Notes under the pieces: generated by a model
Told to the model about the DNA's origin: nothing
What the model saw: only the letters and a program-made list of their open reading frames with translations
Databases searched by the model: none
Virus record (IMG/VR): IMGVR_UViG_3300020436_000010
Strand: one strand, 5' to 3'
Source: an uncultured virus (IMG/VR IMGVR_UViG_3300020436_000010)
Taxonomy: Duplodnaviria; Heunggongvirae; Uroviricota; Caudoviricetes
DNA length: 64,000 nucleotides
Shown: positions 1-64,000 of the stretch, piece by piece
How the letters are laid out: every line of letters begins with the position of its first letter
How positions within the stretch are numbered: the stretch's first letter is position 1
Made by a program: the position numbers and the translations under genes

Positions 1-500
1 GGTACCTGAACTACCTCCAGAACCTGCTGAACCAGCGGACCCTGCCGAGCCTGCAGAACCTGCTGAACCAGCGGACCCTGCCGAGCCTGCAGAACCTGCA
101 CTGCCAGCGGACCCTGCCGAACCTGCACTACCTGCACTACCTGCTGAACCTGCCGAGCCTGCTGAACCAGCGGAGCCTGCCGAACCTGCACTGCCAGCGG
201 AGCCTGCCGAACCTGCACTGCCAGCGGAGCCTGCCGAACCTGCACTGCCAGCGGACCCTGCCGAACCTGCACTGCCAGCGGACCCTGCCGAACCAGATGA
301 ACCAAAAAACAATCCATCAGATCCATCAGTACCAGAAGATCCAGAAGAACCTGCATCACCTGAACTACCTGACGATCCAGTTGTGCCAGATGAGCCTGCT
401 GAACCTGCACTACCAGAGGTACCAGTTGTTCCTGAAGAACCACCAGATCCTGATGAACCTGCAGTTCCAGATGAACCTGAAGAACCTCCTGGACCAGCAT
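1..500. repeat. Coding tandem repeats (9-nt unit; about 4 near-identical 27-nt units CCTGCCGAACCTGCACTGCCAGCGGA[G/C] at ~176-293) encoding (GSA)n on the - strand
   Basis: Directly visible; much more GC-rich than the rest of the window. Confidence 0.9.
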
Positions 501-2415
501 CACCACTTCTAGCAAAAGATATCAATAAATCTAAGTTATTTGTAAAACCAGAACCTGCATTCGAAACTAAAGAACAATCTACTTCAAAATGTCCTATCTG
601 TGTAACCATTGAATTGATGACAAACAACATAAAATTACCAGGCACACCTCTTTGTGATATTTTAAAATGTCCTTTAATTGTATTTGTTGAATCATCAATT
701 GTTGATAGAAAATCAGTAATGTTAGATGAATCTTGATCTAATTGGTCAATGCTTAATTTTGTTACGTTTGCTGGTGTCGAATTATTTAATTTTAACTTGC
801 CAGCACCAGGGTCAGATACTACTGTGCTTGTAGAAAATTGATACTTAAATGTTACACCACCAAAATCACCATCTGCTCCAGATGTTCCTGATGATCCTGC
901 AGTGCCAGAAGAACCTCCAGATCCTGATGATCCTGCACTACCAGTTGAACCAGATGTTCCATGAGTACCTAAAAACGAACCATCAATACCGTCTGTACCA
1001 GATGATCCTGCTGAGCCTGCAGTACCAGATGAACCTGCACTGCCTGCGGACCCTGCTGAACCTGACGAACCTGCACTACCTGTTGAACCTGCACTACCTG
1101 TTGAACCAGCGGTGCCTGCTGAGCCTGCACTACCTGCTGAACCCGCAGTTCCTGAACTACCGCCTGAACCTGAAGATCCAGTTGTACCAGACGATCCTGC
1201 ACTACCTGCTGAACCTGTAGATCCTGCTGACCCAGTTGATCCTGCAGTTCCTGAACTACCACCTGAACCTGAAGATCCAGTTGTACCAGATGAACCTGCT
1301 GAACCTGCAGATCCTGCTGAACCAGATGTTTGACCTTCAAGTATAATAGATTTAAGAGTGACTTCTCCAGGATTATCACCAGGTACTAATGAAAGACCAT
1401 CACCTGATGTGACAGAAATTGATGTGACATTGGTGACAGAGTTACCTGAACCCCCTGTCTCATCTATTGTGAGAGGTGTTGATGCTTGACCAAATTCTAA
1501 ATGAGTACCGTTTGCGGTAACACGTAATACTTGACCAGTATTGCCAAGAGATGTATCTGTAATTTCTTTGTTTTCAAGTATTGAAAGTATTTGATTATTA
1601 GAAGTATCACGTATAGAAAAATCTGTACCAGTCGTGGCCGCAAATCCAAGAACTGCATTTTGAGTGCCAGTTCCAATAACCAAACTTTGAGTTTTATTAA
1701 CTCTCAGACTGTTTTTTATTATTACATTATTATTTTCATCTACATCAATAATATCAGTATTAAGACCAATTGTAATCGTACCTGAAGTTTGAGATACAGA
1801 AAAAATTGTTGTAGCATCAATTGAACGAAATTGCATAAAAGCAGTTTCACCATCTTGGCGCATTTGCTTAAATACTTGAACTGTGCCTGAACCTATATTT
1901 TCACCAAAAGATTCTTTACCGCCACCGCCACCACCTTGATATTCACCCCACCCAATAGAATTTACTTTTTGTGCGGTACTTGCTGATTGTTGTCCAACGT
2001 TTTTAAGAGTTTCTTTGATGCGTTTGATATCATCCTCAAGAGGTGCGATCTCTGCACTATCTCCTTGAAGACCCCTCTCCCCTTGAGGTCCTCTCTCACC
2101 TGGGTCTCCTTTTTCTCCCTGAGGTCCCATGAGACCTTGAACACCCATCTTACCATCAATACCTGACGGTCCGATCTCACCTCTCGCACCTTGAGGACCT
2201 GTCTCTCCACGTTCTCCACGTTCCCCTTTTGGTCCTCTCGCACCTTTAATCTCAAGAATCTTAATGCTTTGACCAGTCTCTGGATCAAGAACTTCTTTAA
2301 ATTCTTCGATTAATTCTCGCTTGGCTCTGCGAAATTCTTTTTGAGTGTATGCGAGAGAGGCGGCTAGAACTTTTTGTAATTCTAGATTCTCTGCATTATC
2401 CTTATCGTTGCTCAC
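1..2415 (-). CDS. Collagen-like / Gly-Ser-Ala repeat protein (putative fibre or head decoration), partial; runs off the left edge (>805 aa)
   Basis: Manual translation from GTG at 2415 (MSNDKDNAENLELQK...) stays open to base 1. It has 21 Gly-X-Y triplets (GARGPKGERGER...GLQGDS, 2056-2244), then GSA/GSS/GTT tracts separated by a globular domain. It is absent from the ORF track, probably because there is no stop codon in the window. Confidence 0.9.
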   Translation of the reverse strand, partial: MSNDKDNAENLELQKVLAASLAYTQKEFRRAKRELIEEFKEVLDPETGQSIKILEIKGARGPKGERGERGETGPQGARGEIGPSGIDGKMGVQGLMGPQGEKGDPGERGPQGERGLQGDSAEIAPLEDDIKRIKETLKNVGQQSASTAQKVNSIGWGEYQGGGGGGKESFGENIGSGTVQVFKQMRQDGETAFMQFRSIDATTIFSVSQTSGTITIGLNTDIIDVDENNNVIIKNSLRVNKTQSLVIGTGTQNAVLGFAATTGTDFSIRDTSNNQILSILENKEITDTSLGNTGQVLRVTANGTHLEFGQASTPLTIDETGGSGNSVTNVTSISVTSGDGLSLVPGDNPGEVTLKSIILEGQTSGSAGSAGSAGSSGTTGSSGSGGSSGTAGSTGSAGSTGSAGSAGSSGTTGSSGSGGSSGTAGSAGSAGSAGTAGSTGSAGSTGSAGSSGSAGSAGSAGSSGTAGSAGSSGTDGIDGSFLGTHGTSGSTGSAGSSGSGGSSGTAGSSGTSGADGDFGGVTFKYQFSTSTVVSDPGAGKLKLNNSTPANVTKLSIDQLDQDSSNITDFLSTIDDSTNTIKGHFKISQRGVPGNFMLFVINSMVTQIGHFEVDCSLVSNAGSGFTNNLDLLISFARSGDAGPGGSSGSSGTAGSSGSGGSSGTTGTSGSAGSAGSSGTTGSSGSSGDAGSSGSSGTDGSDGLFFGSSGSAGSAGSAGSAGSAGSAGSAGSAGSAGSAGSAGSAGSAGSAGSAGSAGSAGSAGSAGSAGSAGSAGSAGSAGSAGSAGSAGSAGSAGSAGSGGSSGT
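870..1330. repeat. Second Gly-Ser-X coding repeat tract
   Basis: Repeated cctgctgaa/cctgcacta/gatcctg units; - strand reads GSAGSAGSSGTTGSSGSGG... Confidence 0.85.
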
Positions 2416-2420
2416 TTATA

Positions 2421-4175
2421 CTATTTCCGTACCGAGTTAAATACATCGTTGAGAGTATCTTTAAGTTCATCATCATCATCTTCTAAAATAGAATTAAAAA
2501 CATCTGTGACTGAATCTTTCAATTCTTTATCCTTTTTCGCCAATTCAAACTTTTCGTCTATCTTTTTATCTATGTCTTCTAAAATTACCTCTTTTTCATT
2601 ATCTTGTTCTACTTCATTAAATAATGGTGCTCCACCACCTCCTCCACCTGCTTGATCATCTCTATTGTACCTAGGATCATCTAATTCAGTAGAGATGGCA
2701 TCATCGATCTCTCTTATTTGATCATCAGTTTGTCTCAATACGTGCTTGCGTATAAAATCATGTGAATAATATTTACCAGCATAGTCTGAAAGATCTCTTA
2801 ATAAATTCATTCTATCTTGCATAAGTTCTGCATTTTTAACTTCAGCAAAATGACTATCATTTTCATAAACATAATAAATTTCAGTTCTTATTTTTTTAAA
2901 ATCTTCTCTTGATAAAACACCTTTTAAAGTCAATTGTCTTTCTAGGCATTCGTTGAACAATTCACTAAAAGCGGTTTGTAATTTATTGACAAAACGTGTA
3001 AATTTTACCTCATCTCTTGATATTTCTGTTGCTCTACCTATGGTATAATTTGCTTCTGATTCTAATCTTGAGATAGGAACGTTTAATGCTTTGTAAAGTT
3101 TTTTCTGAAAATATAGTATGTCTTCTATATCACCAAGATTTTGTCCGCCAGGTAAAGTTGAAATTTCTGTTCCTCTTCCACCCTCTCTTCTCGGTAACCA
3201 ATAATCTTCTAGCATTGACATGTGTTTTCTATCATCTCGAATCTCACCAGTATTTGCATCATAAACTAATTTGTTACGATACTTGGTCATTAAATCTCTA
3301 AGATATTGCTCTGCTTTTAACTTTGGAAGATTTCCGACATCAATATAAAAAATTCTTCTTTCTGGGGCTCTTGAAATACGATAGATCACAAGGGCATCTT
3401 CTAACATTCTCAATTGATTGAGAGGTTTTATTGCCTTATGAAGATATGACAATATCATACTTCTTTTACTGTTCAATAGACCTGAATGTGTATATACAAT
3501 AGCATCTGGAGATATTCTTATTCCTGAGGCGGCTTGTCCAAATGTTGTCGAATAACCCTGACCTTGACCTTTATACAAACCTTTTTCATTATAAACAAAA
3601 TATTCTCTTGTCTCTTTTTCTGTCGTGCCATAAGGTGTTTTGCGAGGATCTCCTGCTTTGGCTTTAGACTCTCTTACTTTTCTTATTTTTCTAGGATCTA
3701 AAACTTTTAAATCTTGTATTCCTCTTTTGGGTTGTTTTTCGTCTATTACGACATGATAATAACATCTGCCATCTATGTACCATCTTTTGAAAATATCAAT
3801 ACCTTTTTTGTTAAAATCAAGGAGTCTTATGACCTCTTTATATTCTGATTTTATTTTTTCTTTTATATTGTCTGAGATATTGATATTATCTAAATTAATT
3901 CTTACAGGAGGAACTTCATGTGATGTAACGATTGCTTCATTAACAATATCATCTACGGCGGCTTCAACCTCTGCTTGTAGTGCCATATCACGATATCTAT
4001 TAACTAACTCAAATTCTGTTTTGATTGTTGCATCTGTATCTAAATATGTTCCATAAACACCGCCTGATGACACAGGCAATGCACCATCTTCATATTCAGG
4101 TTTTGCAAATGCTTGTAATGTTTTGGTGGGTTCTTGTTTTCGACCTATAGTAAAGCCAAACAAATCAATAGGCAT
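2421..4175 (-). CDS. gp20: Portal protein (T4 gp20-like)
   Basis: Motifs IYRISRAPERRIFYIDVGNLPK, EDYWLPRREGGRGTEISTLPGGQNLG; synteny with 19-18-17. Confidence 0.98.
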   Translation of the reverse strand: MPIDLFGFTIGRKQEPTKTLQAFAKPEYEDGALPVSSGGVYGTYLDTDATIKTEFELVNRYRDMALQAEVEAAVDDIVNEAIVTSHEVPPVRINLDNINISDNIKEKIKSEYKEVIRLLDFNKKGIDIFKRWYIDGRCYYHVVIDEKQPKRGIQDLKVLDPRKIRKVRESKAKAGDPRKTPYGTTEKETREYFVYNEKGLYKGQGQGYSTTFGQAASGIRISPDAIVYTHSGLLNSKRSMILSYLHKAIKPLNQLRMLEDALVIYRISRAPERRIFYIDVGNLPKLKAEQYLRDLMTKYRNKLVYDANTGEIRDDRKHMSMLEDYWLPRREGGRGTEISTLPGGQNLGDIEDILYFQKKLYKALNVPISRLESEANYTIGRATEISRDEVKFTRFVNKLQTAFSELFNECLERQLTLKGVLSREDFKKIRTEIYYVYENDSHFAEVKNAELMQDRMNLLRDLSDYAGKYYSHDFIRKHVLRQTDDQIREIDDAISTELDDPRYNRDDQAGGGGGGAPLFNEVEQDNEKEVILEDIDKKIDEKFELAKKDKELKDSVTDVFNSILEDDDDELKDTLNDVFNSVRK

Positions 4176-4185
4176 AATAAGTTCC

Positions 4186-4238
4186 TTTGTGGGTGATATA
4201 AAAAACTTTTACGTTCTTTATATTTATTCACCCACAAA
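4186..4238 (-). promoter_or_regulatory. Inverted repeat/hairpin enclosing a late promoter-like AATAAATA (4221-4228) and abutting the gp20 RBS
   Basis: TTTGTGGGTGA (4186-4196) and TCACCCACAAA (4228-4238) form a perfect 11-bp inverted repeat. Confidence 0.6.
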
Positions 4239-4252
4239 TTCAGAAAATCAAA

Positions 4253-4825
4253 TTATATTACTACGGAACTTGTTGCATCAGTTGCTGGCGATCCTGAACT
4301 CGTTGCAGTCCAATAATCGTATGCAAATGTGCATGTAAATTCTTCAATAGAATCGTTATCACCCCAATCGAGAGTAATTTCTGACAAATCTATTGGAAAT
4401 ATTTTTTGAAATGAATAAGTTCTAAGAACTTGAGTACCGCTTTTTTTGCTCAATTGTTGAACGGTAGCAGTACCGTAGTATCCATTTACTGCGCCAGAAG
4501 TATTTCTAAGATTAGATTCATGTCTGTTAATATTTTCCATCCAGTCTTCTAATCTACCTCTAACCTTGAAGTTTTCATCGTTAATTACTGTTACAGTCCA
4601 ATCAGCAAATGTTCTATTACCTGCGAATTTTACCTCACGACCAAAATAAGGAACAGTAACCGCTCCTATAGTGGTACCAGGTATTGATGTTGCTCTAATA
4701 AAAAAAGCATCATCACCATCTACTGAAAAATATGGTGATGTTCCATTAAGAGTGACCTTAAATAAATTAGGTCTTGCTCCATCACCAGTCATTTTGTCTT
4801 TGAATGTTGATACGTTAAATGCCAT
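4253..4825 (-). CDS. gp19: Tail tube protein (gp19)
   Basis: GARPNLF, GREVKFAGNRTFADWTVTVINDENF, IEEFTCTFAYDYW. Confidence 0.97.
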   Translation of the reverse strand: MAFNVSTFKDKMTGDGARPNLFKVTLNGTSPYFSVDGDDAFFIRATSIPGTTIGAVTVPYFGREVKFAGNRTFADWTVTVINDENFKVRGRLEDWMENINRHESNLRNTSGAVNGYYGTATVQQLSKKSGTQVLRTYSFQKIFPIDLSEITLDWGDNDSIEEFTCTFAYDYWTATSSGSPATDATSSVVI

Positions 4826-4835
4826 TTAAAACTCC

Positions 4836-7154
4836 TTATATTGCATTGACTACTTCGGAAAATTCCACACCAGATGCAACTGCAACAAAGTTGAGACTGA
4901 TGAAATTAATCGATCTATTAGGTTTAATAAAGATATCACCTCTGAATTCATTTCTATCTATGACTGATGGTGGATTATTAGTACCGTCACAAACCACTTT
5001 AAAGTCTATGATACCTCTTCTTGATCTTACATCTCTCAAGAATGGTTCAATGATTGAAACAAATTGGGCTCTTGTAAAATCATCATTAAATTCAAACAAG
5101 GAGAATCGAGCGGCATTAGCAATTGCTTTTTCAAGAATGATAAACAATCTACGTACATTAATTCTATCGAAAGCAGATGGTTTTGCTAACAGTGTTTTGT
5201 CTCCAAACAAAACTGTACCTTGTCCAGGAAAAGATACGACTGGGTTAATACCCTTTACATATAAATCATCTCTATTTGTTCTCGTAGGATCGAATGCCAA
5301 CTTAGTAACATTTTTAATATTACCTCTGTTAAATCCTGCAGGAGAAATAAATGGATTTACATTATCTGAGGCGGCACACAAACCTGCTATATCTCCATTT
5401 AATGGTACATATCTAAACACACCATTAAATCTATCAAGCATATATTTGTAATTACCATCCATAACACCATAACTTGAACTTGGAAGTCCGTTTCTTCTAT
5501 CAACAATATTTGTAACTTCTGATCCTGTCTGATTTACAACATCACCACTCTCAGGTGAGATAAATGCCACACAATCTTTTCTACTTTCAGCAATTTCTTG
5601 AATGAGAAATGTCGCTAATGTATTAGATGCTTCTCCAGATAGTAAAAATGAAACATCTACTTTATTTGGATCTTCAAATTCTTTCCATCCAATAATAAAA
5701 TCAGCATCGGATACGTTAAAACCGTTATTACCTCCAGTAAAACTTTCGGTAACAATACCATTTGCTTGAGTTAATGCACCAAATGTTCCCCTAAAAGAAT
5801 TGTTTGCGGCGGTATTAGATGCGCCTAAATCATTTCCCCAATTCAAACATATAGTGTTATCTCCGCTTTCGGCTGTTCGTGTTACTGCATCGCCTTCTCC
5901 AGCATGATCTCCCCATCTAATATATTCAGAGTGATCATTCACATAATCTTTATAGAAAATGCTTTCACCTGTAGATGAGATAGCACCATTTGCGACCGAT
6001 AGTGCTGGATATATTTCTAAAACAGATTTATTCACAACTCTATTAGCACCTCTAACATCTTTAGTTCCACTCCAATCACCATCTTCATCAACCAATATAA
6101 TATGAATTTCGTCATTTACATTTCTAGAACCAGAAGTTTTATGTGCATAATCACTTGTGAGAGGTTCTTTTTCGAAATCACTTCTATATTCCCATTCTCT
6201 TTTATACGTTTTATTCGCAAACGTTAAAGTAAATGTTTCATCCACAGATGCAGAAGTATCAGATGAAATTTCAGTAATTCTTCTTCTAATATCACCTGTA
6301 CCATCGTTAAAAGTAACAATATCTCCAACATGAAGTTGTAGTTGAAAACGTGTATTTGTTCCTGACAAAGTTTTTGTACCGGCAGATCCACCGACAACTC
6401 CCATCATATTTCTACTTGGTTCTTCAAATGCAGACCTTTTCAATCTTGTGATATTAATGGTAGATCCAGTTGTCATAGAACTTGCATCGTTTTGAGTAGC
6501 AGTAAAGTGAGAACTATTTGTAACCGCCGTTACTACTGCAAACTCACTTGTTGTTTGGTTAAAAACAACATCGCCAATTTCTAATTCACCATCGACTCTT
6601 CCAGCAGATGCGGTTGTTGCAGAAACAGTTCCATCAGATGCAACCGTAAATGTACCTGTTAATTGAATATCGGTATTCGATGAAAGCGAAACTATATTGT
6701 CTTGCACTTGTGTATTTGCTCTTGTTGCTACACATATAGATGTTTTAAAAGAATTGCCTAAATCACCAGCATGTTTTGCAATCCATGTTCTTCCGCTTGT
6801 TCCTGTACCAGATAATGATGCCGTATTTTGATACTCTGCATCATTTCTTACGAGAACTGCATTACCATTTGATACTGCATTGTTTGCTTCACCAGTATTT
6901 GCAGTTCTAACTACTCTAAGAGTGTTTGCATACGTCAAAAAGTTTGCACCTGCAATCCAGTTTTCAAAATTGTTTGCAGTGGGTTTGCCAAAATTTTCTA
7001 CCAAGGTATCTTCAGAAGAAACAGTAACAATTTCGTGTATAGGACCCCATTTTGATATCATACACATTGCGGCTTGCGAAAGTGATGGAATAGGTACTCT
7101 AGTTGTTAAGTCTATTTCTGCCGTTGCTACACCTGGGCTTACTTGAAATGCCAT
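4836..7154 (-). CDS. gp18: Tail sheath protein (gp18) with inserted domains
   Basis: SPGV..EID N-terminus; FISPAGFNRG, LFGDKT, AFDRINVRRLF, FEFND. Confidence 0.98.
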   Translation of the reverse strand: MAFQVSPGVATAEIDLTTRVPIPSLSQAAMCMISKWGPIHEIVTVSSEDTLVENFGKPTANNFENWIAGANFLTYANTLRVVRTANTGEANNAVSNGNAVLVRNDAEYQNTASLSGTGTSGRTWIAKHAGDLGNSFKTSICVATRANTQVQDNIVSLSSNTDIQLTGTFTVASDGTVSATTASAGRVDGELEIGDVVFNQTTSEFAVVTAVTNSSHFTATQNDASSMTTGSTINITRLKRSAFEEPSRNMMGVVGGSAGTKTLSGTNTRFQLQLHVGDIVTFNDGTGDIRRRITEISSDTSASVDETFTLTFANKTYKREWEYRSDFEKEPLTSDYAHKTSGSRNVNDEIHIILVDEDGDWSGTKDVRGANRVVNKSVLEIYPALSVANGAISSTGESIFYKDYVNDHSEYIRWGDHAGEGDAVTRTAESGDNTICLNWGNDLGASNTAANNSFRGTFGALTQANGIVTESFTGGNNGFNVSDADFIIGWKEFEDPNKVDVSFLLSGEASNTLATFLIQEIAESRKDCVAFISPESGDVVNQTGSEVTNIVDRRNGLPSSSYGVMDGNYKYMLDRFNGVFRYVPLNGDIAGLCAASDNVNPFISPAGFNRGNIKNVTKLAFDPTRTNRDDLYVKGINPVVSFPGQGTVLFGDKTLLAKPSAFDRINVRRLFIILEKAIANAARFSLFEFNDDFTRAQFVSIIEPFLRDVRSRRGIIDFKVVCDGTNNPPSVIDRNEFRGDIFIKPNRSINFISLNFVAVASGVEFSEVVNAI

Positions 7155-7234
7155 GTTTTTCTCCTGTGATTGGTGTAATTGGTATTAACTATTTATTTTT
7201 TTGCGAATTTTAGTGTGATTTTTATTTATTGAAA

Positions 7235-7242
7235 TATAAATA
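7235..7242 (+). promoter_or_regulatory. T4-type late promoter TATAAATA
   Basis: Exact consensus, 5 nt before the HNH ATG. Confidence 0.7.
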
Positions 7243-7247
7243 TAATC

Positions 7248-7667
7248 ATGAATAAAGCGATTGAAAGATTTGAGAAAAAAATTATTAAGACTGGTGACTG
7301 TTGGTTTTGGACTGCTAGTAAAACAAAACAAGGTTATGGTATGTTTTCTTATGAGGGTAAGTCAATACCTGCACATAGATTTGCATATCTTGCTTATAAA
7401 GGTGAAATAGGTGATAAGATCGTACATCAACAATGCAACAATACTTATTGTGTCAATCCTGAACATCTCTATCTTACTACTAAAAGTGAGACCAGAGGCA
7501 AGTTTTATGTTTTAAGAATTAATCAAGAAATGATCTTTAAGGAATCAATAAGATACCTTGAGAAACTTTGTAAGTTAAGACCTGACTTGTGTAAGCAAGT
7601 AGAAAAGTTGATAACGGAGATTAAAGATGCAAGTAAAATACATAGAATTAATGAAGATAGTCTGTAG
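7248..7667 (+). CDS. HNH-family (HNH_3-like) homing endonuclease-like protein, possibly degenerate
   Basis: CWFWT..GYGMF..AHRFAY..HQQCNNTYCVNPEHL motif; antisense between gp18 and gp17. Confidence 0.85.
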   Translation: MNKAIERFEKKIIKTGDCWFWTASKTKQGYGMFSYEGKSIPAHRFAYLAYKGEIGDKIVHQQCNNTYCVNPEHLYLTTKSETRGKFYVLRINQEMIFKESIRYLEKLCKLRPDLCKQVEKLITEIKDASKIHRINEDSL

Positions 7668-9285
7668 AAAATCGTTTATCGATTATCCAGTTTTCGCCTC
7701 CCATCTTTTCATAATTTGGCTCTTCAAAATTTCCATCAAGAAATCCAAATGGCATAACGCTTTCTTCTAATTGTGCTAATTGCTCTGCCTCAAGTTTTTC
7801 TCGTAGATCATTATCAGTGACTTCTTTATAATATCGTTGCTCAATCATCCATCCAAATAATACAAGTGTCATCACAAGGTCATCATGACAACCCTCTTCT
7901 GCTTGATATGATTGACCATGAGCAACAAACGTTGTCAATTCACTTATTGTATCTAAATCGTGAATAATTAGTTTATCACTTTCAATAAGATCTTTTAGAT
8001 TGGAGCAACCTTTGCGTTTGACTTCTTTTGTTGTTCTGACACCAATCTGTGTGCCACCACCAAATCCTCCACCAAGTGTCTGTCCTGCACGTCCATTGAT
8101 TGTAGCATGAAATATATTTTCATACTCTAAATCATAATGAAGTATATCACCTACCTGACCTCCTATATCATTTGTTTCAACAAGAATAAATGCATTGTTG
8201 TAATATTTTGCAATATTCTGTACGATTGTAGGAAGCACCATTGGTGATACATTAGGATCTCTATACTTTGCAACTTGTATGTTAGGATATCGTGTGGTGT
8301 CTATGACAGACACGGCAGAATAATCTAGCCCTCTACCTCGTGCAACATCAACAATGCAAACATACGAATGACTAGGATCTACATCCTCATAGATGTCAAG
8401 ACTGTCTCGTTTTTGTATTGGTGCTTTATATGCAAGCATTCTCAATTTTGTTGCGGTGATAAGTGTATGTTGAGAACCGATAAACTCACAATCATATTCT
8501 TGAGCAAACTGAACTTCGCTCGTATTACGAATTGTCTCTTCTTTCCATGCTTCATCTCTACCAGGAACTTGTGACCAATGAATGTCAATAGGTATGTAAT
8601 CACTGCGTCCTTCTTCTGCATCTACCCATAATTTATAGAACATATTCAATCCTTTTGGTGTAGATACTATGAATACTTTTGTAGTCTTACCAGAAGAGAT
8701 TGTAGGATATACAGATGTAAAGAACTGATCAGCAAGAGATGGTGGATCAATATGAGCAAACTCATCGAGAAAAATGATGTTAAAAGAACTACCACGAACG
8801 GCAGAAGACGATGTTGAGGCGGCAATTATCTTACTGCCATTCTCTAATTCTATGCTACCCTTGTTCCATACAAGCACTCCTTGTTGCAACCACTTTGGTA
8901 GATTTTCATATGCAGTTTGTAGTCTTTGCAAAATATCACGAGCAGTAGAACCTTTATTTGCGAGAATAGCAATATTGACTTGCTCGTTAAAAATAGCGTA
9001 ATGAAGAAGATAACTAATGATTGTCGTAGTCTTACCAGTTTGTCTCGGCATCTTACAAATGACAAAACGATTATCATGAAACTTCTGTATCATGTCTTCT
9101 TGATAATCATACATGTCAAAATTCATAAGACCATGATCTACATGAACGATCTTGACAAACTCATTACAAAAATAAGTAGGATCGTCTTTACATTTTAGAT
9201 ATTGTTGTAGCGTTTCCTCATCATACTCCATTGCCACATTGGCGGCTTTGAGTAGAGGATTACCTAAGTATATTTCACCTGCCAT
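7648..9285 (-). CDS. gp17: Terminase large subunit (gp17)
   Basis: Walker A MPRQTGKTT, Walker B IIFLDEFAH, nuclease VDVARG.GLDYS and HDDLVM. Confidence 0.98.
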   Translation of the reverse strand: MAGEIYLGNPLLKAANVAMEYDEETLQQYLKCKDDPTYFCNEFVKIVHVDHGLMNFDMYDYQEDMIQKFHDNRFVICKMPRQTGKTTTIISYLLHYAIFNEQVNIAILANKGSTARDILQRLQTAYENLPKWLQQGVLVWNKGSIELENGSKIIAASTSSSAVRGSSFNIIFLDEFAHIDPPSLADQFFTSVYPTISSGKTTKVFIVSTPKGLNMFYKLWVDAEEGRSDYIPIDIHWSQVPGRDEAWKEETIRNTSEVQFAQEYDCEFIGSQHTLITATKLRMLAYKAPIQKRDSLDIYEDVDPSHSYVCIVDVARGRGLDYSAVSVIDTTRYPNIQVAKYRDPNVSPMVLPTIVQNIAKYYNNAFILVETNDIGGQVGDILHYDLEYENIFHATINGRAGQTLGGGFGGGTQIGVRTTKEVKRKGCSNLKDLIESDKLIIHDLDTISELTTFVAHGQSYQAEEGCHDDLVMTLVLFGWMIEQRYYKEVTDNDLREKLEAEQLAQLEESVMPFGFLDGNFEEPNYEKMGGENWIIDKRFSTDYLH

Positions 9286-9286
9286 A

Positions 9287-10636
9287 TTATCTCGGATATT
9301 GTAGTTCGTAGTTAATCATACCTTGCTTTGCATTTATGTCTGTTACGGATGCTTTTGAACCTATGATTTTTAATTCTATGTCACCAGTGTTTATCAACCT
9401 AAAATTTACATTACCTTTTTGCCAATGATTTATTTGCAGATTTGCTTGATAGAAATTTTTACCTGCAAGTATTTCTTTCATTTGTGTAATTGATTTCGTA
9501 TCTTCATTTAATTGCGATGAGATTGCACGACTAAAAAATGAGGTTGCTGAATTTGGAAGATTGTCTTTTATCTTTGTCATAATATTTGTACCCTCAACTG
9601 AACCAGAATAATTTTCTATTGCATCTAACACTGCTTGTGTTTCCGAATCATTAACACCTGTTTTTAATTTTGTAAAGACTCCATAAGGTCTTTGTACTTC
9701 ACTTCTACTTAAACCTAAAATATCTCTTATCCCGTACTCGTAAAGAACTTCCTTAGAACCCATCTTAGATTCTAGTTTCTGTGCAGTAATGTTTATACCC
9801 TTTGCAGATTTTGCTATGCGTGAAAATGCAGAATTACCGACCCTTATATTATTATAAAGTTTTAATCCTTTCGGTAAAAGATTTCCAAAAAAAGATGCTT
9901 TAGCACCAACACCATACTTACTTGATATTGGAAATAGTTTATTATCTGTAGTTCTTATGAAACTATCTACACCTAGAAATGCAGGATCAGTTGGCACAAG
10001 CATGTCTTTTACACGCTTACCTACAAATATGTTTGGATGAAGAACTGATGTCTGACCTGAAAGAACTATAAGACCAATCAAAATCTCACCAAAATATGTA
10101 CCCAATTCATTTACATGTGTGTCAGATATATCAGTCAAATCTATTTTTGTATAGTCACCTGAGTCAAAATACTTCTCAAATTGTTCTATAATAACAGGAT
10201 AGTTTCTTGCTTTTGTAGAAAGTCCATCTAATACACCATCTTTAATTTGTGTTATTGACGATATGACTTTGACTGGTTCCAAACCTGATGACAGATTCAC
10301 TTTATCATTCTTACCTTCACCTATGAAATCTTCTGCCAAAATATTTAATCGTGGTACAGTTTCTTTACCTGGTTTCTTTGCTAATGGTTTTGCAACACTT
10401 GTGAAAGGAAATAAACCTATCTTAGATCCAGAAACTACTCTGACATACTTTGATGTGCCTCTTTGATATGTCGTGTATGAATCTTGATTGAGAACTTCAA
10501 TTTCATCTCCTTCTGTAAGTGAGACAATTGAAGAATAAGTTTTTGAATTGAGAAGACTACCTGACTTTTTTACCTTAGTTTTGATATCAGAACCTTTAAA
10601 ATATTTTTCCCAGGCTTCTTTACCAGAACTACTCAT
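9287..10636 (-). CDS. Hypothetical 449-aa protein, possible PD-(D/E)xK nuclease fold
   Basis: Long ORF tightly coupled to gp16 and gp17; YFGEIL...GVDSF...PISSK resembles a restriction-endonuclease-like core. Confidence 0.6.
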   Translation of the reverse strand: MSSSGKEAWEKYFKGSDIKTKVKKSGSLLNSKTYSSIVSLTEGDEIEVLNQDSYTTYQRGTSKYVRVVSGSKIGLFPFTSVAKPLAKKPGKETVPRLNILAEDFIGEGKNDKVNLSSGLEPVKVISSITQIKDGVLDGLSTKARNYPVIIEQFEKYFDSGDYTKIDLTDISDTHVNELGTYFGEILIGLIVLSGQTSVLHPNIFVGKRVKDMLVPTDPAFLGVDSFIRTTDNKLFPISSKYGVGAKASFFGNLLPKGLKLYNNIRVGNSAFSRIAKSAKGINITAQKLESKMGSKEVLYEYGIRDILGLSRSEVQRPYGVFTKLKTGVNDSETQAVLDAIENYSGSVEGTNIMTKIKDNLPNSATSFFSRAISSQLNEDTKSITQMKEILAGKNFYQANLQINHWQKGNVNFRLINTGDIELKIIGSKASVTDINAKQGMINYELQYPR

Positions 10637-11036
10637 CCTTCTTTCCCTTCAGAAGTTTTTGCAACTCTGCCGTACTGCCGACAAACAAAGCATTTGTAAC
10701 TTTCTCAGGAACGTTTTTGACTTCTTTTGTGATGTTTTTTACTTGCTGATGAAGACCGAGAAGATTTTGATTTTGATCACCTATTACTTTTATGAGTTGT
10801 CCAACAACCTCATACATACGTGCGTTACCATTCTCTTTTGCTTCCATTAATAATTCATCAAGTGCATCATGACCACGCTCAATCACATTATAATAATTTT
10901 CTCTTGCATATTGATAATCAGTATCCAATTCATCATCACTCTTTCGTGGTTCAATCTTTGGCGGTTTTTCTCTTTCAATAACCGCATTTTCTGCAACGTT
11001 TAATATTTTATCTAAATCGTCAAATGCGTTACTCAT
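10629..11036 (-). CDS. gp16: Terminase small subunit (gp16)
   Basis: DYQYARENYY..IERG, ARMYEVVGQLIK, NALFVGSTAELQKLLK. Confidence 0.95.
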   Translation of the reverse strand: MSNAFDDLDKILNVAENAVIEREKPPKIEPRKSDDELDTDYQYARENYYNVIERGHDALDELLMEAKENGNARMYEVVGQLIKVIGDQNQNLLGLHQQVKNITKEVKNVPEKVTNALFVGSTAELQKLLKGKKDE

Positions 11037-11962
11037 GAGTCTATTCCAGTTTCTGGGTCGCTATCGACTGCAGGATTAAAAATTGTAACAGTGGTATTAG
11101 CATCAAAATCACCTTTTGGATCTACATCTACATCTTTACCACCAACTGGTGTAATAGATATTCTACTAATCGAATCACCCTGAACACCACCTGTTTCTAA
11201 AATAAATTCATCACCGTCTTCTAATGATAAGAAATCAGATGCCGAAATTGTACTAGATTCTAATCTCATTCTATCCAAATCAGGTATGTTGTCACCAAGA
11301 CCATCAAACTCATGAAAATCGACTTGAACACTTTTAACAATTTTACCGCCACCTTTAATATCTGGATATAAAAATCCTTTCATAAAAAAGTCAAGAGTCC
11401 ATATTAACGTTCTACGTGCAGTAAATTCACCATCAAACGTATCCTCTAATGATGCAGAGTTAAATGATATTGGAACATCTAATTTTATTCCTAATTCTGA
11501 AACTGCATTTATTGTCACGTTAAATTCAGGTGTGAAAAATGGAAGTATTTGCTCTAATATTTGAGTGCCGTCCTCAGCATTATCAACAAACACAAACAAT
11601 TGAAAATCCATATTGTATGGAACTGGATTAAACATTTTCCTGAGCGTGTTTTTACCCTCAGTATTTGCAGGTCTTCCAATTATTTTACCAACAGAATTTA
11701 ACTTTCTTATAGGATCATATGTAAGAGATGTCATTTCAAATCCCATACGTGGTAATTGTATGGCAACTTGTCTGTCAATATTTGGGTCTTGTCTTATTCG
11801 TGTAAGAAATTTTTGTTTTGGTCCATATGCTATGGGAACTTTTTGTCTAGATACAACATTACCAGACGAATTCTTCTTTTCTATGTTTAAGTCATTAAAC
11901 AAAGTTCCGAAAAGAACTACATATTTTCTAATTGTCTGATGATAAAAAGTTTGTCCTAGCAT
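11033..11962 (-). CDS. gp15: Tail sheath stabiliser / tail completion protein (gp15)
   Basis: FGTLFND, VPIAYGPKQKFL, LPRMGFE, QILEQILPFF. Confidence 0.95.
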   Translation of the reverse strand: MLGQTFYHQTIRKYVVLFGTLFNDLNIEKKNSSGNVVSRQKVPIAYGPKQKFLTRIRQDPNIDRQVAIQLPRMGFEMTSLTYDPIRKLNSVGKIIGRPANTEGKNTLRKMFNPVPYNMDFQLFVFVDNAEDGTQILEQILPFFTPEFNVTINAVSELGIKLDVPISFNSASLEDTFDGEFTARRTLIWTLDFFMKGFLYPDIKGGGKIVKSVQVDFHEFDGLGDNIPDLDRMRLESSTISASDFLSLEDGDEFILETGGVQGDSISRISITPVGGKDVDVDPKGDFDANTTVTIFNPAVDSDPETGIDS

Positions 11963-11970
11963 AGTAAATA

Positions 11971-11982
11971 TATTTATAAATA
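11971..11982. promoter_or_regulatory. Palindromic back-to-back late promoters TATTTATAAATA
   Basis: TATAAATA on both strands between divergent gp15 and the 114-aa ORF. Confidence 0.75.
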
Positions 11983-11987
11983 GTAGT

Positions 11988-12332
11988 ATGGCCTTATCTA
12001 TAAAAAAACAAGGTATTAATTTTGAAATTGATCAGGGTTGTACCTTCTCAAAAACTTTTACTGCAAAAAACGCAAATAATGCAAACGTAACGATTACTGC
12101 TGGTTCAATTGCGGCCAGAATGCAGAAATCTTATGATACGTCAAATACATCATTAAGATTAGATTTCACAACTTCTACATCAGGATCAAACGTTACTATT
12201 TCGGCAACCGCTACTCAAACTGCTTCTATGGCACATGGTCGTTATTATTATGATATTGAATGGACACACGACACGGTAGAAGTTGAAAGAATTGCGGAAG
12301 GCATTATTACTCTATCACCTGGAGTAACTTAA
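11988..12332 (+). CDS. Small beta-rich protein of a type common in marine T4-like phages (possible virion component)
   Basis: IDQGCTF...TQTASMAHGRYYYDI...RIAEGIITLSPGVT; own late promoter. Confidence 0.75.
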   Translation: MALSIKKQGINFEIDQGCTFSKTFTAKNANNANVTITAGSIAARMQKSYDTSNTSLRLDFTTSTSGSNVTISATATQTASMAHGRYYYDIEWTHDTVEVERIAEGIITLSPGVT

Positions 12333-13189
12333 TAATTACTTTCGCTGAATGGATTAGATTCAGAAAAGTCTATGATTGAATCTGCTTCAGTTTCAATTGT
12401 AACATTATTTGCGGATACGTCATTAGTAAAAACTCTAGTATCTGGTGTTGTGTTTAGACTATAATATGCACCACTTGTATCACCAACAATATTTGATGTG
12501 GCCCCAAAAGTGCCTACTACGTCTGTAATCTTTAATGTTTTATCAGTAGCATTCCAAGAAACAACTCTTGCTTTTGTGTTTGCTGAACCTACAGAATCTC
12601 CAACATAAACTGTTTCATCATCTACATAGGCTCCAGATCCATCACCCATAGATAGATTTATAGAATATGCTAATGTATCTTCAATTTCATCTATATCTTC
12701 AACACCAGTATCAATTCTCTGATCATCGTATTGAAACAATTCACATGTTAAATCAAAGATAGGTAATTTGCCAAATTGATAAAACATTGATTCATGTTCT
12801 ACGAATCTTATTTCATAAAGTTTTTTGTTTAATGGAAAAAATATTACATCGCCCTCTAAAGGTCTGTCTTGTTCTGTGATGTCTAGGTTATCAAAACGTC
12901 TTCTTGCCACTGAAAATACGACTTGGTCACGTATTTCTAATCCAAACCTAGATACAAAATCACCTTCACCCTCAAATCCATCAACCGACTTAACATACAT
13001 TTCTATTAAATGTGCTTGATTGAATTCTGATATAGTATCTTCACCATATAGCAAATCTTCATTAACAAATTTTCTTGGTAAATAATAAACATCAATACCA
13101 TAATTCTTTATTGCTTCAATGATTAGATCTTGATGAAGATTTTGTTCTGGTGTGCTTTCGAAATGATTAAAATATACGCTTGTAGCCAT
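12329..13189 (-). CDS. gp14: Neck protein (gp14)
   Basis: GIDVYYLPR, FGLEIRD, RPLEGDVIFFPL, FYQFGK, DFSESNPF. Confidence 0.95.
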   Translation of the reverse strand: MATSVYFNHFESTPEQNLHQDLIIEAIKNYGIDVYYLPRKFVNEDLLYGEDTISEFNQAHLIEMYVKSVDGFEGEGDFVSRFGLEIRDQVVFSVARRRFDNLDITEQDRPLEGDVIFFPLNKKLYEIRFVEHESMFYQFGKLPIFDLTCELFQYDDQRIDTGVEDIDEIEDTLAYSINLSMGDGSGAYVDDETVYVGDSVGSANTKARVVSWNATDKTLKITDVVGTFGATSNIVGDTSGAYYSLNTTPDTRVFTNDVSANNVTIETEADSIIDFSESNPFSESNY

Positions 13190-14193
13190 TAGAAAGGTCC
13201 TGCTCCAATCATCATATCAACAGGAAGTTCGTTACGCAATTGCATATCTTCCTCAATTTGATTAAGTTCTTGTGTGGCATCTTCAAATAATTGTCTTCCG
13301 TTTAAATTTACACCACCTGGTAGTTGTACGCCATCATACTTAATTAAATTTGCTCCCCATTGTCTTTTGAATAAAGCAGTTACATATTTTTTCAGAAAAA
13401 TATCATTATAAACATCTGTAAAAGAATCAGGATTAACAACCGCAAAACACTCTACAACTATAAATTCGTCAATTCTTATATCATCATTTACCCAATCCAA
13501 ATCTAGATGTAATCGATTTTGATGTCTATTGAAACGTATAGGTTTTTTACCAACAAATATATCGTTTAACAATTGTAAATTTCCTTGAGTCATTTGATAA
13601 TTTGCTAATGACCCTGAGGCGAGATAAGGCATTTCATTTAAATGAAATTGATATCTAAAGTTAAACATACTTGCGGTTGTCTGGCCACCAGTCGTACTAT
13701 TGATATCAAAAATATTTACGATTCCAATAATTCTGTCATCCAATGGTATATAATGATTATCAATGTCTCCAAATGTTACTGAACCTGCAGTTGCGGTTGC
13801 TCCAGAATCACCTCCTGTAACAGTTTCAGATGAAGTAAAAGTCGAAGATGTATTATTGTTTTGAGTACCATTTCCGTCTTTATGATTTTTAAATGTGATG
13901 ACTGTAGAATTTGCTGAATGCACTGTAGCAGTAGCATTAGATGTACCACCTGTAATAACTTCTCCTGCATCAAACGTACCTGTAACACTTGAAATATTTA
14001 ATGTCGAACCAGTTATTTTTCTTCTGACATATGTTTTTTCTACACCATCAAAATGATATTCTTGAAAATATTGCAAACCCTCGTCTATTCTGTCTTCAAG
14101 TTGATCGTCATCGACATTGATCTCTACAACAGGTTTGCCTAACATACGTAAGGAATATTGTTTTAGTGCTTCTCTTGAACTTGGTTTAGCCAT
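13189..14193 (-). CDS. gp13: Neck protein (gp13) with a beta-rich insertion
   Basis: LGKPVVEINVDDDQLEDRIDE, QWGANLIKY, LPGGVNLNG. Confidence 0.96.
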   Translation of the reverse strand: MAKPSSREALKQYSLRMLGKPVVEINVDDDQLEDRIDEGLQYFQEYHFDGVEKTYVRRKITGSTLNISSVTGTFDAGEVITGGTSNATATVHSANSTVITFKNHKDGNGTQNNNTSSTFTSSETVTGGDSGATATAGSVTFGDIDNHYIPLDDRIIGIVNIFDINSTTGGQTTASMFNFRYQFHLNEMPYLASGSLANYQMTQGNLQLLNDIFVGKKPIRFNRHQNRLHLDLDWVNDDIRIDEFIVVECFAVVNPDSFTDVYNDIFLKKYVTALFKRQWGANLIKYDGVQLPGGVNLNGRQLFEDATQELNQIEEDMQLRNELPVDMMIGAGPF

Positions 14194-14205
14194 TTAATCT
14201 CTTAA

Positions 14206-16074
14206 CTAACTATTAATTAATGATCCATCTGAATCTAATACTTTCAATCTACATTCAACACCATCACTAATTACACTATTACCTATAATTGTTGTTGTAC
14301 CTGTACCACTTGTAAATGTTGCAATTCCTGATACACCTAATGTTGAACTTAAAGTAACTCCTGATGTAACACTCAATGTTGAATCAAAAGTTGCCGCACC
14401 TGTAGTTCTAAATGTTCCATTGACATCCATTTTAAAAGTAGGTGTTGAATCATTTATACCAATGTTTCCATTAGCGGATACCACAAAAGCACCAGTTGTA
14501 GAATTATTCGCAACTTGCATAATAAGACCGCCATCTGTTCTAGCATTCTTTACAAAAAGTGTAATGTCATCAGCATCACCTGAATTGATAAAACTTACTA
14601 ATGGTTCAGTTTGAACCCCAGAGGCAGACACATTTAATGCTACTTTATCTACTTTATTTTGAACAATATCAACAGCCTTCATTCCATCGGTTGCAATTTT
14701 CAATGCGGTACCACCAGTTGCACTTGCATGATTTTGTTTAATATCAATTAATGTTCTTTCTCCTGTACTGGCAGAATTATCATCTATCGCAATTGCACTT
14801 CCAGATGTTAAAGTAGTTGTTGTGATATTAACGACATTTACTGACGTTTGATCTGCATCGATTTGTATTGCTTTTTGGTCATCGTCATTTGAATCGATAT
14901 ATAACCCTGTTGTTCCATCCGTTGCACCAACATTAACATGAAGTTTTCCTGCCTGAGTTCCAAGAGTACGAGTACCTGGTATTTGAACAGATGATCCAAA
15001 TTCACTATCAATCATAAATGCATTTGCGGCATTTGCGCCAATCATCATTCTATCATTTGTATGATCATATGTAACAAATCCAATATCAGTATCGTCAATA
15101 TCGGCAAAAGCGATCACACCATTTGATGCAGTATTACATAAAATAGTCATTCCAGCATCAGTGTTACTTTCCAATACTAATTCATCAGCAAAAGTATCTA
15201 CATTAAAAGAACTTATTGTTCCACTGGAACCATCCCAAGCGGCATAATCACTTGCGGCCGCATATTCTGTTCTAATATGTAATTTACCTTTAGACGATGT
15301 AGGTCTTTTTTCTGATCCAATGTTTGTAGAAACCTCAGTGTATTTACCAATACCTACATTAGATGTATGAGCCAATCCAACGTCTATTGCTAAGGCTACG
15401 GCATTGGTACTTACGAGAAAACCTGCTCCATTAACAACAACATTACTTGCTTCAACCGTACTTGATTGCACACGAGATGTGTTCATATACATGTTTTGTA
15501 TATTAGCACCATTAAAATCATGCGTTCCAGCAGATAATGTAATACCTCCAACAGTCTCACTATTCACAATGATTGAAGGATTGGTGATCCGAACGGCGTC
15601 ATCAACTGAAGCAGTTAAATTTGCAGATGATATCGTACCTAAACTTGTAATAGTTGCACCATCAAAATTCATTGTTGATGTACCAGTTACAAATTTTTGT
15701 CCGTTGAGATCGATTTTACTATTGTATATAAAAGTATTTGCGATTGATGTATCGGCTAATGATGGAGATGCTACATCAATTGCAGTGCCTCCTAAAATAT
15801 GTGTTTGATGTACATTACCCAATGATGTAGTGTTTGCTGAAGTAAAATTAATATTACCACCGGTAAATGTAAGTCGTGTTCCAGTTACAAGTGTTCCTGT
15901 TACAGAATCAGAAACAACTTCTGCAACTTGAAATCCTGATGTTGAGTTAGCAAAAACAATGGCACTGTTTGGATCTACGCTATTTGCTTTATTAATTTCT
16001 GTTACAATATCATTGGTTCTATTACGCCAATCATCAAAAGTATTAGTTAATTCTACTGAACTTACACTAGGCAT
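14206..16074 (-). CDS. Fibre-like structural protein at the wac position
   Basis: N-terminal TNTFDDWRNRTN motif; beta-repeat segments such as GNIGINDSTPTFKMDVNG; directly upstream of gp13. Confidence 0.7.
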   Translation of the reverse strand: MPSVSSVELTNTFDDWRNRTNDIVTEINKANSVDPNSAIVFANSTSGFQVAEVVSDSVTGTLVTGTRLTFTGGNINFTSANTTSLGNVHQTHILGGTAIDVASPSLADTSIANTFIYNSKIDLNGQKFVTGTSTMNFDGATITSLGTISSANLTASVDDAVRITNPSIIVNSETVGGITLSAGTHDFNGANIQNMYMNTSRVQSSTVEASNVVVNGAGFLVSTNAVALAIDVGLAHTSNVGIGKYTEVSTNIGSEKRPTSSKGKLHIRTEYAAASDYAAWDGSSGTISSFNVDTFADELVLESNTDAGMTILCNTASNGVIAFADIDDTDIGFVTYDHTNDRMMIGANAANAFMIDSEFGSSVQIPGTRTLGTQAGKLHVNVGATDGTTGLYIDSNDDDQKAIQIDADQTSVNVVNITTTTLTSGSAIAIDDNSASTGERTLIDIKQNHASATGGTALKIATDGMKAVDIVQNKVDKVALNVSASGVQTEPLVSFINSGDADDITLFVKNARTDGGLIMQVANNSTTGAFVVSANGNIGINDSTPTFKMDVNGTFRTTGAATFDSTLSVTSGVTLSSTLGVSGIATFTSGTGTTTIIGNSVISDGVECRLKVLDSDGSLINS

Positions 16075-16276
16075 GTTTTCCTCTTATGTCTTGAAGGTGA
16101 AATAAAACCAAATCTAATTTATGTTTTAAATCATTCACTTCGTTTCTCAAATTATTTATTTGTTGTGACTCCGATAATTTTTTTCTATGTTTCAACAATG
16201 CCTGTTTATCATTAGCGAGTATGGCATTATTATCAAGATCTTTCAAATAATTTGGATGATCCGTTTTAACTTTCAT
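16067..16276 (-). CDS. Small coiled-coil hypothetical protein
   Basis: Translationally coupled 69-aa ORF; INNLRNEVNDLKHKL heptads. Confidence 0.75.
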   Translation of the reverse strand: MKVKTDHPNYLKDLDNNAILANDKQALLKHRKKLSESQQINNLRNEVNDLKHKLDLVLFHLQDIRGKHA

Positions 16277-19200
16277 TATGGATTACCTACGCTATCTAAT
16301 GCTAATGCTTTTAGATCTGTAACTTTTGGTATTCCGATAAATGTTGTTTGAATATCTAGATCTCGTGTAAAAACAAGTTTAATCGCAAATGTTCTAAAAT
16401 TTCTAAATGTTGCAGTTCCATCGTTTGTTGAATAATTAATTTTTTCATCTTTGGTCTTGAAAACATATTCTTTAAAATCATTTTCGTTTAAAGAAAATAA
16501 TCCTTCTGATGTTTCTTGATCCATAAGAACGTATGGTTTGTCATCAAAATTTTCAGAATCTTCGCCAGAAAGAACTTTGTAATATACGTAAATATTTGTG
16601 CCTCTCGGTTTATAAGCATTCATATACACACGTATATCAGAAGCATCAAAACCCTCTTCTAATGTAACTCTTCTAGAAATGTATTTTGCAGTTAAATTAC
16701 CGCCTCTAGAATGTTGAGTATTTGCAGTTAGCATATTTGAAGAATTTGAACCTTCACTTACGATTCTAATTACAGGATCTGTACCTGATAATGCACTGGC
16801 CACTGTTACTGTTGGATTCGTTAGGTATCCACTACCTGGATTAACAACTTTTATGTCATTAATTTTTCCATCCGATCCAACATTGGCGGCAATTGTGGCA
16901 GTATTACTTCCAACATCAGGATCTGATACAGTGAAGGCACTGGTGTTTCCATCAACGGCATTTTCTGATGCGTATCTTCCTGTATCACCACCATATTCAG
17001 ATTGTAATAAACTTGAACCTGAACTTATTATAAGAATATTTGAGTTTTTTATACCAGCATTATTAACATCATTCTCAATTGAAATAATTCCTGCTCTTGT
17101 TTCGTCAAATACAGGACTAATTATTGTATTCGCAGAAGTAAAATAAACATTCAATTGAAAAGAATTTCCATACGCATCTATCAACTCATCAGTCTCATAA
17201 GTTATTTGTTGTTGTGTTTTAAAATCAATGTTTTTATTAGGTACAAATTGAGTTGCACTACCCTTGACCGCCGCATTTTTTGCAGTGGTAAAAAAATGAA
17301 AAATTGATGAAGTATTTGCAAATTCGATTGTATCAGAAATAACTTTCATGCTATCCATAATAGAATTGGAAGTAGCATTGCTTGAAGATGTCACTTTATT
17401 CGTTAATCTTGCATGTGCAAAATCTGAAGAAAAATTACATCTATTAATTTTAAACATCAACCCTTCATTTTCTAAACCAGTTCTTGTTTCTGCATTTGAT
17501 GGTTTAAATAATTTACCAACATATGGTTGCTTTGTAATTTTTCTATCCGTTCCTGTATGTTTGGCACCTAATTCATAAGCATACAATTTATATTCAGATG
17601 TTGCAGAATTTAACGTGAAAGCATATTCACCTGGATTCAAGAACACAGGAAAATCAAATTTAAAAATTGTTTTTGATCCTACGTTTGATCCGCTTTTGTT
17701 AGCGGTTAAAGAATTTCCAAGTGACGTATCAGGAAAACCTCCAGAAGAATTTGCTACTGGCGTGCTAGTATTAGCGGTCACTCTTGCTGGAGTTAAAGTA
17801 ACTTGAGAACCAGGAATTACAACCGATGGACTAGGAGCACCTTCGACCATTGGTCGTAAATCAAGTGTGATACTATTCTTTGATCCTAAAGAAGATTCTT
17901 TCTGACTGAAATATAATTCAACACTATCAAGAAAAACACCAGAAGGAAAATTATCTTCGGCAACAAAAAATGATTGTGATAATGGTGCAAAAAATTTATT
18001 TGACTCCGACCTTCTTGGTGTTGCATAACTTTTAACAATGTTTTCGGTTGATATATCATCACGTTTTTTAATCAAAGGTCTGACTGATATTACATTATCT
18101 TCTCTATTTGAATCTATTACGCCTTTATTATGAAAAATTCTTTCTGCAACCGATGTTGTGCTTGCTAAAATATTATCTGAATCGTCTGTCAATCTAAAAA
18201 CCAATTCTCCAGAAGTGAATCTATCTGAAGGAATATTAAAAATACCAGCAGTAACACCTTCGTTTGATACTGTCAATTGACCGTCACTTAAATTATAATT
18301 TGTAACAGATGAGATTGTTCCATTAGCCAATGTGTCTATACCTTGTACAACTGACCCGATTGAAAAAGCACTTTCTGTTGATTGATTTATAATCATTATT
18401 GAACACGAATTAACATCATTTCTGTCAGACATATAAACAACTTTAGCAGTGTTTCCAGAATTACCTGCAGATCCAGTTATTTTAATAGTTTCATAATTTG
18501 ATGATGTTGTTCTAAAAACATTTGATGTGCTGACATTTGATAAATTCAATAAAGAAGCCTGTTTGACAAAACTCGTTACCTTAATGTCATCAAAAAAAGC
18601 ATAAACGTTTTTATTAGGTTTAATACCTTTCGCAACAAAACTTATTGTTTGCTCTCTCACTTTTGGCAATACAGAGATATTGACAACTTTATTTCCTATT
18701 GTCTTAATTATTTTCTCAGGTACGTTTCCTTTTTTTAGACCAGACAAAGTTTTGTTTTGAGTTGTGGTCTTTGCTCTTCTATCATTACTTGCAGAATCTC
18801 CTGCATCTCTAGTGCCTACTTTTACGTCTTCTATTATTTGCTTACCAGACCAAATATCTTCCCAGTCGTTATAATGAGATCCATGACCATTAGCGGTAGG
18901 CATATCTGTCCAATTATCGTATTGTCCTTCAAGATTTACCACAACTTGAGGTCTTATAGAAGTATCATACCAGTTATCTGTAGGCGGATCTAAATCACAA
19001 ACACCAATATAATTTGAAAAAGAATATGGATTTACAGAAATTGTCTTTTGCTCATTTTTACCTAAAAGATTTCCTGTAAGTGGTTGATCTAAAAATGGAC
19101 TAGATGAAAATGGTAAAGTAAGTATTCCACCATTATTTACGAGTGTGCTATTTTGAGTATTAGCATCAAACTCTAATCTGTGTAAATCACTTTTGAATGG

Positions 19201-22200
19201 AGGTCTTAAAGTTTTATTTTCATAATCAACTGATATGTTATAATCATCATTAAATACGTCACCAATATTATGACCAGCAAAAGGATCAACAAGAATACCA
19301 TTTTTAAATCTATCATTATCATTCGTATCAGTGATTGTCAAGCCATCTGCTTCTTTTTCTAAAAGATTAAGAGAGACATAATACTCAAGATTTTCTATAC
19401 GTTTTTCGAGTGTTCCTATATCTTTCATTGTAAAACGTTTATTATCAACGTATCTTGCTTGAATATCATTCGCATTAAACGTATAGGCAGGTATTTCCAT
19501 CGAATATAAAGTCATAGAATCTTCATCATCTGCTGGTAAAACAGGATTTAAATCAGATACTCCTTTAATGACTTTAAAATTTCTGTCTCTTGTTAAAACA
19601 ATCTTATCTTTTCTTGGTAAGAAATGAGCATAATCAGTATCAAATGTATAATCAAAATCTGGTAAAACTTTACCTTGAAAAACATTTGCTGTAGTAGTAA
19701 TATCGTTTGTTCCTGTATCACCACCATTTGTATTAGCGGTTTCAATTCCGATTCTTTTTGGTCTAAAATCAATAACATCACGTAGTTGAAATTTATTTCC
19801 TGATACAGGTGATGTATATGGTGGTATTTCAGTATATGGTGTATTACCAGCGCCACTATAAATATATGAATCAACTGTAAATGGTCCTGTACCGCTATGT
19901 GTATAGTAATCTACGATTGCGACAACCTGTCCTACTGGTTTATCTTCACCTGGTTTCAATGAAATTTTTCCATAATCATAGAAGTTATCTTTTTGACCAG
20001 TGTCAAATTCAAATCTAGAAGTAATATTATGTTGATTAGCAGAATCAGCAATAGATGCAGTGACCATTGAAGTTTTGACATTAGCATCTGGATTAAGTGA
20101 ATCAATAATAGCAACTAATTTTTTTACATCAGAAATTTTTAAAGAGTTGTTTGCACCTGGTTGCACATTCATTGATGTGCCAAATGCAATTTGACCAGAA
20201 TCTGCTTGAATTTTATTTGTAGAATTATGATCGACATTTGCAACTGTGGTGTTTCCTGTGACAATTGTTTTCTTAGCAATTTGAGAACCTGCACCACTAT
20301 TAGTAGCATTTGCACGTTGCATAGTAGCAATTACTTGAACAGTGTGTGATGCAAAATCAGGTGCTCCAGTTGCGTCCGATCTTGCTTTTACAACTAAAGT
20401 ACCACCATTATTTTCAAGTTCTATTGCTCTTGTATGAGATGAACCTGAAAACAAAGTTGTACCTGATGTATTTGAAAATTCTATGACCCTACCTTGATGT
20501 GTGCCTGCCGTAGCAGTTACTATATAATTTGCATCTGCTTCCGATTCAGAAAGAGTTTTTGTAGTAGCAGGATAAAATGCCTCACCAGATGGTGCAGTGG
20601 CAGTGCCACCTGAAGTTGAATTTAATGTTACACTAAACGTTCTTTTGAATCTATATGTTGTAGAACTTGATCCTGTAGGATTTAAATTTGCTACGGTAGA
20701 ATTCTGTAATGGAAAAATTAATGTTCTTTCATCATCATTCGCTTTAAAAAGTATAGTTTCACCTGTTTCAACACCTCCAAGTCTTCCACTTGGATCAACG
20801 TTAAACCCATCAGATATTTTATTGTTTGCATCTGATTGAGAAGCATCAACCTTAACACCTGATCTTACATTTTTTATACTAAAATCTAAACTATATGTCG
20901 ATGTAGCCGTAGTTGGTTGTGATAAAGCACTGTCTAGTACGGCAGTGTATGTAGTTGATGGTGTAAAAGCAGTTTCATTTCCAGTCCATTCTACAATCTT
21001 TCTTGTGTCCGATGTTGTGACACCAAGAAAAGATGTATTGACAGTAACTTCAACACCATATAATGTGTTTGCAGTAGGAAATAATTTCGTGGGTTGAGAA
21101 CCTCCTCCGCCTAATGAAGCCGCCAATCTTACTATTGATGTATTTGCATTTGCGGCGGCTACAGTTCCGCTCACTTTTTCAAATCTAAAATCAAATAAAT
21201 GTGCATCGTAAATTGCAGGGTATAATCTATGATAGGTATTTGCTTCTGTGCCAGCGGCAATATTCTGAGCAGAGCCAAAATATAAACTATCAATAGTGCT
21301 ACTTCTACCTGCTCTAAAATCTAATTGTCTAATTCTTGCAGTACCTATCTTTGTATTTGCAGTATCGTTTGGATTAATGGCAATGAAATCGATATTATTA
21401 TTCGTACTAGAAGTTGGCTCAAGTGCTTTTAAAGTAGGTCTGTCAGGATCAGTTGTTCCACCAATAAAATAATCTGTAGGCCATTTTACACAATGAAGTT
21501 CTATCAGATCTAATCCGGCCGCACCTGTACCAGTACCTATTGATGCTAAATCTACACTAAGATCAAAACCTGTCATTGCATGAACATCAGTAACTTTTAA
21601 GAATGGTCCAAAGTCCATACCTTGTTGCTCACCAGAAACAGTTCTTGTATCTCTACCTTTATCAATATCAATAAATGTTGAAGTAACTGTTTCATATTCA
21701 TATCCTTTTATATACGCTTTACCAGGACTTAATGCGGCAGTTACTTTTGTATCGACTCCTATTTTTTGATTTTCTGTTCCATCACCTAAAGACGTTCCTG
21801 AAGATAATGTCAAAGTCGTATTATTTGCAATCGTAGATATTGTAGCAGTTTTGTTGGTATTTCCAGAAAGAAAAATGACATCCCCATCAGTCAATTGTGA
21901 AACAAAACCTGTACCAGAACCTGTAAAATTTGTACATGCGTTAGCACTCGTTCTTGTCGAAGCAACGCCAGCAATCTTATGTGTTTCAAATGCAATCGTA
22001 AATGGCTTTACAGTGAAGTCTCCTGATTGATCAAATGTTCTTCTTGCAAGTACGTCACCAATAGCACCATATAATGGATTAACAACCTCCTTTGTTACAA
22101 TACCACTTTCTACTCTAAGCAATTCAATAAAATCAACATCTGATCGTGCCTCTAATGGATTTGTAATTACCTGAGAATACTGTGGTGATCCTGTTGCAGG

Positions 22201-23190
22201 TGTTGTTGGTTTTCCTGAAACAAAATATGTAAAGGTTGTTCCGCTGGTTACATTTGCAATTGGAAATCTACCATTATATTCAGATTGATTTGCGCCTGAT
22301 ACTACAACAATTGCACCATCTTCTAAATTGTGATCTGTAGATGTAGTGACTGTTGCAGTGTTTGATGATGCGGTAAAAGTTAAACCTGAAGATACTATTG
22401 GAGTGCCTGCTTGAAAAATATTTTTAGCAGATAAAGTGAGATCAACTTTGTATCTATTTGCTCCAGGTGCAGTATAGTTTGGAGAACCTAAAGCATTGTC
22501 TAATAAAGACGTATCATCAACGCTTGTAATTATACTTTCTACTATTGAGAGACCAATACGATACGTAGGACTACTTTCGTACTTATCAAGTACAATCGTT
22601 TGTGGAGACACATATACAAAATAACCGCCAATATAAAAAACACCCTCTTCAATTGAAACTACTGAACCGTTTCCTGAAGCAACCGATGAAGTTAATGTTG
22701 TAACATCTTCTAATCCCTCTGCTTCGCCTGCAACATTTGCAAAAAATGTTGTGCCAGTATCTATCGTTTGAATAATTTCATCATCTACAAAAACCTTCTC
22801 ATCGAGATAGTTAATCATTAATGTATTAAGAGCAGTTTGTGTAAATTTTTCTGCTTTTACTACAACCGCTCGTGCTCCTGAAGTATTACCTTCTATAATT
22901 CTACCTTCAAAATTTGATACAACTATTTCAGTCCCAGAATAATTTGTCTTTAATTTAAGAGAATTTATTTTTGTATTGAGAGAAATTTCACCACCATACA
23001 CCCTATCACCATCAGAAAAATTATAATCACCTAATTGTTCGATTTGATTTTGAAGAATAGATTGCATCTGTGTAAGTTCTCTTGCTTGCACAGAAAATGC
23101 AGGTCGATATAAGATTTTAAAAAACTTTTTTGCTTCATCAAAATCGTCATGATAAGGTGATACGTTGAAATCGGTAGTTAATTTAGGCAT
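16276..23190 (-). CDS. Very large virion structural protein (VrlC/DUF4815-like), 2304 aa
   Basis: SPYHDDF, VQARELTQMQSILQNQI, APGANRYK, LARRTFDQSGDF, RFTMKDIGTLEKRI, RFKNGILVDPF. Confidence 0.9.
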   Translation of the reverse strand: MPKLTTDFNVSPYHDDFDEAKKFFKILYRPAFSVQARELTQMQSILQNQIEQLGDYNFSDGDRVYGGEISLNTKINSLKLKTNYSGTEIVVSNFEGRIIEGNTSGARAVVVKAEKFTQTALNTLMINYLDEKVFVDDEIIQTIDTGTTFFANVAGEAEGLEDVTTLTSSVASGNGSVVSIEEGVFYIGGYFVYVSPQTIVLDKYESSPTYRIGLSIVESIITSVDDTSLLDNALGSPNYTAPGANRYKVDLTLSAKNIFQAGTPIVSSGLTFTASSNTATVTTSTDHNLEDGAIVVVSGANQSEYNGRFPIANVTSGTTFTYFVSGKPTTPATGSPQYSQVITNPLEARSDVDFIELLRVESGIVTKEVVNPLYGAIGDVLARRTFDQSGDFTVKPFTIAFETHKIAGVASTRTSANACTNFTGSGTGFVSQLTDGDVIFLSGNTNKTATISTIANNTTLTLSSGTSLGDGTENQKIGVDTKVTAALSPGKAYIKGYEYETVTSTFIDIDKGRDTRTVSGEQQGMDFGPFLKVTDVHAMTGFDLSVDLASIGTGTGAAGLDLIELHCVKWPTDYFIGGTTDPDRPTLKALEPTSSTNNNIDFIAINPNDTANTKIGTARIRQLDFRAGRSSTIDSLYFGSAQNIAAGTEANTYHRLYPAIYDAHLFDFRFEKVSGTVAAANANTSIVRLAASLGGGGSQPTKLFPTANTLYGVEVTVNTSFLGVTTSDTRKIVEWTGNETAFTPSTTYTAVLDSALSQPTTATSTYSLDFSIKNVRSGVKVDASQSDANNKISDGFNVDPSGRLGGVETGETILFKANDDERTLIFPLQNSTVANLNPTGSSSTTYRFKRTFSVTLNSTSGGTATAPSGEAFYPATTKTLSESEADANYIVTATAGTHQGRVIEFSNTSGTTLFSGSSHTRAIELENNGGTLVVKARSDATGAPDFASHTVQVIATMQRANATNSGAGSQIAKKTIVTGNTTVANVDHNSTNKIQADSGQIAFGTSMNVQPGANNSLKISDVKKLVAIIDSLNPDANVKTSMVTASIADSANQHNITSRFEFDTGQKDNFYDYGKISLKPGEDKPVGQVVAIVDYYTHSGTGPFTVDSYIYSGAGNTPYTEIPPYTSPVSGNKFQLRDVIDFRPKRIGIETANTNGGDTGTNDITTTANVFQGKVLPDFDYTFDTDYAHFLPRKDKIVLTRDRNFKVIKGVSDLNPVLPADDEDSMTLYSMEIPAYTFNANDIQARYVDNKRFTMKDIGTLEKRIENLEYYVSLNLLEKEADGLTITDTNDNDRFKNGILVDPFAGHNIGDVFNDDYNISVDYENKTLRPPFKSDLHRLEFDANTQNSTLVNNGGILTLPFSSSPFLDQPLTGNLLGKNEQKTISVNPYSFSNYIGVCDLDPPTDNWYDTSIRPQVVVNLEGQYDNWTDMPTANGHGSHYNDWEDIWSGKQIIEDVKVGTRDAGDSASNDRRAKTTTQNKTLSGLKKGNVPEKIIKTIGNKVVNISVLPKVREQTISFVAKGIKPNKNVYAFFDDIKVTSFVKQASLLNLSNVSTSNVFRTTSSNYETIKITGSAGNSGNTAKVVYMSDRNDVNSCSIMIINQSTESAFSIGSVVQGIDTLANGTISSVTNYNLSDGQLTVSNEGVTAGIFNIPSDRFTSGELVFRLTDDSDNILASTTSVAERIFHNKGVIDSNREDNVISVRPLIKKRDDISTENIVKSYATPRRSESNKFFAPLSQSFFVAEDNFPSGVFLDSVELYFSQKESSLGSKNSITLDLRPMVEGAPSPSVVIPGSQVTLTPARVTANTSTPVANSSGGFPDTSLGNSLTANKSGSNVGSKTIFKFDFPVFLNPGEYAFTLNSATSEYKLYAYELGAKHTGTDRKITKQPYVGKLFKPSNAETRTGLENEGLMFKINRCNFSSDFAHARLTNKVTSSSNATSNSIMDSMKVISDTIEFANTSSIFHFFTTAKNAAVKGSATQFVPNKNIDFKTQQQITYETDELIDAYGNSFQLNVYFTSANTIISPVFDETRAGIISIENDVNNAGIKNSNILIISSGSSLLQSEYGGDTGRYASENAVDGNTSAFTVSDPDVGSNTATIAANVGSDGKINDIKVVNPGSGYLTNPTVTVASALSGTDPVIRIVSEGSNSSNMLTANTQHSRGGNLTAKYISRRVTLEEGFDASDIRVYMNAYKPRGTNIYVYYKVLSGEDSENFDDKPYVLMDQETSEGLFSLNENDFKEYVFKTKDEKINYSTNDGTATFRNFRTFAIKLVFTRDLDIQTTFIGIPKVTDLKALALDSVGNP

Positions 23191-23198
23191 TATTATCC

Positions 23199-25001
23199 TT
23201 AAAACTCAAGAACAATCTTGAAATCCTCTATTTGATTTGTTGCTCTAGTTACGTTTGTTCTATTTTCGATATACAATATGTCTCCGCTATATGGTTTCAT
23301 ATCAGGACTTGTCACTCCATTTGCTACTACTGTGGCACTTGCGCCAGATGTATTACCAGTTACAGTATTAACCGTAGAATTAGATACAAATGTACCTTGA
23401 ACTTGATTCAGTCTTAATTTATTATTATTTAGAAAGTCTATCACTACACCATTGGCCGTACTATTTGATAATGAATCGCCTTGAAAAACTACTTCATCTG
23501 CTTGAAAAGTACCACCAACTTGAGATATGGTTATCTTTGTTGATTGATCTGATAAATCTGATGTAAAAAAAGCATTTGCATTAGCACTCTGTAAAGGATC
23601 TCGTACTAAACCAACCTGTCTAAATTCATTTTCAGTTGTAAAAAACCCTGATTCATTTCCAGTGATTCTTGAATCAACCATTACTCTGTTTCCTGCTAAT
23701 TCTTCAATTGCATTAAATCCATGACCACCAACTGGTCCAATAACAACTTCAGCATTTGCGCCACTTCCATGCGATGAGTTAGCAGAAATTGTAATGCTTG
23801 CAGTCGTATAATTCAATCCTTTATTTGTGACTAATATTTCTTTTACTCCAAATGTTGTGTTTCCTGTGCTTCTTGCCTTTGCATCATTGCCATCACCTGA
23901 AATAGATAAAGTTGGTGATATAGTGTAACCTGAACTTGTATTTGGCGTTATAGTAAATGGTGTTTCTACTGTCACTCTTCTCAAGGCGGCATCATATGCT
24001 GAAATTTTTGATTGCTCTCCTCTACCTGCATTATTGACAACATATAATGTAGATCCAACATATACACCATCTGTAGTTGTATTAGCATCAGTAGCCAATT
24101 GTAATACAGTCGTATTTGTTACTGATGCAAATGTATTTTCTTCAAATTTGTATGTCGAAATTATGTCAGAACTTAAAGTTGCTTGTGCTCCTGAAGTGTT
24201 ACCAGAGACAATTTCTGAACTTGTAAATAATGCATTTGCATTTGGAAAATATATAAGTGTATTTGCACCTGTAGAATAAGAAATAACGACACCTTTATTA
24301 CCAGATGTTTCCCCAGTGATAATTTCACCAACTACAAAATCTCTCGACTCAACACCTGTGCTATCAGTTGGAGTGGTAGAGAATTGTGCCAAATAATTTC
24401 CATTTGATGTTCTATTGATTACGTCTATCGCACCATCAACCGAAGCCTGCTCTACTGTATATTGTAGAGATCCATCATTTAAAGTACCAACCTTTTTAAC
24501 TGGTATATATTCTGAGGTTGTAAATTTTAAGGTGTCTTGAGGAGATATAGAATACATAAATTTCCACTTGTAACCATCACTCAATTCTATAAGTCCTGTA
24601 CCTGTACCAGTAGGTCTTATTGTTGATGCACCATTAGCAATATTATTTTGAAGACATTTATAAACATTTAATTGGTCTGTTACTACATAAAAATTATTTG
24701 CAGATTGTTCATTATTTTTTTGACTATGTGCAGTATAAGCAGTATTGGATTCCCAATCAACTCTTGGTATAATATGACTAACATCGGCAGATGTTATCTT
24801 CTTTGCTGATATCATTGATCTCCAATAATCAAAAGAAGAATTTGCCACGGAATCTGTTGGTGCTGGAGGATCGGTTTCATCACTCCAAGCATCTACTTTG
24901 CCAATAAAAAGATATAAATTTGTTGCTGAAGATTCACTTAGAGATTCTATAAATTGTTCAGCGTTATGAATTTTAAATTTATTTGTAACTAGATTAGGCA
25001 T
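23199..25001 (-). CDS. gp8: Baseplate wedge subunit (gp8-like)
   Basis: LYLFIGK..W, FYVVTD..NVYKCL.N, DGYKWKFMY, SGDILYIENR, EDFKIVLEF. Confidence 0.92.
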   Translation of the reverse strand: MPNLVTNKFKIHNAEQFIESLSESSATNLYLFIGKVDAWSDETDPPAPTDSVANSSFDYWRSMISAKKITSADVSHIIPRVDWESNTAYTAHSQKNNEQSANNFYVVTDQLNVYKCLQNNIANGASTIRPTGTGTGLIELSDGYKWKFMYSISPQDTLKFTTSEYIPVKKVGTLNDGSLQYTVEQASVDGAIDVINRTSNGNYLAQFSTTPTDSTGVESRDFVVGEIITGETSGNKGVVISYSTGANTLIYFPNANALFTSSEIVSGNTSGAQATLSSDIISTYKFEENTFASVTNTTVLQLATDANTTTDGVYVGSTLYVVNNAGRGEQSKISAYDAALRRVTVETPFTITPNTSSGYTISPTLSISGDGNDAKARSTGNTTFGVKEILVTNKGLNYTTASITISANSSHGSGANAEVVIGPVGGHGFNAIEELAGNRVMVDSRITGNESGFFTTENEFRQVGLVRDPLQSANANAFFTSDLSDQSTKITISQVGGTFQADEVVFQGDSLSNSTANGVVIDFLNNNKLRLNQVQGTFVSNSTVNTVTGNTSGASATVVANGVTSPDMKPYSGDILYIENRTNVTRATNQIEDFKIVLEF

Positions 25002-25006
25002 ATTAT

Positions 25007-25014
25007 TATTTATG
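25007..25014 (-). promoter_or_regulatory. Late promoter-like CATAAATA
   Basis: 5 nt upstream of the gp8 ATG. Confidence 0.55.
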
Positions 25015-28000
25015 ATGTAACAATGATCTTTGGTTCGACATTTGCAAAGGTAGATAATTCTTCCATTTGCAATTTTCCAGATGATGTGTTAGACGTTGTA
25101 TAAAGAACATTCAATAGTCCAATTCCATCTTCTAATTGAATTAAACCTAAACCATCGTTGTCTGTTATTCCCATGAAATTATTTGTTCCTTCATATTTAT
25201 TTGACAAAGATACCGTTAATTCCGATTGCTCAAGGTCCATGTTTCTTGAAATTTTTAATTCTATATCAACATTTGATGATCCGTCACCAATGACAACATT
25301 TGTAGTTATGGCTGTGCTATTAATAATAGATGAAACTTGTGCTTTAATAGAAGTATTTGACGAAAGGCATATAATGTCACCTACTAAAAGATCTTCAGTG
25401 AAAAAAGAATTTACACCAATCAACGTATTATTGCCATCATTTAATCCATTAGCAGATGTTGTGCCTCTTAATGTTGTTTCTAACATTAAATGTTCTACTA
25501 TGTCATTATCAAATTTGACAGTTGAACCATCACCAATAGTAGTGTTGCATATAATTGCGGTAGAATTTAAAATACTCAATACCTGCATCTGTTCAGTTCC
25601 GCCTTGTAATGTGATAACATCATTTATTGTAAGTTCTTCTTCAAAATTTGTACCTACACCTAATATTAAATTTTTATCGAAACTCGTTATATTTGCGGTT
25701 GCTTGTGAAGTTACACCATTTGCATTTGATGTCAAAACAAAATCATTTGCTCCAGTCGAGTGAAGCACTAAAATTTTATTATTAGATGCATCAGTTGAAT
25801 ATTCTTGAACCGTACCGTTTGAAGTTGTGTTCTGCGTTTCAGAATATAGAACGTAGGAAAAAGATGAATTAGAACTCTCTAGCAATAAATCACCTGTGTT
25901 TGAATTTAAGGGGTCTATCGTACTTTCTAATAATGATAAATTATTATCTTCATAAACAAAATTAAATCCTGTCTCAAGAGTTAAAAAATTAGATTGAATA
26001 TCTAACGAATTTGATCCATTATCATTATCCAATATTAAATTATCTTTATCGCCCTGAAAAACTTCTTCACCAACATTAAAACTTGCAGAGGAATTTCCAA
26101 ATACAAAATAAGAGAGTACGTTTGACGATGAACAATTTAAAGTACCTGATAAAGTTTTTTCAAGAAGCATTTCACCATATGATATTTCAAATGCTTGCTC
26201 ATCATCTATAATAATCTTGGAGCCTTCAGGAAAATTTTCTGGAAAATCTGTAGATGCAAAACCAGTTTCTAATAAAAAATTATCAAAGGTTTCAAGAATC
26301 ATTACTCCTGAATCATCTTCAAGAGTTAATTCATCTGTCAAACCTTCATCAGATGTTATAACATCAGAATTTCCTGTAATAATAATAGTTCTTCCAGTTC
26401 CTCCAACATCTAATGTCTGTAATTTTTCTAATGAGATTTTATGAGATGGTTCAAAATATTGTTCCATTAAAATATTGTCGCCATCTTCTAAAACTAATGT
26501 TTCGTCATTTTCAGATGTTAATAAATGATCAAAACCCATTTGCAAAGTTGGTGGTGTTGGTCTAAATTCACCAAAAAGTTTTGAACCGACAGGATGTAAT
26601 AGATCATAAACCGTCTCTTCATAATCTACAATTTGTTTTCTTGTTCTTAAAGAATAACTATAATCTTGATAATATTCACTATCAGTAATTTTTTTAATAG
26701 AACTAGGTCTTCCGTTTTCATTTAAATACTCACCTGATGTTTCACCTACTGCACCGATATTTGCAGTTAGATTGGCATTTCCACCACCCTTATTCGCTAA
26801 AGATAATGTAGGAGCACTCGTAAAACCTACGCCAAAATTTATAAGATCTATTTCTTTTACAGATCCTGCGGCCAATCCTGCAACATCAATGACTGCATTA
26901 TTACCTCTTATGCCACCATCCGCAATAGCAGTACCAGTATTTACTGTTGCATTTGCAGACGAAGTAAAACCTGTAATTTTTTCATTAGAAACAAAATCAA
27001 TTGCAGAAAATAAAAATCTATCATCCGCTTTATGACCTTTAGGCAATGTAAATTTAACGGAAACATTTTCATCATACTTAATTGTACCTGTAGCAGGAGT
27101 TGTTGGAGAACCAGAAACGGTAAAAGTAAAAGTAGAATCAGATGCAACAGTAATTGTTTTTTCGCCATTATAATCAGATTGATCTGCGCCAGTTAAAATA
27201 ACTTTTTGTCCATCATCTAAACCATGTTTGACAGGAGTAGTAACTGTTGCAGTTGTGCTTGATCTTGTTACGCTTGTGATAGGAAATTGTAAAGTTTGAA
27301 AGGCACCTGAAACGTCTGTGGATGTTGATGTGTATTGTATAGTAGTATCTGTGTTAGTAGATTCTGTCGTACTGGCCGCATTGATACCTCTTCGAAAAAC
27401 AAATGAATTTGTATCTTCTAGTCCATCAGTAGTTGTAGGTGCATTGAATTGAATGTCATATACCGTTGGTATTGTCGTATTAATATAATTTGAAGTATTA
27501 ACTGTAAGATCGTTTCTTCCTGAATTAAAAGTGCCTTGATATTCTATAGTTCTAGCACGAAATCTTGTTGGATCAGATATACTTGATGCATTAGATACTA
27601 TACCCAAAAAAGTACCAACTTTGTTTCCAGTGTTAGATGTTATTCTCTCACCTGTTCTAAATACACCAGATATTGCATTCGTTTCATCAATTGAATCAGG
27701 ATCAGAATTTAAATTTATTATACCTACTGCAGGATCATTAAACTTTACGATATTGTCTTGAATAATAGAAATGATAGGAGATAGTTCATATCCAAAACCC
27801 AATCCAGTTGCTCTAACATTTGCTATTGTCCCTATTTGCAACGCAGAAAATCCTAATGCATCTACTAATCGTGTAGTTCTTAATGATGTTTCTTGTCCAG
27901 AAAGACCATAATTTGATTCATTAAATGCCACAGTCGTAAAATTACCAATTATATCTTCATTAATAGAAAAGGTGAATGTGTGAGCAATGTTACTAACATC

Positions 28001-29212
28001 TCCAGATACACCTGTACCTCCAGTAGCAAAATTATTTACAGTCAATACGGCAGTATTCACATAACCATCACCACCATCAAAAATTGTGAATCCTGTAATG
28101 GCACCAGTCCCTATTTGCGATACTCTAGCCGCTCCATCCTGACCACCACCACCAGTAATCGTTATTGTATCACCTATTTTATAATTTGTACCTGCATTTA
28201 AAATATTAATATTAGTAATAACACCTTGAGCGGTTCCTGTACCAGTCGTGCCTTCAAATTCACTTGAATTTATTTCTTCACCAACTACAAAAGTTCCGAC
28301 TATATCTGTTAAAAATAATTCTGTAACCTCCAATGCACCAGATTGAAATTTTTGAACACTATCTACTGTAGCAGTAGCCGATGATGTTTTTCCTGTTATG
28401 ATTCTCGATTCAAATCTTTCATTAGGGTCACTTGTAATAATTCTTAAAGTTTTTTGTCTTCTGTAATTACCTGATGAAGGAGATAGAAGATCAACTTTAG
28501 GTCTATAAAAATCTAAATCTTGTACATTGAAAAAAGATTTAAAGAATAAATCAAAAGAATACTCTGAACCTTTTGATCTATAGAGATCAAAAATACGTTT
28601 GAAAAAATCTCTTTTTTCTGTAGAAATAGATTCATTAACATTAATAGCAAATTCTTGTTGAAAGTATTTTACAATATTATCATCTACAGTATCAATGTCT
28701 CTTTCTGATAATAATGATTTTGATGCGAATAATGGATTTTTTTCAAATTTAGATACTGTTGCTTTTGTGCGATTATTTTTTCCTATTATTTCTTCATTTG
28801 TCAAAAATTTTGATCTCGTAAGACCAGAAACATATATTACAGTATTAGAAGAGGTCATGTCTCTATCTACAATACCGGTGGCACCTGATGTTTGACCAGT
28901 GATGATTTCATTTTTTTCAAATGAACTTAAAATACTTGTATTTGTAGTTTCTCTCGTACTTTCTAGAGTGAGAGTTGTTCCGTCTTCTAAAGCAAAATTT
29001 GTATCATCATCTTCTAGTGTAAGTCTGAATTCGTTTTGTATGGTATCAGTTAGTGTTAATTCACTCGATTCCATCCATTTATAATATGCTTTTAAAAAAT
29101 TGACAAATGTTTCAGCATCTTCTCTAATAAATTCAGGAAATTGTTGTTCAATTAATGGAACAATCGAATTTATAACTTTATTATTTTTTTCGTCTAAAAG
29201 ATAATCAGTCAT
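25010..29212 (-). CDS. gp7: Baseplate wedge initiator (gp7-like), 1400 aa
   Basis: QQFPEFIRED..FVNFLKAYY, LYRSKGS, DSEYYQDYSY, LLHPVG; lies between gp6 and gp8. Confidence 0.88.
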   Translation of the reverse strand: MTDYLLDEKNNKVINSIVPLIEQQFPEFIREDAETFVNFLKAYYKWMESSELTLTDTIQNEFRLTLEDDDTNFALEDGTTLTLESTRETTNTSILSSFEKNEIITGQTSGATGIVDRDMTSSNTVIYVSGLTRSKFLTNEEIIGKNNRTKATVSKFEKNPLFASKSLLSERDIDTVDDNIVKYFQQEFAINVNESISTEKRDFFKRIFDLYRSKGSEYSFDLFFKSFFNVQDLDFYRPKVDLLSPSSGNYRRQKTLRIITSDPNERFESRIITGKTSSATATVDSVQKFQSGALEVTELFLTDIVGTFVVGEEINSSEFEGTTGTGTAQGVITNINILNAGTNYKIGDTITITGGGGQDGAARVSQIGTGAITGFTIFDGGDGYVNTAVLTVNNFATGGTGVSGDVSNIAHTFTFSINEDIIGNFTTVAFNESNYGLSGQETSLRTTRLVDALGFSALQIGTIANVRATGLGFGYELSPIISIIQDNIVKFNDPAVGIINLNSDPDSIDETNAISGVFRTGERITSNTGNKVGTFLGIVSNASSISDPTRFRARTIEYQGTFNSGRNDLTVNTSNYINTTIPTVYDIQFNAPTTTDGLEDTNSFVFRRGINAASTTESTNTDTTIQYTSTSTDVSGAFQTLQFPITSVTRSSTTATVTTPVKHGLDDGQKVILTGADQSDYNGEKTITVASDSTFTFTVSGSPTTPATGTIKYDENVSVKFTLPKGHKADDRFLFSAIDFVSNEKITGFTSSANATVNTGTAIADGGIRGNNAVIDVAGLAAGSVKEIDLINFGVGFTSAPTLSLANKGGGNANLTANIGAVGETSGEYLNENGRPSSIKKITDSEYYQDYSYSLRTRKQIVDYEETVYDLLHPVGSKLFGEFRPTPPTLQMGFDHLLTSENDETLVLEDGDNILMEQYFEPSHKISLEKLQTLDVGGTGRTIIITGNSDVITSDEGLTDELTLEDDSGVMILETFDNFLLETGFASTDFPENFPEGSKIIIDDEQAFEISYGEMLLEKTLSGTLNCSSSNVLSYFVFGNSSASFNVGEEVFQGDKDNLILDNDNGSNSLDIQSNFLTLETGFNFVYEDNNLSLLESTIDPLNSNTGDLLLESSNSSFSYVLYSETQNTTSNGTVQEYSTDASNNKILVLHSTGANDFVLTSNANGVTSQATANITSFDKNLILGVGTNFEEELTINDVITLQGGTEQMQVLSILNSTAIICNTTIGDGSTVKFDNDIVEHLMLETTLRGTTSANGLNDGNNTLIGVNSFFTEDLLVGDIICLSSNTSIKAQVSSIINSTAITTNVVIGDGSSNVDIELKISRNMDLEQSELTVSLSNKYEGTNNFMGITDNDGLGLIQLEDGIGLLNVLYTTSNTSSGKLQMEELSTFANVEPKIIVTS

Positions 29213-29213
29213 T

Positions 29214-31115
29214 TTAGTATGTTGATGATGAAGTAGTTGCGGAAGTCGTTGTACTTGTGCTTGTACTTGTTGTTGTCGATGTAGTTGTTGCGCCTGTATC
29301 AGTGGCGGTTGTAAGGCCAGATTTCACACTTGAAACATCATTCATTGTTATATTTAAATTACTCTCGCTTATCAATACAACCTGTTCTCTAAGTGGTCTC
29401 ACATCTAATTTATCAGGTTTTATGATAATATCTAATGTTGAACCTACATATGCTGAAGGATTAAAAAGATTCAAAGTAACTTCACCTTTTTTATAATCAA
29501 CCGTTCCTTGTTTATCATAAACTATTGTTTTTATTCCATCGACAATTCTGAATACACGAATATCACCATCCTTATCATCAAACTTACAACCAGAACGAGA
29601 AATATTTTCACCGTCTAAAATAGTAAATTCTGTTGATGTCACTGCACCCAAATGCCCTACGTGAGGATAATGTATAGGATTGCTAAATTTAATTGAATAA
29701 TTTAATTTTTCATTGAGAGTTGGATTAATAGATTTCTTGAGTTTCATTGTTACTTCATTACCAACTATGGATGAATTTGTATCATCAATGGCTCTTGTCA
29801 ATCTAGAAACTCTTAATTCTTTTGAGAACTCTTGAAGTTCATTTTGTGAATAAGAGGTTATTGAATCAATCACATCACGTTTTAAAACCGAATCCGTTTT
29901 ACTCGTAAATCGTGCATCGTAATTAACTGTTAAAGTTATTATAGGAAAAATGTAATCAATATCTACAAATTCAGGTGTAATAGAACCAACATTGTATTTG
30001 TTTAAAATATCTCTAATAAAATCTTTAACGGATGTCGTAATTGCTAAACCTGATTTTGGTTTGACACCGATAAAAACCTTTCCATATTGAGGTGGGTCTG
30101 CATTTTCTCCTCCATAAACTATAACCGATTCTGCTTGAGGATATTCTCTTGTAATAATTCTTTTATAATCATTGGATGTAACTGCACGATTTTGCACCTC
30201 ATAATGTCTAGGTGCATTGAATCTTATATTGTCATTGGTTTCTTCATCTGATCCACCGACCGATGAAGATATTGTAGTGACAGTCGCTCCAGAATATCCT
30301 CCAACAGTTGATACTGGTGAAAAAATTCTAGCACCATTACCTAACGTGCCGTTTGTAATATTATATCCGATTATAACTAAATTACCTGTCTTTTCTTTTC
30401 TACCTAAAACACCATCTCCAAATCTTACTTGATACGTGTCATCTGAATCAGGTTCAATGAAAAAAATATTTGAAGTTGAATTAATATTTAAGAGATCTGT
30501 TGCTAAACTGTATGAACTTTGAGTCGTATTTTCCTCACTTTCTTGTAGAATTACAGTTATTGAATCTGTATCAACTCCTCTATTTGGAATTTTGTATTTG
30601 ATTGTCTCATTTGCAGTGTTTGCAACATATCTAAATGTTAATGGTTCTCCTTGCAATAATTTAACGTTTGGAATTGTTATTGTTGAATTACCATTAGCAG
30701 ATGCCGAGTAAGATTTGTCAGTTACGAAAGAAAAAGTAATACCATTTATTTCAGTTTTAAATCTCGTATTTTTTGCTATTGTTATATTTGTAGGACTATC
30801 ATTAGGAGTAACGGATATATTAACATTTGCATAAGAACTTTTTCTTGAGCGTGGAAGATATCCCAACATTTTTGAAAGAGACATTAAAGAGTTTCTATTA
30901 ATAGCACTGTCTATAAACATCTCATTCGCAACCATATTTAAATAAAATGCATTTACATGTGAGTTGTATGCCATCACATCTAACAAAACAGAAAAAGCAG
31001 AACCAGTTGCATCATAATCTGTGAATTCATCTTGAGTTGCTAAATAGTTTTTAAAATTAGTTCTTAATTCTTCAAAATCTAATCCTGTCAATCTCAAGTT
31101 TGATGGGGAAGCCAT
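29214..31115 (-). CDS. gp6: Baseplate wedge subunit (gp6)
   Basis: LDFEEL, FTDYD..GS..SVLLDVMAYN, FGDGVLG, QNRAVT..DY, PPQYGKVFI. Confidence 0.96.
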   Translation of the reverse strand: MASPSNLRLTGLDFEELRTNFKNYLATQDEFTDYDATGSAFSVLLDVMAYNSHVNAFYLNMVANEMFIDSAINRNSLMSLSKMLGYLPRSRKSSYANVNISVTPNDSPTNITIAKNTRFKTEINGITFSFVTDKSYSASANGNSTITIPNVKLLQGEPLTFRYVANTANETIKYKIPNRGVDTDSITVILQESEENTTQSSYSLATDLLNINSTSNIFFIEPDSDDTYQVRFGDGVLGRKEKTGNLVIIGYNITNGTLGNGARIFSPVSTVGGYSGATVTTISSSVGGSDEETNDNIRFNAPRHYEVQNRAVTSNDYKRIITREYPQAESVIVYGGENADPPQYGKVFIGVKPKSGLAITTSVKDFIRDILNKYNVGSITPEFVDIDYIFPIITLTVNYDARFTSKTDSVLKRDVIDSITSYSQNELQEFSKELRVSRLTRAIDDTNSSIVGNEVTMKLKKSINPTLNEKLNYSIKFSNPIHYPHVGHLGAVTSTEFTILDGENISRSGCKFDDKDGDIRVFRIVDGIKTIVYDKQGTVDYKKGEVTLNLFNPSAYVGSTLDIIIKPDKLDVRPLREQVVLISESNLNITMNDVSSVKSGLTTATDTGATTTSTTTSTSTSTTTSATTSSSTY

Positions 31116-31118
31116 AAA

Positions 31119-31604
31119 TTATCCTCGATTTGTTTCTAAAAAAGTCGTAAAAGTTACCGCTTGATCACTTCCTTTTATAGCAAAAACAATTGATATATCA
31201 TAACCTAATCCATCTCTTTCAGATTTTACACTCACTGTTTTCAATATTGCTCTTTTTTCATAATTTTTTATTGTCTCGCTTATAAGTTCTTTTATCCGTA
31301 ACTCTGTTATTTGATTTGAAGGTTCAAACAATAATTTTGTCAGATCACAACCAATATCAGGTCTCATATATCTTTCAAATTTATTAGTTCGAATTAAATT
31401 TTTTATTGATTGCTTTACTGCATTATCGCCTCTTAACATTGCAATGTCATTTGTATTTGGATTTTTGTTAAATTTAACACCAAAGTCTGTATATTGAGTT
31501 GCTTTTAATTTCTTTTTAAGATAATCTCTTGCAACATCATCAAATGAATTGTATTTGTCACTTTGCGAAATATAATATTGTCTTGTTGTATCTTCGGTAG
31601 CCAT
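31119..31604 (-). CDS. gp25: Baseplate wedge subunit (gp25)
   Basis: AVKQSIKNLIRT..ER..RP.IG..L..LLFEP. Confidence 0.92.
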   Translation of the reverse strand: MATEDTTRQYYISQSDKYNSFDDVARDYLKKKLKATQYTDFGVKFNKNPNTNDIAMLRGDNAVKQSIKNLIRTNKFERYMRPDIGCDLTKLLFEPSNQITELRIKELISETIKNYEKRAILKTVSVKSERDGLGYDISIVFAIKGSDQAVTFTTFLETNRG

Positions 31605-31609
31605 ATTAT

Positions 31610-31617
31610 TATTTATT
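31610..31617 (-). promoter_or_regulatory. Late promoter-like AATAAATA
   Basis: 5 nt upstream of the gp25 ATG. Confidence 0.55.
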
Positions 31618-31888
31618 ATGAAAGTGTGCCAATGGCAACACCTTTAACAGTTGCGGGTGCAGTTATTGCTCCAGGTATTGGTCCTGGAGAAAAAGCACTT
31701 GAATTTACCCCTCCATTTGCAGTGCATACGTCAATTAAAGTATTGACTGTTGCACCTCTATAATAAGTAAAAATTGCGTTTGCAATTGCCTCTGCCACTC
31801 TTCTTTGAGATTGTTTAGAAGGATCTGATTGAGAAATTTTAAATGCGTTTTCTAAATCTAATGCCAATTTTGCTTTATTGAATGCCAT
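31616..31888 (-). CDS. Small hypothetical baseplate-region protein (paralogue A)
   Basis: 90 aa; similar to its neighbour (SQ.DPS.QSQR..A..(I/L)ANAI....RGATV). Confidence 0.8.
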   Translation of the reverse strand: MAFNKAKLALDLENAFKISQSDPSKQSQRRVAEAIANAIFTYYRGATVNTLIDVCTANGGVNSSAFSPGPIPGAITAPATVKGVAIGTLS

Positions 31889-32145
31889 TAACTTATACCA
31901 ACGTTTGGTGCTCCTGTCCCTGCGCCTTTAACTATTGCTCCACTAACTGGTCCTGACGGAGTGCAAACCCCACCAGTTGCAGTGCCAGTGACTTCAGTAG
32001 TTACAGTTGCACCTCTGACAAAAACATCAATTGCATTTGCGAGATCCTGAGCCATTTTTCTTTGAGACTGAACTGAAGGATCTAATTGTGAAACTTTCAT
32101 TGCCGCCTCTATTTGATTTGTTAATAACGTTAGATTTAATGCCAT
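31888..32145 (-). CDS. Small hypothetical baseplate-region protein (paralogue B), 85 aa
   Basis: Start moved to the ATG at 32145 (MALNLTLLT), which has an AGGAG RBS; paralogous to 31616-31888. Confidence 0.8.
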   Translation of the reverse strand: MALNLTLLTNQIEAAMKVSQLDPSVQSQRKMAQDLANAIDVFVRGATVTTEVTGTATGGVCTPSGPVSGAIVKGAGTGAPNVGIS

Positions 32146-32153
32146 TGTTCTCC

Positions 32154-35100
32154 TTATGATGCAGTTGTAAAAGATCCAAATTCTTGTGCGCCAGATATGG
32201 TTCGACCACCTTCGTTTTGACCGCCTGTATTTGCTTTGACATAAAATCTCGTACCTGAACTCAAGGCGGCATTGGGCACTGCTATGATTTGATTTCCATG
32301 TGTCCCTGTTTTTGATAAAGTACATGCTACCACGGAACCAAAAGCAGAATCATTGTCAATTAAAATTTCATTACCAGTGCTGGCTGCAAAGTGTGATAAA
32401 TTAATCGATTCATTAAAATGAAATATAATTGGTGAATTAACTGATGCGTTTGAAGTTTTGCTTGAATTGTCACTTGTACCCAATCTAACTTCAGAACCGT
32501 CTTGATTAAAAACTGATGCATTTATACCTGCAAAAGTTTGACCAGTTTGTACATTAGCATAACTCGAAGTCTGTACTGATGCTAAATTTGCACCACCTTT
32601 GGTCTTAGCATCTCTCGTGATTCTTACATAATGTAAGTCACCTTGTGTAAGATTCAATGATGTATTTGCTAATATTGTAGGTCTAAATTCAAATTTTGTT
32701 CCATTCTCACTGATAGTCGGATTTGATTCTAGTGGTACGCAGTTTGTAAAACTAGAATCTTTTGAAAAAATAATTGTATGATCTGAAGTTACTTGTGAAT
32801 CTGTCGAATTGACAACAATTGTATCAACGTTCATTGTTTGATTAAATTTAACAATCACATTAGAAAATCTTGAAATGTTTGTTCTATTTGAATCTAGAGT
32901 TACTATAGTATCATCTGCCTGTCTCATTGAAACGGTAGCACTTAGACCTTGTGTCGTAGTTGTAATACCTGCATTACTGACTGCGGTCATGCTTCCTTTG
33001 ACACCAGATGTCACTCCAGTTAATATGCCATCAGTAGTATCAAACGCAATATCTGTATTTGAATGTCTCATCGTCAATTTTGCAGTAGCATCATTATATG
33101 ATATGACTACACCAGAGGCGGCTTGAGTAATAGTAGCATTTGATGTTGTTATTGTTGAACCTGAAGTAAGACCTGTCAAAATTTCTCCAGGAATAAATTC
33201 TTTAACAGTGCCATCTTCACTCGTAGTTTCTGTATATTCTATCGATGTTAATGTTCCACTACCAGGAACATGTGCCCTCAAAATTCCTTTTGCTAAAGAC
33301 GTAGTACCTAAAAAAGTTTCATTAAGAGTGACGGCCGCACTGTTGGTAGTAACGGTAGCGGTTCTTGTTCCAATTGCAGTTTCATTAGCAATAAAATCTC
33401 CAGTGGCACTATCAATTGTAAATACTTTTATTGATGAGACATTATCATTTTCAAGAAAATTTTTATTAGCAGAATCGTCTGCAACACCAGTTGTAACTTT
33501 TATTAAATAATTTGTCGTTTCTGAAAGATTTGCACTGGGTGCAAAAGTGAAAGTATCGTTATTTTCCGAAGTCGTAGTAATAGTTGGCTGTGCTGACATC
33601 TGAACTACTGTTTCAAAATCATCAGATGATACCTGAATACTACCAAAAGGATCTGTATTTGTTGAATTAACATTAACTGTAGCAATATTCATACTCTCAT
33701 TAAACTGAACGATGAATGAATCACCCCCTAAATTTGTTGCTAACGAATCTAAATCTTCTGGGCTTGTTATCTCTGATGCATTTGAACTGTCAATAACACT
33801 AGACCCTAAAGAAATTTTTCTTATTCTTGGTGCTATATTATCTACAAAGACTAATTCTTTTCCTGTTGCGGGATTAAAACTTTTTGTACCGGTAGAGAAT
33901 GTGTTTGTTGTTATGAAGTCTAAATCTGTATTTGTGCCGCCTAGATCTTGAGCAGATGTTTTCACTTTTACTTTATAAGATTTACCACGCAATAATACCT
34001 CTGGTACTATTGTAAATAAAGAATTACCTGTATTTGCTGATATAGATTTACAATTCACTAAACCTGTTGATGTGGCAAAATTATCCTCTGACAATTGAAC
34101 AGTTGCTAAAGTTTTATTATAACCAGAAGTTGTTGATGTACCATTTGCATAAATGAAATGAGTAGCATTTGCTACACTTATTGTGCTTGTATTCATTGAT
34201 TGACTGAATCTTACTTGAAAGGCGGTTGCTTGAGCGGTAGGACTTGATCCAGTTTTTATTTGTATTCTATCTGTATCTGGTGTCGCTGGTGATCTAGGTT
34301 CGTTTGAGACTTCATATGTAAAAGTAAAAGAATCTACTATTGTTTGAACTGTTGTAGTTTTGTTATAATCTGATTGCGAACAATTTTCTATTTTTATTGT
34401 GTCACCCACATTCAAAGCATGTATTGAATTTGTCAATACTGTAGCAGAAGATCCACTCCTTGTTATTTCTACTACCTCTAAAGTTCTTGTAATCGCATCA
34501 TCTGCATCTGGTTCGAAATCTGTAATTGTTGGTGCAGAAGTATTAAATGGATGCACATTATGACTAGGATTTGTGTTAGCCTTCACAAACATTGTTATAT
34601 CATCTTGTTTTAAAATAATATTATTTGCAAAATTATCTGTACCTTGAATAATATTTGATTCAGATCCTGTAACTGGAACATAACTTAATTGATTTTCAGA
34701 TTGATTGAAACGAATACTTTTTGCATAATTTGTAGTTTCTGTAGTAGGTAAAAATTGTATTATCTCTTTATTAAATTCTAAATCTTGAAAATTTTTGGTA
34801 GGATTTGAAATCGCTTTTATTTGTATATTGGTCGATCTGGCAGTTGTTACAATTTCATCGTCTGCTGAAAAATCTACATAAAAATTTATTCGACCAGCAG
34901 TACCATCTGAAGTATCAATACCATCAAGTGTGATTGTATTAGTGCCTACACTTGCAATACTATATGTTCTTTTGCTAAGACCGAACCCACTCACAACGTC
35001 ATAAACTGTGATTTTATTATCTGAAAACAGGCCGTGATCGATTGCAGTTGTTATAACACAAGGGTTGGCCGCAGTAAAAGCAACATTTATAAAATAGCAT

Positions 35101-35810
35101 CCAGGATTCAATTCATAATTTATTCTTGAAATTTTTTCATGCTCAAGAATTGTAGCAACTGGTAAATTTCTAGCACTCTTTTTTATTTGCTCACCCGATT
35201 CAAATTTCAATTCGTTTTCAATAGGTAGATTAATGATAGAACCTTTAAATGGTTTTTCACTCAAAAATACACTTCTAGTATTATCAGTTACGAACCCTGT
35301 GCCTACAGTAAAAACTGTCTGTTTTCCATCATCATCTTGTACGTCAGTTGTGATATTGAATACATACGTTGAATTGCTTGACAATTTTGTTACAGGTGAG
35401 ATTGAAAATGTTGAATTTGCATTCGAAACTTCAGGTGCATTTAACATTTCAACTTCTATGGTAGCCGTTTCATCCTTTATCAATGCTCCTGTTGATGCAG
35501 TCTCAACAAAATTTGGTTTTGTAGTTTGTTTTTTTAATCTTAGACCAAGTGAATCTGCATCTGAACCTAAACCATTATCGCCAATACAAGATAATTGTAT
35601 TGATCCTCTTTTACCTCTCTCACTTGTTTCAATATCTGTATTATTTGTAAAAACTGATACTGTTTCGACATCTATTGGTGCGTTAAAACTTACTGCAAAA
35701 TCAGTGTCAATAGGTACAAAAATAGAATTTGATTCAAAATCATCTGAACTTATTTCATCTACATTATAACCATCCGCAGATGAATCTATTGTTTTTCTGT
35801 TAAATGCCAT
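32154..35810 (-). CDS. Large multi-Ig-like (Big_5-type) domain protein, 1218 aa
   Basis: Repeated V.FS/N..M...TI...F...P...L....Y...(V/I)T units. Confidence 0.8.
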   Translation of the reverse strand: MAFNRKTIDSSADGYNVDEISSDDFESNSIFVPIDTDFAVSFNAPIDVETVSVFTNNTDIETSERGKRGSIQLSCIGDNGLGSDADSLGLRLKKQTTKPNFVETASTGALIKDETATIEVEMLNAPEVSNANSTFSISPVTKLSSNSTYVFNITTDVQDDDGKQTVFTVGTGFVTDNTRSVFLSEKPFKGSIINLPIENELKFESGEQIKKSARNLPVATILEHEKISRINYELNPGCYFINVAFTAANPCVITTAIDHGLFSDNKITVYDVVSGFGLSKRTYSIASVGTNTITLDGIDTSDGTAGRINFYVDFSADDEIVTTARSTNIQIKAISNPTKNFQDLEFNKEIIQFLPTTETTNYAKSIRFNQSENQLSYVPVTGSESNIIQGTDNFANNIILKQDDITMFVKANTNPSHNVHPFNTSAPTITDFEPDADDAITRTLEVVEITRSGSSATVLTNSIHALNVGDTIKIENCSQSDYNKTTTVQTIVDSFTFTYEVSNEPRSPATPDTDRIQIKTGSSPTAQATAFQVRFSQSMNTSTISVANATHFIYANGTSTTSGYNKTLATVQLSEDNFATSTGLVNCKSISANTGNSLFTIVPEVLLRGKSYKVKVKTSAQDLGGTNTDLDFITTNTFSTGTKSFNPATGKELVFVDNIAPRIRKISLGSSVIDSSNASEITSPEDLDSLATNLGGDSFIVQFNESMNIATVNVNSTNTDPFGSIQVSSDDFETVVQMSAQPTITTTSENNDTFTFAPSANLSETTNYLIKVTTGVADDSANKNFLENDNVSSIKVFTIDSATGDFIANETAIGTRTATVTTNSAAVTLNETFLGTTSLAKGILRAHVPGSGTLTSIEYTETTSEDGTVKEFIPGEILTGLTSGSTITTSNATITQAASGVVISYNDATAKLTMRHSNTDIAFDTTDGILTGVTSGVKGSMTAVSNAGITTTTQGLSATVSMRQADDTIVTLDSNRTNISRFSNVIVKFNQTMNVDTIVVNSTDSQVTSDHTIIFSKDSSFTNCVPLESNPTISENGTKFEFRPTILANTSLNLTQGDLHYVRITRDAKTKGGANLASVQTSSYANVQTGQTFAGINASVFNQDGSEVRLGTSDNSSKTSNASVNSPIIFHFNESINLSHFAASTGNEILIDNDSAFGSVVACTLSKTGTHGNQIIAVPNAALSSGTRFYVKANTGGQNEGGRTISGAQEFGSFTTAS

Positions 35811-38800
35811 TATAGTAATCCAATATCAGAAATTTGAGTTGCGGCAGTCTTAAAACCTGTTCCTAATTCAAACTCTTCTTTAAGCAATTGATTTCCAGTA
35901 TTTAAAACCGTTGTTAATATTTTCAATTTGTAATTGGTCAGTGATTCCAAATTTTCTTGTGGCTTAACAATTATTGCATTGACAACTTGTATTTCGTTAT
36001 CATTTATCGTGATCGTTTCACGAACAGGTTGAATTGCAAAAGATAAAGGTGTAGCAGTTTGAAAATTATCTTTAGAAAGTATAACGTTACCAAGAGATAC
36101 GTCATCAGTTCTTGCCGTAAAAACTGAACCGTATTGAATATCAACGTCAAAAATAAAGTCATTATTTTTTGCATCTTTTATTTTTTGTTTTTCCTCTGGT
36201 GTCAATATTGAACTTTGATTCTTAAATAGAATTTTTATCTGTGTATTTTTTCTAACATTTTCAGCAGAATTTGCATCAATGAATACATTGTCATTTTCTT
36301 CCCCAATTTGTTGTACTTGAATTTTATCTACGAGTGGTTGAACATTTTCTAGTAATGAATTTACTTCTGCAAAATCAATACCCCCATCTCCTGCACCGTC
36401 TGTTGATGTCAGTGGTTGAGGATTTTCTTTTTCTTCTGTTTTCTTCAAACCGCTTGTTAATAAAAACTTCTCTAACAACTTTGTATCATTACCTTGTGCG
36501 TAAAAAACAAATCCGCCACTATATTTTAGTGAATCTAAATCAGACCACGAAAGTAATTGATCTCCGACTGACTCTGGATTTTCTTTTGCTATCAATTTAA
36601 GAACTTCACTTGTGATTGTCTCTTGAGCACCTGTTATAGGATTTTGTCTTCTGTTAGTAACTGACACAGGCTCTAAAGAAAATTCTTTCACAGGTTCTAA
36701 ATTTACATTTTTTATTTTTGCACCTGAAAGTCTTTTCTTAAAACCTGCAACACCATCATTTCCTGAAAAACTTGCACTGTACAATCCTGCTTTATCTAGA
36801 CCTGATGCTAAAAATTGTAAAAGATTTTGAATATCTTGATTAAGTTGTTTAAGATCTCTGACTAATTTTTCAAAATATTCGATCCACTTGTTTATATCTT
36901 CTAAAGCCCCTCCTGCTAAATCCTTTGCAAACTCTAACTTATTTACAATGGCATCTATTACTTCACCATAAATTGGAAATAAATCTTGTATTCTTGTAAA
37001 TTTCCAATTCGGTATTGATGATCTTGCACCATCTATTTTCATAAGTGTAAATGGTGTCGCTAAAGTTGCATTAGTCTGAACACCTGTGACTTGTGATCCA
37101 TCATCTGGAACTTTAATATTTTCTTTTGGGTAAGGTTCAATATCTCCAGTTTTTGTGAGTCTTCCAATTTCAATTGTTATCTCTTTCATTTCTCGATATA
37201 CAATCGTTTTTGATGATTTATTTTTTTCATACGGAATAAATAATTGCGTTTTTATATCTTGTTTTTCAATATCTTTACCACCAATTTTTACTTTTTTAAT
37301 TACTGGAGTCACACCAACACCAGGAAATACAGACCAACTCAATCTATCAAAAGGATTTACAGGTATATCAAATTCACTTACAGGTGCGGTCGTTAAAAAA
37401 TTATGAAGAATAGGAGAACCAACTGTCAAATTTTCAACAAAATTTTCCATAGTCATTTGAAAAGACGGTTTGTTTAAAGATTTTTCATCTTTATAAATGT
37501 CTATAGTTTCTCCGTATTGTATTACTTCATCATTAACAGGTAAAACTGTAAATAATGTATCTGTACCACTAACGATTGAGGCCTTAAACTTTATTGCAGG
37601 TTGTGTCTGAGGCACATCAGGATTTGCTGGAGCAAACATAGGAAATTCAAGTGATTCTCTAGCACCAGATAAACCTTGACCAGTTTTCAAAACTCCAAAA
37701 GTATCTAATTTTTTTCCATCTAAAGCAATGATCGGTGGCACATTGATTGTCTGTTGTGGTGAGGTTGTACTTGGTCTTATCGCACCTCTTACTTTTCTAA
37801 CTTTAACTTTATTTGATATAACCTGTCCATCCTGAACAATAATTTGAGAATGACTTACAACTTCAGCAGTAAAATCATTAAAAACATGACCCTGTTGTAT
37901 TATTTGTTCAGGTTCAAAAAATGGAATAGTAACACCGTTGTGTCTGTTATTTCTTGGAGTAAATATTTTTTGTTCAGTAATTGCAGAAAGATCACGTTTA
38001 GAAGTTTCGTCTAATGAATAATATTTCTTTTTTAATGTTGTGTTATCTAATGAAATATTTTCTTTTCTTTTTTCTAAAGCATTTCTTTTTGCTTCTAATT
38101 GAGATCCCTTTTCTAATGATTTATTATATGCTTCTTTTAGATTTTGACTTTTAGCGATTTCTTGAGTGTATTTTCTTCCAAATTCTTGTTGTATAATAAA
38201 TTGCTCTCTATAGTTTTTTTGAGCCGTTGTCTTTAAACCAGACAATCTCGCTATTTCTTGCTCTACACTAATTGCATCAGGTGTTGATAATAGATCCTGT
38301 TGTAATTCGAGTATTCTACTACTATAATTTGCTATTTCAGAACCATATTCTTGAAATTTTATTTTTGCATCATCTATAATACCTTTTAATCTACTTGCTT
38401 CTTGTGTCGCATCGTCTGCTATTCCTGAATCAACTATATTTTCAGATATTTCATTAGATAAATTTAATAACTCATTATCCACTTGAACAGTTGCCTCACC
38501 CATGGCAATATCAATTTCTTTTTCAATACCAGATATAACAAGAGGATGTCCTAACTCTATTTCAGTTATCTTATCGTCCTGTAAGTCTGGAATATTTCTA
38601 AGAAAATTTGTGAAAAATTTTAGCAAAGCGTTTATCATATCACGTAAAGCATGATGCGTAGGTAAAGCAAAAAACCCTACAAATGCTACATAATCACCAG
38701 AACCTACTGGTCTTGCTGGATCATTTGAATCACTAAAAGAACTATTTACCTCTGAAACAAATTGTGCAGGAGTAAGTGTTCTTATTTTAAAAGATTCATT

Positions 38801-39427
38801 AAGTGAGTTGATAACTCTTTTTGCGGCATCATCACCTTCTTCCCATTCTTTTGGATTAAGATAATTATAAATTGTATTCAGTGTATTATTAACCCATTCA
38901 TCATCAAGACTTTTTGTTGAAATTACCTCATTATCTTCAATTGTTATATTTTCATAAGCACTAAAATTAAAACTAATACCAGTTTGTTGAAATAATTGAT
39001 CCCTATCACCAATAACATTAATAGTTTCAAATTCATTTTTTGAAGGATTCCATCTTAATTTTTCAGGATTTATCTCATTCAATGATGCGATCATTGCTTC
39101 GATTGCCTGTAATGCCTGAGTTGTATCAATGCCAGACTCTACTTGTCCTGATTCCCATGGCCAAACTGTTAATGTTCCGAAACCAATGTTTTTAAGATCT
39201 TCAATCGCCTCTATCAATTGATCAATAGCAGGTATGAGAATCAATGCAATTGGATCTGCAACAGATCTTAAAAATACTTTTGTAATATTAAGAAATTGTA
39301 TTAGCGTACCTAAACCACCAGAAACATCACCTGCAAATGTTGCGATATTTGTCAATACTGCATTTAAAATGGGATCATTTTGCTGAAAGAGTTTAGCCTG
39401 ATCGAATTCTACTGGTGCATCAGCCAT
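35810..39427 (-). CDS. Large hypothetical protein (hydrophobic/amphipathic N-terminus, coiled coil, C-terminal Ig-like domain), 1205 aa
   Basis: Long ORF in the gp5-gp25 operon. Confidence 0.8.
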   Translation of the reverse strand: MADAPVEFDQAKLFQQNDPILNAVLTNIATFAGDVSGGLGTLIQFLNITKVFLRSVADPIALILIPAIDQLIEAIEDLKNIGFGTLTVWPWESGQVESGIDTTQALQAIEAMIASLNEINPEKLRWNPSKNEFETINVIGDRDQLFQQTGISFNFSAYENITIEDNEVISTKSLDDEWVNNTLNTIYNYLNPKEWEEGDDAAKRVINSLNESFKIRTLTPAQFVSEVNSSFSDSNDPARPVGSGDYVAFVGFFALPTHHALRDMINALLKFFTNFLRNIPDLQDDKITEIELGHPLVISGIEKEIDIAMGEATVQVDNELLNLSNEISENIVDSGIADDATQEASRLKGIIDDAKIKFQEYGSEIANYSSRILELQQDLLSTPDAISVEQEIARLSGLKTTAQKNYREQFIIQQEFGRKYTQEIAKSQNLKEAYNKSLEKGSQLEAKRNALEKRKENISLDNTTLKKKYYSLDETSKRDLSAITEQKIFTPRNNRHNGVTIPFFEPEQIIQQGHVFNDFTAEVVSHSQIIVQDGQVISNKVKVRKVRGAIRPSTTSPQQTINVPPIIALDGKKLDTFGVLKTGQGLSGARESLEFPMFAPANPDVPQTQPAIKFKASIVSGTDTLFTVLPVNDEVIQYGETIDIYKDEKSLNKPSFQMTMENFVENLTVGSPILHNFLTTAPVSEFDIPVNPFDRLSWSVFPGVGVTPVIKKVKIGGKDIEKQDIKTQLFIPYEKNKSSKTIVYREMKEITIEIGRLTKTGDIEPYPKENIKVPDDGSQVTGVQTNATLATPFTLMKIDGARSSIPNWKFTRIQDLFPIYGEVIDAIVNKLEFAKDLAGGALEDINKWIEYFEKLVRDLKQLNQDIQNLLQFLASGLDKAGLYSASFSGNDGVAGFKKRLSGAKIKNVNLEPVKEFSLEPVSVTNRRQNPITGAQETITSEVLKLIAKENPESVGDQLLSWSDLDSLKYSGGFVFYAQGNDTKLLEKFLLTSGLKKTEEKENPQPLTSTDGAGDGGIDFAEVNSLLENVQPLVDKIQVQQIGEENDNVFIDANSAENVRKNTQIKILFKNQSSILTPEEKQKIKDAKNNDFIFDVDIQYGSVFTARTDDVSLGNVILSKDNFQTATPLSFAIQPVRETITINDNEIQVVNAIIVKPQENLESLTNYKLKILTTVLNTGNQLLKEEFELGTGFKTAATQISDIGLL

Positions 39428-39578
39428 TTAATATTTCATCCCTTTGAGTTTTCAATTCTTCTAATTTTGTTTCTAGATACTCTAAGTATTTAACATTGAA
39501 ATCGATTGTCTTTTTCAAAACATTTTCTAATTGCTTGTTTCTTATATTTTGTTCTTCAAATATAACGTCTTCTGTCAT
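39420..39578 (-). CDS. Small 52-aa coiled-coil hypothetical protein (not in ORF track)
   Basis: MTEDVIFEEQNIRNKQLENVLKKTIDFNVKYLEYLETKLEELKTQRDEILNG*; ATGA overlap with the gp5 stop and overlap with the next start. Confidence 0.7.
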   Translation of the reverse strand: MTEDVIFEEQNIRNKQLENVLKKTIDFNVKYLEYLETKLEELKTQRDEILNG

Positions 39579-41704
39579 GCTAATAATGCCTTTAATTTTG
39601 TTTGAACTGCGGTTAGTGCAGGAGTGTTGATAGGAAAGCCACTAGGACCTACACCAGTGGGAACATTCAAATTTAATAATGCTTTCATTAATTCATCTAA
39701 AATTGTGCCTAATGTACCTATCTTATTTTCTATTGCTATTTTGCCAAAAGATTCAATTTCAATAGTTCCTAAAGCATTCTCTAATGTGACGGAACCCAAT
39801 GTTGTTGATAAAGAAATGGGACCTAACGAATTCATAGCAATTTGAACTTCTGCATCAACCTCAAAACTACCAAATGTTTTTGAGGTGAAACCAAGTGCAG
39901 ACATTTTAGATGAGGTTAAAGATCCCTCTGGACCTACATTCACATCAAAACCTCCTAATGGATTAATAGAATTAGTTTCGATTCTTCCACCAAGAACATT
40001 TATTTGTTTTCCAATATTAACTTTTCCTGGTATTCCTAAAGTTAGCAACCCATTTATAGTTTCTAAACTGCCAAAGGTTGATGACATCTTAATAGTTTTA
40101 TTAGAATTGACCGTATAATCTCCAGATGATACAATGTTAAAATTAGATGTATCAAATTGTACTGCGCCATCAGATTCAAAATTCATGGTTTTAGATCTAA
40201 GGTCAATTTGACCCATGTTGATACCCTGGAGATTATAATTATCTAAACCAAAAGTTTTTTGGTCAATCGGTTTTCCATCACCTGAAGTAAAAATAACATC
40301 TGTGCCTTTTAATAAAACTCTACCATTACCACCAGCAACAATGTTAATATCACCATCGACCGTTGCTATTGTACCACTTCCTGATCCTATCTTTACATTA
40401 TATGCACTTGACGATGTGCTATCATTAGGACTTGGAGATACAGTTTTTGAAGTACCATTTACATATAAGTCATAGAAACCATTTATATTTGTGAATGAAT
40501 TTCCTAAAGCATGTGTATTAATATGAGAATCAACCATATCATATTTTTCACCTATGGTGTTATCAACTCTATCACCATCTGGTAAATACTCAATATAAGA
40601 AGTTGATCTATGCATTAATCTTAATCGTTCTTTATTAGGTGTATCATCCATCTCAAACAAATGACCACTCTCAGTATATGTCACATGATTAAACGGATAA
40701 GATGGCTCACCTAATGTACCTGTGCTTGCTGGTTGATTTATTTTTTTATCAGGATTTGATGTTTCTATATTTGAATGTAATGCTACTCTATAATCTTCTA
40801 ACTCTTGATTAATTCTATGGGTTCTTAAAATTACGCTAGTAAAAGGATTTTTTGTATCTGTAAAATTATATTTTGATTTATGTTTTGCTGATGCTAAAAT
40901 ATTAGTTGTAGGCAAACTATATTCTAATAAACCTTCTTTACTAAATTGAGTTCTATTTTCATTAGGATGTGACGAATAATTTATTATTGATGCAAGTGTA
41001 ATTTCTTCTTCATTTACTGCATCAACTATTCTTGGTTCGCTATAGGGATCTGTATATTGATTTGTATTAATACCTTTGCGTTTTCCTTTGACTACAATTT
41101 CTGCTTTTTGTGCTATGTCATCTCGTGATGCAACAAGATATGCTTTGTGTTTTGCCCAAGAACTTACACCATGTAATTCATGAAGTTTTGTACCATCTTC
41201 TATATTGTCTGTAAATATTTTAAAATGATTTATTATCTTACTTTTGTTAATACTATTTGCACGTTCAATAAACAATGGAGGGCACGGATCATGTTCTCTT
41301 TGTTCAGGTGTTCTAGGATCAAAAAAACCTTTTTCACTATTTGCAAGTCTTTCAGGAATGCCCCCTAATGTGCCAAGTACGACTGGTTCTTGGCCCTCTA
41401 CACCATCTCTAAAAAATCCAAATACGTGTGTTCCAGGAACCATTCCAGTTGGTGATCTACCTATACCAGACATTGAAGCAGATGTTATAGGGTTTATTAC
41501 ATCTGCCCATGGCAAATCATCGGTTGGTATTCCAGATCCAGATGTTTTATCATCTGTATGCCATCCAATACATCTTACTCTAACACGACCAAGATATAAT
41601 GGATCATGACGATCTTCGACAACACCGTAAAACCAAACAAAACCATTCTTACCCATGAATGATTGAGTATCAAATTCTTTGAATGCTTGTGCAAAATTTT
41701 CCAT
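39575..41704 (-). CDS. gp5: Baseplate hub / central spike (gp5-like), no obvious lysozyme domain
   Basis: WFYGVVEDR.DP..LGRVRVRC.G.H, LPWA, GFFRDG...QEPVVLG, YPFNHVTYTESGH.FE.DDTP; beta-helix-like C-terminus ending PTGVGPSG.P. Confidence 0.93.
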   Translation of the reverse strand: MENFAQAFKEFDTQSFMGKNGFVWFYGVVEDRHDPLYLGRVRVRCIGWHTDDKTSGSGIPTDDLPWADVINPITSASMSGIGRSPTGMVPGTHVFGFFRDGVEGQEPVVLGTLGGIPERLANSEKGFFDPRTPEQREHDPCPPLFIERANSINKSKIINHFKIFTDNIEDGTKLHELHGVSSWAKHKAYLVASRDDIAQKAEIVVKGKRKGINTNQYTDPYSEPRIVDAVNEEEITLASIINYSSHPNENRTQFSKEGLLEYSLPTTNILASAKHKSKYNFTDTKNPFTSVILRTHRINQELEDYRVALHSNIETSNPDKKINQPASTGTLGEPSYPFNHVTYTESGHLFEMDDTPNKERLRLMHRSTSYIEYLPDGDRVDNTIGEKYDMVDSHINTHALGNSFTNINGFYDLYVNGTSKTVSPSPNDSTSSSAYNVKIGSGSGTIATVDGDINIVAGGNGRVLLKGTDVIFTSGDGKPIDQKTFGLDNYNLQGINMGQIDLRSKTMNFESDGAVQFDTSNFNIVSSGDYTVNSNKTIKMSSTFGSLETINGLLTLGIPGKVNIGKQINVLGGRIETNSINPLGGFDVNVGPEGSLTSSKMSALGFTSKTFGSFEVDAEVQIAMNSLGPISLSTTLGSVTLENALGTIEIESFGKIAIENKIGTLGTILDELMKALLNLNVPTGVGPSGFPINTPALTAVQTKLKALLA

Positions 41705-42636
41705 TAGGCGCTAAGTCTCTGTTTAATTCTTCTACCGACACCAAACTTCTCAGTTTCTTTTGGGTCTCTTGTTGCTTTTGTGGGTTCTTTAACTATAATA
41801 CCCTCTTTATCTCTGAAAAGGTCTATGAGTTTTCTGTTTCTAGGTATGTTACTTTTCACCCATGTCATCACCTTTTCAAGTGCTTTCTCGGAAGTATCTA
41901 TACGCTGACCCTCTCGCTTGAGCCTAAAATACTCAAAGTCTTGTACATTTTGTATCTTTTTATCTGCAAAGTCGCTACTCTTAAACATGACTGTGTTATT
42001 TCTATTGTTCAATACAATATTCACTTGTCCATCTACACCTTTTGGTAAATTACCTTTAATTACATTGTACATAGATGTGGCGGCACCTGTGTGTGTTGCA
42101 ATCATAATATCATCAGGCACTACTCTATCTCGTTCTTTGTTTTGCTTGACTGCAATATGATAGTTTGTGAGTACCCACGTTATATGAATATCTCTAGGTT
42201 GATACCCTGCTCTTAATAACATAGGCATTGCTTCATCGATCTCATCAGTATCTTTGAATGTTATGTCAAACATGATGTTAGGTAATCTGTCAGGTCGTAC
42301 ATCTCTCAAAATCAATTGAAGACTTCTGCCTTTGATACCCATCTTTTTAACTGCCATGTGTAACTTGAAAACATCGTCAGGATTTCTTAAATTTAATCCT
42401 TTAAGTTCAGAATATCTTTTCATCTCTGATGACAATCTGATAAATGCTTTTTTCCATTCATCAACGTCACGAACTTTGAAGAGATCTTTTTGCATAAATT
42501 TCTCTGAAGCAAATCCTTTACCAGATCCTGCACCTCCTGCAAGAAAAACAATCTGTCCATATTTTTTGCCGCCTCCATAGACAATGAGTTTTTCTTCTAA
42601 CGGTACTGCGGTCTTGAATTGTGTGTAGTTTAACAT
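41704..42636 (-). CDS. P-loop NTPase/kinase-like protein (zeta toxin/AAA_33-like)
   Basis: FLAGGAGSGKG Walker A; DVD; N..R.RVVP lid motif. Confidence 0.8.
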   Translation of the reverse strand: MLNYTQFKTAVPLEEKLIVYGGGKKYGQIVFLAGGAGSGKGFASEKFMQKDLFKVRDVDEWKKAFIRLSSEMKRYSELKGLNLRNPDDVFKLHMAVKKMGIKGRSLQLILRDVRPDRLPNIMFDITFKDTDEIDEAMPMLLRAGYQPRDIHITWVLTNYHIAVKQNKERDRVVPDDIMIATHTGAATSMYNVIKGNLPKGVDGQVNIVLNNRNNTVMFKSSDFADKKIQNVQDFEYFRLKREGQRIDTSEKALEKVMTWVKSNIPRNRKLIDLFRDKEGIIVKEPTKATRDPKETEKFGVGRRIKQRLSA

Positions 42637-42644
42637 TTTACTCC

Positions 42645-44273
42645 TTAAGGTTCTTCACCTGCTTCATCTTCATCATATGTGTTTTCATCTGCTACAAGAG
42701 CATTTAAAAAAGATTGATCTGCTCCTGCATCTAGCAATTCTTGTTGAGACACACCAAAAGCATCCTCAAAATATTTTAATTGTTCTGTTAGGTTATCTTT
42801 GACTAATTTCATATCCATATAATATGAATCTCCAATAAATTTATGACTTAAATCAGTTACTATATAATTACCTGCATAATATCGATGTTTCTCTCCCTCA
42901 AAATGTCCTGATGGTAAATCAATAAAGACTAAATCTCCAATTGTTCTTGTTTGATTTCCTGGCACTCTTATAGAAAGAACAATATTTTTCATCTGTCTAT
43001 TTCGAGACATGTTTGGAAGCAACCATCTTTCAGTATTTAAATCATAATTGGTTTCACGTCCCATAATATTGGATAATAATTTAACTTGAGATCTAGAATC
43101 TCTTTCAAAATTAGTTGTCATAAATTTATAACTTGATTCTGCACTGCCATAAGCAAAGTGTTTTTTTGTTATAAATGGGTTTGATTGACCATATACATGT
43201 GTAAATTGATTAAAGTTTTTTAAATAATCATAGTCATAAAATTTTTGACGTACTCCAGATTTTCTTGTTTTCTTTTCAGATCCTGCTATACTCTCGCTTG
43301 CACCTTCGTTATCTAACGCTCCTACTCTCATCGTTACTGGGTCATATGTTAATAATCTAGAGTTGTACATACCACCGACTAAATTTGCAACGACATTAAA
43401 GGTAGATTCAAATTTAAAAGATGTAATTATATTTTCTTCTGATGACAAATCAAAATCTGCACCTTCCGCCAATGCATTAGCAGGAAATAAAACATATCTA
43501 TCAACAACAGGATCTTGTTCAAATTTCAATTGTTGCGATTGTTTAAATTTTTCTAATGTTGATGCAGTTTCAAGTTGTTCAAGATCTTTAACACTTGTTT
43601 TAGGTTGTAATAGACTTTCTAAACTTTTAAAATTGAAACCATCTTTATTCTCATAAAACATAAATTTTGCACCAATATTAGACCCTCTACCTGCTACAGA
43701 TTTTTTAGCCACAAGATTTATACATTCAAAAGGTCTAAACATACCCATAACCATGTGCATTGGAAATAATGATGAATCTACATTTGTTTCATCAAGTCCA
43801 TGAATTGGTTTTTGAAATGTTACGTTTTTTTGTATGTAATCATAATAGATGTCACTTACAATCTCATGACCAAATTTTCTATATGATCTTGAAACTTTAT
43901 ATTTTAAATTAGCAATATATTCTTCAGATACGAAAAAAAGTACATATGCCTGTTTTTTACTTTCATCAATCAACTTAGGTGACATATTATACACTACAAA
44001 ATTTTTATTTTGTATGGAAACGTTGTTTAGATTTTTCGATCCAAATTTGATATTGATTCTCTCTTGACCTATGATCGGAATTCTTTCTTCAAAACCTCCA
44101 ATATCTAAAATTGTAATATCACCATGTATCACATTATCATTGAGAGATTCATGTATTGAAAAATCTACAACAATACTAGGATCTAATTCAATTTGTTGAT
44201 CTCTATAATTTGTTAATACAACACTACGTTTTGCTTCAGCAGTTTGTTGATTAGATGGTATCGATTCAGCCAT
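42645..44273 (-). CDS. Baseplate hub protein (gp27-like)
   Basis: PIIGQERINI, FMFYENKDGFNFKSLESL, VPGN....GD, YAGNYIVT..SH; lies between gp53 and gp5. Confidence 0.75.
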   Translation of the reverse strand: MAESIPSNQQTAEAKRSVVLTNYRDQQIELDPSIVVDFSIHESLNDNVIHGDITILDIGGFEERIPIIGQERINIKFGSKNLNNVSIQNKNFVVYNMSPKLIDESKKQAYVLFFVSEEYIANLKYKVSRSYRKFGHEIVSDIYYDYIQKNVTFQKPIHGLDETNVDSSLFPMHMVMGMFRPFECINLVAKKSVAGRGSNIGAKFMFYENKDGFNFKSLESLLQPKTSVKDLEQLETASTLEKFKQSQQLKFEQDPVVDRYVLFPANALAEGADFDLSSEENIITSFKFESTFNVVANLVGGMYNSRLLTYDPVTMRVGALDNEGASESIAGSEKKTRKSGVRQKFYDYDYLKNFNQFTHVYGQSNPFITKKHFAYGSAESSYKFMTTNFERDSRSQVKLLSNIMGRETNYDLNTERWLLPNMSRNRQMKNIVLSIRVPGNQTRTIGDLVFIDLPSGHFEGEKHRYYAGNYIVTDLSHKFIGDSYYMDMKLVKDNLTEQLKYFEDAFGVSQQELLDAGADQSFLNALVADENTYDEDEAGEEP

Positions 44274-44841
44274 ATAATGTTCTTGATTCTTCTAAAATTT
44301 GTTGAGCATAAACATCTTCAATAAGAATAATATTTCTTTTAGATTCATTTTCTAAGATTTCGTAATCAAAATTACTTATACTTTTTCTACTTGTAGAGTT
44401 TAAATTATCATAAGTTGTTTTATCAACATGAACTGTTTTTTCTAAAATTCGTTCTGTACTAGCGGTAGCAGAAACTTCTGTTCTAAGAATTTGTTCATAA
44501 TGATGCACGGTATTTTGTGCTGACTGAACACTACCGTATTTTTCTATAATAAATTTTTCAAATTGTTTTCCAAAAAAAGGCCAATCATAATAAACATCAA
44601 AAATATCGTTTGCATATAAAATTAACCACATGAAATCAACAGAACCATAATACAAATGTGATAGCGTATCTGGTCTTTCACCCTCTTGAACTTGATATGG
44701 ATAATACGATAAAACATTAGATAATACTCTTTCACGTATGAAATTTCTTCTAAAAATATCTATTGCCAAATATTCTGTAGATGGTTTCTTTTTGTCTAAA
44801 TCGTATGTAATCAATGGTAAATTTGTGAAATACTCTGACAT
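44266..44841 (-). CDS. gp53: Baseplate wedge subunit (gp53)
   Basis: YF..LP...Y, EGERPD.LS..YYG, WLIL.AN, HHYE, NESKRNI. Confidence 0.93.
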   Translation of the reverse strand: MSEYFTNLPLITYDLDKKKPSTEYLAIDIFRRNFIRERVLSNVLSYYPYQVQEGERPDTLSHLYYGSVDFMWLILYANDIFDVYYDWPFFGKQFEKFIIEKYGSVQSAQNTVHHYEQILRTEVSATASTERILEKTVHVDKTTYDNLNSTSRKSISNFDYEILENESKRNIILIEDVYAQQILEESRTLYG

Positions 44842-44842
44842 A

Positions 44843-45955
44843 CTATCCCTCTAATTTTTGTGCTATGTTTCTAGACATTGCAAAATTTTCTTTAAATGTT
44901 ATATCCATTTTCACATGTTGAGGAGCACCATTCTTAAAAAATACTTGTTGTCCTCCTTCACCATAAGTTATTTTTAGATTTAAAATTGATGATTGACCTA
45001 TCTGATGTATAAACTGATTTTTTGTCCCGTTAGTTTTGTAAAACTTTATTGTATAAACATGTGGATAATTAAAAAACGCTGACTTCAATAAATTTGTTTG
45101 TGCCTCTGTTGCTGGTTTTGTTTTTATATAGGATACAGTAGTGCTTAGACCACTTGAAAACTCATAGGCTCCAGTTTTAAGTTCTTCGATTTGATATTTT
45201 TCTACATTTTTTTTATTTTCCATATTTGGTTTGTGATAATCAGGCAACATACCTGCTTTTAATTTAGTAATGATACGTAGTATATTTTGTGATTCTGTCT
45301 CATTTCTAGGATAAAAATCAAAGGCGAATGCATGTTGTCTTCTTTCTTTTACACCAGCAAACACAAGTGTAGAGTATGGGTTTCCTGTTTTTCTCATTGA
45401 AAGTGATGCTACTGATGCAGTTTTATCTTTTGACATTAACAAACTACCAACCGCTTCGCCAATGTTAAATGCCATTCTAGTGTTTAAATCTTGATTGATG
45501 TAACGATTGACATTAGGTGATAATTCGTCTCCAACGGTTGTTGCGATGTTACCATAAAAATTCATTGATTGTGAAAGTGGATTATCATTTCCTGAAACTA
45601 TACCAGGTAATTGTGCTTGTAGTCTTGTTAAGATATCTGAAGATTCTGAATTCAATAGAGCACCAAAAAAACCAAAATCGACTTTTTCATGACTTGCATT
45701 ATATTGTGTTTTTAATGATCCTTTTGGAAGATATAATGCAAATGCATTTTTTGATTCAAATTTAGATACAGATGTAGTTTGTTCTGTAAATTCAGTTAAT
45801 GCATCTCTGTTTTTTGAATTTGTGTTTTTAAATTCATATTCTGTTATGACCATAAAATGTTGTACTTCTTCTGTTGCAACATTTTCAGGAAATTTTTCTA
45901 TAGTATTTACACCAATGCTTTGTTTTATATTATTCAATTTTTCAGATGGAGTCAT
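44843..45955 (-). CDS. Baseplate tail-tube cap (gp48-like)
   Basis: LYLP, NPY..LVF.G...R.H.F.FDFYPRN..ES..I..II, ITFKE. Confidence 0.8.
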   Translation of the reverse strand: MTPSEKLNNIKQSIGVNTIEKFPENVATEEVQHFMVITEYEFKNTNSKNRDALTEFTEQTTSVSKFESKNAFALYLPKGSLKTQYNASHEKVDFGFFGALLNSESSDILTRLQAQLPGIVSGNDNPLSQSMNFYGNIATTVGDELSPNVNRYINQDLNTRMAFNIGEAVGSLLMSKDKTASVASLSMRKTGNPYSTLVFAGVKERRQHAFAFDFYPRNETESQNILRIITKLKAGMLPDYHKPNMENKKNVEKYQIEELKTGAYEFSSGLSTTVSYIKTKPATEAQTNLLKSAFFNYPHVYTIKFYKTNGTKNQFIHQIGQSSILNLKITYGEGGQQVFFKNGAPQHVKMDITFKENFAMSRNIAQKLEG

Positions 45956-46890
45956 TAGAACTTCTCCACAATATTGTATCTATTGTTATCTTGTCTTACG
46001 TTTTCTCTTGTGTAAATTTTTGACTCCGTAAATGTTAAATTTAATATTGTCGATACAGGAGCAGAATTTTTATGAAAAGCAGGTGCTCCCTCTGTTTCGT
46101 AATCAACTGAAAAACTTGTGATGGCGGCATCATTAATACTTGGCAAATGTCTTGTTCCTATTAATTCATCACCTGCTAATCTAAGATCACCTTTTGAAGT
46201 GAAAAAGTCAATATAAAATCTAAAAGGTAAAAGTTGTAATCCTGTTTTTTGTTCATACAAAAATTCACCATCTTCATCATATTGAGCCTCAACCTCATCT
46301 TCAGGTAGCATTGAATTTCTTAGAAATTTGATAATATTTGTCAGTTGTTCAGAATCTTCTTTTTTCAATGGAGTAAGTCTAAATGAAAAATTAAAAGTTT
46401 TAAAACCAAGACTTTTAAATACACCTGTAATATAAGGGTTTATTGCTTTATTTGTAGCAGAGGTCACTATCTGACCGGCAGTTGCCTTCGCATCACCTGT
46501 GCTTATTCCTGGTATCATTTCAATTGATTTCTTTGCAACGACTTGTCCTAAAAGACCACTATTAAAAGAACCTAAACCATTCAATAAAGACTTTTTAAGA
46601 TTTTCAATACTAAGTTCTGTTGCTATACTTGAACCAACACCTACCGCAGTAGCACCTAGTGGCCCTAAATTTGCATCTGCATATTCAACTTTATAGTCAT
46701 CAACAATATCTAATGGCATTGGTAAAGCAATTGTTCCTCGCATTTCTTGCTTACCGCCTGGTAGTATTTCCTTTGCAATTATGTAAGTAAAATGTTTTTC
46801 TTCGTCCGATCCTAAAGTTGTAGGAAAAGTGAAATCATTAACTCTAGCATTACTTTTAATAGCACGAACTTTTTCGACTGGGTTTGACAT
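45955..46890 (-). CDS. Baseplate tail-tube cap (gp48-like paralogue)
   Basis: Start moved to MSNPVEK (AGGAG RBS); LPMP, NPY...FK....TFNFSF.L.P....DS, LTFTE. Confidence 0.8.
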   Translation of the reverse strand: MSNPVEKVRAIKSNARVNDFTFPTTLGSDEEKHFTYIIAKEILPGGKQEMRGTIALPMPLDIVDDYKVEYADANLGPLGATAVGVGSSIATELSIENLKKSLLNGLGSFNSGLLGQVVAKKSIEMIPGISTGDAKATAGQIVTSATNKAINPYITGVFKSLGFKTFNFSFRLTPLKKEDSEQLTNIIKFLRNSMLPEDEVEAQYDEDGEFLYEQKTGLQLLPFRFYIDFFTSKGDLRLAGDELIGTRHLPSINDAAITSFSVDYETEGAPAFHKNSAPVSTILNLTFTESKIYTRENVRQDNNRYNIVEKF

Positions 46891-46918
46891 TTTTCTCCTA
46901 ATATACATAATATTTAGC

Positions 46919-47359
46919 ATGTCTTACAAAGGTCGGTATAAAGTTAAAAATCTTGATAAGTATAAAGGTGATCCTACAAGTGTGACATATCGTTCATTAT
47001 GGGAACGTAAGTTTATGTTATACTGTGATGATAATCCTAGTGTTTTAAAATGGTCAAGTGAAGAAATCGTAATTCCATATCGATCACCTATTGACAAAAA
47101 AGTTCATAGATATTTTCCTGACTTTTGGATTCAAATACGAAATTCTCAAGGTATCAAAGAAGGTATTCTAATTGAAGTAAAACCTAAAGCACAAACAAAT
47201 CCACCTAAAAAGAAATCAAGAGTAACAAAGAGATATTTGCGTGAAGTTTATACATACGGTATTAATGAAGCCAAATGGAAGGCGGCAACTGAATATTGTA
47301 AAGATAGGGGTTGGAAGTTTCAGATTTTGACAGAAGAACACATCTTTGGCAATAAATAA
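46919..47359 (+). CDS. gp4: Head completion protein (gp4, TnsA-like nuclease fold)
   Basis: MSYKGRY..KYKGDP..YRSLWE, WSSEE..IPY.SP.D...HRYFPDF, IEVKP, N.AKW.AA. Confidence 0.95.
   Translation: MSYKGRYKVKNLDKYKGDPTSVTYRSLWERKFMLYCDDNPSVLKWSSEEIVIPYRSPIDKKVHRYFPDFWIQIRNSQGIKEGILIEVKPKAQTNPPKKKSRVTKRYLREVYTYGINEAKWKAATEYCKDRGWKFQILTEEHIFGNK
47351..47358 (+). promoter_or_regulatory. Late promoter-like AATAAATA
   Basis: 5 nt upstream of the ATG at 47364. Confidence 0.55.
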
Positions 47360-47363
47360 TAGT

Positions 47364-47948
47364 ATGGCTGAAAGAGAAAAATCATTTCTTGAAAAACTCA
47401 AGGATGCATTAAATAAAAGTCAAGGCAATGTTAAAACAAGAAACGCAAGAGATTGGTTTCAAAGAAAAGCCAGGGCATTAAAATCGGAATTAAGAAGCAA
47501 ATTTACGAAAGTAGATACTGCTGATGAATTCTATCAAAAATCTAAAAAGATAGGCAAACGTAATATTGGACCTGGTTCAATGTTTGCATATTTTTATGAT
47601 CCCAAATATAAGAAAGAATTAAAATACTATGATAGATTTCCTCTTGTTCTTGTATTTGATTTTAAGCCAAATGGTTTCATTGGGTGTAATATGCACTATC
47701 TACCTCCTCTCTTGAGAGCAAAGTTAATGGATGAGATCGATAAAGCACGAGGTATTAATTGGAAAGCATTGTCAAGAATTAAAGAAGTAAAACCAACAGT
47801 CAAAAGATATTTGTACAAACACATAAGTTCTAAGGTCGTTGAAATTGCAGATGACGAAAGAGAAATAGCATTGTTTCTACCTACAGAACGTTTTAAAAAA
47901 GAAAGCAAACTCGTAGTTTGGGGACATAGTAGGAGCATGATCAAATGA
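47364..47948 (+). CDS. gp2: DNA end protector protein (gp2)
   Basis: YDPKYK..L.YYDRFPLV, G.NMHYLPP..R, KRYL..H, LFLPTERF. Confidence 0.95.
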   Translation: MAEREKSFLEKLKDALNKSQGNVKTRNARDWFQRKARALKSELRSKFTKVDTADEFYQKSKKIGKRNIGPGSMFAYFYDPKYKKELKYYDRFPLVLVFDFKPNGFIGCNMHYLPPLLRAKLMDEIDKARGINWKALSRIKEVKPTVKRYLYKHISSKVVEIADDEREIALFLPTERFKKESKLVVWGHSRSMIK

Positions 47949-48541
47949 TAGACATAGGAGAAATAACAGATTTAACAAGGTTTCATCCTGCACCAACAAA
48001 TAGATATGTTGCAACAGTGACAGGTCCAAGAAAAAGAACACCTTTGATTCCAGGTTTAGACACGAAAACATTAGCAATAAGATGCGAATCCGCTGAATTA
48101 CCTGGCAAATCAGTCCCTACAAGTGATGCAAGATTGTATGGTCCAATAAGAAAAATACCCTATAACTTAGCATTTATTGACTCTACATTTACATTTGCTT
48201 GCTCAAACGATGAGATGATCGAAAAAAGATTTTTCGATAAATGGGTAGAATACATGATAGACAATGACACATTTGATGTTGAATACTATGATAGTTTAGT
48301 GGGTCAAATAAATTTAAAAGTTTTAAATGAACAAAATTCAGTTTTGTATGAAGTTGATTATATAGATGCCTTTCCAATAAACGTGGGTGCAATTAGTTTA
48401 GGCTATGCACAAAATGGAGAATATGCAAAAGTAAGCGTAACATTTTCATATAGAAAATGGACTAGAAAAGTATCAACAATAGAATCAGCAGGAGGTTTTA
48501 GAGATATTTCTGATTTTGAATCAGAAATAATACTACCGTGA
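47945..48541 (+). CDS. Baseplate tail-tube initiator (gp54/gp19-like)
   Basis: CESAELPG, YGP.RKIPY, FFDKW, YYD, DAFP, VTFSYRKW. Confidence 0.85.
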   Translation: MIDIGEITDLTRFHPAPTNRYVATVTGPRKRTPLIPGLDTKTLAIRCESAELPGKSVPTSDARLYGPIRKIPYNLAFIDSTFTFACSNDEMIEKRFFDKWVEYMIDNDTFDVEYYDSLVGQINLKVLNEQNSVLYEVDYIDAFPINVGAISLGYAQNGEYAKVSVTFSYRKWTRKVSTIESAGGFRDISDFESEIILP

Positions 48542-48563
48542 CACAGGCTAACTAGGAGATATT

Positions 48564-49304
48564 ATGGCATTACCGGTGCTTAATGCACCAACACATGAAT
48601 TGACTCTTACATCTAATGGTGAAACGATAAAGTTTCGACCTTTTTTGGTGAAAGAGGAAAAACTTTTGTTGATGGCATTAGAAAGCAATGATGATGACGA
48701 AATGATGAGAGCAATGAAGCAACTCATCAAGAATTGTGTTTTGAGTGATATTGATATTGAAAAAATACCTCTTTTCGATGTTCAATATATTTTTCTACAA
48801 ATTCGTTGTCAATCTGTAGGAGAAGAAATAACATTAAGATTTAAACATCCTGATGACAAAAATAGTAAAGGTGAAAAATGCGAACACATTCAAGATGTTA
48901 AAATAAATCTAAAAGAAATAAAACCAGAAGCCAGAGAAGGACATACAACAAAAATAGATTTATCACCTGATATAGGTGTTGTTATGTCATATCCAAATAT
49001 AGATATGATGAAATCTTTTTCTGCTTCCGAGGGCAATACGGAAGTTGCACTTGAACTTATATTTGATATAATTATTCAAAATATTGAAATGATTTACCAA
49101 GGTGATGAAGTTTTTTATACTGAAAATCATTCTAAAGATGAGATGAGAGATTTTTTGAATAGTCTAAATTCAATGCAGTTTAATCACATAAGAGAGTTTT
49201 TTCAAACAATGCCTTATCTTAGACATGAATTTGAATACACATGTGATAAATGTGGTTGCAAAGAAAATATAAACCTTACTGGAGTAGAAGATTTTTTCGC
49301 ATAA
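48564..49304 (+). CDS. gp26: Baseplate hub assembly protein (gp26-like)
   Basis: MALP, FRPFLVKEEKLLL, FD..YIFL.IR..SVGE, FF.TMP.L, C..CG, G..DFF. Confidence 0.92.
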   Translation: MALPVLNAPTHELTLTSNGETIKFRPFLVKEEKLLLMALESNDDDEMMRAMKQLIKNCVLSDIDIEKIPLFDVQYIFLQIRCQSVGEEITLRFKHPDDKNSKGEKCEHIQDVKINLKEIKPEAREGHTTKIDLSPDIGVVMSYPNIDMMKSFSASEGNTEVALELIFDIIIQNIEMIYQGDEVFYTENHSKDEMRDFLNSLNSMQFNHIREFFQTMPYLRHEFEYTCDKCGCKENINLTGVEDFFA

Positions 49305-49489
49305 GCCTGTGTCACGAAAATCTTCAAAATCATTATGTCACTAATTTTAATTTGATGCAACATCATAAGTATAGTTTGACTGAATTAGATAATATGATAC
49401 CATTTGAAAGAGAAATTTATGTAACGTTATTGATACAACATATTAAAGAAGAAAACGAAAGGTTGAGAGACCAGCAAAATCAGAGATAA
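49292..49489 (+). CDS. gp51-like hub assembly ORF, in the -1 frame of gp26 (possible frameshift extension or independent start)
   Basis: LMQHHKYSLTELDNMIPFEREIYV.LL motif; the frame is open through the T TTT TTC site. Confidence 0.8.
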   Translation, partial: FFRISLCHENLQNHYVTNFNLMQHHKYSLTELDNMIPFEREIYVTLLIQHIKEENERLRDQQNQR

Positions 49490-49490
49490 C

Positions 49491-51395
49491 ATGGCAAGAA
49501 AAACCTTAGGAAAAATGGAATTTGAATCATTAGTCAAGTCCCTTCAAGAACAAAACAAAGGTCACATTGCGGCTCAGCAAGAGACAACAAAAAGTATTAG
49601 AAATCTGCAAGCATATTTTATTAAACAAGATAGAGCAGATATGAGAAGAAGACTTGAACAAGGTCTTGAAGAAAAACGTGAGGCACAAAAAGTTGTAGGT
49701 GGCAGTTCAAAAGGTAAAGGGTTGAGCAAAATTCCTACAAAAGGCCTTCTTGGTAGATTTATGGATTTTATTTTAACTGGTGCTTTAGGAACTGCAGGCA
49801 AAGGAATTTTTAGATCAATGTGGAGTGGAGTAAAATTTGGTGGTGGTTTCTTCAAAGGTCTTGCTGGTTTGATGGGTGGTCTCATTCTCGCACCAACAAT
49901 ATGGGAATCAATCACAAAAGGTTTTGAAAGTTACGAAAAAGATAAAGACATAGCGAATGCAATAGACACATCTATTTCAACATTTTTTGATAAGGCAGGG
50001 TTTTTTGGTGCAGTTGGTGCTGGTGCTTTAAGTTTTGGCTTGTTTGGAGGTCCAAGAGGTGCTATTGCTGGAGCGTTAGTTTTTGGGTCTTTATCAGCAG
50101 TTAAATCTGCTTTAGGAGAAGATACTACACTTGGTGATTTTTTCACTGGCAATGCTGGTAAGTTTGAATCTGCTCTTAGTGGTGCCGCTTTAGGAGCCGT
50201 TGCAGGATTTACACAAGGTGCTAAATTTGGTTTGAAAGGTGCGGTAGCAGGTTTATTAATTGGTGCAGGTCTTGGAGCGATAGGAGGTTTGCTTGTATCA
50301 AAAGATACAAACATAAATGCATTTTCAATAATGACATCTGTGTTAGGAGGTTTTGCAGGCGGTATGCTAGGATTAAAAGCAGGTGCTATGTTAGGTGCAG
50401 TTGGAGGTCCTGTTGGAATGATAGCAGGTGCATTACTAGGTGCCGCCATTGGTTTAGCACTAGGATCATTAGCAACTGAAGAATCTAATGCAGAAAAGGC
50501 AATAAAAAGCATGGCAAAAAAAGGTGCCAGAATAAAAGAACTTTCAGCAAAAACATCATTATCTAAAGATGAGCAAGCAGAATTAGCACAATTAGACAAA
50601 GATGTAAATCAAGATATTAAAGACGTAGGTCTTACTCAAGATAATGTAATGAAAGCCGCAAGTGCATATTCCGATGGAGATTTTGAAAAAATGGGAACCG
50701 TTGTAGAAATGGTTGCTGGAAGAGAACTGCCTGAACAATTAAAACGATTAGGTGAAATATTAGGTATTCGATTAACAAAATTAAGTGATTATTTTGAATT
50801 TGGTAATGAAGGATTTAATCTTTTACTCAAGAAAGATTTGAAAACAAAAAATCCATTAGGTGAAGAAGTGACATATCCTAAAGGATCAGTCCTTGATGTT
50901 GTTGTTGGCCAACAAGGCGGTCAGTATATGAATGTTTCAGATCCTATTGAAAGAAATATTCAAAATCGTTTTGTAACATTACCTGCAGAACATCCTATTA
51001 GAAAAGAAATGCAAGAAATGTCAGATCGAGGTGATGGTGATTTCTTTAAAGTTCATAACAAATATCTTGATGAATTAGCATCTTTTAGAAGAGGGTTTGG
51101 AGCATTTACTAGACCACAATTAATTCAAGTAGGTGATCAACCAACAAGTCAGGGTCAAGAATTAGTATTTACAGAAAAAAAATTCAATCAAATTATCAGT
51201 GATATTATTGATAATAACAGATTGAAACAGGAAAGAGATGCTATGATGGCAATGATACCTGCGATGACATCACAAGGGGGTGGAGGAACATCTATGCCAG
51301 TCATCAATAACTCATACTCATATCAAAACACGGAAAACACCGTGAGAGAAATGCCTACCACCAGTTCTCTAAACATGATGACGGCACTGGCATAG
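49491..51395 (+). CDS. Probable tape measure protein (gp29-like)
   Basis: 634 aa; Gly/Ala-rich hydrophobic GxxxG repeats (GAVGGPVGMIAGALLGAAIG); follows gp26/gp51. Confidence 0.7.
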   Translation: MARKTLGKMEFESLVKSLQEQNKGHIAAQQETTKSIRNLQAYFIKQDRADMRRRLEQGLEEKREAQKVVGGSSKGKGLSKIPTKGLLGRFMDFILTGALGTAGKGIFRSMWSGVKFGGGFFKGLAGLMGGLILAPTIWESITKGFESYEKDKDIANAIDTSISTFFDKAGFFGAVGAGALSFGLFGGPRGAIAGALVFGSLSAVKSALGEDTTLGDFFTGNAGKFESALSGAALGAVAGFTQGAKFGLKGAVAGLLIGAGLGAIGGLLVSKDTNINAFSIMTSVLGGFAGGMLGLKAGAMLGAVGGPVGMIAGALLGAAIGLALGSLATEESNAEKAIKSMAKKGARIKELSAKTSLSKDEQAELAQLDKDVNQDIKDVGLTQDNVMKAASAYSDGDFEKMGTVVEMVAGRELPEQLKRLGEILGIRLTKLSDYFEFGNEGFNLLLKKDLKTKNPLGEEVTYPKGSVLDVVVGQQGGQYMNVSDPIERNIQNRFVTLPAEHPIRKEMQEMSDRGDGDFFKVHNKYLDELASFRRGFGAFTRPQLIQVGDQPTSQGQELVFTEKKFNQIISDIIDNNRLKQERDAMMAMIPAMTSQGGGGTSMPVINNSYSYQNTENTVREMPTTSSLNMMTALA

Positions 51396-51407
51396 ATGTT
51401 TTATAGA

Positions 51408-52301
51408 TTACTCGTTGGCTAGTTTAGCAAAGTACGACATCTCTTCGTCTTCTTCACCAGTTGTTTCACCAGCATAATCTTCTGCCGTAGTTGGCTTCTC
51501 AGTTGGTGTAGTAGATGGCTCAGCAGTTTTATACATTTGAGTCACCTTTGGTGAATCAAGACCAAGAACAGTATTAAGTCGTTCTTGAAGTTCGTCAAAG
51601 GTTTTAAAGTTTGAATCATCTGAAAATTCACTCAACTTATATTGAGTCTTCCAGATTCTTTCAAGTTCAGCCTCATCTTCTACAAGTTGTGCAGGTTTCT
51701 CAAACTCACTCTTATCATAATTCTGATAACCTTCAACTTTACGAATCTTCAACTTGAAGTTTGCACCTTCCCAGAAATCAAATGGATTTACTGGAGTCTC
51801 ATCTTCAAATTCTGGATTCATAAGATCATTGATCTTGTCAAAGATTTTCTTACCATACTTGTAGAGAAAAACTTTACCTTCGTTTTGAGGGTTCTTTGGA
51901 TCACTCACAACATAGATGTTAGAGAAGTATGTCAATCTTCTCTTTTGCTTACGAGCAATTTCTTTGTTGGCTTCAATACCAGAGTTCCAAAGAGTTCGAT
52001 TGTACTCTGAAACAGGATCTTTCTTACCGATTGTAGTCAAAGAGTTTTCAATGTACCATTGTCCTGTAGGACCTTGAAAACCATGATTGAATACTCTCGC
52101 CCAAGGAACATCTTCACCGTCACATGGAGGAAGGAAACGAATAACGGCATAACCATTACCAGACTTATCGACTTCTGCTTTCCAGATTCGATCATCTGTA
52201 TAGTTCTTTGTTTCTGTTTCGGGATTATTTACTTTGTTGATTTCATCATTCAACTTCTTCATGAAATCATTACGGGACTTTTTTAGATTTGCAAACGACA
52301 T
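51408..52301 (-). CDS. gp32: Single-stranded DNA-binding protein (gp32)
   Basis: GNGYAVIRFLP, WYIENSLTT, YGKKIFDKI, GANFKLKIRKVEGYQNYD, acidic tail. Confidence 0.98.
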   Translation of the reverse strand: MSFANLKKSRNDFMKKLNDEINKVNNPETETKNYTDDRIWKAEVDKSGNGYAVIRFLPPCDGEDVPWARVFNHGFQGPTGQWYIENSLTTIGKKDPVSEYNRTLWNSGIEANKEIARKQKRRLTYFSNIYVVSDPKNPQNEGKVFLYKYGKKIFDKINDLMNPEFEDETPVNPFDFWEGANFKLKIRKVEGYQNYDKSEFEKPAQLVEDEAELERIWKTQYKLSEFSDDSNFKTFDELQERLNTVLGLDSPKVTQMYKTAEPSTTPTEKPTTAEDYAGETTGEEDEEMSYFAKLANE

Positions 52302-52347
52302 ATTACTCCTTATTTCGTTATATTAAAGTATTAAGTTTAAAAGACAC

Positions 52348-52376
52348 ATTGTAACACATATATTACGATATGTCAA
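52348..52376 (-). promoter_or_regulatory. sigma70-type promoter for gp32
   Basis: TTGACA-17 nt-TACAAT on the - strand. Confidence 0.75.
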
Positions 52377-52968
52377 GTTTCTTTCGTAGTATTGTACGAA
52401 ATTTCGTCTTATCCACCTCCAAGAATGGAGAATACTTTTGCACCTTTTTACGAAATTCTGGCCAGACTATTTTTTCTTTAATCTGTTTATTCCATCTAGG
52501 TACAAAATTAACAACATCATTAATAATTATAAAAGTCTCAATCATAATATATTTAGCAAGACACATTTTTAACAAAATGGGATGCTGACCACTTTCGACT
52601 TTAAATAGATCATCAAATTGATGCTCATTCAAAAGTTTATCAATATCATTTGAAAACATATATGATAAACTTTGAATTCTTTTTTGCCAATCTTTATAAG
52701 CAATATCGGCTTGTTCTGTTAATGTATCTGTCATCCAAAAAAATTCATTATCAACTAAGTTGGCAACAAAAAATTTTGTTATCTCTTCATCATTATAAGT
52801 TTTTGCAAGTTTTGCGAAAAGAAAATTATCTTTTCTTTTAGAGAATGTCATTTTTGAAGTACGAATATTCATACTATCATATTTGAAATAGTCATACGAT
52901 GGTGACGTAAAATGTCTTTTTATCGCAAGATATTCTTTGTAACATTCATAAGGTTCCACTTTAATCAT
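52363..52968 (-). CDS. gp59: Helicase loader (gp59)
   Basis: YLAIKRHF...YDYFKY, RKD..LF.KLA, FFVAN; gene order 33-59-32. Confidence 0.92.
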   Translation of the reverse strand: MIKVEPYECYKEYLAIKRHFTSPSYDYFKYDSMNIRTSKMTFSKRKDNFLFAKLAKTYNDEEITKFFVANLVDNEFFWMTDTLTEQADIAYKDWQKRIQSLSYMFSNDIDKLLNEHQFDDLFKVESGQHPILLKMCLAKYIMIETFIIINDVVNFVPRWNKQIKEKIVWPEFRKKVQKYSPFLEVDKTKFRTILRKKLDIS

Positions 52969-53189
52969 AATCCAGGTATGCGAGTTGGTTTTGGAAGAAA
53001 ATGTAAATTTTCTGCCTCTTCTCTTATTTTTTGTTTTAAGGATCCTTGTACAAGTTTTCCAATAGTTTCAATTTCTATTTTGTGTTCTTCACAATAGTAT
53101 TGAATAGCGTCCATATAAGTCATATTTTTTGATCTTTTGATATGTTCTATTGCTATTGTAAAATCTTGAGGAGATAATATTTTAAGCAT
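52965..53189 (-). CDS. gp33: Late transcription coactivator (gp33)
   Basis: F...IE....YMDAI..YCEE..IE.E....L....LK.KI..EA..L.FL. Confidence 0.9.
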   Translation of the reverse strand: MLKILSPQDFTIAIEHIKRSKNMTYMDAIQYYCEEHKIEIETIGKLVQGSLKQKIREEAENLHFLPKPTRIPGL

Positions 53190-56100
53190 TTAATTTCTTT
53201 ATGATTTCATCGATTGATTTTTTAACCATATCTGGCGTAATACTCTTTGTACATACAAAGTCATTATTGTCAGGACACCAGTCCCATTTACCAGGGTCAA
53301 AAGTGTGTCGATTATAACAACTATTACATACATCTTTATTGTGAATTCTTTCACAATCTATTTGAAATTCTGAATAAGGTTCGCTAAAACCTGATATAAG
53401 AACTACATGTTTATTCAAGGACCATGCAAGCCATGATAGTCCAGAACCAAGACCCATAAAAAATTCACAACCATTTATTGTAGCAATAGTTTGATCAAGT
53501 GTTCTTTCGTGTCTATGAATAACTCCTTCTGGTGATTGATTCATGAAGTCACCTGCACCAAAAGTACCATGTTTATCGACACAAACAACATCAAAGTTTT
53601 TTTCTTTTAAGTATTTAACTATCTCATTCCAACCTCCTTCGTAATTCCAATATTTTGCTTGTGCAGTAGATTGCATCCCAATACAAACGTATGGATTTTG
53701 CAATTCTGCTTCAAGTTCATTTACACTTATTTTAGCACGTTCTTCCCTATAGTCAAGACCTAGAATAGAAGATGAGACTTTTTGTAAAGGAACTTTCATA
53801 GTATCGACAGGACATGCATCAGGATCTGCCTTTAACCAACCAACCCAATAATGATAATCAAAAGGTTTTTCGGCTAATGTTTTATTATGATCATCTAAAA
53901 ATGTAATATTAGGATATTGTTCTCTAAATAAATGATTGAAGAATGTAAAACAATAGACCTTGCAATTATGCTTTTGTTGAAATTGATTCACTGAACCAAT
54001 CCATGCTAGATTATCACCTAAAGCACCTGAATCAAAATAAACATATACTGATTCTTTTGATAAATCCATTAGATGCTCAAATACAATTGTGCCAGTCTTT
54101 TTTTCTGCAACCTCTATTTTCCAATTTACAAAATATTTTATGTTTGAACCTGCCCAACAATTATTAGTAATTGTATTTCTATAGATTACACTACCAGTAT
54201 CTTGATTGTAAAATGTTATATCATATTCTTTATTGTTCGGCCCCAATATTTCAATAATTGGATTAGGTTCAAATTTTAAATTTATTTCATTTGTTTCAAT
54301 AACAGGTTCTTTTATTTTAAAATCAGTCTCAGAATATGCATATACCAGACGATCTTTCATAGTATTTTGCCAATTATTTTTAAGATCTCTGGCCTCATAA
54401 TAATATTGCTCTAATGTTTTAAAGATGTTTATCCAATCTCTTTCAACCGCAAATGCTCTTGCTTTTTTAGAATAATCATCATAATCGTTAATGATATTTC
54501 TTATACCATCGACAATCGTATCAACTTCTCTTGTACATTGTACCATACCAGAAATCTCTACCTCATCTTGCATAGTACCTACGCACGGCAAACCACATGC
54601 CATCGCTTCCAAAACTGCTAGACAAGGTTGTCCAGTTTCTATCGTTGATGGATGAATAATTATACTATGTTCGTTGAGAACTGACCTCAATTCATGCTTA
54701 TCAATGTTTCCTGTTTGATGTATTTCAATATTATTTTTTGCATTATTTAAAACGGCATTAAAAATTTTATTATAATTGTCATGAATGCTATCAGGTCCTA
54801 CAATCGTAATTGGCAAACCCAATTTATCTGCCGCCTGAATTGCTAAATGAAAGCCTTTTCTGTCATCACCTCCACCTACGCATACTAATCTTGTTTCTTT
54901 CTTCTGATTTGTTGGAAAGAAAAAATTTGAATCAACACCATGATCTAATTTTCGCAATTTTTCACCGTGTTCGTAATAAGGAATTAGATGATTACAAGGA
55001 ATCATAGAAAATAATGAATTTTTTATTGACTCATCATTTACCTTATAATACCATGAGTCTTTTCCATTGATCCACGGATGAACATCATGAGTTGTAAAAA
55101 TATACGGTATTCTTCTATCTCTTACAATATCGTTAAAACCACCAGTATGAACGTGAAATATGTCATATTCTTCGATGTCTGCTTGAGTTATATCATCTAA
55201 CCACTTTAAAGAAACATTATGACCATAATACTCAGCCATTCTTATGTAATGATATATAACTTCTTCTAGCCCACCGTATTTTTTTGGTGGTATGTCAAGA
55301 CCACATCCTACATGAACTTGCATTATTTTTAGATTATCAGAAGTTGTTTTTACTCTTTCTACATGTGTTTTTTCAAAAGGTTGTTGTTCTACTTCTATTT
55401 TTGGCTCATGAAATTTTTTGAGAGATACAATATGATATCGATTCTGTTGTTCAAAAAAATTAAAAAAATATCCCATCTGCACAACTTTATCTTGAATTGA
55501 TGCAATATTATCTTCGTTTGTTCTTAAATTAAAATGAAGATTTTTATTTTCTGAAAACAAAATCAATTCATAATTTTGCGATCCGCTACGTTGTATTCGT
55601 TCTAAGAGTTTTTCAATTTCAAGAGATGTTGTGTCTAATTGAATTTTTACAAAATAATATTCTATAACTTGATCAAACTTGTCGAAATTAATATCATGAT
55701 CAAAAAATAATCTATAAATTTTATCTTGTTGTTCTACAGTATATTGAAAGTTGATGAAAGATACGTTTTGAGGTGTTGTGGCCCAATTAAGTGATGTATT
55801 ATAAGTTGATTCTGCTAACTCATAAACATCATCAAAGTATTTTAAATTTCTTGGTTGTTCAAGAACAAAGTGTGTTCTACGTTCTTTCGCATCAATTGCT
55901 AATTGTGCTTCACCTCTTTGATTCCATCGTGTAAAATTTTCAGATGCACCATGCTCTCTTGCTAGATATAGTGTTCTCGGAATACTCAACCATTTGCCTC
56001 GTTCTTCAAGCATCAATAACCACTGTCCATCATTTGAAGAACACGCATCACCGTCTTGATGCTCTGGAAAATCTAATCCAGGTAAATTTCTAAAGATCCT

Positions 56101-57417
56101 TAAATAACCAAATATGCCACTTCTACAATGCCATAGTTTTTGAAATCCTTCTAGAAATGAATCATTGTCGTTTGAAATATAAACATTGTCTTTGTAATTT
56201 TCAAAAGTTTTTTCTGGACCTTCTGGTAATATTTCTGAATATTTGTTAGCATTAAAATGCATCAAGACAACTTCAGGAAACATTTGAAAATAATAATTTA
56301 TTTTTTCAAAACAGTTTGGTAGCAATTTATCATCAGCATCTAAATGACAAACAATATCTCCGCTTGCAAACTTTTGTGGATTCCACCACATTTGTTTTTT
56401 GTGATTTGGATAAGCAACTTTAATTCTTGGATCTTTACTTTGAAGATCTAAAAGTTTTTGAAGTGTATTGTCATCTGAAAAATCATCACCAACAACCCAT
56501 TCCCAATTGTCATAATTTTGATTGATAACACTATCTGCCAACTCATCAATAAATCTTTCTGCATTGAAGCACGATGTTACAAGAGAAAGTTTGAGACCTT
56601 TGCTCTTAGGCTCGTATTTAGAACGTACAATATTATACTTTTTTTCGACAACAATTTGATTTTTAACTTCGTCAAATTCCCATGCTACAGGCTCAACCCA
56701 CTGTCCTGCAGTAGATGCTGATCTCTCATAAAACCAATCATAATTATAACTGTATATTTTAGGAAATTTTTCATCACTAAATTTGTCACGCAATCTTTCA
56801 GTGCCAGCATATTCATTATCTCTAAAACCTTCATTCTCAATTGACAAATCTAACAATAATTCTCTATTCCAAATCGTAGGCTGATGAGAAATCAACCAAT
56901 CGTTATCTCTTTTCCACTGAAGAAGTTTTCGATCATGAATAATTAAATCAGTTTCATGTTTAGGAATAACATCTTCACCACGTTTTACTCTATGCAATTT
57001 CATTGCACCAACATCATACGCATAACAAAATTTTGCAAGATCTGCAAATACCTCTTTATCAACCTTAAATTTAGGCCATTGATCTTCTTGTAGATAAAGA
57101 ATATATTTTGTATCTACACTTTTGAGCATATGAATTAATCTATTACTCCAACCCTCATCTATCTGTTTAGGTCCGCCATACGTAGGCAACCAGTCACGTT
57201 TTTCTGTACCCCAATATTTTTTGCTCTTACCTGTTTTAATTTGTTTAATTCTATCGTCTTTGTAAGGAAAATCTACTTCTTCATTGCAGAAATATATTTG
57301 CCAGTCAAGATCCCATGCCCAAAAACGATTGAACATAACATACCATCCTTCCCAAAAATGAGAATATGAATCGCATGTTTGTACTAATACACTTACTTTA
57401 TCTTTATGGTATGTCAT
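53182..57417 (-). CDS. Multi-domain glycosyltransferase: GT-A-like + GT2 + GT4 + AAH/TibC-type O-heptosyltransferase, 1411 aa
   Basis: GT2: TSCFNAERFI..SV.NQ.Y.NWEW...DDFSDD, LDADD. GT4: IPP..YGGLE, LAVLEAMACGLP. C-terminus: ALGDNLAW, QSTAQAKYWN..GW, FMGLGSGLSWLAW, LISGFS, CNSCYN..WCP..C. Confidence 0.88.
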   Translation of the reverse strand: MTYHKDKVSVLVQTCDSYSHFWEGWYVMFNRFWAWDLDWQIYFCNEEVDFPYKDDRIKQIKTGKSKKYWGTEKRDWLPTYGGPKQIDEGWSNRLIHMLKSVDTKYILYLQEDQWPKFKVDKEVFADLAKFCYAYDVGAMKLHRVKRGEDVIPKHETDLIIHDRKLLQWKRDNDWLISHQPTIWNRELLLDLSIENEGFRDNEYAGTERLRDKFSDEKFPKIYSYNYDWFYERSASTAGQWVEPVAWEFDEVKNQIVVEKKYNIVRSKYEPKSKGLKLSLVTSCFNAERFIDELADSVINQNYDNWEWVVGDDFSDDNTLQKLLDLQSKDPRIKVAYPNHKKQMWWNPQKFASGDIVCHLDADDKLLPNCFEKINYYFQMFPEVVLMHFNANKYSEILPEGPEKTFENYKDNVYISNDNDSFLEGFQKLWHCRSGIFGYLRIFRNLPGLDFPEHQDGDACSSNDGQWLLMLEERGKWLSIPRTLYLAREHGASENFTRWNQRGEAQLAIDAKERRTHFVLEQPRNLKYFDDVYELAESTYNTSLNWATTPQNVSFINFQYTVEQQDKIYRLFFDHDINFDKFDQVIEYYFVKIQLDTTSLEIEKLLERIQRSGSQNYELILFSENKNLHFNLRTNEDNIASIQDKVVQMGYFFNFFEQQNRYHIVSLKKFHEPKIEVEQQPFEKTHVERVKTTSDNLKIMQVHVGCGLDIPPKKYGGLEEVIYHYIRMAEYYGHNVSLKWLDDITQADIEEYDIFHVHTGGFNDIVRDRRIPYIFTTHDVHPWINGKDSWYYKVNDESIKNSLFSMIPCNHLIPYYEHGEKLRKLDHGVDSNFFFPTNQKKETRLVCVGGGDDRKGFHLAIQAADKLGLPITIVGPDSIHDNYNKIFNAVLNNAKNNIEIHQTGNIDKHELRSVLNEHSIIIHPSTIETGQPCLAVLEAMACGLPCVGTMQDEVEISGMVQCTREVDTIVDGIRNIINDYDDYSKKARAFAVERDWINIFKTLEQYYYEARDLKNNWQNTMKDRLVYAYSETDFKIKEPVIETNEINLKFEPNPIIEILGPNNKEYDITFYNQDTGSVIYRNTITNNCWAGSNIKYFVNWKIEVAEKKTGTIVFEHLMDLSKESVYVYFDSGALGDNLAWIGSVNQFQQKHNCKVYCFTFFNHLFREQYPNITFLDDHNKTLAEKPFDYHYWVGWLKADPDACPVDTMKVPLQKVSSSILGLDYREERAKISVNELEAELQNPYVCIGMQSTAQAKYWNYEGGWNEIVKYLKEKNFDVVCVDKHGTFGAGDFMNQSPEGVIHRHERTLDQTIATINGCEFFMGLGSGLSWLAWSLNKHVVLISGFSEPYSEFQIDCERIHNKDVCNSCYNRHTFDPGKWDWCPDNNDFVCTKSITPDMVKKSIDEIIKKLNA

Positions 57418-58450
57418 GCCAAGAATTACATCCTATAATAAATTGTTTTGTATCGGGGTTTGAAAAATCATATTCTTTAAAGAATTCATCGTTTATCAAA
57501 ATTCTAAAGTGTTTTAACATATCTTCAGCAAAAAAATCAGTTCGATAGGCCCAATCTGCTAGTGGAAAATCACTGTAATAATTGCCATTAATCTCTAAAG
57601 TAACTTTTATTATTCCCTTTGGACTCATAGCAAAAAATTTGTAACCTTTCAACTCTTCCATATATGCCAAACAAATCCATGGCATATCATGATCTGTGTA
57701 AATTTTTTGTTTTTCAAATCCTATTCTTTTCGTTGTTTCTTCTAAATTTTTGATTGTGATATCTGATTCATTATTTCCTTCTCTGTCATTAACAAATGAT
57801 ATACCCATTACATAACCTAATAATTCTTCACCAATTTGCATACCTTCATTTTTCATTTTTTCAATAAGTTGATCATCATTAAACATTGACAGTCTTCTGT
57901 GTAAATAATCAACTTTGCACGACATGATCAAAGTCATAATTTGCCAATGTCTAAATTTAAACCCTCCTTTTTGATTACCGTCAGGTATGCACATGTTTTG
58001 TTTTTCACGTTCATACAAAACTGCTTGCTGACCATTGTTTATTATCAAACTATTTTCAACCAATTCGTCATCTGTAGGTAAGAAACCATCATAATCAAAA
58101 AGATGAATGATGTTCTTATTTAACAATTTTGCATATGAGACACCTGCAAGTAACAACCTATAAACTGCTAGTATCGTGCTATTTTTAAAAAACTCTCTGC
58201 TTGAAATATTGAATCTTGGTGTATAGTGTGTGATGTAGCCTTTGAGACCTATATCATTTATTAGTGTATTGTCTTTATCATAAATTGCATAATCACATAA
58301 TTGTTGTGTATCTTTATCTAAAGGTAAATGGCTTGCGACAATAACATCATAACCAAAATCTTTAAACTGTTTGATGAATTTATGACAAATTTCTTTTCTT
58401 TCATTAGTAGAAAGATATGCATGAAGTAAAACAATTTCATCAGATTTCAT
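57404..58450 (-). CDS. Hypothetical protein in the glycosyltransferase island (possible GT-A-like, DYD motif)
   Basis: 348-aa ORF overlapping both neighbours; IIHLFDYD. Confidence 0.7.
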   Translation of the reverse strand: MKSDEIVLLHAYLSTNERKEICHKFIKQFKDFGYDVIVASHLPLDKDTQQLCDYAIYDKDNTLINDIGLKGYITHYTPRFNISSREFFKNSTILAVYRLLLAGVSYAKLLNKNIIHLFDYDGFLPTDDELVENSLIINNGQQAVLYEREKQNMCIPDGNQKGGFKFRHWQIMTLIMSCKVDYLHRRLSMFNDDQLIEKMKNEGMQIGEELLGYVMGISFVNDREGNNESDITIKNLEETTKRIGFEKQKIYTDHDMPWICLAYMEELKGYKFFAMSPKGIIKVTLEINGNYYSDFPLADWAYRTDFFAEDMLKHFRILINDEFFKEYDFSNPDTKQFIIGCNSWHDIP

Positions 58451-61148
58451 ATGTTATATCACCCTCTTTTAATAACGTAGTGCCATCCTTGTGTGTTTTA
58501 TCCAGATATGAATCTCCAGAGCATTGTATTGAAATAGGCTCTTTAGTTATTGCACATTTTTTATCAGGAAATACGAATGTGTTAAGCCAAAGATCATATG
58601 TGTCCCAACCAGTATTCTCAAACTTTTCAATGAAATACGACTTTTTAGTTGTCGGTACGAGATAACAATGTGCTTCAGACATTCTATCTGTTATGCCAAA
58701 GAATTCATGCTCTTCATAATGCCAATCAGGAATTCGTTTGCCAAATGACATGTAATTCAAATCATTATACATCAATTCATCGTAACTGTCAATAATTATT
58801 TTAAATATTTCTTCAGGCGGTTTAATAAAAATTGCATCACATTCGCAAAAAAGCACGGCATCAAAATCATCAATCATATGATTTTCAAACACTTTTCTGT
58901 GTGCTACATAATTACCATAATGAGCACCTGTTAATTTGTAATCACCAGGTTCTAACTGCACTACATCTGGTCTTGCACAAGTATCAGCAGGGGGTAAATC
59001 GGTGTATCTTTCGTTCATCGATTGCTCATATACCCAACCAGAAACTTCAATTAATCGATGCATGTGTTTAATACTTTCGGTTTCTCTTGGGCCATTCGTA
59101 TTGCATAACATATGTACGATTTTAATTTTAGGAAATCTTTTTGCCCATAATTGTCCAAGACCATTTTCATCAGGTTGAGAACTTTCAATATGTTTTCTTT
59201 CAACATCGAAACCAAGAGATATTAAACGTTTTTCAATATCTTTACTTCTTTTATAGTGGTGTTCTAACCCTTTGTCATTGTTAAATTGATGCAACTCTGC
59301 ACTTATTTTTCTCACTTTATATTTAAGAAAATCATCAGATATTGTAGGAAAAATATCCCATTCGGCACCTTCACAATCCAATTTAATAGCATCTATTCTA
59401 TCGATATTATTGTTCTTAATGAATTGATCAAAAGGAACTGTATTAACTTCTATAGTTTTTGTTTGTCCTAGTGACGTTGGATTTTCTTTTTGAGTATTAT
59501 AACTTTCATAAAAAGAATTTGTGCTACTAGGACCGACCAATAAAAATTCTTTTCGTCCAATTTCTTTATCTAAGGCTAGATGATATTTTTTAACATTATC
59601 AAATTCTTTTAAATTTTTACATAATATCTTGAAATTTTCGTGTGACGGCTCAACAATATGAACTGTCTTGGCACCTTGATTCAATGCATACAGACTAAAG
59701 AATCCATAATGCCCTCCAACATCAAGAACTGTATCATTTTTTGAAATATTCATTTTACTATAAACTTTTGAAAGAAATACTTCATTCATAGAGAACCATG
59801 AAGAAGGATCATCTTCCGTACCTATCACATCTATTTCCTTATTCTGTACAACTACCGAAGCAATGTCTCTATCAAAATTATATTGTTTTTCAAAAAGTAA
59901 ATGATGATTGTTTATTCTATTATGATTGACATCTCTTAAACTCGAAAAGAAATTTTCATTCGCATCAAAAATTTTTAAAATAAGACCATCAACAAATGAT
60001 GGTAAGGCATTTGGCATAATAAACATATTTTGAGCCATCACCTTTGATCTCATAATACATAAGTTGTTTCTAGAATCATAAACACAAATCAGTTTGTTTT
60101 CTAATGCTGACCATGCTCTATCAGAAAAATTAATATTGATCTTAACAGGTTTTGACATATCTCCATCATATTCACACCAAGAATTTACATCTCCATCCTT
60201 TAGATCTAGAACGTGTTTTATTTTTAGAAAATTCAAATTATTTTGATCTGATAGATAGATCGCTTTTCTATCATATTTGTCAAGATAAGAATCAATTTTA
60301 TGCATCAATATCGGTATATTCCAACTGTATGCTTCTTTTAAAACTAATGGATTCGTTTCTTTATCACCATCATGACCTCTAGAGGTGAATAAAAATAAAT
60401 CCATACATGAATAAAAATTTTCTGTATCTTTTCTTTCACCCCAAATGATGCAGTTTTGAGGTTTTGAATTCATTAAAGGTTCCCAATAACTTTGAAAATT
60501 TGGTGCTTGATTACCTACAAAATGAAACTGAATTTTTTCATTTTCTAATTGTCTCGCATATTCAAAAATCTCACCTTGATTTTTTCTTGCAGTAAAAAGA
60601 CCTACATTCAAAACATGTTTAAATTCTGGATCAAGACCAAGTAATTTAAGACCTTCTTCACGAGGTTTTCTTTTAAAATTGTATTCAGGATATTCAATAA
60701 CACATGAAGGAACATCAATTGATCTAAATTTTACAAGTTGATTATCACTACAGAACAAAAATTTGTCAGGAAAAAATCTTTTCTTTTTAGGATCAAAAGA
60801 TGAATCATGCGATGTTTCAAAGATTTTATATTTGCGATTCGGATGATAAATCAATTGTGTTAATTCTTCTGAAATATCAAACAGTTCTGGCATTTCTTCA
60901 AAATGTATTATATCAGGTCTGATATTTTTGATGTGTGTCATAAGTTCATACTTATCTTCTTGTAATGTAATGAGAGGATTTTTAAGTATGTCTATTATTT
61001 GATCTTTTTGTATTCTGAATATACCAAAATCTTGAAACTCAATGACATGAACATCATATTCATCTATTATTAGTTCTAGTTTTTTAAGTAAATATTGGGG
61101 AGCCCCACCTGTAGATAGGTGAGGTGTCACATAAAGAAGTTTTTGCAT
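58440..61148 (-). CDS. Fusion: GT4-like + FkbM-family methyltransferase + GT25-like, 902 aa
   Basis: PHLSTGGAPQYL, VGLF..RKNQ, MDLFLFTS, E.NPLVLKEA; VLDVGGHYGFFS..EPS..IDAIKLDCEGAE; G.YGNY.AH..CECDA. Confidence 0.85.
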   Translation of the reverse strand: MQKLLYVTPHLSTGGAPQYLLKKLELIIDEYDVHVIEFQDFGIFRIQKDQIIDILKNPLITLQEDKYELMTHIKNIRPDIIHFEEMPELFDISEELTQLIYHPNRKYKIFETSHDSSFDPKKKRFFPDKFLFCSDNQLVKFRSIDVPSCVIEYPEYNFKRKPREEGLKLLGLDPEFKHVLNVGLFTARKNQGEIFEYARQLENEKIQFHFVGNQAPNFQSYWEPLMNSKPQNCIIWGERKDTENFYSCMDLFLFTSRGHDGDKETNPLVLKEAYSWNIPILMHKIDSYLDKYDRKAIYLSDQNNLNFLKIKHVLDLKDGDVNSWCEYDGDMSKPVKININFSDRAWSALENKLICVYDSRNNLCIMRSKVMAQNMFIMPNALPSFVDGLILKIFDANENFFSSLRDVNHNRINNHHLLFEKQYNFDRDIASVVVQNKEIDVIGTEDDPSSWFSMNEVFLSKVYSKMNISKNDTVLDVGGHYGFFSLYALNQGAKTVHIVEPSHENFKILCKNLKEFDNVKKYHLALDKEIGRKEFLLVGPSSTNSFYESYNTQKENPTSLGQTKTIEVNTVPFDQFIKNNNIDRIDAIKLDCEGAEWDIFPTISDDFLKYKVRKISAELHQFNNDKGLEHHYKRSKDIEKRLISLGFDVERKHIESSQPDENGLGQLWAKRFPKIKIVHMLCNTNGPRETESIKHMHRLIEVSGWVYEQSMNERYTDLPPADTCARPDVVQLEPGDYKLTGAHYGNYVAHRKVFENHMIDDFDAVLFCECDAIFIKPPEEIFKIIIDSYDELMYNDLNYMSFGKRIPDWHYEEHEFFGITDRMSEAHCYLVPTTKKSYFIEKFENTGWDTYDLWLNTFVFPDKKCAITKEPISIQCSGDSYLDKTHKDGTTLLKEGDITYEI

Positions 61149-61169
61149 AATTTTATATGTTTTGTGTTA

Positions 61170-61457
61170 TTGGTTGTTTCTGTTCCCAGGCACAACCAGA
61201 AAAGCCCGTAGCAATTAAGCGGCTAAAGCCACTTGTGCTGAGGTATAATCGTTGTTGTTTGCGATTATTATAACAGACATTTTTACATCTGTCAAGATGT
61301 GTCTCCTCTGCTCATTCACATACAGTCGAATTCCTAAACACCCCCTTATTCTTGACTTTTCTTTAAAATATGCTATCATAATATCATTTATAAATATTGG
61401 TGGAGGTGGTGGGAATTGAACCCACGTCCTGTCCTGCTATCTCTCAGAATCATTGAC
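61170..61457 (-). ncRNA. ssrA: Circularly permuted (two-piece) tmRNA
   Basis: On the - strand: acceptor piece ending GGACGTGGGTTCAATTCCCACCACCTCCACCA (CCA ends at 61398); ~52-nt intervening segment; coding piece starting GGGGGTG...TTCGAC (61345). Acceptor stem has G3.U70. Tag ORF 61262-61215 = ANNNDYTSAQVALAA*. Outer boundaries are approximate. Confidence 0.93.
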
Positions 61458-61462
61458 ATAAA

Positions 61463-61470
61463 TATTTATA
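61463..61470 (-). promoter_or_regulatory. T4-type late promoter TATAAATA for the tmRNA (overlaps a + strand CATAAATA at 61457-61464)
   Basis: Exact consensus just upstream of the acceptor piece. Confidence 0.7.
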
Positions 61471-61489
61471 TAACACTTTTGGACACATT

Positions 61490-63142
61490 ATGGCATATAC
61501 TCCGGCAGAAGCAGATAGAATATTATTTAATTCAGCATCAGATGCAATTAAAAGAATGTCAGATTCGCAAATCGATGCAGTTTCGAAAAAATTACAAGAA
61601 TATTATGCTTTAAAATTATATGAATCTAATTGGAGTGTTACTGGTGATAGTCCATCAACTGGTAATACTTTACCTGAAGTTACTTATGGTGGTGTCTATA
61701 TGGCACAAAGCAATGAATATTCAGTATCAGGTTCTTCTACTGATGTTACTAATAGAGGTTCATTATCAGATACCGTTTGGAATTCTCAGACAGTAAGTAA
61801 TCCAAATGATGATGATCCACAAGCACAACCAAATGCATTTGCTGGTGATGACGATGATTCTTTTAGCCCAGGGAACTTTACGTCAAATCCCGCTTCAATG
61901 ACATCAAGCACTCAGGCTACATACAATTGTTTTCAAAGAACTAACCCAGACTATCTTTCAGCCAGAACAACCCTTACTTCTGGTCTTTCTCCAGGTGATC
62001 TCAATAGATATTGGGGTTATGTCAAAGCAAATGCAACTACTGGTTTTGTACAAGCAGAAGCCGATGCACAAAAAGTCAGAGAAATAATTTTTACAAATGT
62101 GAATAGTAACATAAGAAGCACAAGTAATGATAGATGGGGATCTTATTTTTTGAGTTCTACTAATCCAAGCACAGGTGCAAGTGATAGTGGATGGTATTTC
62201 GTAGGTAAATTTGGTGGCGCTAATTCAACCACTGCAGGATATAATGAAGCATTTAGAGATCAAACAAGTGCCCATGCAAGCGTGACTTCTGTATTATTAT
62301 ATGGTGGTTCTGGTAATAATGCAACAAATATAACCTATTATCTTTTTCAAAAAATTCCACAAGGAAGTGATTTTTCAGGTGAAATTGCTCAACCACTTAG
62401 AAGTCATAGATTTAAAATAACAAAAGTATCAGGAACTGCACAAGATGACGAAGGTTCTCATGCAGGAGTAAATGATTATTTTGCATATGGCAATTATGAT
62501 GGTGATATTGGTTCGTACTTCTATATCAAAGTTCAAGCAACGTCTGGCAATTATTACGCATCAAGCGATTTATCAAACCCATCAGATTCAAGTAGTTTTG
62601 ATACAGGTACAACCTATAGTGCTAGTCATGATAACACAAATGGCACGTTATATCCATCAGGAAGTTCATCTAATGGTTTTGTACGTGTATTGATAAATCC
62701 TAGATTTGCAGGTAGTTATAGCACAAATACCGTTTATAAAGTTGAAAAGGTATCGATGTTGAGAGAAATAAGAATGCCTGACATTGAATATTATAGCAGA
62801 TTATATACACAAGGCACGTATTTAGGTTTTGGAAGCACTATCACAGATTACAACAATCAATCTGCCTATAGAAACGATCTACAAAATTCTCTCTATTTAA
62901 TACATTATCTTTACAAATATTATACCTTAGGGAGATATCATCCCATATATACTTTAGAAAGTACAACTGCAGGCACTGGAGAATTTAATCACGGATCGAT
63001 TCATGACACTAAAAAGGGTATAAGCAGTGGCACAACTGTTGGACCTACATTAGATGGTAGTACATATTATATTGCAAGAGTACCCAGTGGGGGACTTGTA
63101 ACACAATCATCAAGATATTTAAATTCAACATCCGATATTTAA
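61490..63142 (+). CDS. Hypothetical Ser/Thr/Gly/Tyr-rich protein (possibly virion), 550 aa
   Basis: Long ORF with structural-protein-like composition and late promoter motifs upstream. Confidence 0.8.
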   Translation: MAYTPAEADRILFNSASDAIKRMSDSQIDAVSKKLQEYYALKLYESNWSVTGDSPSTGNTLPEVTYGGVYMAQSNEYSVSGSSTDVTNRGSLSDTVWNSQTVSNPNDDDPQAQPNAFAGDDDDSFSPGNFTSNPASMTSSTQATYNCFQRTNPDYLSARTTLTSGLSPGDLNRYWGYVKANATTGFVQAEADAQKVREIIFTNVNSNIRSTSNDRWGSYFLSSTNPSTGASDSGWYFVGKFGGANSTTAGYNEAFRDQTSAHASVTSVLLYGGSGNNATNITYYLFQKIPQGSDFSGEIAQPLRSHRFKITKVSGTAQDDEGSHAGVNDYFAYGNYDGDIGSYFYIKVQATSGNYYASSDLSNPSDSSSFDTGTTYSASHDNTNGTLYPSGSSSNGFVRVLINPRFAGSYSTNTVYKVEKVSMLREIRMPDIEYYSRLYTQGTYLGFGSTITDYNNQSAYRNDLQNSLYLIHYLYKYYTLGRYHPIYTLESTTAGTGEFNHGSIHDTKKGISSGTTVGPTLDGSTYYIARVPSGGLVTQSSRYLNSTSDI

Positions 63143-63153
63143 GGAGAAATAAA

Positions 63154-63891
63154 ATGGCACAAGATGAAGCCACTATTGACGATTTAAACAAAGCGTTAGA
63201 ATTTGATTATGACACCTCAGTTATCGGATCAACATCAAAAGATAATTTTTATGCCGATCCGAATAATGACGAATTTATATGGCCAGAAGATTATGTTAGA
63301 ATTAACACTGTAAGATGGGCAGACATGATTACTGGTCCAAATAGTCCTAATCCAAATCTTTTCGTAGAATCGTTTGATGGTAGAATAAACAATTTAGATT
63401 TAATACCATATAAACCAACAAAAGAAGATTATGATAAAGCAGGCACTCCTGTTTCTATTTTAATAAAATCATTTCTTGAATCACCATTTAATGATATTGA
63501 AATGATCACGAGAGAAACAACAAGATACGCTAACAAAATAGAAGCAGAACAAAAGAGATATAATGCTTTTATAGCATCTTATGATCCAGAAGAACAACGA
63601 CTTTTTGAAGAATGGAAAAATGGTAAAAGCGAAGACGAATCAACAAAAACAATAGATCCAGTTGAAACAAATTTTGATACAGTTTCAGAATCAGAACCAA
63701 GAAGTGTATGGGAATTATTATCTCAAGCAACCACTGAGGATTTATTCAAATTTAAATTAGATATTTTTGAACAAGAAGTTGTACAAAATTCAGAAGATAG
63801 AGAACTTAGAGGTAAAATTAGAAAAGCAAAATCTATTTGTGAAGTTTGTGCCGCTTATCAAAATCTTTTGGATGCAGAAACAACGGAATAA
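63154..63891 (+). CDS. Hypothetical acidic protein, 245 aa
   Basis: AAGGAG RBS; long ORF. Confidence 0.8.
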   Translation: MAQDEATIDDLNKALEFDYDTSVIGSTSKDNFYADPNNDEFIWPEDYVRINTVRWADMITGPNSPNPNLFVESFDGRINNLDLIPYKPTKEDYDKAGTPVSILIKSFLESPFNDIEMITRETTRYANKIEAEQKRYNAFIASYDPEEQRLFEEWKNGKSEDESTKTIDPVETNFDTVSESEPRSVWELLSQATTEDLFKFKLDIFEQEVVQNSEDRELRGKIRKAKSICEVCAAYQNLLDAETTE

Positions 63892-63894
63892 AAA

Positions 63895-64000
63895 ATGGCT
63901 ATTCAAAGACCCCTGAGATGGGATAACACGTTAAGTGCATTAAAAGAGATGTCTGATACCGATTTAGAGCAAATGGCTTATTTTTTAAGGTATCAATGGG
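63895..64000 (+). CDS. Partial hypothetical protein (runs off the right edge)
   Basis: MAIQRPLRWDNTLSALKEMSDTDLEQMAYFLRYQW; N-terminus resembles that of 61490 (AIKRMSDSQID). Confidence 0.7.
   Translation, partial: MAIQRPLRWDNTLSALKEMSDTDLEQMAYFLRYQW

Follow-up and report, generated by a model that had tools for sequence, protein, structure and literature searches.

A conserved glycosyltransferase island in a marine T4-like phage: a candidate line for virion-protein O-glycosylation

What might a tailed phage do with two giant fused glycosyltransferases of its own? The question is raised by a locus in an uncultured marine T4-like myovirus, in which three overlapping minus-strand ORFs of 902, 348 and 1411 aa (genes 1 to 3, Table 1) lie between a permuted tmRNA gene and gp33. 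The overlaps amount to 11 nt between genes 1 and 2, 14 nt between genes 2 and 3, and 8 nt between gene 3 and gp33. An earlier note on the window (the whole stretch of 64,000 nucleotides analysed here) had described this arrangement, and ORF calling reproduces it exactly, with both flanks confirmed; the tmRNA also matches RF01849 (alpha_tmRNA, 50.9 bits) and is placed by ARAGORN at 61124-61494. The note had counted about six glycosyltransferase (GT)-like domains. That figure has to be raised, since parsing all three proteins gives seven, plus one FkbM methyltransferase: as judged from sequence and structure models, the seven are two GT4, one GT2, one GT25-like, two GT-A-fold domains of unnamed families and one of TibC/Aah type.

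Table 1. Features of the island, its flanks and candidate acceptors (positions in the window)
Feature	Position	Strand	Basis or remark
Start of giant fibre gene, candidate acceptor; adjoins portal gene	1..2415	-	PF01391, E 3.9e-46; runs off window
gp6-like baseplate wedge protein, C-terminal poly-Ser/Thr tail; alternative acceptor	29217..29339	-	composition; phrog_219
gp33 late-transcription coactivator, downstream flank	52965..53189	-	PF16805, E 2.5e-21; overlaps gene 3 stop
Gene 3 (1411 aa)	53182..57417	-	new-family GT-A, GT2, spacer, GT4, TibC-like
Gene 3 aa 1046-1407, complete TibC/Aah-type (BAHT) protein O-glycosyltransferase domain	53197..54282	-	TIGR04414, 4RAP
Gene 3 aa 696-1010, GT4 (GT-B)	54388..55332	-	PF00534, phrog_2170
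Gene 3 aa 275-520, GT2 (GT-A)	55858..56595	-	PF00535
Gene 3 aa 1-270, predicted GT-A fold without Pfam model	56608..57417	-	AF2 model, pLDDT 90.6
Gene 2 (348 aa)	57404..58450	-	predicted GT-A/NDP-sugar-transferase fold + C-terminal beta-sandwich
Gene 1 (902 aa)	58440..61148	-	GT4 - linker - FkbM - GT25-like fusion
Gene 1 aa 668-902, GT25-like (weak call)	58443..59147	-	invariant C-E-x-D stretch
Gene 1 aa ~450-665, FkbM-family SAM-dependent methyltransferase	59154..59801	-	PF05050, TIGR01444, phrog_8156
Gene 1 aa 1-320, GT-B (GT4-type)	60189..61148	-	E264-x7-E272 motif
Permuted tmRNA gene, upstream flank	61215..61461	-	RF04321, 100.8 bits; same strand as island
T4-type late-promoter-like TATAAATA	61463..61470	-	just upstream of tmRNA + island

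Gene 1 had been read as a fusion of GT4, FkbM and GT25-like domains, and the first two are borne out by Pfam and NCBIfam. The GT4 region matches PF13692 over aa 178-285 (E 2.3e-7; 31.6 bits, cutoff 27), and its 'DKETxP....E' motif recurs in 14 of 15 aligned homologues, the exception being that of the divergent locus L038. The methyltransferase domain is recovered by PF05050 (E 1.6e-17, 64.6 bits, cutoff 22.7), by TIGR01444 (81.7 bits, cutoff 37.7) and by the methyltransferase family phrog_8156 (E 7e-16), and carries the glycine-rich SAM-binding motif in the form 'VLDVGGHYG'. The third call is a weaker one. Of 10 homologues compared with PF01755, four give a match (best E 5e-4), and the window copy gives none at E<=5; GT25 is found in 20 of 30 Atlas neighbour clusters (score 0.92); a profile of the domain matched nothing in the PDB; and C101, E102 and D104 are invariant in its alignment. 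The PF01755 and Atlas matches weakly suggest a GT25-like enzyme.

Gene 2, which the note had left as an unknown, indeed has no match in Pfam, PHROG or NCBIfam, but its AF2 model (pLDDT 80) gives a predicted GT-A/NDP-sugar-transferase fold over aa 1-255, followed by the beta-sandwich at about aa 258-348. The best VIA match is mannosylglycerate synthase 2y4m (Z 15.3, rmsd 3.6, 183 aligned residues), and further Foldseek/VIA matches include B4GALNT1 (Z 14.1). Although IspD-type nucleotidyltransferases tie at Z about 14, our own reading of the model is that of a probable transferase rather than a nucleotidyltransferase. D119-x-D121 is invariant in 19 of 19 homologues.

All four domains that the note had listed for gene 3 (GT-A, GT2, GT4 and a heptosyltransferase) are found. 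The top Foldseek matches of the N-terminal model are GT-A glycosyltransferases without exception (RmlT, SpsA, TarS and BoGT6a, E 2e-5 to 3e-4); in sequence, E111-D112 is near-invariant and E202 invariant. As many as 1723 library proteins match this domain at E<=1e-3, and a Pfam model covers it in none of the 26 that were scanned, so that, going by the modelled fold, it is a new GT-A family lacking a Pfam model. It stands alone as a gene beside a gene-2 homologue in loci L020-L022 and L037. The GT2 domain (PF00535, E 3.6e-18, 66.5 bits, cutoff 23.3) has D311-D312 and D360-A-D362, the DD and D-[AS]-D motifs being present in all eight homologues that possess the domain, and the GT4 domain (PF00534, E 1.8e-12, 47.6 bits, cutoff 26.4) has E927-x9-E937, a variant spacing in which both Glu residues are invariant (14/14 aligned homologues).

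The C-terminal 362 residues of the gene 3 product identify the putative heptosyltransferase more closely. They align nearly whole with the BAHT family (TIGR04414; 4RAP, 4RB4), that is, with TibC of ETEC and Aah of the AIDA-I system. The score is 285.5 bits against an equivalog cutoff of 200, with aa 1047-1405 falling on profile positions 12-374 of 374, and the match to PDB entry 4RAP (E 9e-55) spans TibC residues 23-388 of 406. Residue correspondences were taken from the HMMER alignment to 4RAP and conservation was counted in 15 phage homologues. According to the published work on TibC, D110 is the catalytic base, T226 and K230 bind phosphate and W305 contacts the sugar (PMC4358343); the equivalents here are D1135, in the sequence 'GALGDNLAW', K1255 and W1329, each found in 15/15 homologues, and T1251, found in 14/15. 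Aligned with TibC C339, C342, C358 and C370 are C1364, C1367, C1381 and C1389, present in all 15; the iron finger of TibC is described as binding the protein substrate (PMC4358343). At the level of sequence, then, the domain is an equivalog of bacterial protein O-heptosyltransferases and keeps the catalytic base.

The match is not perfect in every respect. TibC R286, reported to contact adenine N1 and so to confer specificity for an ADP-activated sugar (PMC4358343), is replaced by T1310; the phage homologues have Thr in nine cases, Arg in five and Ala in one. The hydrophobic tip of the beta-hairpin thumb, F265-V266, which TibC is reported to need for its dodecamer ring (PMC4358343), is Asp-Phe in the window, and at this site the phage homologues have polar or varying residues. 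F368 is kept and P300 is replaced by Gly. Neither next to the island, where the neighbours are gp33 and the tmRNA, nor among the 36 window ORFs scanned was an autotransporter adhesin partner found, and no heptose-activation genes were seen adjoining the islands scanned. Because the adenine-contacting Arg is Thr in the window's lineage, the donor may be a nucleotide sugar other than ADP-heptose; with the thumb tip lost and the autotransporter partner missing as well, the enzyme may also differ in oligomeric state and acceptor recognition.

What, then, would such an ensemble make? The reading we favour, to which we give a probability of roughly 0.55, is that the island encodes a soluble, cytoplasmic O-glycosylation line for virion proteins, acting on the phage's own giant Ser-rich fibre. 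The TibC/Aah-type domain would bind the Ser-rich repetitive acceptor and start the chain by placing a sugar on serine hydroxyls; extension and branching would fall to the remaining six GT-like domains (two GT4, GT2, GT25-like and two of GT-A fold), and the FkbM domain would cap the chain by O-methylating a sugar. Fusion into two giant polypeptides, with translational coupling of the genes, would hold the activities together. The earlier note had proposed a priming transferase, extending GTs and a methyl cap working on the virion; the domains, their motifs and a linkage to Ser repeats (see below) agree with it, while the formation of a glycan, its sugars and their donor, the order of the enzymes and the acceptor are inferred. 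Degenerate catalytic residues, which the note had regarded as fatal to its proposal, were looked for and not encountered, the motifs being conserved in the homologue alignments. Like TibC and Aah, which act on protein serine and not on lipid or DNA, the phage enzyme is a soluble one from which hyperglycosylation of Ser along an extended repetitive protein may be expected. TibC, however, is a stand-alone protein of 406 aa whose acceptor serines lie in beta-helix loops, whereas the phage domain is encoded by a virus, follows three other GT domains in one polypeptide and would act on a collagen-like triplet repeat.

The likeliest acceptor would be the giant fibre encoded by the portal gene, with its hundreds of proline-free Gly-Ser/Thr-X triplets. 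In translation, a proline-type collagen segment is followed by long proline-free runs of G-S/T-A/S/T/G triplets (Ser 19%, Gly 22% of the fibre), and in the 95%-identical relative L363 the same ORF reaches at least 3135 aa, of which 1329 aa are proline-free runs. Island and fibre are both within the window but about 51 kb apart, so adjacency lends no support in this lineage. Support comes from elsewhere. We scanned IMG/VR for the pattern (G-S/T-A/S/T/G)x8 and for a TibC-like gene within 10 kb, with contigs having only proline-type collagen repeats as control. Among the matches listed, such a gene accompanied 8 of 63 Ser-repeat contigs and 0 of 69 controls (Fisher p = 0.002, for small samples of contigs that are not phylogenetically independent); it follows that most Ser-type fibres are not visibly paired with a TibC-like gene within that distance. 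The eight enzymes share 35-74% identity with one another, and several are encoded directly beside the giant ORF with the repeats. When records were taken whole, G003 (100% complete), G002 and LR756501, all of them TibC-positive, proved to contain Ser-type repeats, as did Microcystis phage Mel-JY01, where they lie 2.6 kb from the TibC gene; such repeats are absent from the complete TibC-positive huge phage LR756504 and from 5/5 complete TibC-negative Kyanoviridae. Five of the seven island-bearing IMG/VR records searched lack the pattern. These five are only 17-34% complete, and the three that were tested for it lack the portal region, so that the absence of repeats is uninformative rather than contrary. 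The co-occurrence with GSA-type Ser-rich proteins that the note had suggested looking for is thus positive in two independent tests, that of whole records and that of contigs among the matches listed.

It is tempting to go further and to picture the two fusions and the GT-A protein as one machine travelling along the nascent fibre, much as the TibC ring has been proposed to screw along TibA, and laying a defined, methyl-capped oligosaccharide on the serines and threonines of its hundreds of proline-free triplets. Galactosyl-threonine stabilises the collagen triple helix in tube-worm cuticle collagen. By analogy, a glycan in place of hydroxyproline might stabilise and stiffen the triple helix of the fibre and give it a mucin-like coat resisting proteases and grazers, while the replacement of the adenine-contacting Arg by Thr would mark a change of donor in a BAHT enzyme, away from ADP-heptose. 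This fuller picture is speculative, and we hold it to be unlikely as a whole.

Instead of the virion, the line could serve to remodel a host structure during infection, be it an S-layer, a surface protein or intermediates of LPS or capsule, for example so as to bar superinfection or change recognition. A role of this kind has been proposed for gene sets of cyanophages concerned with LPS and the cell wall. The GT2, GT4 and GT25 families mostly make envelope glycans, and cyanomyovirus GT genes have been interpreted as modifiers of the host surface (PMC12801897). None of the three island proteins shows a membrane segment (maximum 19-residue hydropathy below 1.5 in each), in keeping with a soluble line; peripheral GTs that work on lipid-linked sugars share this property. 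Yet no priming phosphoglycosyl transferase, flippase, polymerase or ligase is found among the window's annotated ORFs (36 flanking ORFs compared with PHROGs, 11 of them with Pfam) or in the island neighbourhoods scanned; the 36 ORFs encode structural proteins of the phage, replication proteins or unknowns. The TibC-type domain, moreover, belongs to a family of protein-serine transferases, and its covalent fusion to GT2 and GT4 argues for one pathway with one protein substrate; the module also tracks phage fibres with Ser-type repeats, among the matches listed. On balance we find a host target doubtful.

If the target is the virion, the acceptor could still be a protein other than the collagen-like fibre, namely the gp6-like tail, a 550-aa neighbour or the tail sheath. 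Ser and Thr make up 29 of 40 residues at the end of the gp6-like protein. The 550-aa ORF, across the tmRNA at 61490-63142, contains 14% Ser and 10% Thr and is merely 26-30% identical between island-bearing relatives. At five distant loci (L028-L032) the sheath gene is unusually large (1100-1349 aa) and has the island 2-6 kb upstream of it. Mycobacteriophages offer a precedent, their capsid and tail-tube proteins being reported to bear glycans at C-termini rich in Ser and Thr (Freeman 2023, as cited in PMC12619734). The sheath of the window itself, however, is of ordinary size (772 aa), and the linkage that was tested concerns Ser-type collagen repeats only, so we rate these candidates as rather improbable.

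T4-like phages glucosylate their own DNA, and an oligosaccharide on hydroxymethylated bases might be envisaged here as well. Phage clusters with two or more GTs are reported to make di- or trisaccharides on 5hmC and to adjoin a C5-methyltransferase with 5mYOX/TET, or a ThyS-type hydroxymethylase (bioRxiv 10.1101/2023.12.21.572611). Such hypermodification is very improbable for this island, beside which none of these enzymes occurs (ORFs of the 64-kb window and scanned neighbourhoods of relatives), FkbM not being a DNA methyltransferase family and the TibC-type domain keeping the architecture of a protein transferase, iron finger included.

Virion glycosylation by phage-encoded enzymes, as proposed here, would have parallels. 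In chlorovirus PBCV-1, A064R is described as a GT-GT-methyltransferase protein and A111/114R as having three GT domains, these soluble multi-domain transferases building and methyl-capping, independently of the host machinery, the glycan on a structural protein of the virus itself (PMC9614988). The likeness is one of function and architecture; PBCV-1 is a eukaryotic virus with N-linked capsid glycans, and its enzymes, as described there, lack a priming domain of BAHT type and do not exceed three domains in a single protein. Closer to home, mycobacteriophage GTs are reported to decorate Ser/Thr-rich parts of the phages' own virion proteins (Freeman et al. 2023, as cited in PMC12619734). In that system short tails at the C-termini of the capsid and tail-tube subunits serve as acceptors, the GT genes are adjacent and single-domain, and a TibC-type enzyme is not among the parts reported there.

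The island itself is conserved and widespread. Full-length homologues in IMG/VR loci share 35-98% identity for gene 1 and 50-99% for gene 3, the GT4-TibC half of the latter falling to 34-37% in distant phages, and a gene ending in the TibC domain adjoins gp33 in 25 distinct contigs. A core consisting of the gene-1 GT4 and GT4-TibC recurs in nine more distant loci, six of them with FkbM, where it is accompanied by further genes for glycan tailoring, namely a DegT aminotransferase, an N-formyltransferase or a carbamoyltransferase. Judged from these sequences, the island is under purifying conservation and is modularly reshuffled across phages. A literature search returned no published description of such a phage module; within the literature searched, the suggestion that the pathway is an undescribed one holds.

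To our knowledge, few phages have been shown to possess glycosylated virions, and the BAHT enzymes known so far all accompany autotransporter adhesins of bacteria. Should the favoured reading be correct, tailed phages of oceans and lakes would run their own multi-step protein glycosylation by means of a conserved and widespread BAHT-based module, and the puzzling proline-free Gly-Ser/Thr 'collagen' fibres would be assigned a function. The substrate range of the BAHT family, and perhaps its donor range, would be widened, and naturally fused soluble assembly lines with seven GTs would be of interest for glycoengineering. The module would also be relevant to how phages adsorb, to the stability of their particles and to the way in which grazers or host defences recognise them.

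A last observation touches on the timing of expression. The gp33, gp59 and gp32 genes, which lie on the same strand as the island, belong to the early or middle class in T4, and late expression of the island is uncertain for that reason. The sequence TATAAATA before the tmRNA and the island gives a weak hint of a late-type promoter; the motif is not enriched overall in the window (6 found vs 9.2 expected), and five of its six matches are intergenic and lie upstream of genes.

By sequence alignment, the last domain of gene 3 is a genuine homologue of the BAHT family of bacterial protein O-heptosyltransferases (TibC/Aah), the closest family to the proposed priming domain of the island, and its catalytic centre is intact. 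Residues 1046-1407 align to residues 23-388 of the 406 of TibC (E = 9e-55), the domain being complete, and score 285.5 bits against the NCBIfam equivalog "autotransporter strand-loop-strand O-heptosyltransferase" (cutoff 200). With this alignment, the residues whose roles are described for TibC in PMC4358343 were traced in 15 phage homologues. All of them retain the catalytic base (D110 in TibC numbering), K230, W305 and every one of the four cysteines of the iron finger; T226 is present in 14 of 15. Other positions have changed. R286, whose contact with adenine N1 accounts for ADP-sugar use in TibC (PMC4358343), is Thr in the window lineage (Thr in nine homologues, Arg in five, Ala in one); P300 is Gly in the window copy; and the hydrophobic thumb tip F265-V266, given there as required for dodecamer formation, is Asp-Phe. 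Because these positions are not conserved, the domain may depart from TibC in its donor nucleotide, its oligomeric state and its acceptor.

The earlier note had counted about six GT-like domains and a methyltransferase in the island; the methyltransferase stands, and the GT-like domains now number seven. In gene 3, an N-terminal GT-A domain is followed by a GT2 domain (PF00535, E = 3.6e-18), a spacer, a GT4 domain (PF00534, E = 1.8e-12) and the TibC/Aah-type domain. The N-terminal domain (model pLDDT 90.6; top Foldseek matches RmlT, SpsA, TarS and BoGT6a) belongs to a large family, with 1723 library proteins matching at E ≤ 1e-3; no Pfam model covered it in any of 26 family members scanned, and its profile found a single PDB match, to GT6, at a weak E of 0.02. 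Comparison with hhalign detected no relationship to gene 2 or to the C-terminal domain of gene 1, the profiles being too shallow to prove unrelatedness, and BLASTP between gene 2 and this domain gave no match. Gene 1 joins a GT4-type GT-B domain (PF13692, E = 2.3e-7, residues 178-285) to an FkbM methyltransferase (PF05050, E = 1.6e-17; TIGR01444, 81.7 bits) and a C-terminal domain of 235 residues. The previous assignment of the latter as GT25-like is weakly supported: among ten homologues, four are matched by PF01755 (E = 5e-4 at best) and the window copy is left unmatched, GT25 occurs in 20 of 30 Atlas neighbour clusters, and the profile found nothing in the PDB. Gene 2 matches no family; in its predicted model (pLDDT 80), residues 1-255 adopt a GT-A/NDP-sugar-transferase fold and a beta-sandwich follows. 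VIA matched this model best to mannosylglycerate synthase (Z 15.3, 183 residues aligned at an rmsd of 3.6), cytidylyltransferases tie at Z ~14, and D119-x-D121 is invariant among homologues. Since we saw no glycine-rich nucleotidyltransferase loop, gene 2 is taken as a probable glycosyltransferase rather than a nucleotidyltransferase.

Degeneracy of catalytic residues, raised in the earlier note as grounds for doubting the island enzymes, was not found: motifs D311-D312 and D360-A-D362 of the gene 3 GT2 are present in 8/8 homologues, E927 and E937 of its GT4 in 14/14, and E264-x7-E272 of the gene 1 GT4 in 14 of 15. Membrane anchoring was ruled out on simple hydropathy; the maximal 19-residue Kyte-Doolittle mean stays below 1.5 in each of the three proteins, with no hydrophobic stretch of spanning length.

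The phage is a marine T4-like myovirus, and the window is its structural half. Portal, sheath, tube, terminase and baseplate proteins were named in PHROG scans, as were gp32 and gp59; the portal shares 52-54% identity with its counterparts in Kyanoviridae cyanophages and in Pelagibacter phage Mosig. The ORFs proposed for the island were recovered with exactly the same coordinates and sizes, and the flanking tmRNA and gp33 were confirmed (see table). Neighbouring island genes share 11 and 14 nt, and the overlap of gene 3 with gp33 is 8 nt. GC content is ~32% across the window, mostly 31-35%, and 30.5-32% in the island, which is no outlier; a recent foreign insertion is thus not suggested. A megablast search with the island nucleotides matched none of 50,697 phage records. 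The tmRNA is of the two-piece (permuted) type, with the tag peptide ANNNDYTSAQVALAA, and also reaches the alphaproteobacterial model RF01849 (50.9 bits, gathering score 50), which together with the GC content hints at a SAR11-like host; permuted tmRNAs occur in marine cyanobacteria too. The sequence TATAAATA lies directly upstream of the tmRNA and island, where it would fit, if weakly, late co-expression with virion genes; with 6 copies observed and 9.2 expected, the motif shows no enrichment in the window, and five of the six copies are intergenic. Another copy directly precedes an HNH endonuclease gene, probably a mobile homing element, flanked by the sheath gene and the large terminase gene and lying on the other strand. 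Several very large structural proteins of the window have scant family annotation or none (DUF4815, one Big_5 domain and phrog_358, function unknown).

Coordinates of the island, its flanks and other features in the window and in related loci
Feature	Coordinates	Strand	Basis or size
Gene 1	58440-61148	-	ORF, 902 aa
Gene 2	57404-58450	-	ORF, 348 aa
Gene 3	53182-57417	-	ORF, 1411 aa
gp33, flank	52965-53189	-	PF16805, E 2.5e-21
Permuted tmRNA, flank	61215-61461	-	RF04321, 100.8 bits; ARAGORN 61124-61494
Fibre gene beside portal gene (window starts inside)	1-2415	-	Translation
HNH endonuclease gene	7248-7667	+	
Very large structural proteins	16276-23190, 25010-29212, 32154-39427	-	2304, 1400, 1218, 1205 aa
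gp6-like baseplate wedge protein	29214-31115	-	
Fibre ORF of a 95%-identical relative	L363:6657-16061		≥3135 aa
Enlarged tail sheath gene, example	L030:17053-20907		
Gly-Ser/Thr repeats (plus strand) and TibC-containing gene of phage Mel-JY01 (L055)	95-2130 and 4750-8430		
Radical-SAM and 2OG-Fe(II) oxygenase region, L020	L020:756-1796 and 5092-5562		
Radical-SAM and 2OG-Fe(II) oxygenase region, L025	L025:1582-2616 and 5121-5570		

Two protein-guided scans of IMG/VR allowed 39 related loci to be mapped. The TibC-ending gene adjoins gp33-gp59-gp32 in 25 distinct contigs, at identities from 99% down to 50%, three of them having a ClpP-like gene inserted before the gp33 block. The N-terminal domain of gene 3 is a separate gene in some relatives (L020-L022 and L037), beside a 61%-identical gene 2 homologue a few kb upstream, and is missing from two others (L013 and L024). 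Nine distant loci (34-37% identity) retain a core made of the gene 1 GT4 and a GT4-TibC fusion, with FkbM in six; three loci (L033, L034 and L036) have the GT4 and TibC parts split and carry a second TibC-like paralogue. Among phage records, tblastn located the GT4-TibC half in a 735-kb huge phage and the TibC part in a 636-kb phage and in Microcystis phage Mel-JY01, where it lies inside a 1226-aa gene annotated only as "methyltransferase FkbM". Genes for ADP-heptose or other sugar activation do not adjoin the island in relatives L007, L020 and L025, nor were any found beside the other scanned islands; the extra tailoring genes of the distant loci are limited to a DegT aminotransferase with an N-formyltransferase, or a carbamoyltransferase.

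The candidate acceptor is the fibre encoded beside the portal gene, 51 kb from the island in the window lineage. A proline-type, charge-rich collagen segment is followed there by long proline-free Gly-Ser/Thr-Ala/Ser/Thr/Gly runs, which are separated by globular modules of ~130 aa. In the 95%-identical relative, such runs account for 1329 aa of a fibre ORF still open at the contig end. We searched whole records with the pattern (GGNWSNDSN)x6. Two of seven island-bearing IMG/VR records match, namely G002 and G003 (100% complete); the five others are 17-34% complete, and the three examined all lack the portal region. Among TibC-positive GenBank phages, the pattern occurs 14 times in Mel-JY01, at a distance of 2.6 kb from the TibC gene, and 1189 times in LR756501, in places about 4 kb from the gene; LR756504 has no match. 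Five complete TibC-negative Kyanoviridae contain neither repeats nor TibC. Counting informative records, the window included, repeats occur in 5/6 TibC-positive and 0/5 TibC-negative records (Fisher p = 0.015), or in 3/4 and 0/5 if only complete records are considered (p about 0.05). The upstream repeats of Mel-JY01 read on the plus strand and the CDSs deposited there on the minus strand; its fibre gene may be mis-annotated.

A linkage test gave a concordant answer, and the co-occurrence with Ser-rich repeat proteins anticipated in the earlier note is thus borne out. IMG/VR was scanned for eight Ser-type triplets (at least 78 flanked loci from at least 63 contigs) and, as a matched control of similar base count, for proline-type collagen repeats (at least 79 loci, at least 70 contigs). 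Among the matches listed, a TibC-like gene (205-430 bits) lies within 10 kb in 8/63 Ser-type contigs, most having none within reach, and in one control contig, which also carries Ser-type repeats; the resulting comparison, again among the matches listed, is 8/63 Ser-type against 0/69 proline-type contigs (p = 0.002), contigs not being independent lineages. The eight linked enzymes listed are 35-74% identical to one another and 34-41% to that of the window, and several of their genes abut a giant repeat ORF.

These features lead us to favor, with a probability of roughly 0.55, the view that the island encodes a cytoplasmic O-glycosylation line for a virion protein, the likeliest acceptor being the phage's own giant fibre. 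Beyond the domain identities, we infer every step: serines in the fibre repeats would be primed by the TibC-type domain, the sugar then extended and branched by the remaining six GT-like domains and capped by FkbM, gene fusion and overlapping stop-start codons serving to maintain stoichiometry. One could instead envision that the island remodels the host envelope, which is how cyanophage glycosyltransferase sets are usually read (PMC12801897). This we consider unlikely, for it leaves unexplained both the fusion of a protein-serine transferase into the line and the absence of lipid-linked pathway parts from the annotated window ORFs and the island neighbourhoods scanned. Less likely again is a virion acceptor other than the fibre, such as the tail of the gp6-like baseplate wedge protein, a neighbouring Ser/Thr-rich protein of 550 aa, or the sheath. 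The gp6-like protein ends in a poly-Ser/Thr tail (Ser/Thr at 29/40 residues) resembling the glycosylated C-terminal tails reported for mycobacteriophage virion proteins (PMC12619734, citing Freeman 2023), and in five of the distant loci (L028-L032) a sheath gene of 1100-1349 aa, nearly twice the usual size, lies directly downstream of the island. Hypermodification of phage DNA is very improbable: the genes that mark such clusters encode either a C5-methyltransferase together with 5mYOX or a ThyS-type enzyme (bioRxiv 10.1101/2023.12.21.572611), and they are missing from the 64-kb window.

The favored fibre glycosylation line would have functional analogues in the PBCV-1 proteins A064R and A111/114R, soluble viral multi-transferase proteins that build and methyl-cap the glycan of a structural protein (PMC9614988). 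Virion glycosylation has a known phage precedent in the mycobacteriophages (PMC12619734); a literature search found no description of the module encoded by the island. Upstream of the island in L020 and L025, among several unknown ORFs, lie a radical-SAM gene and a gene for a small 2OG-Fe(II) oxygenase (PF13640, prolyl-hydroxylase-like group), whose products may act in modification of the fibre or of the sugar.
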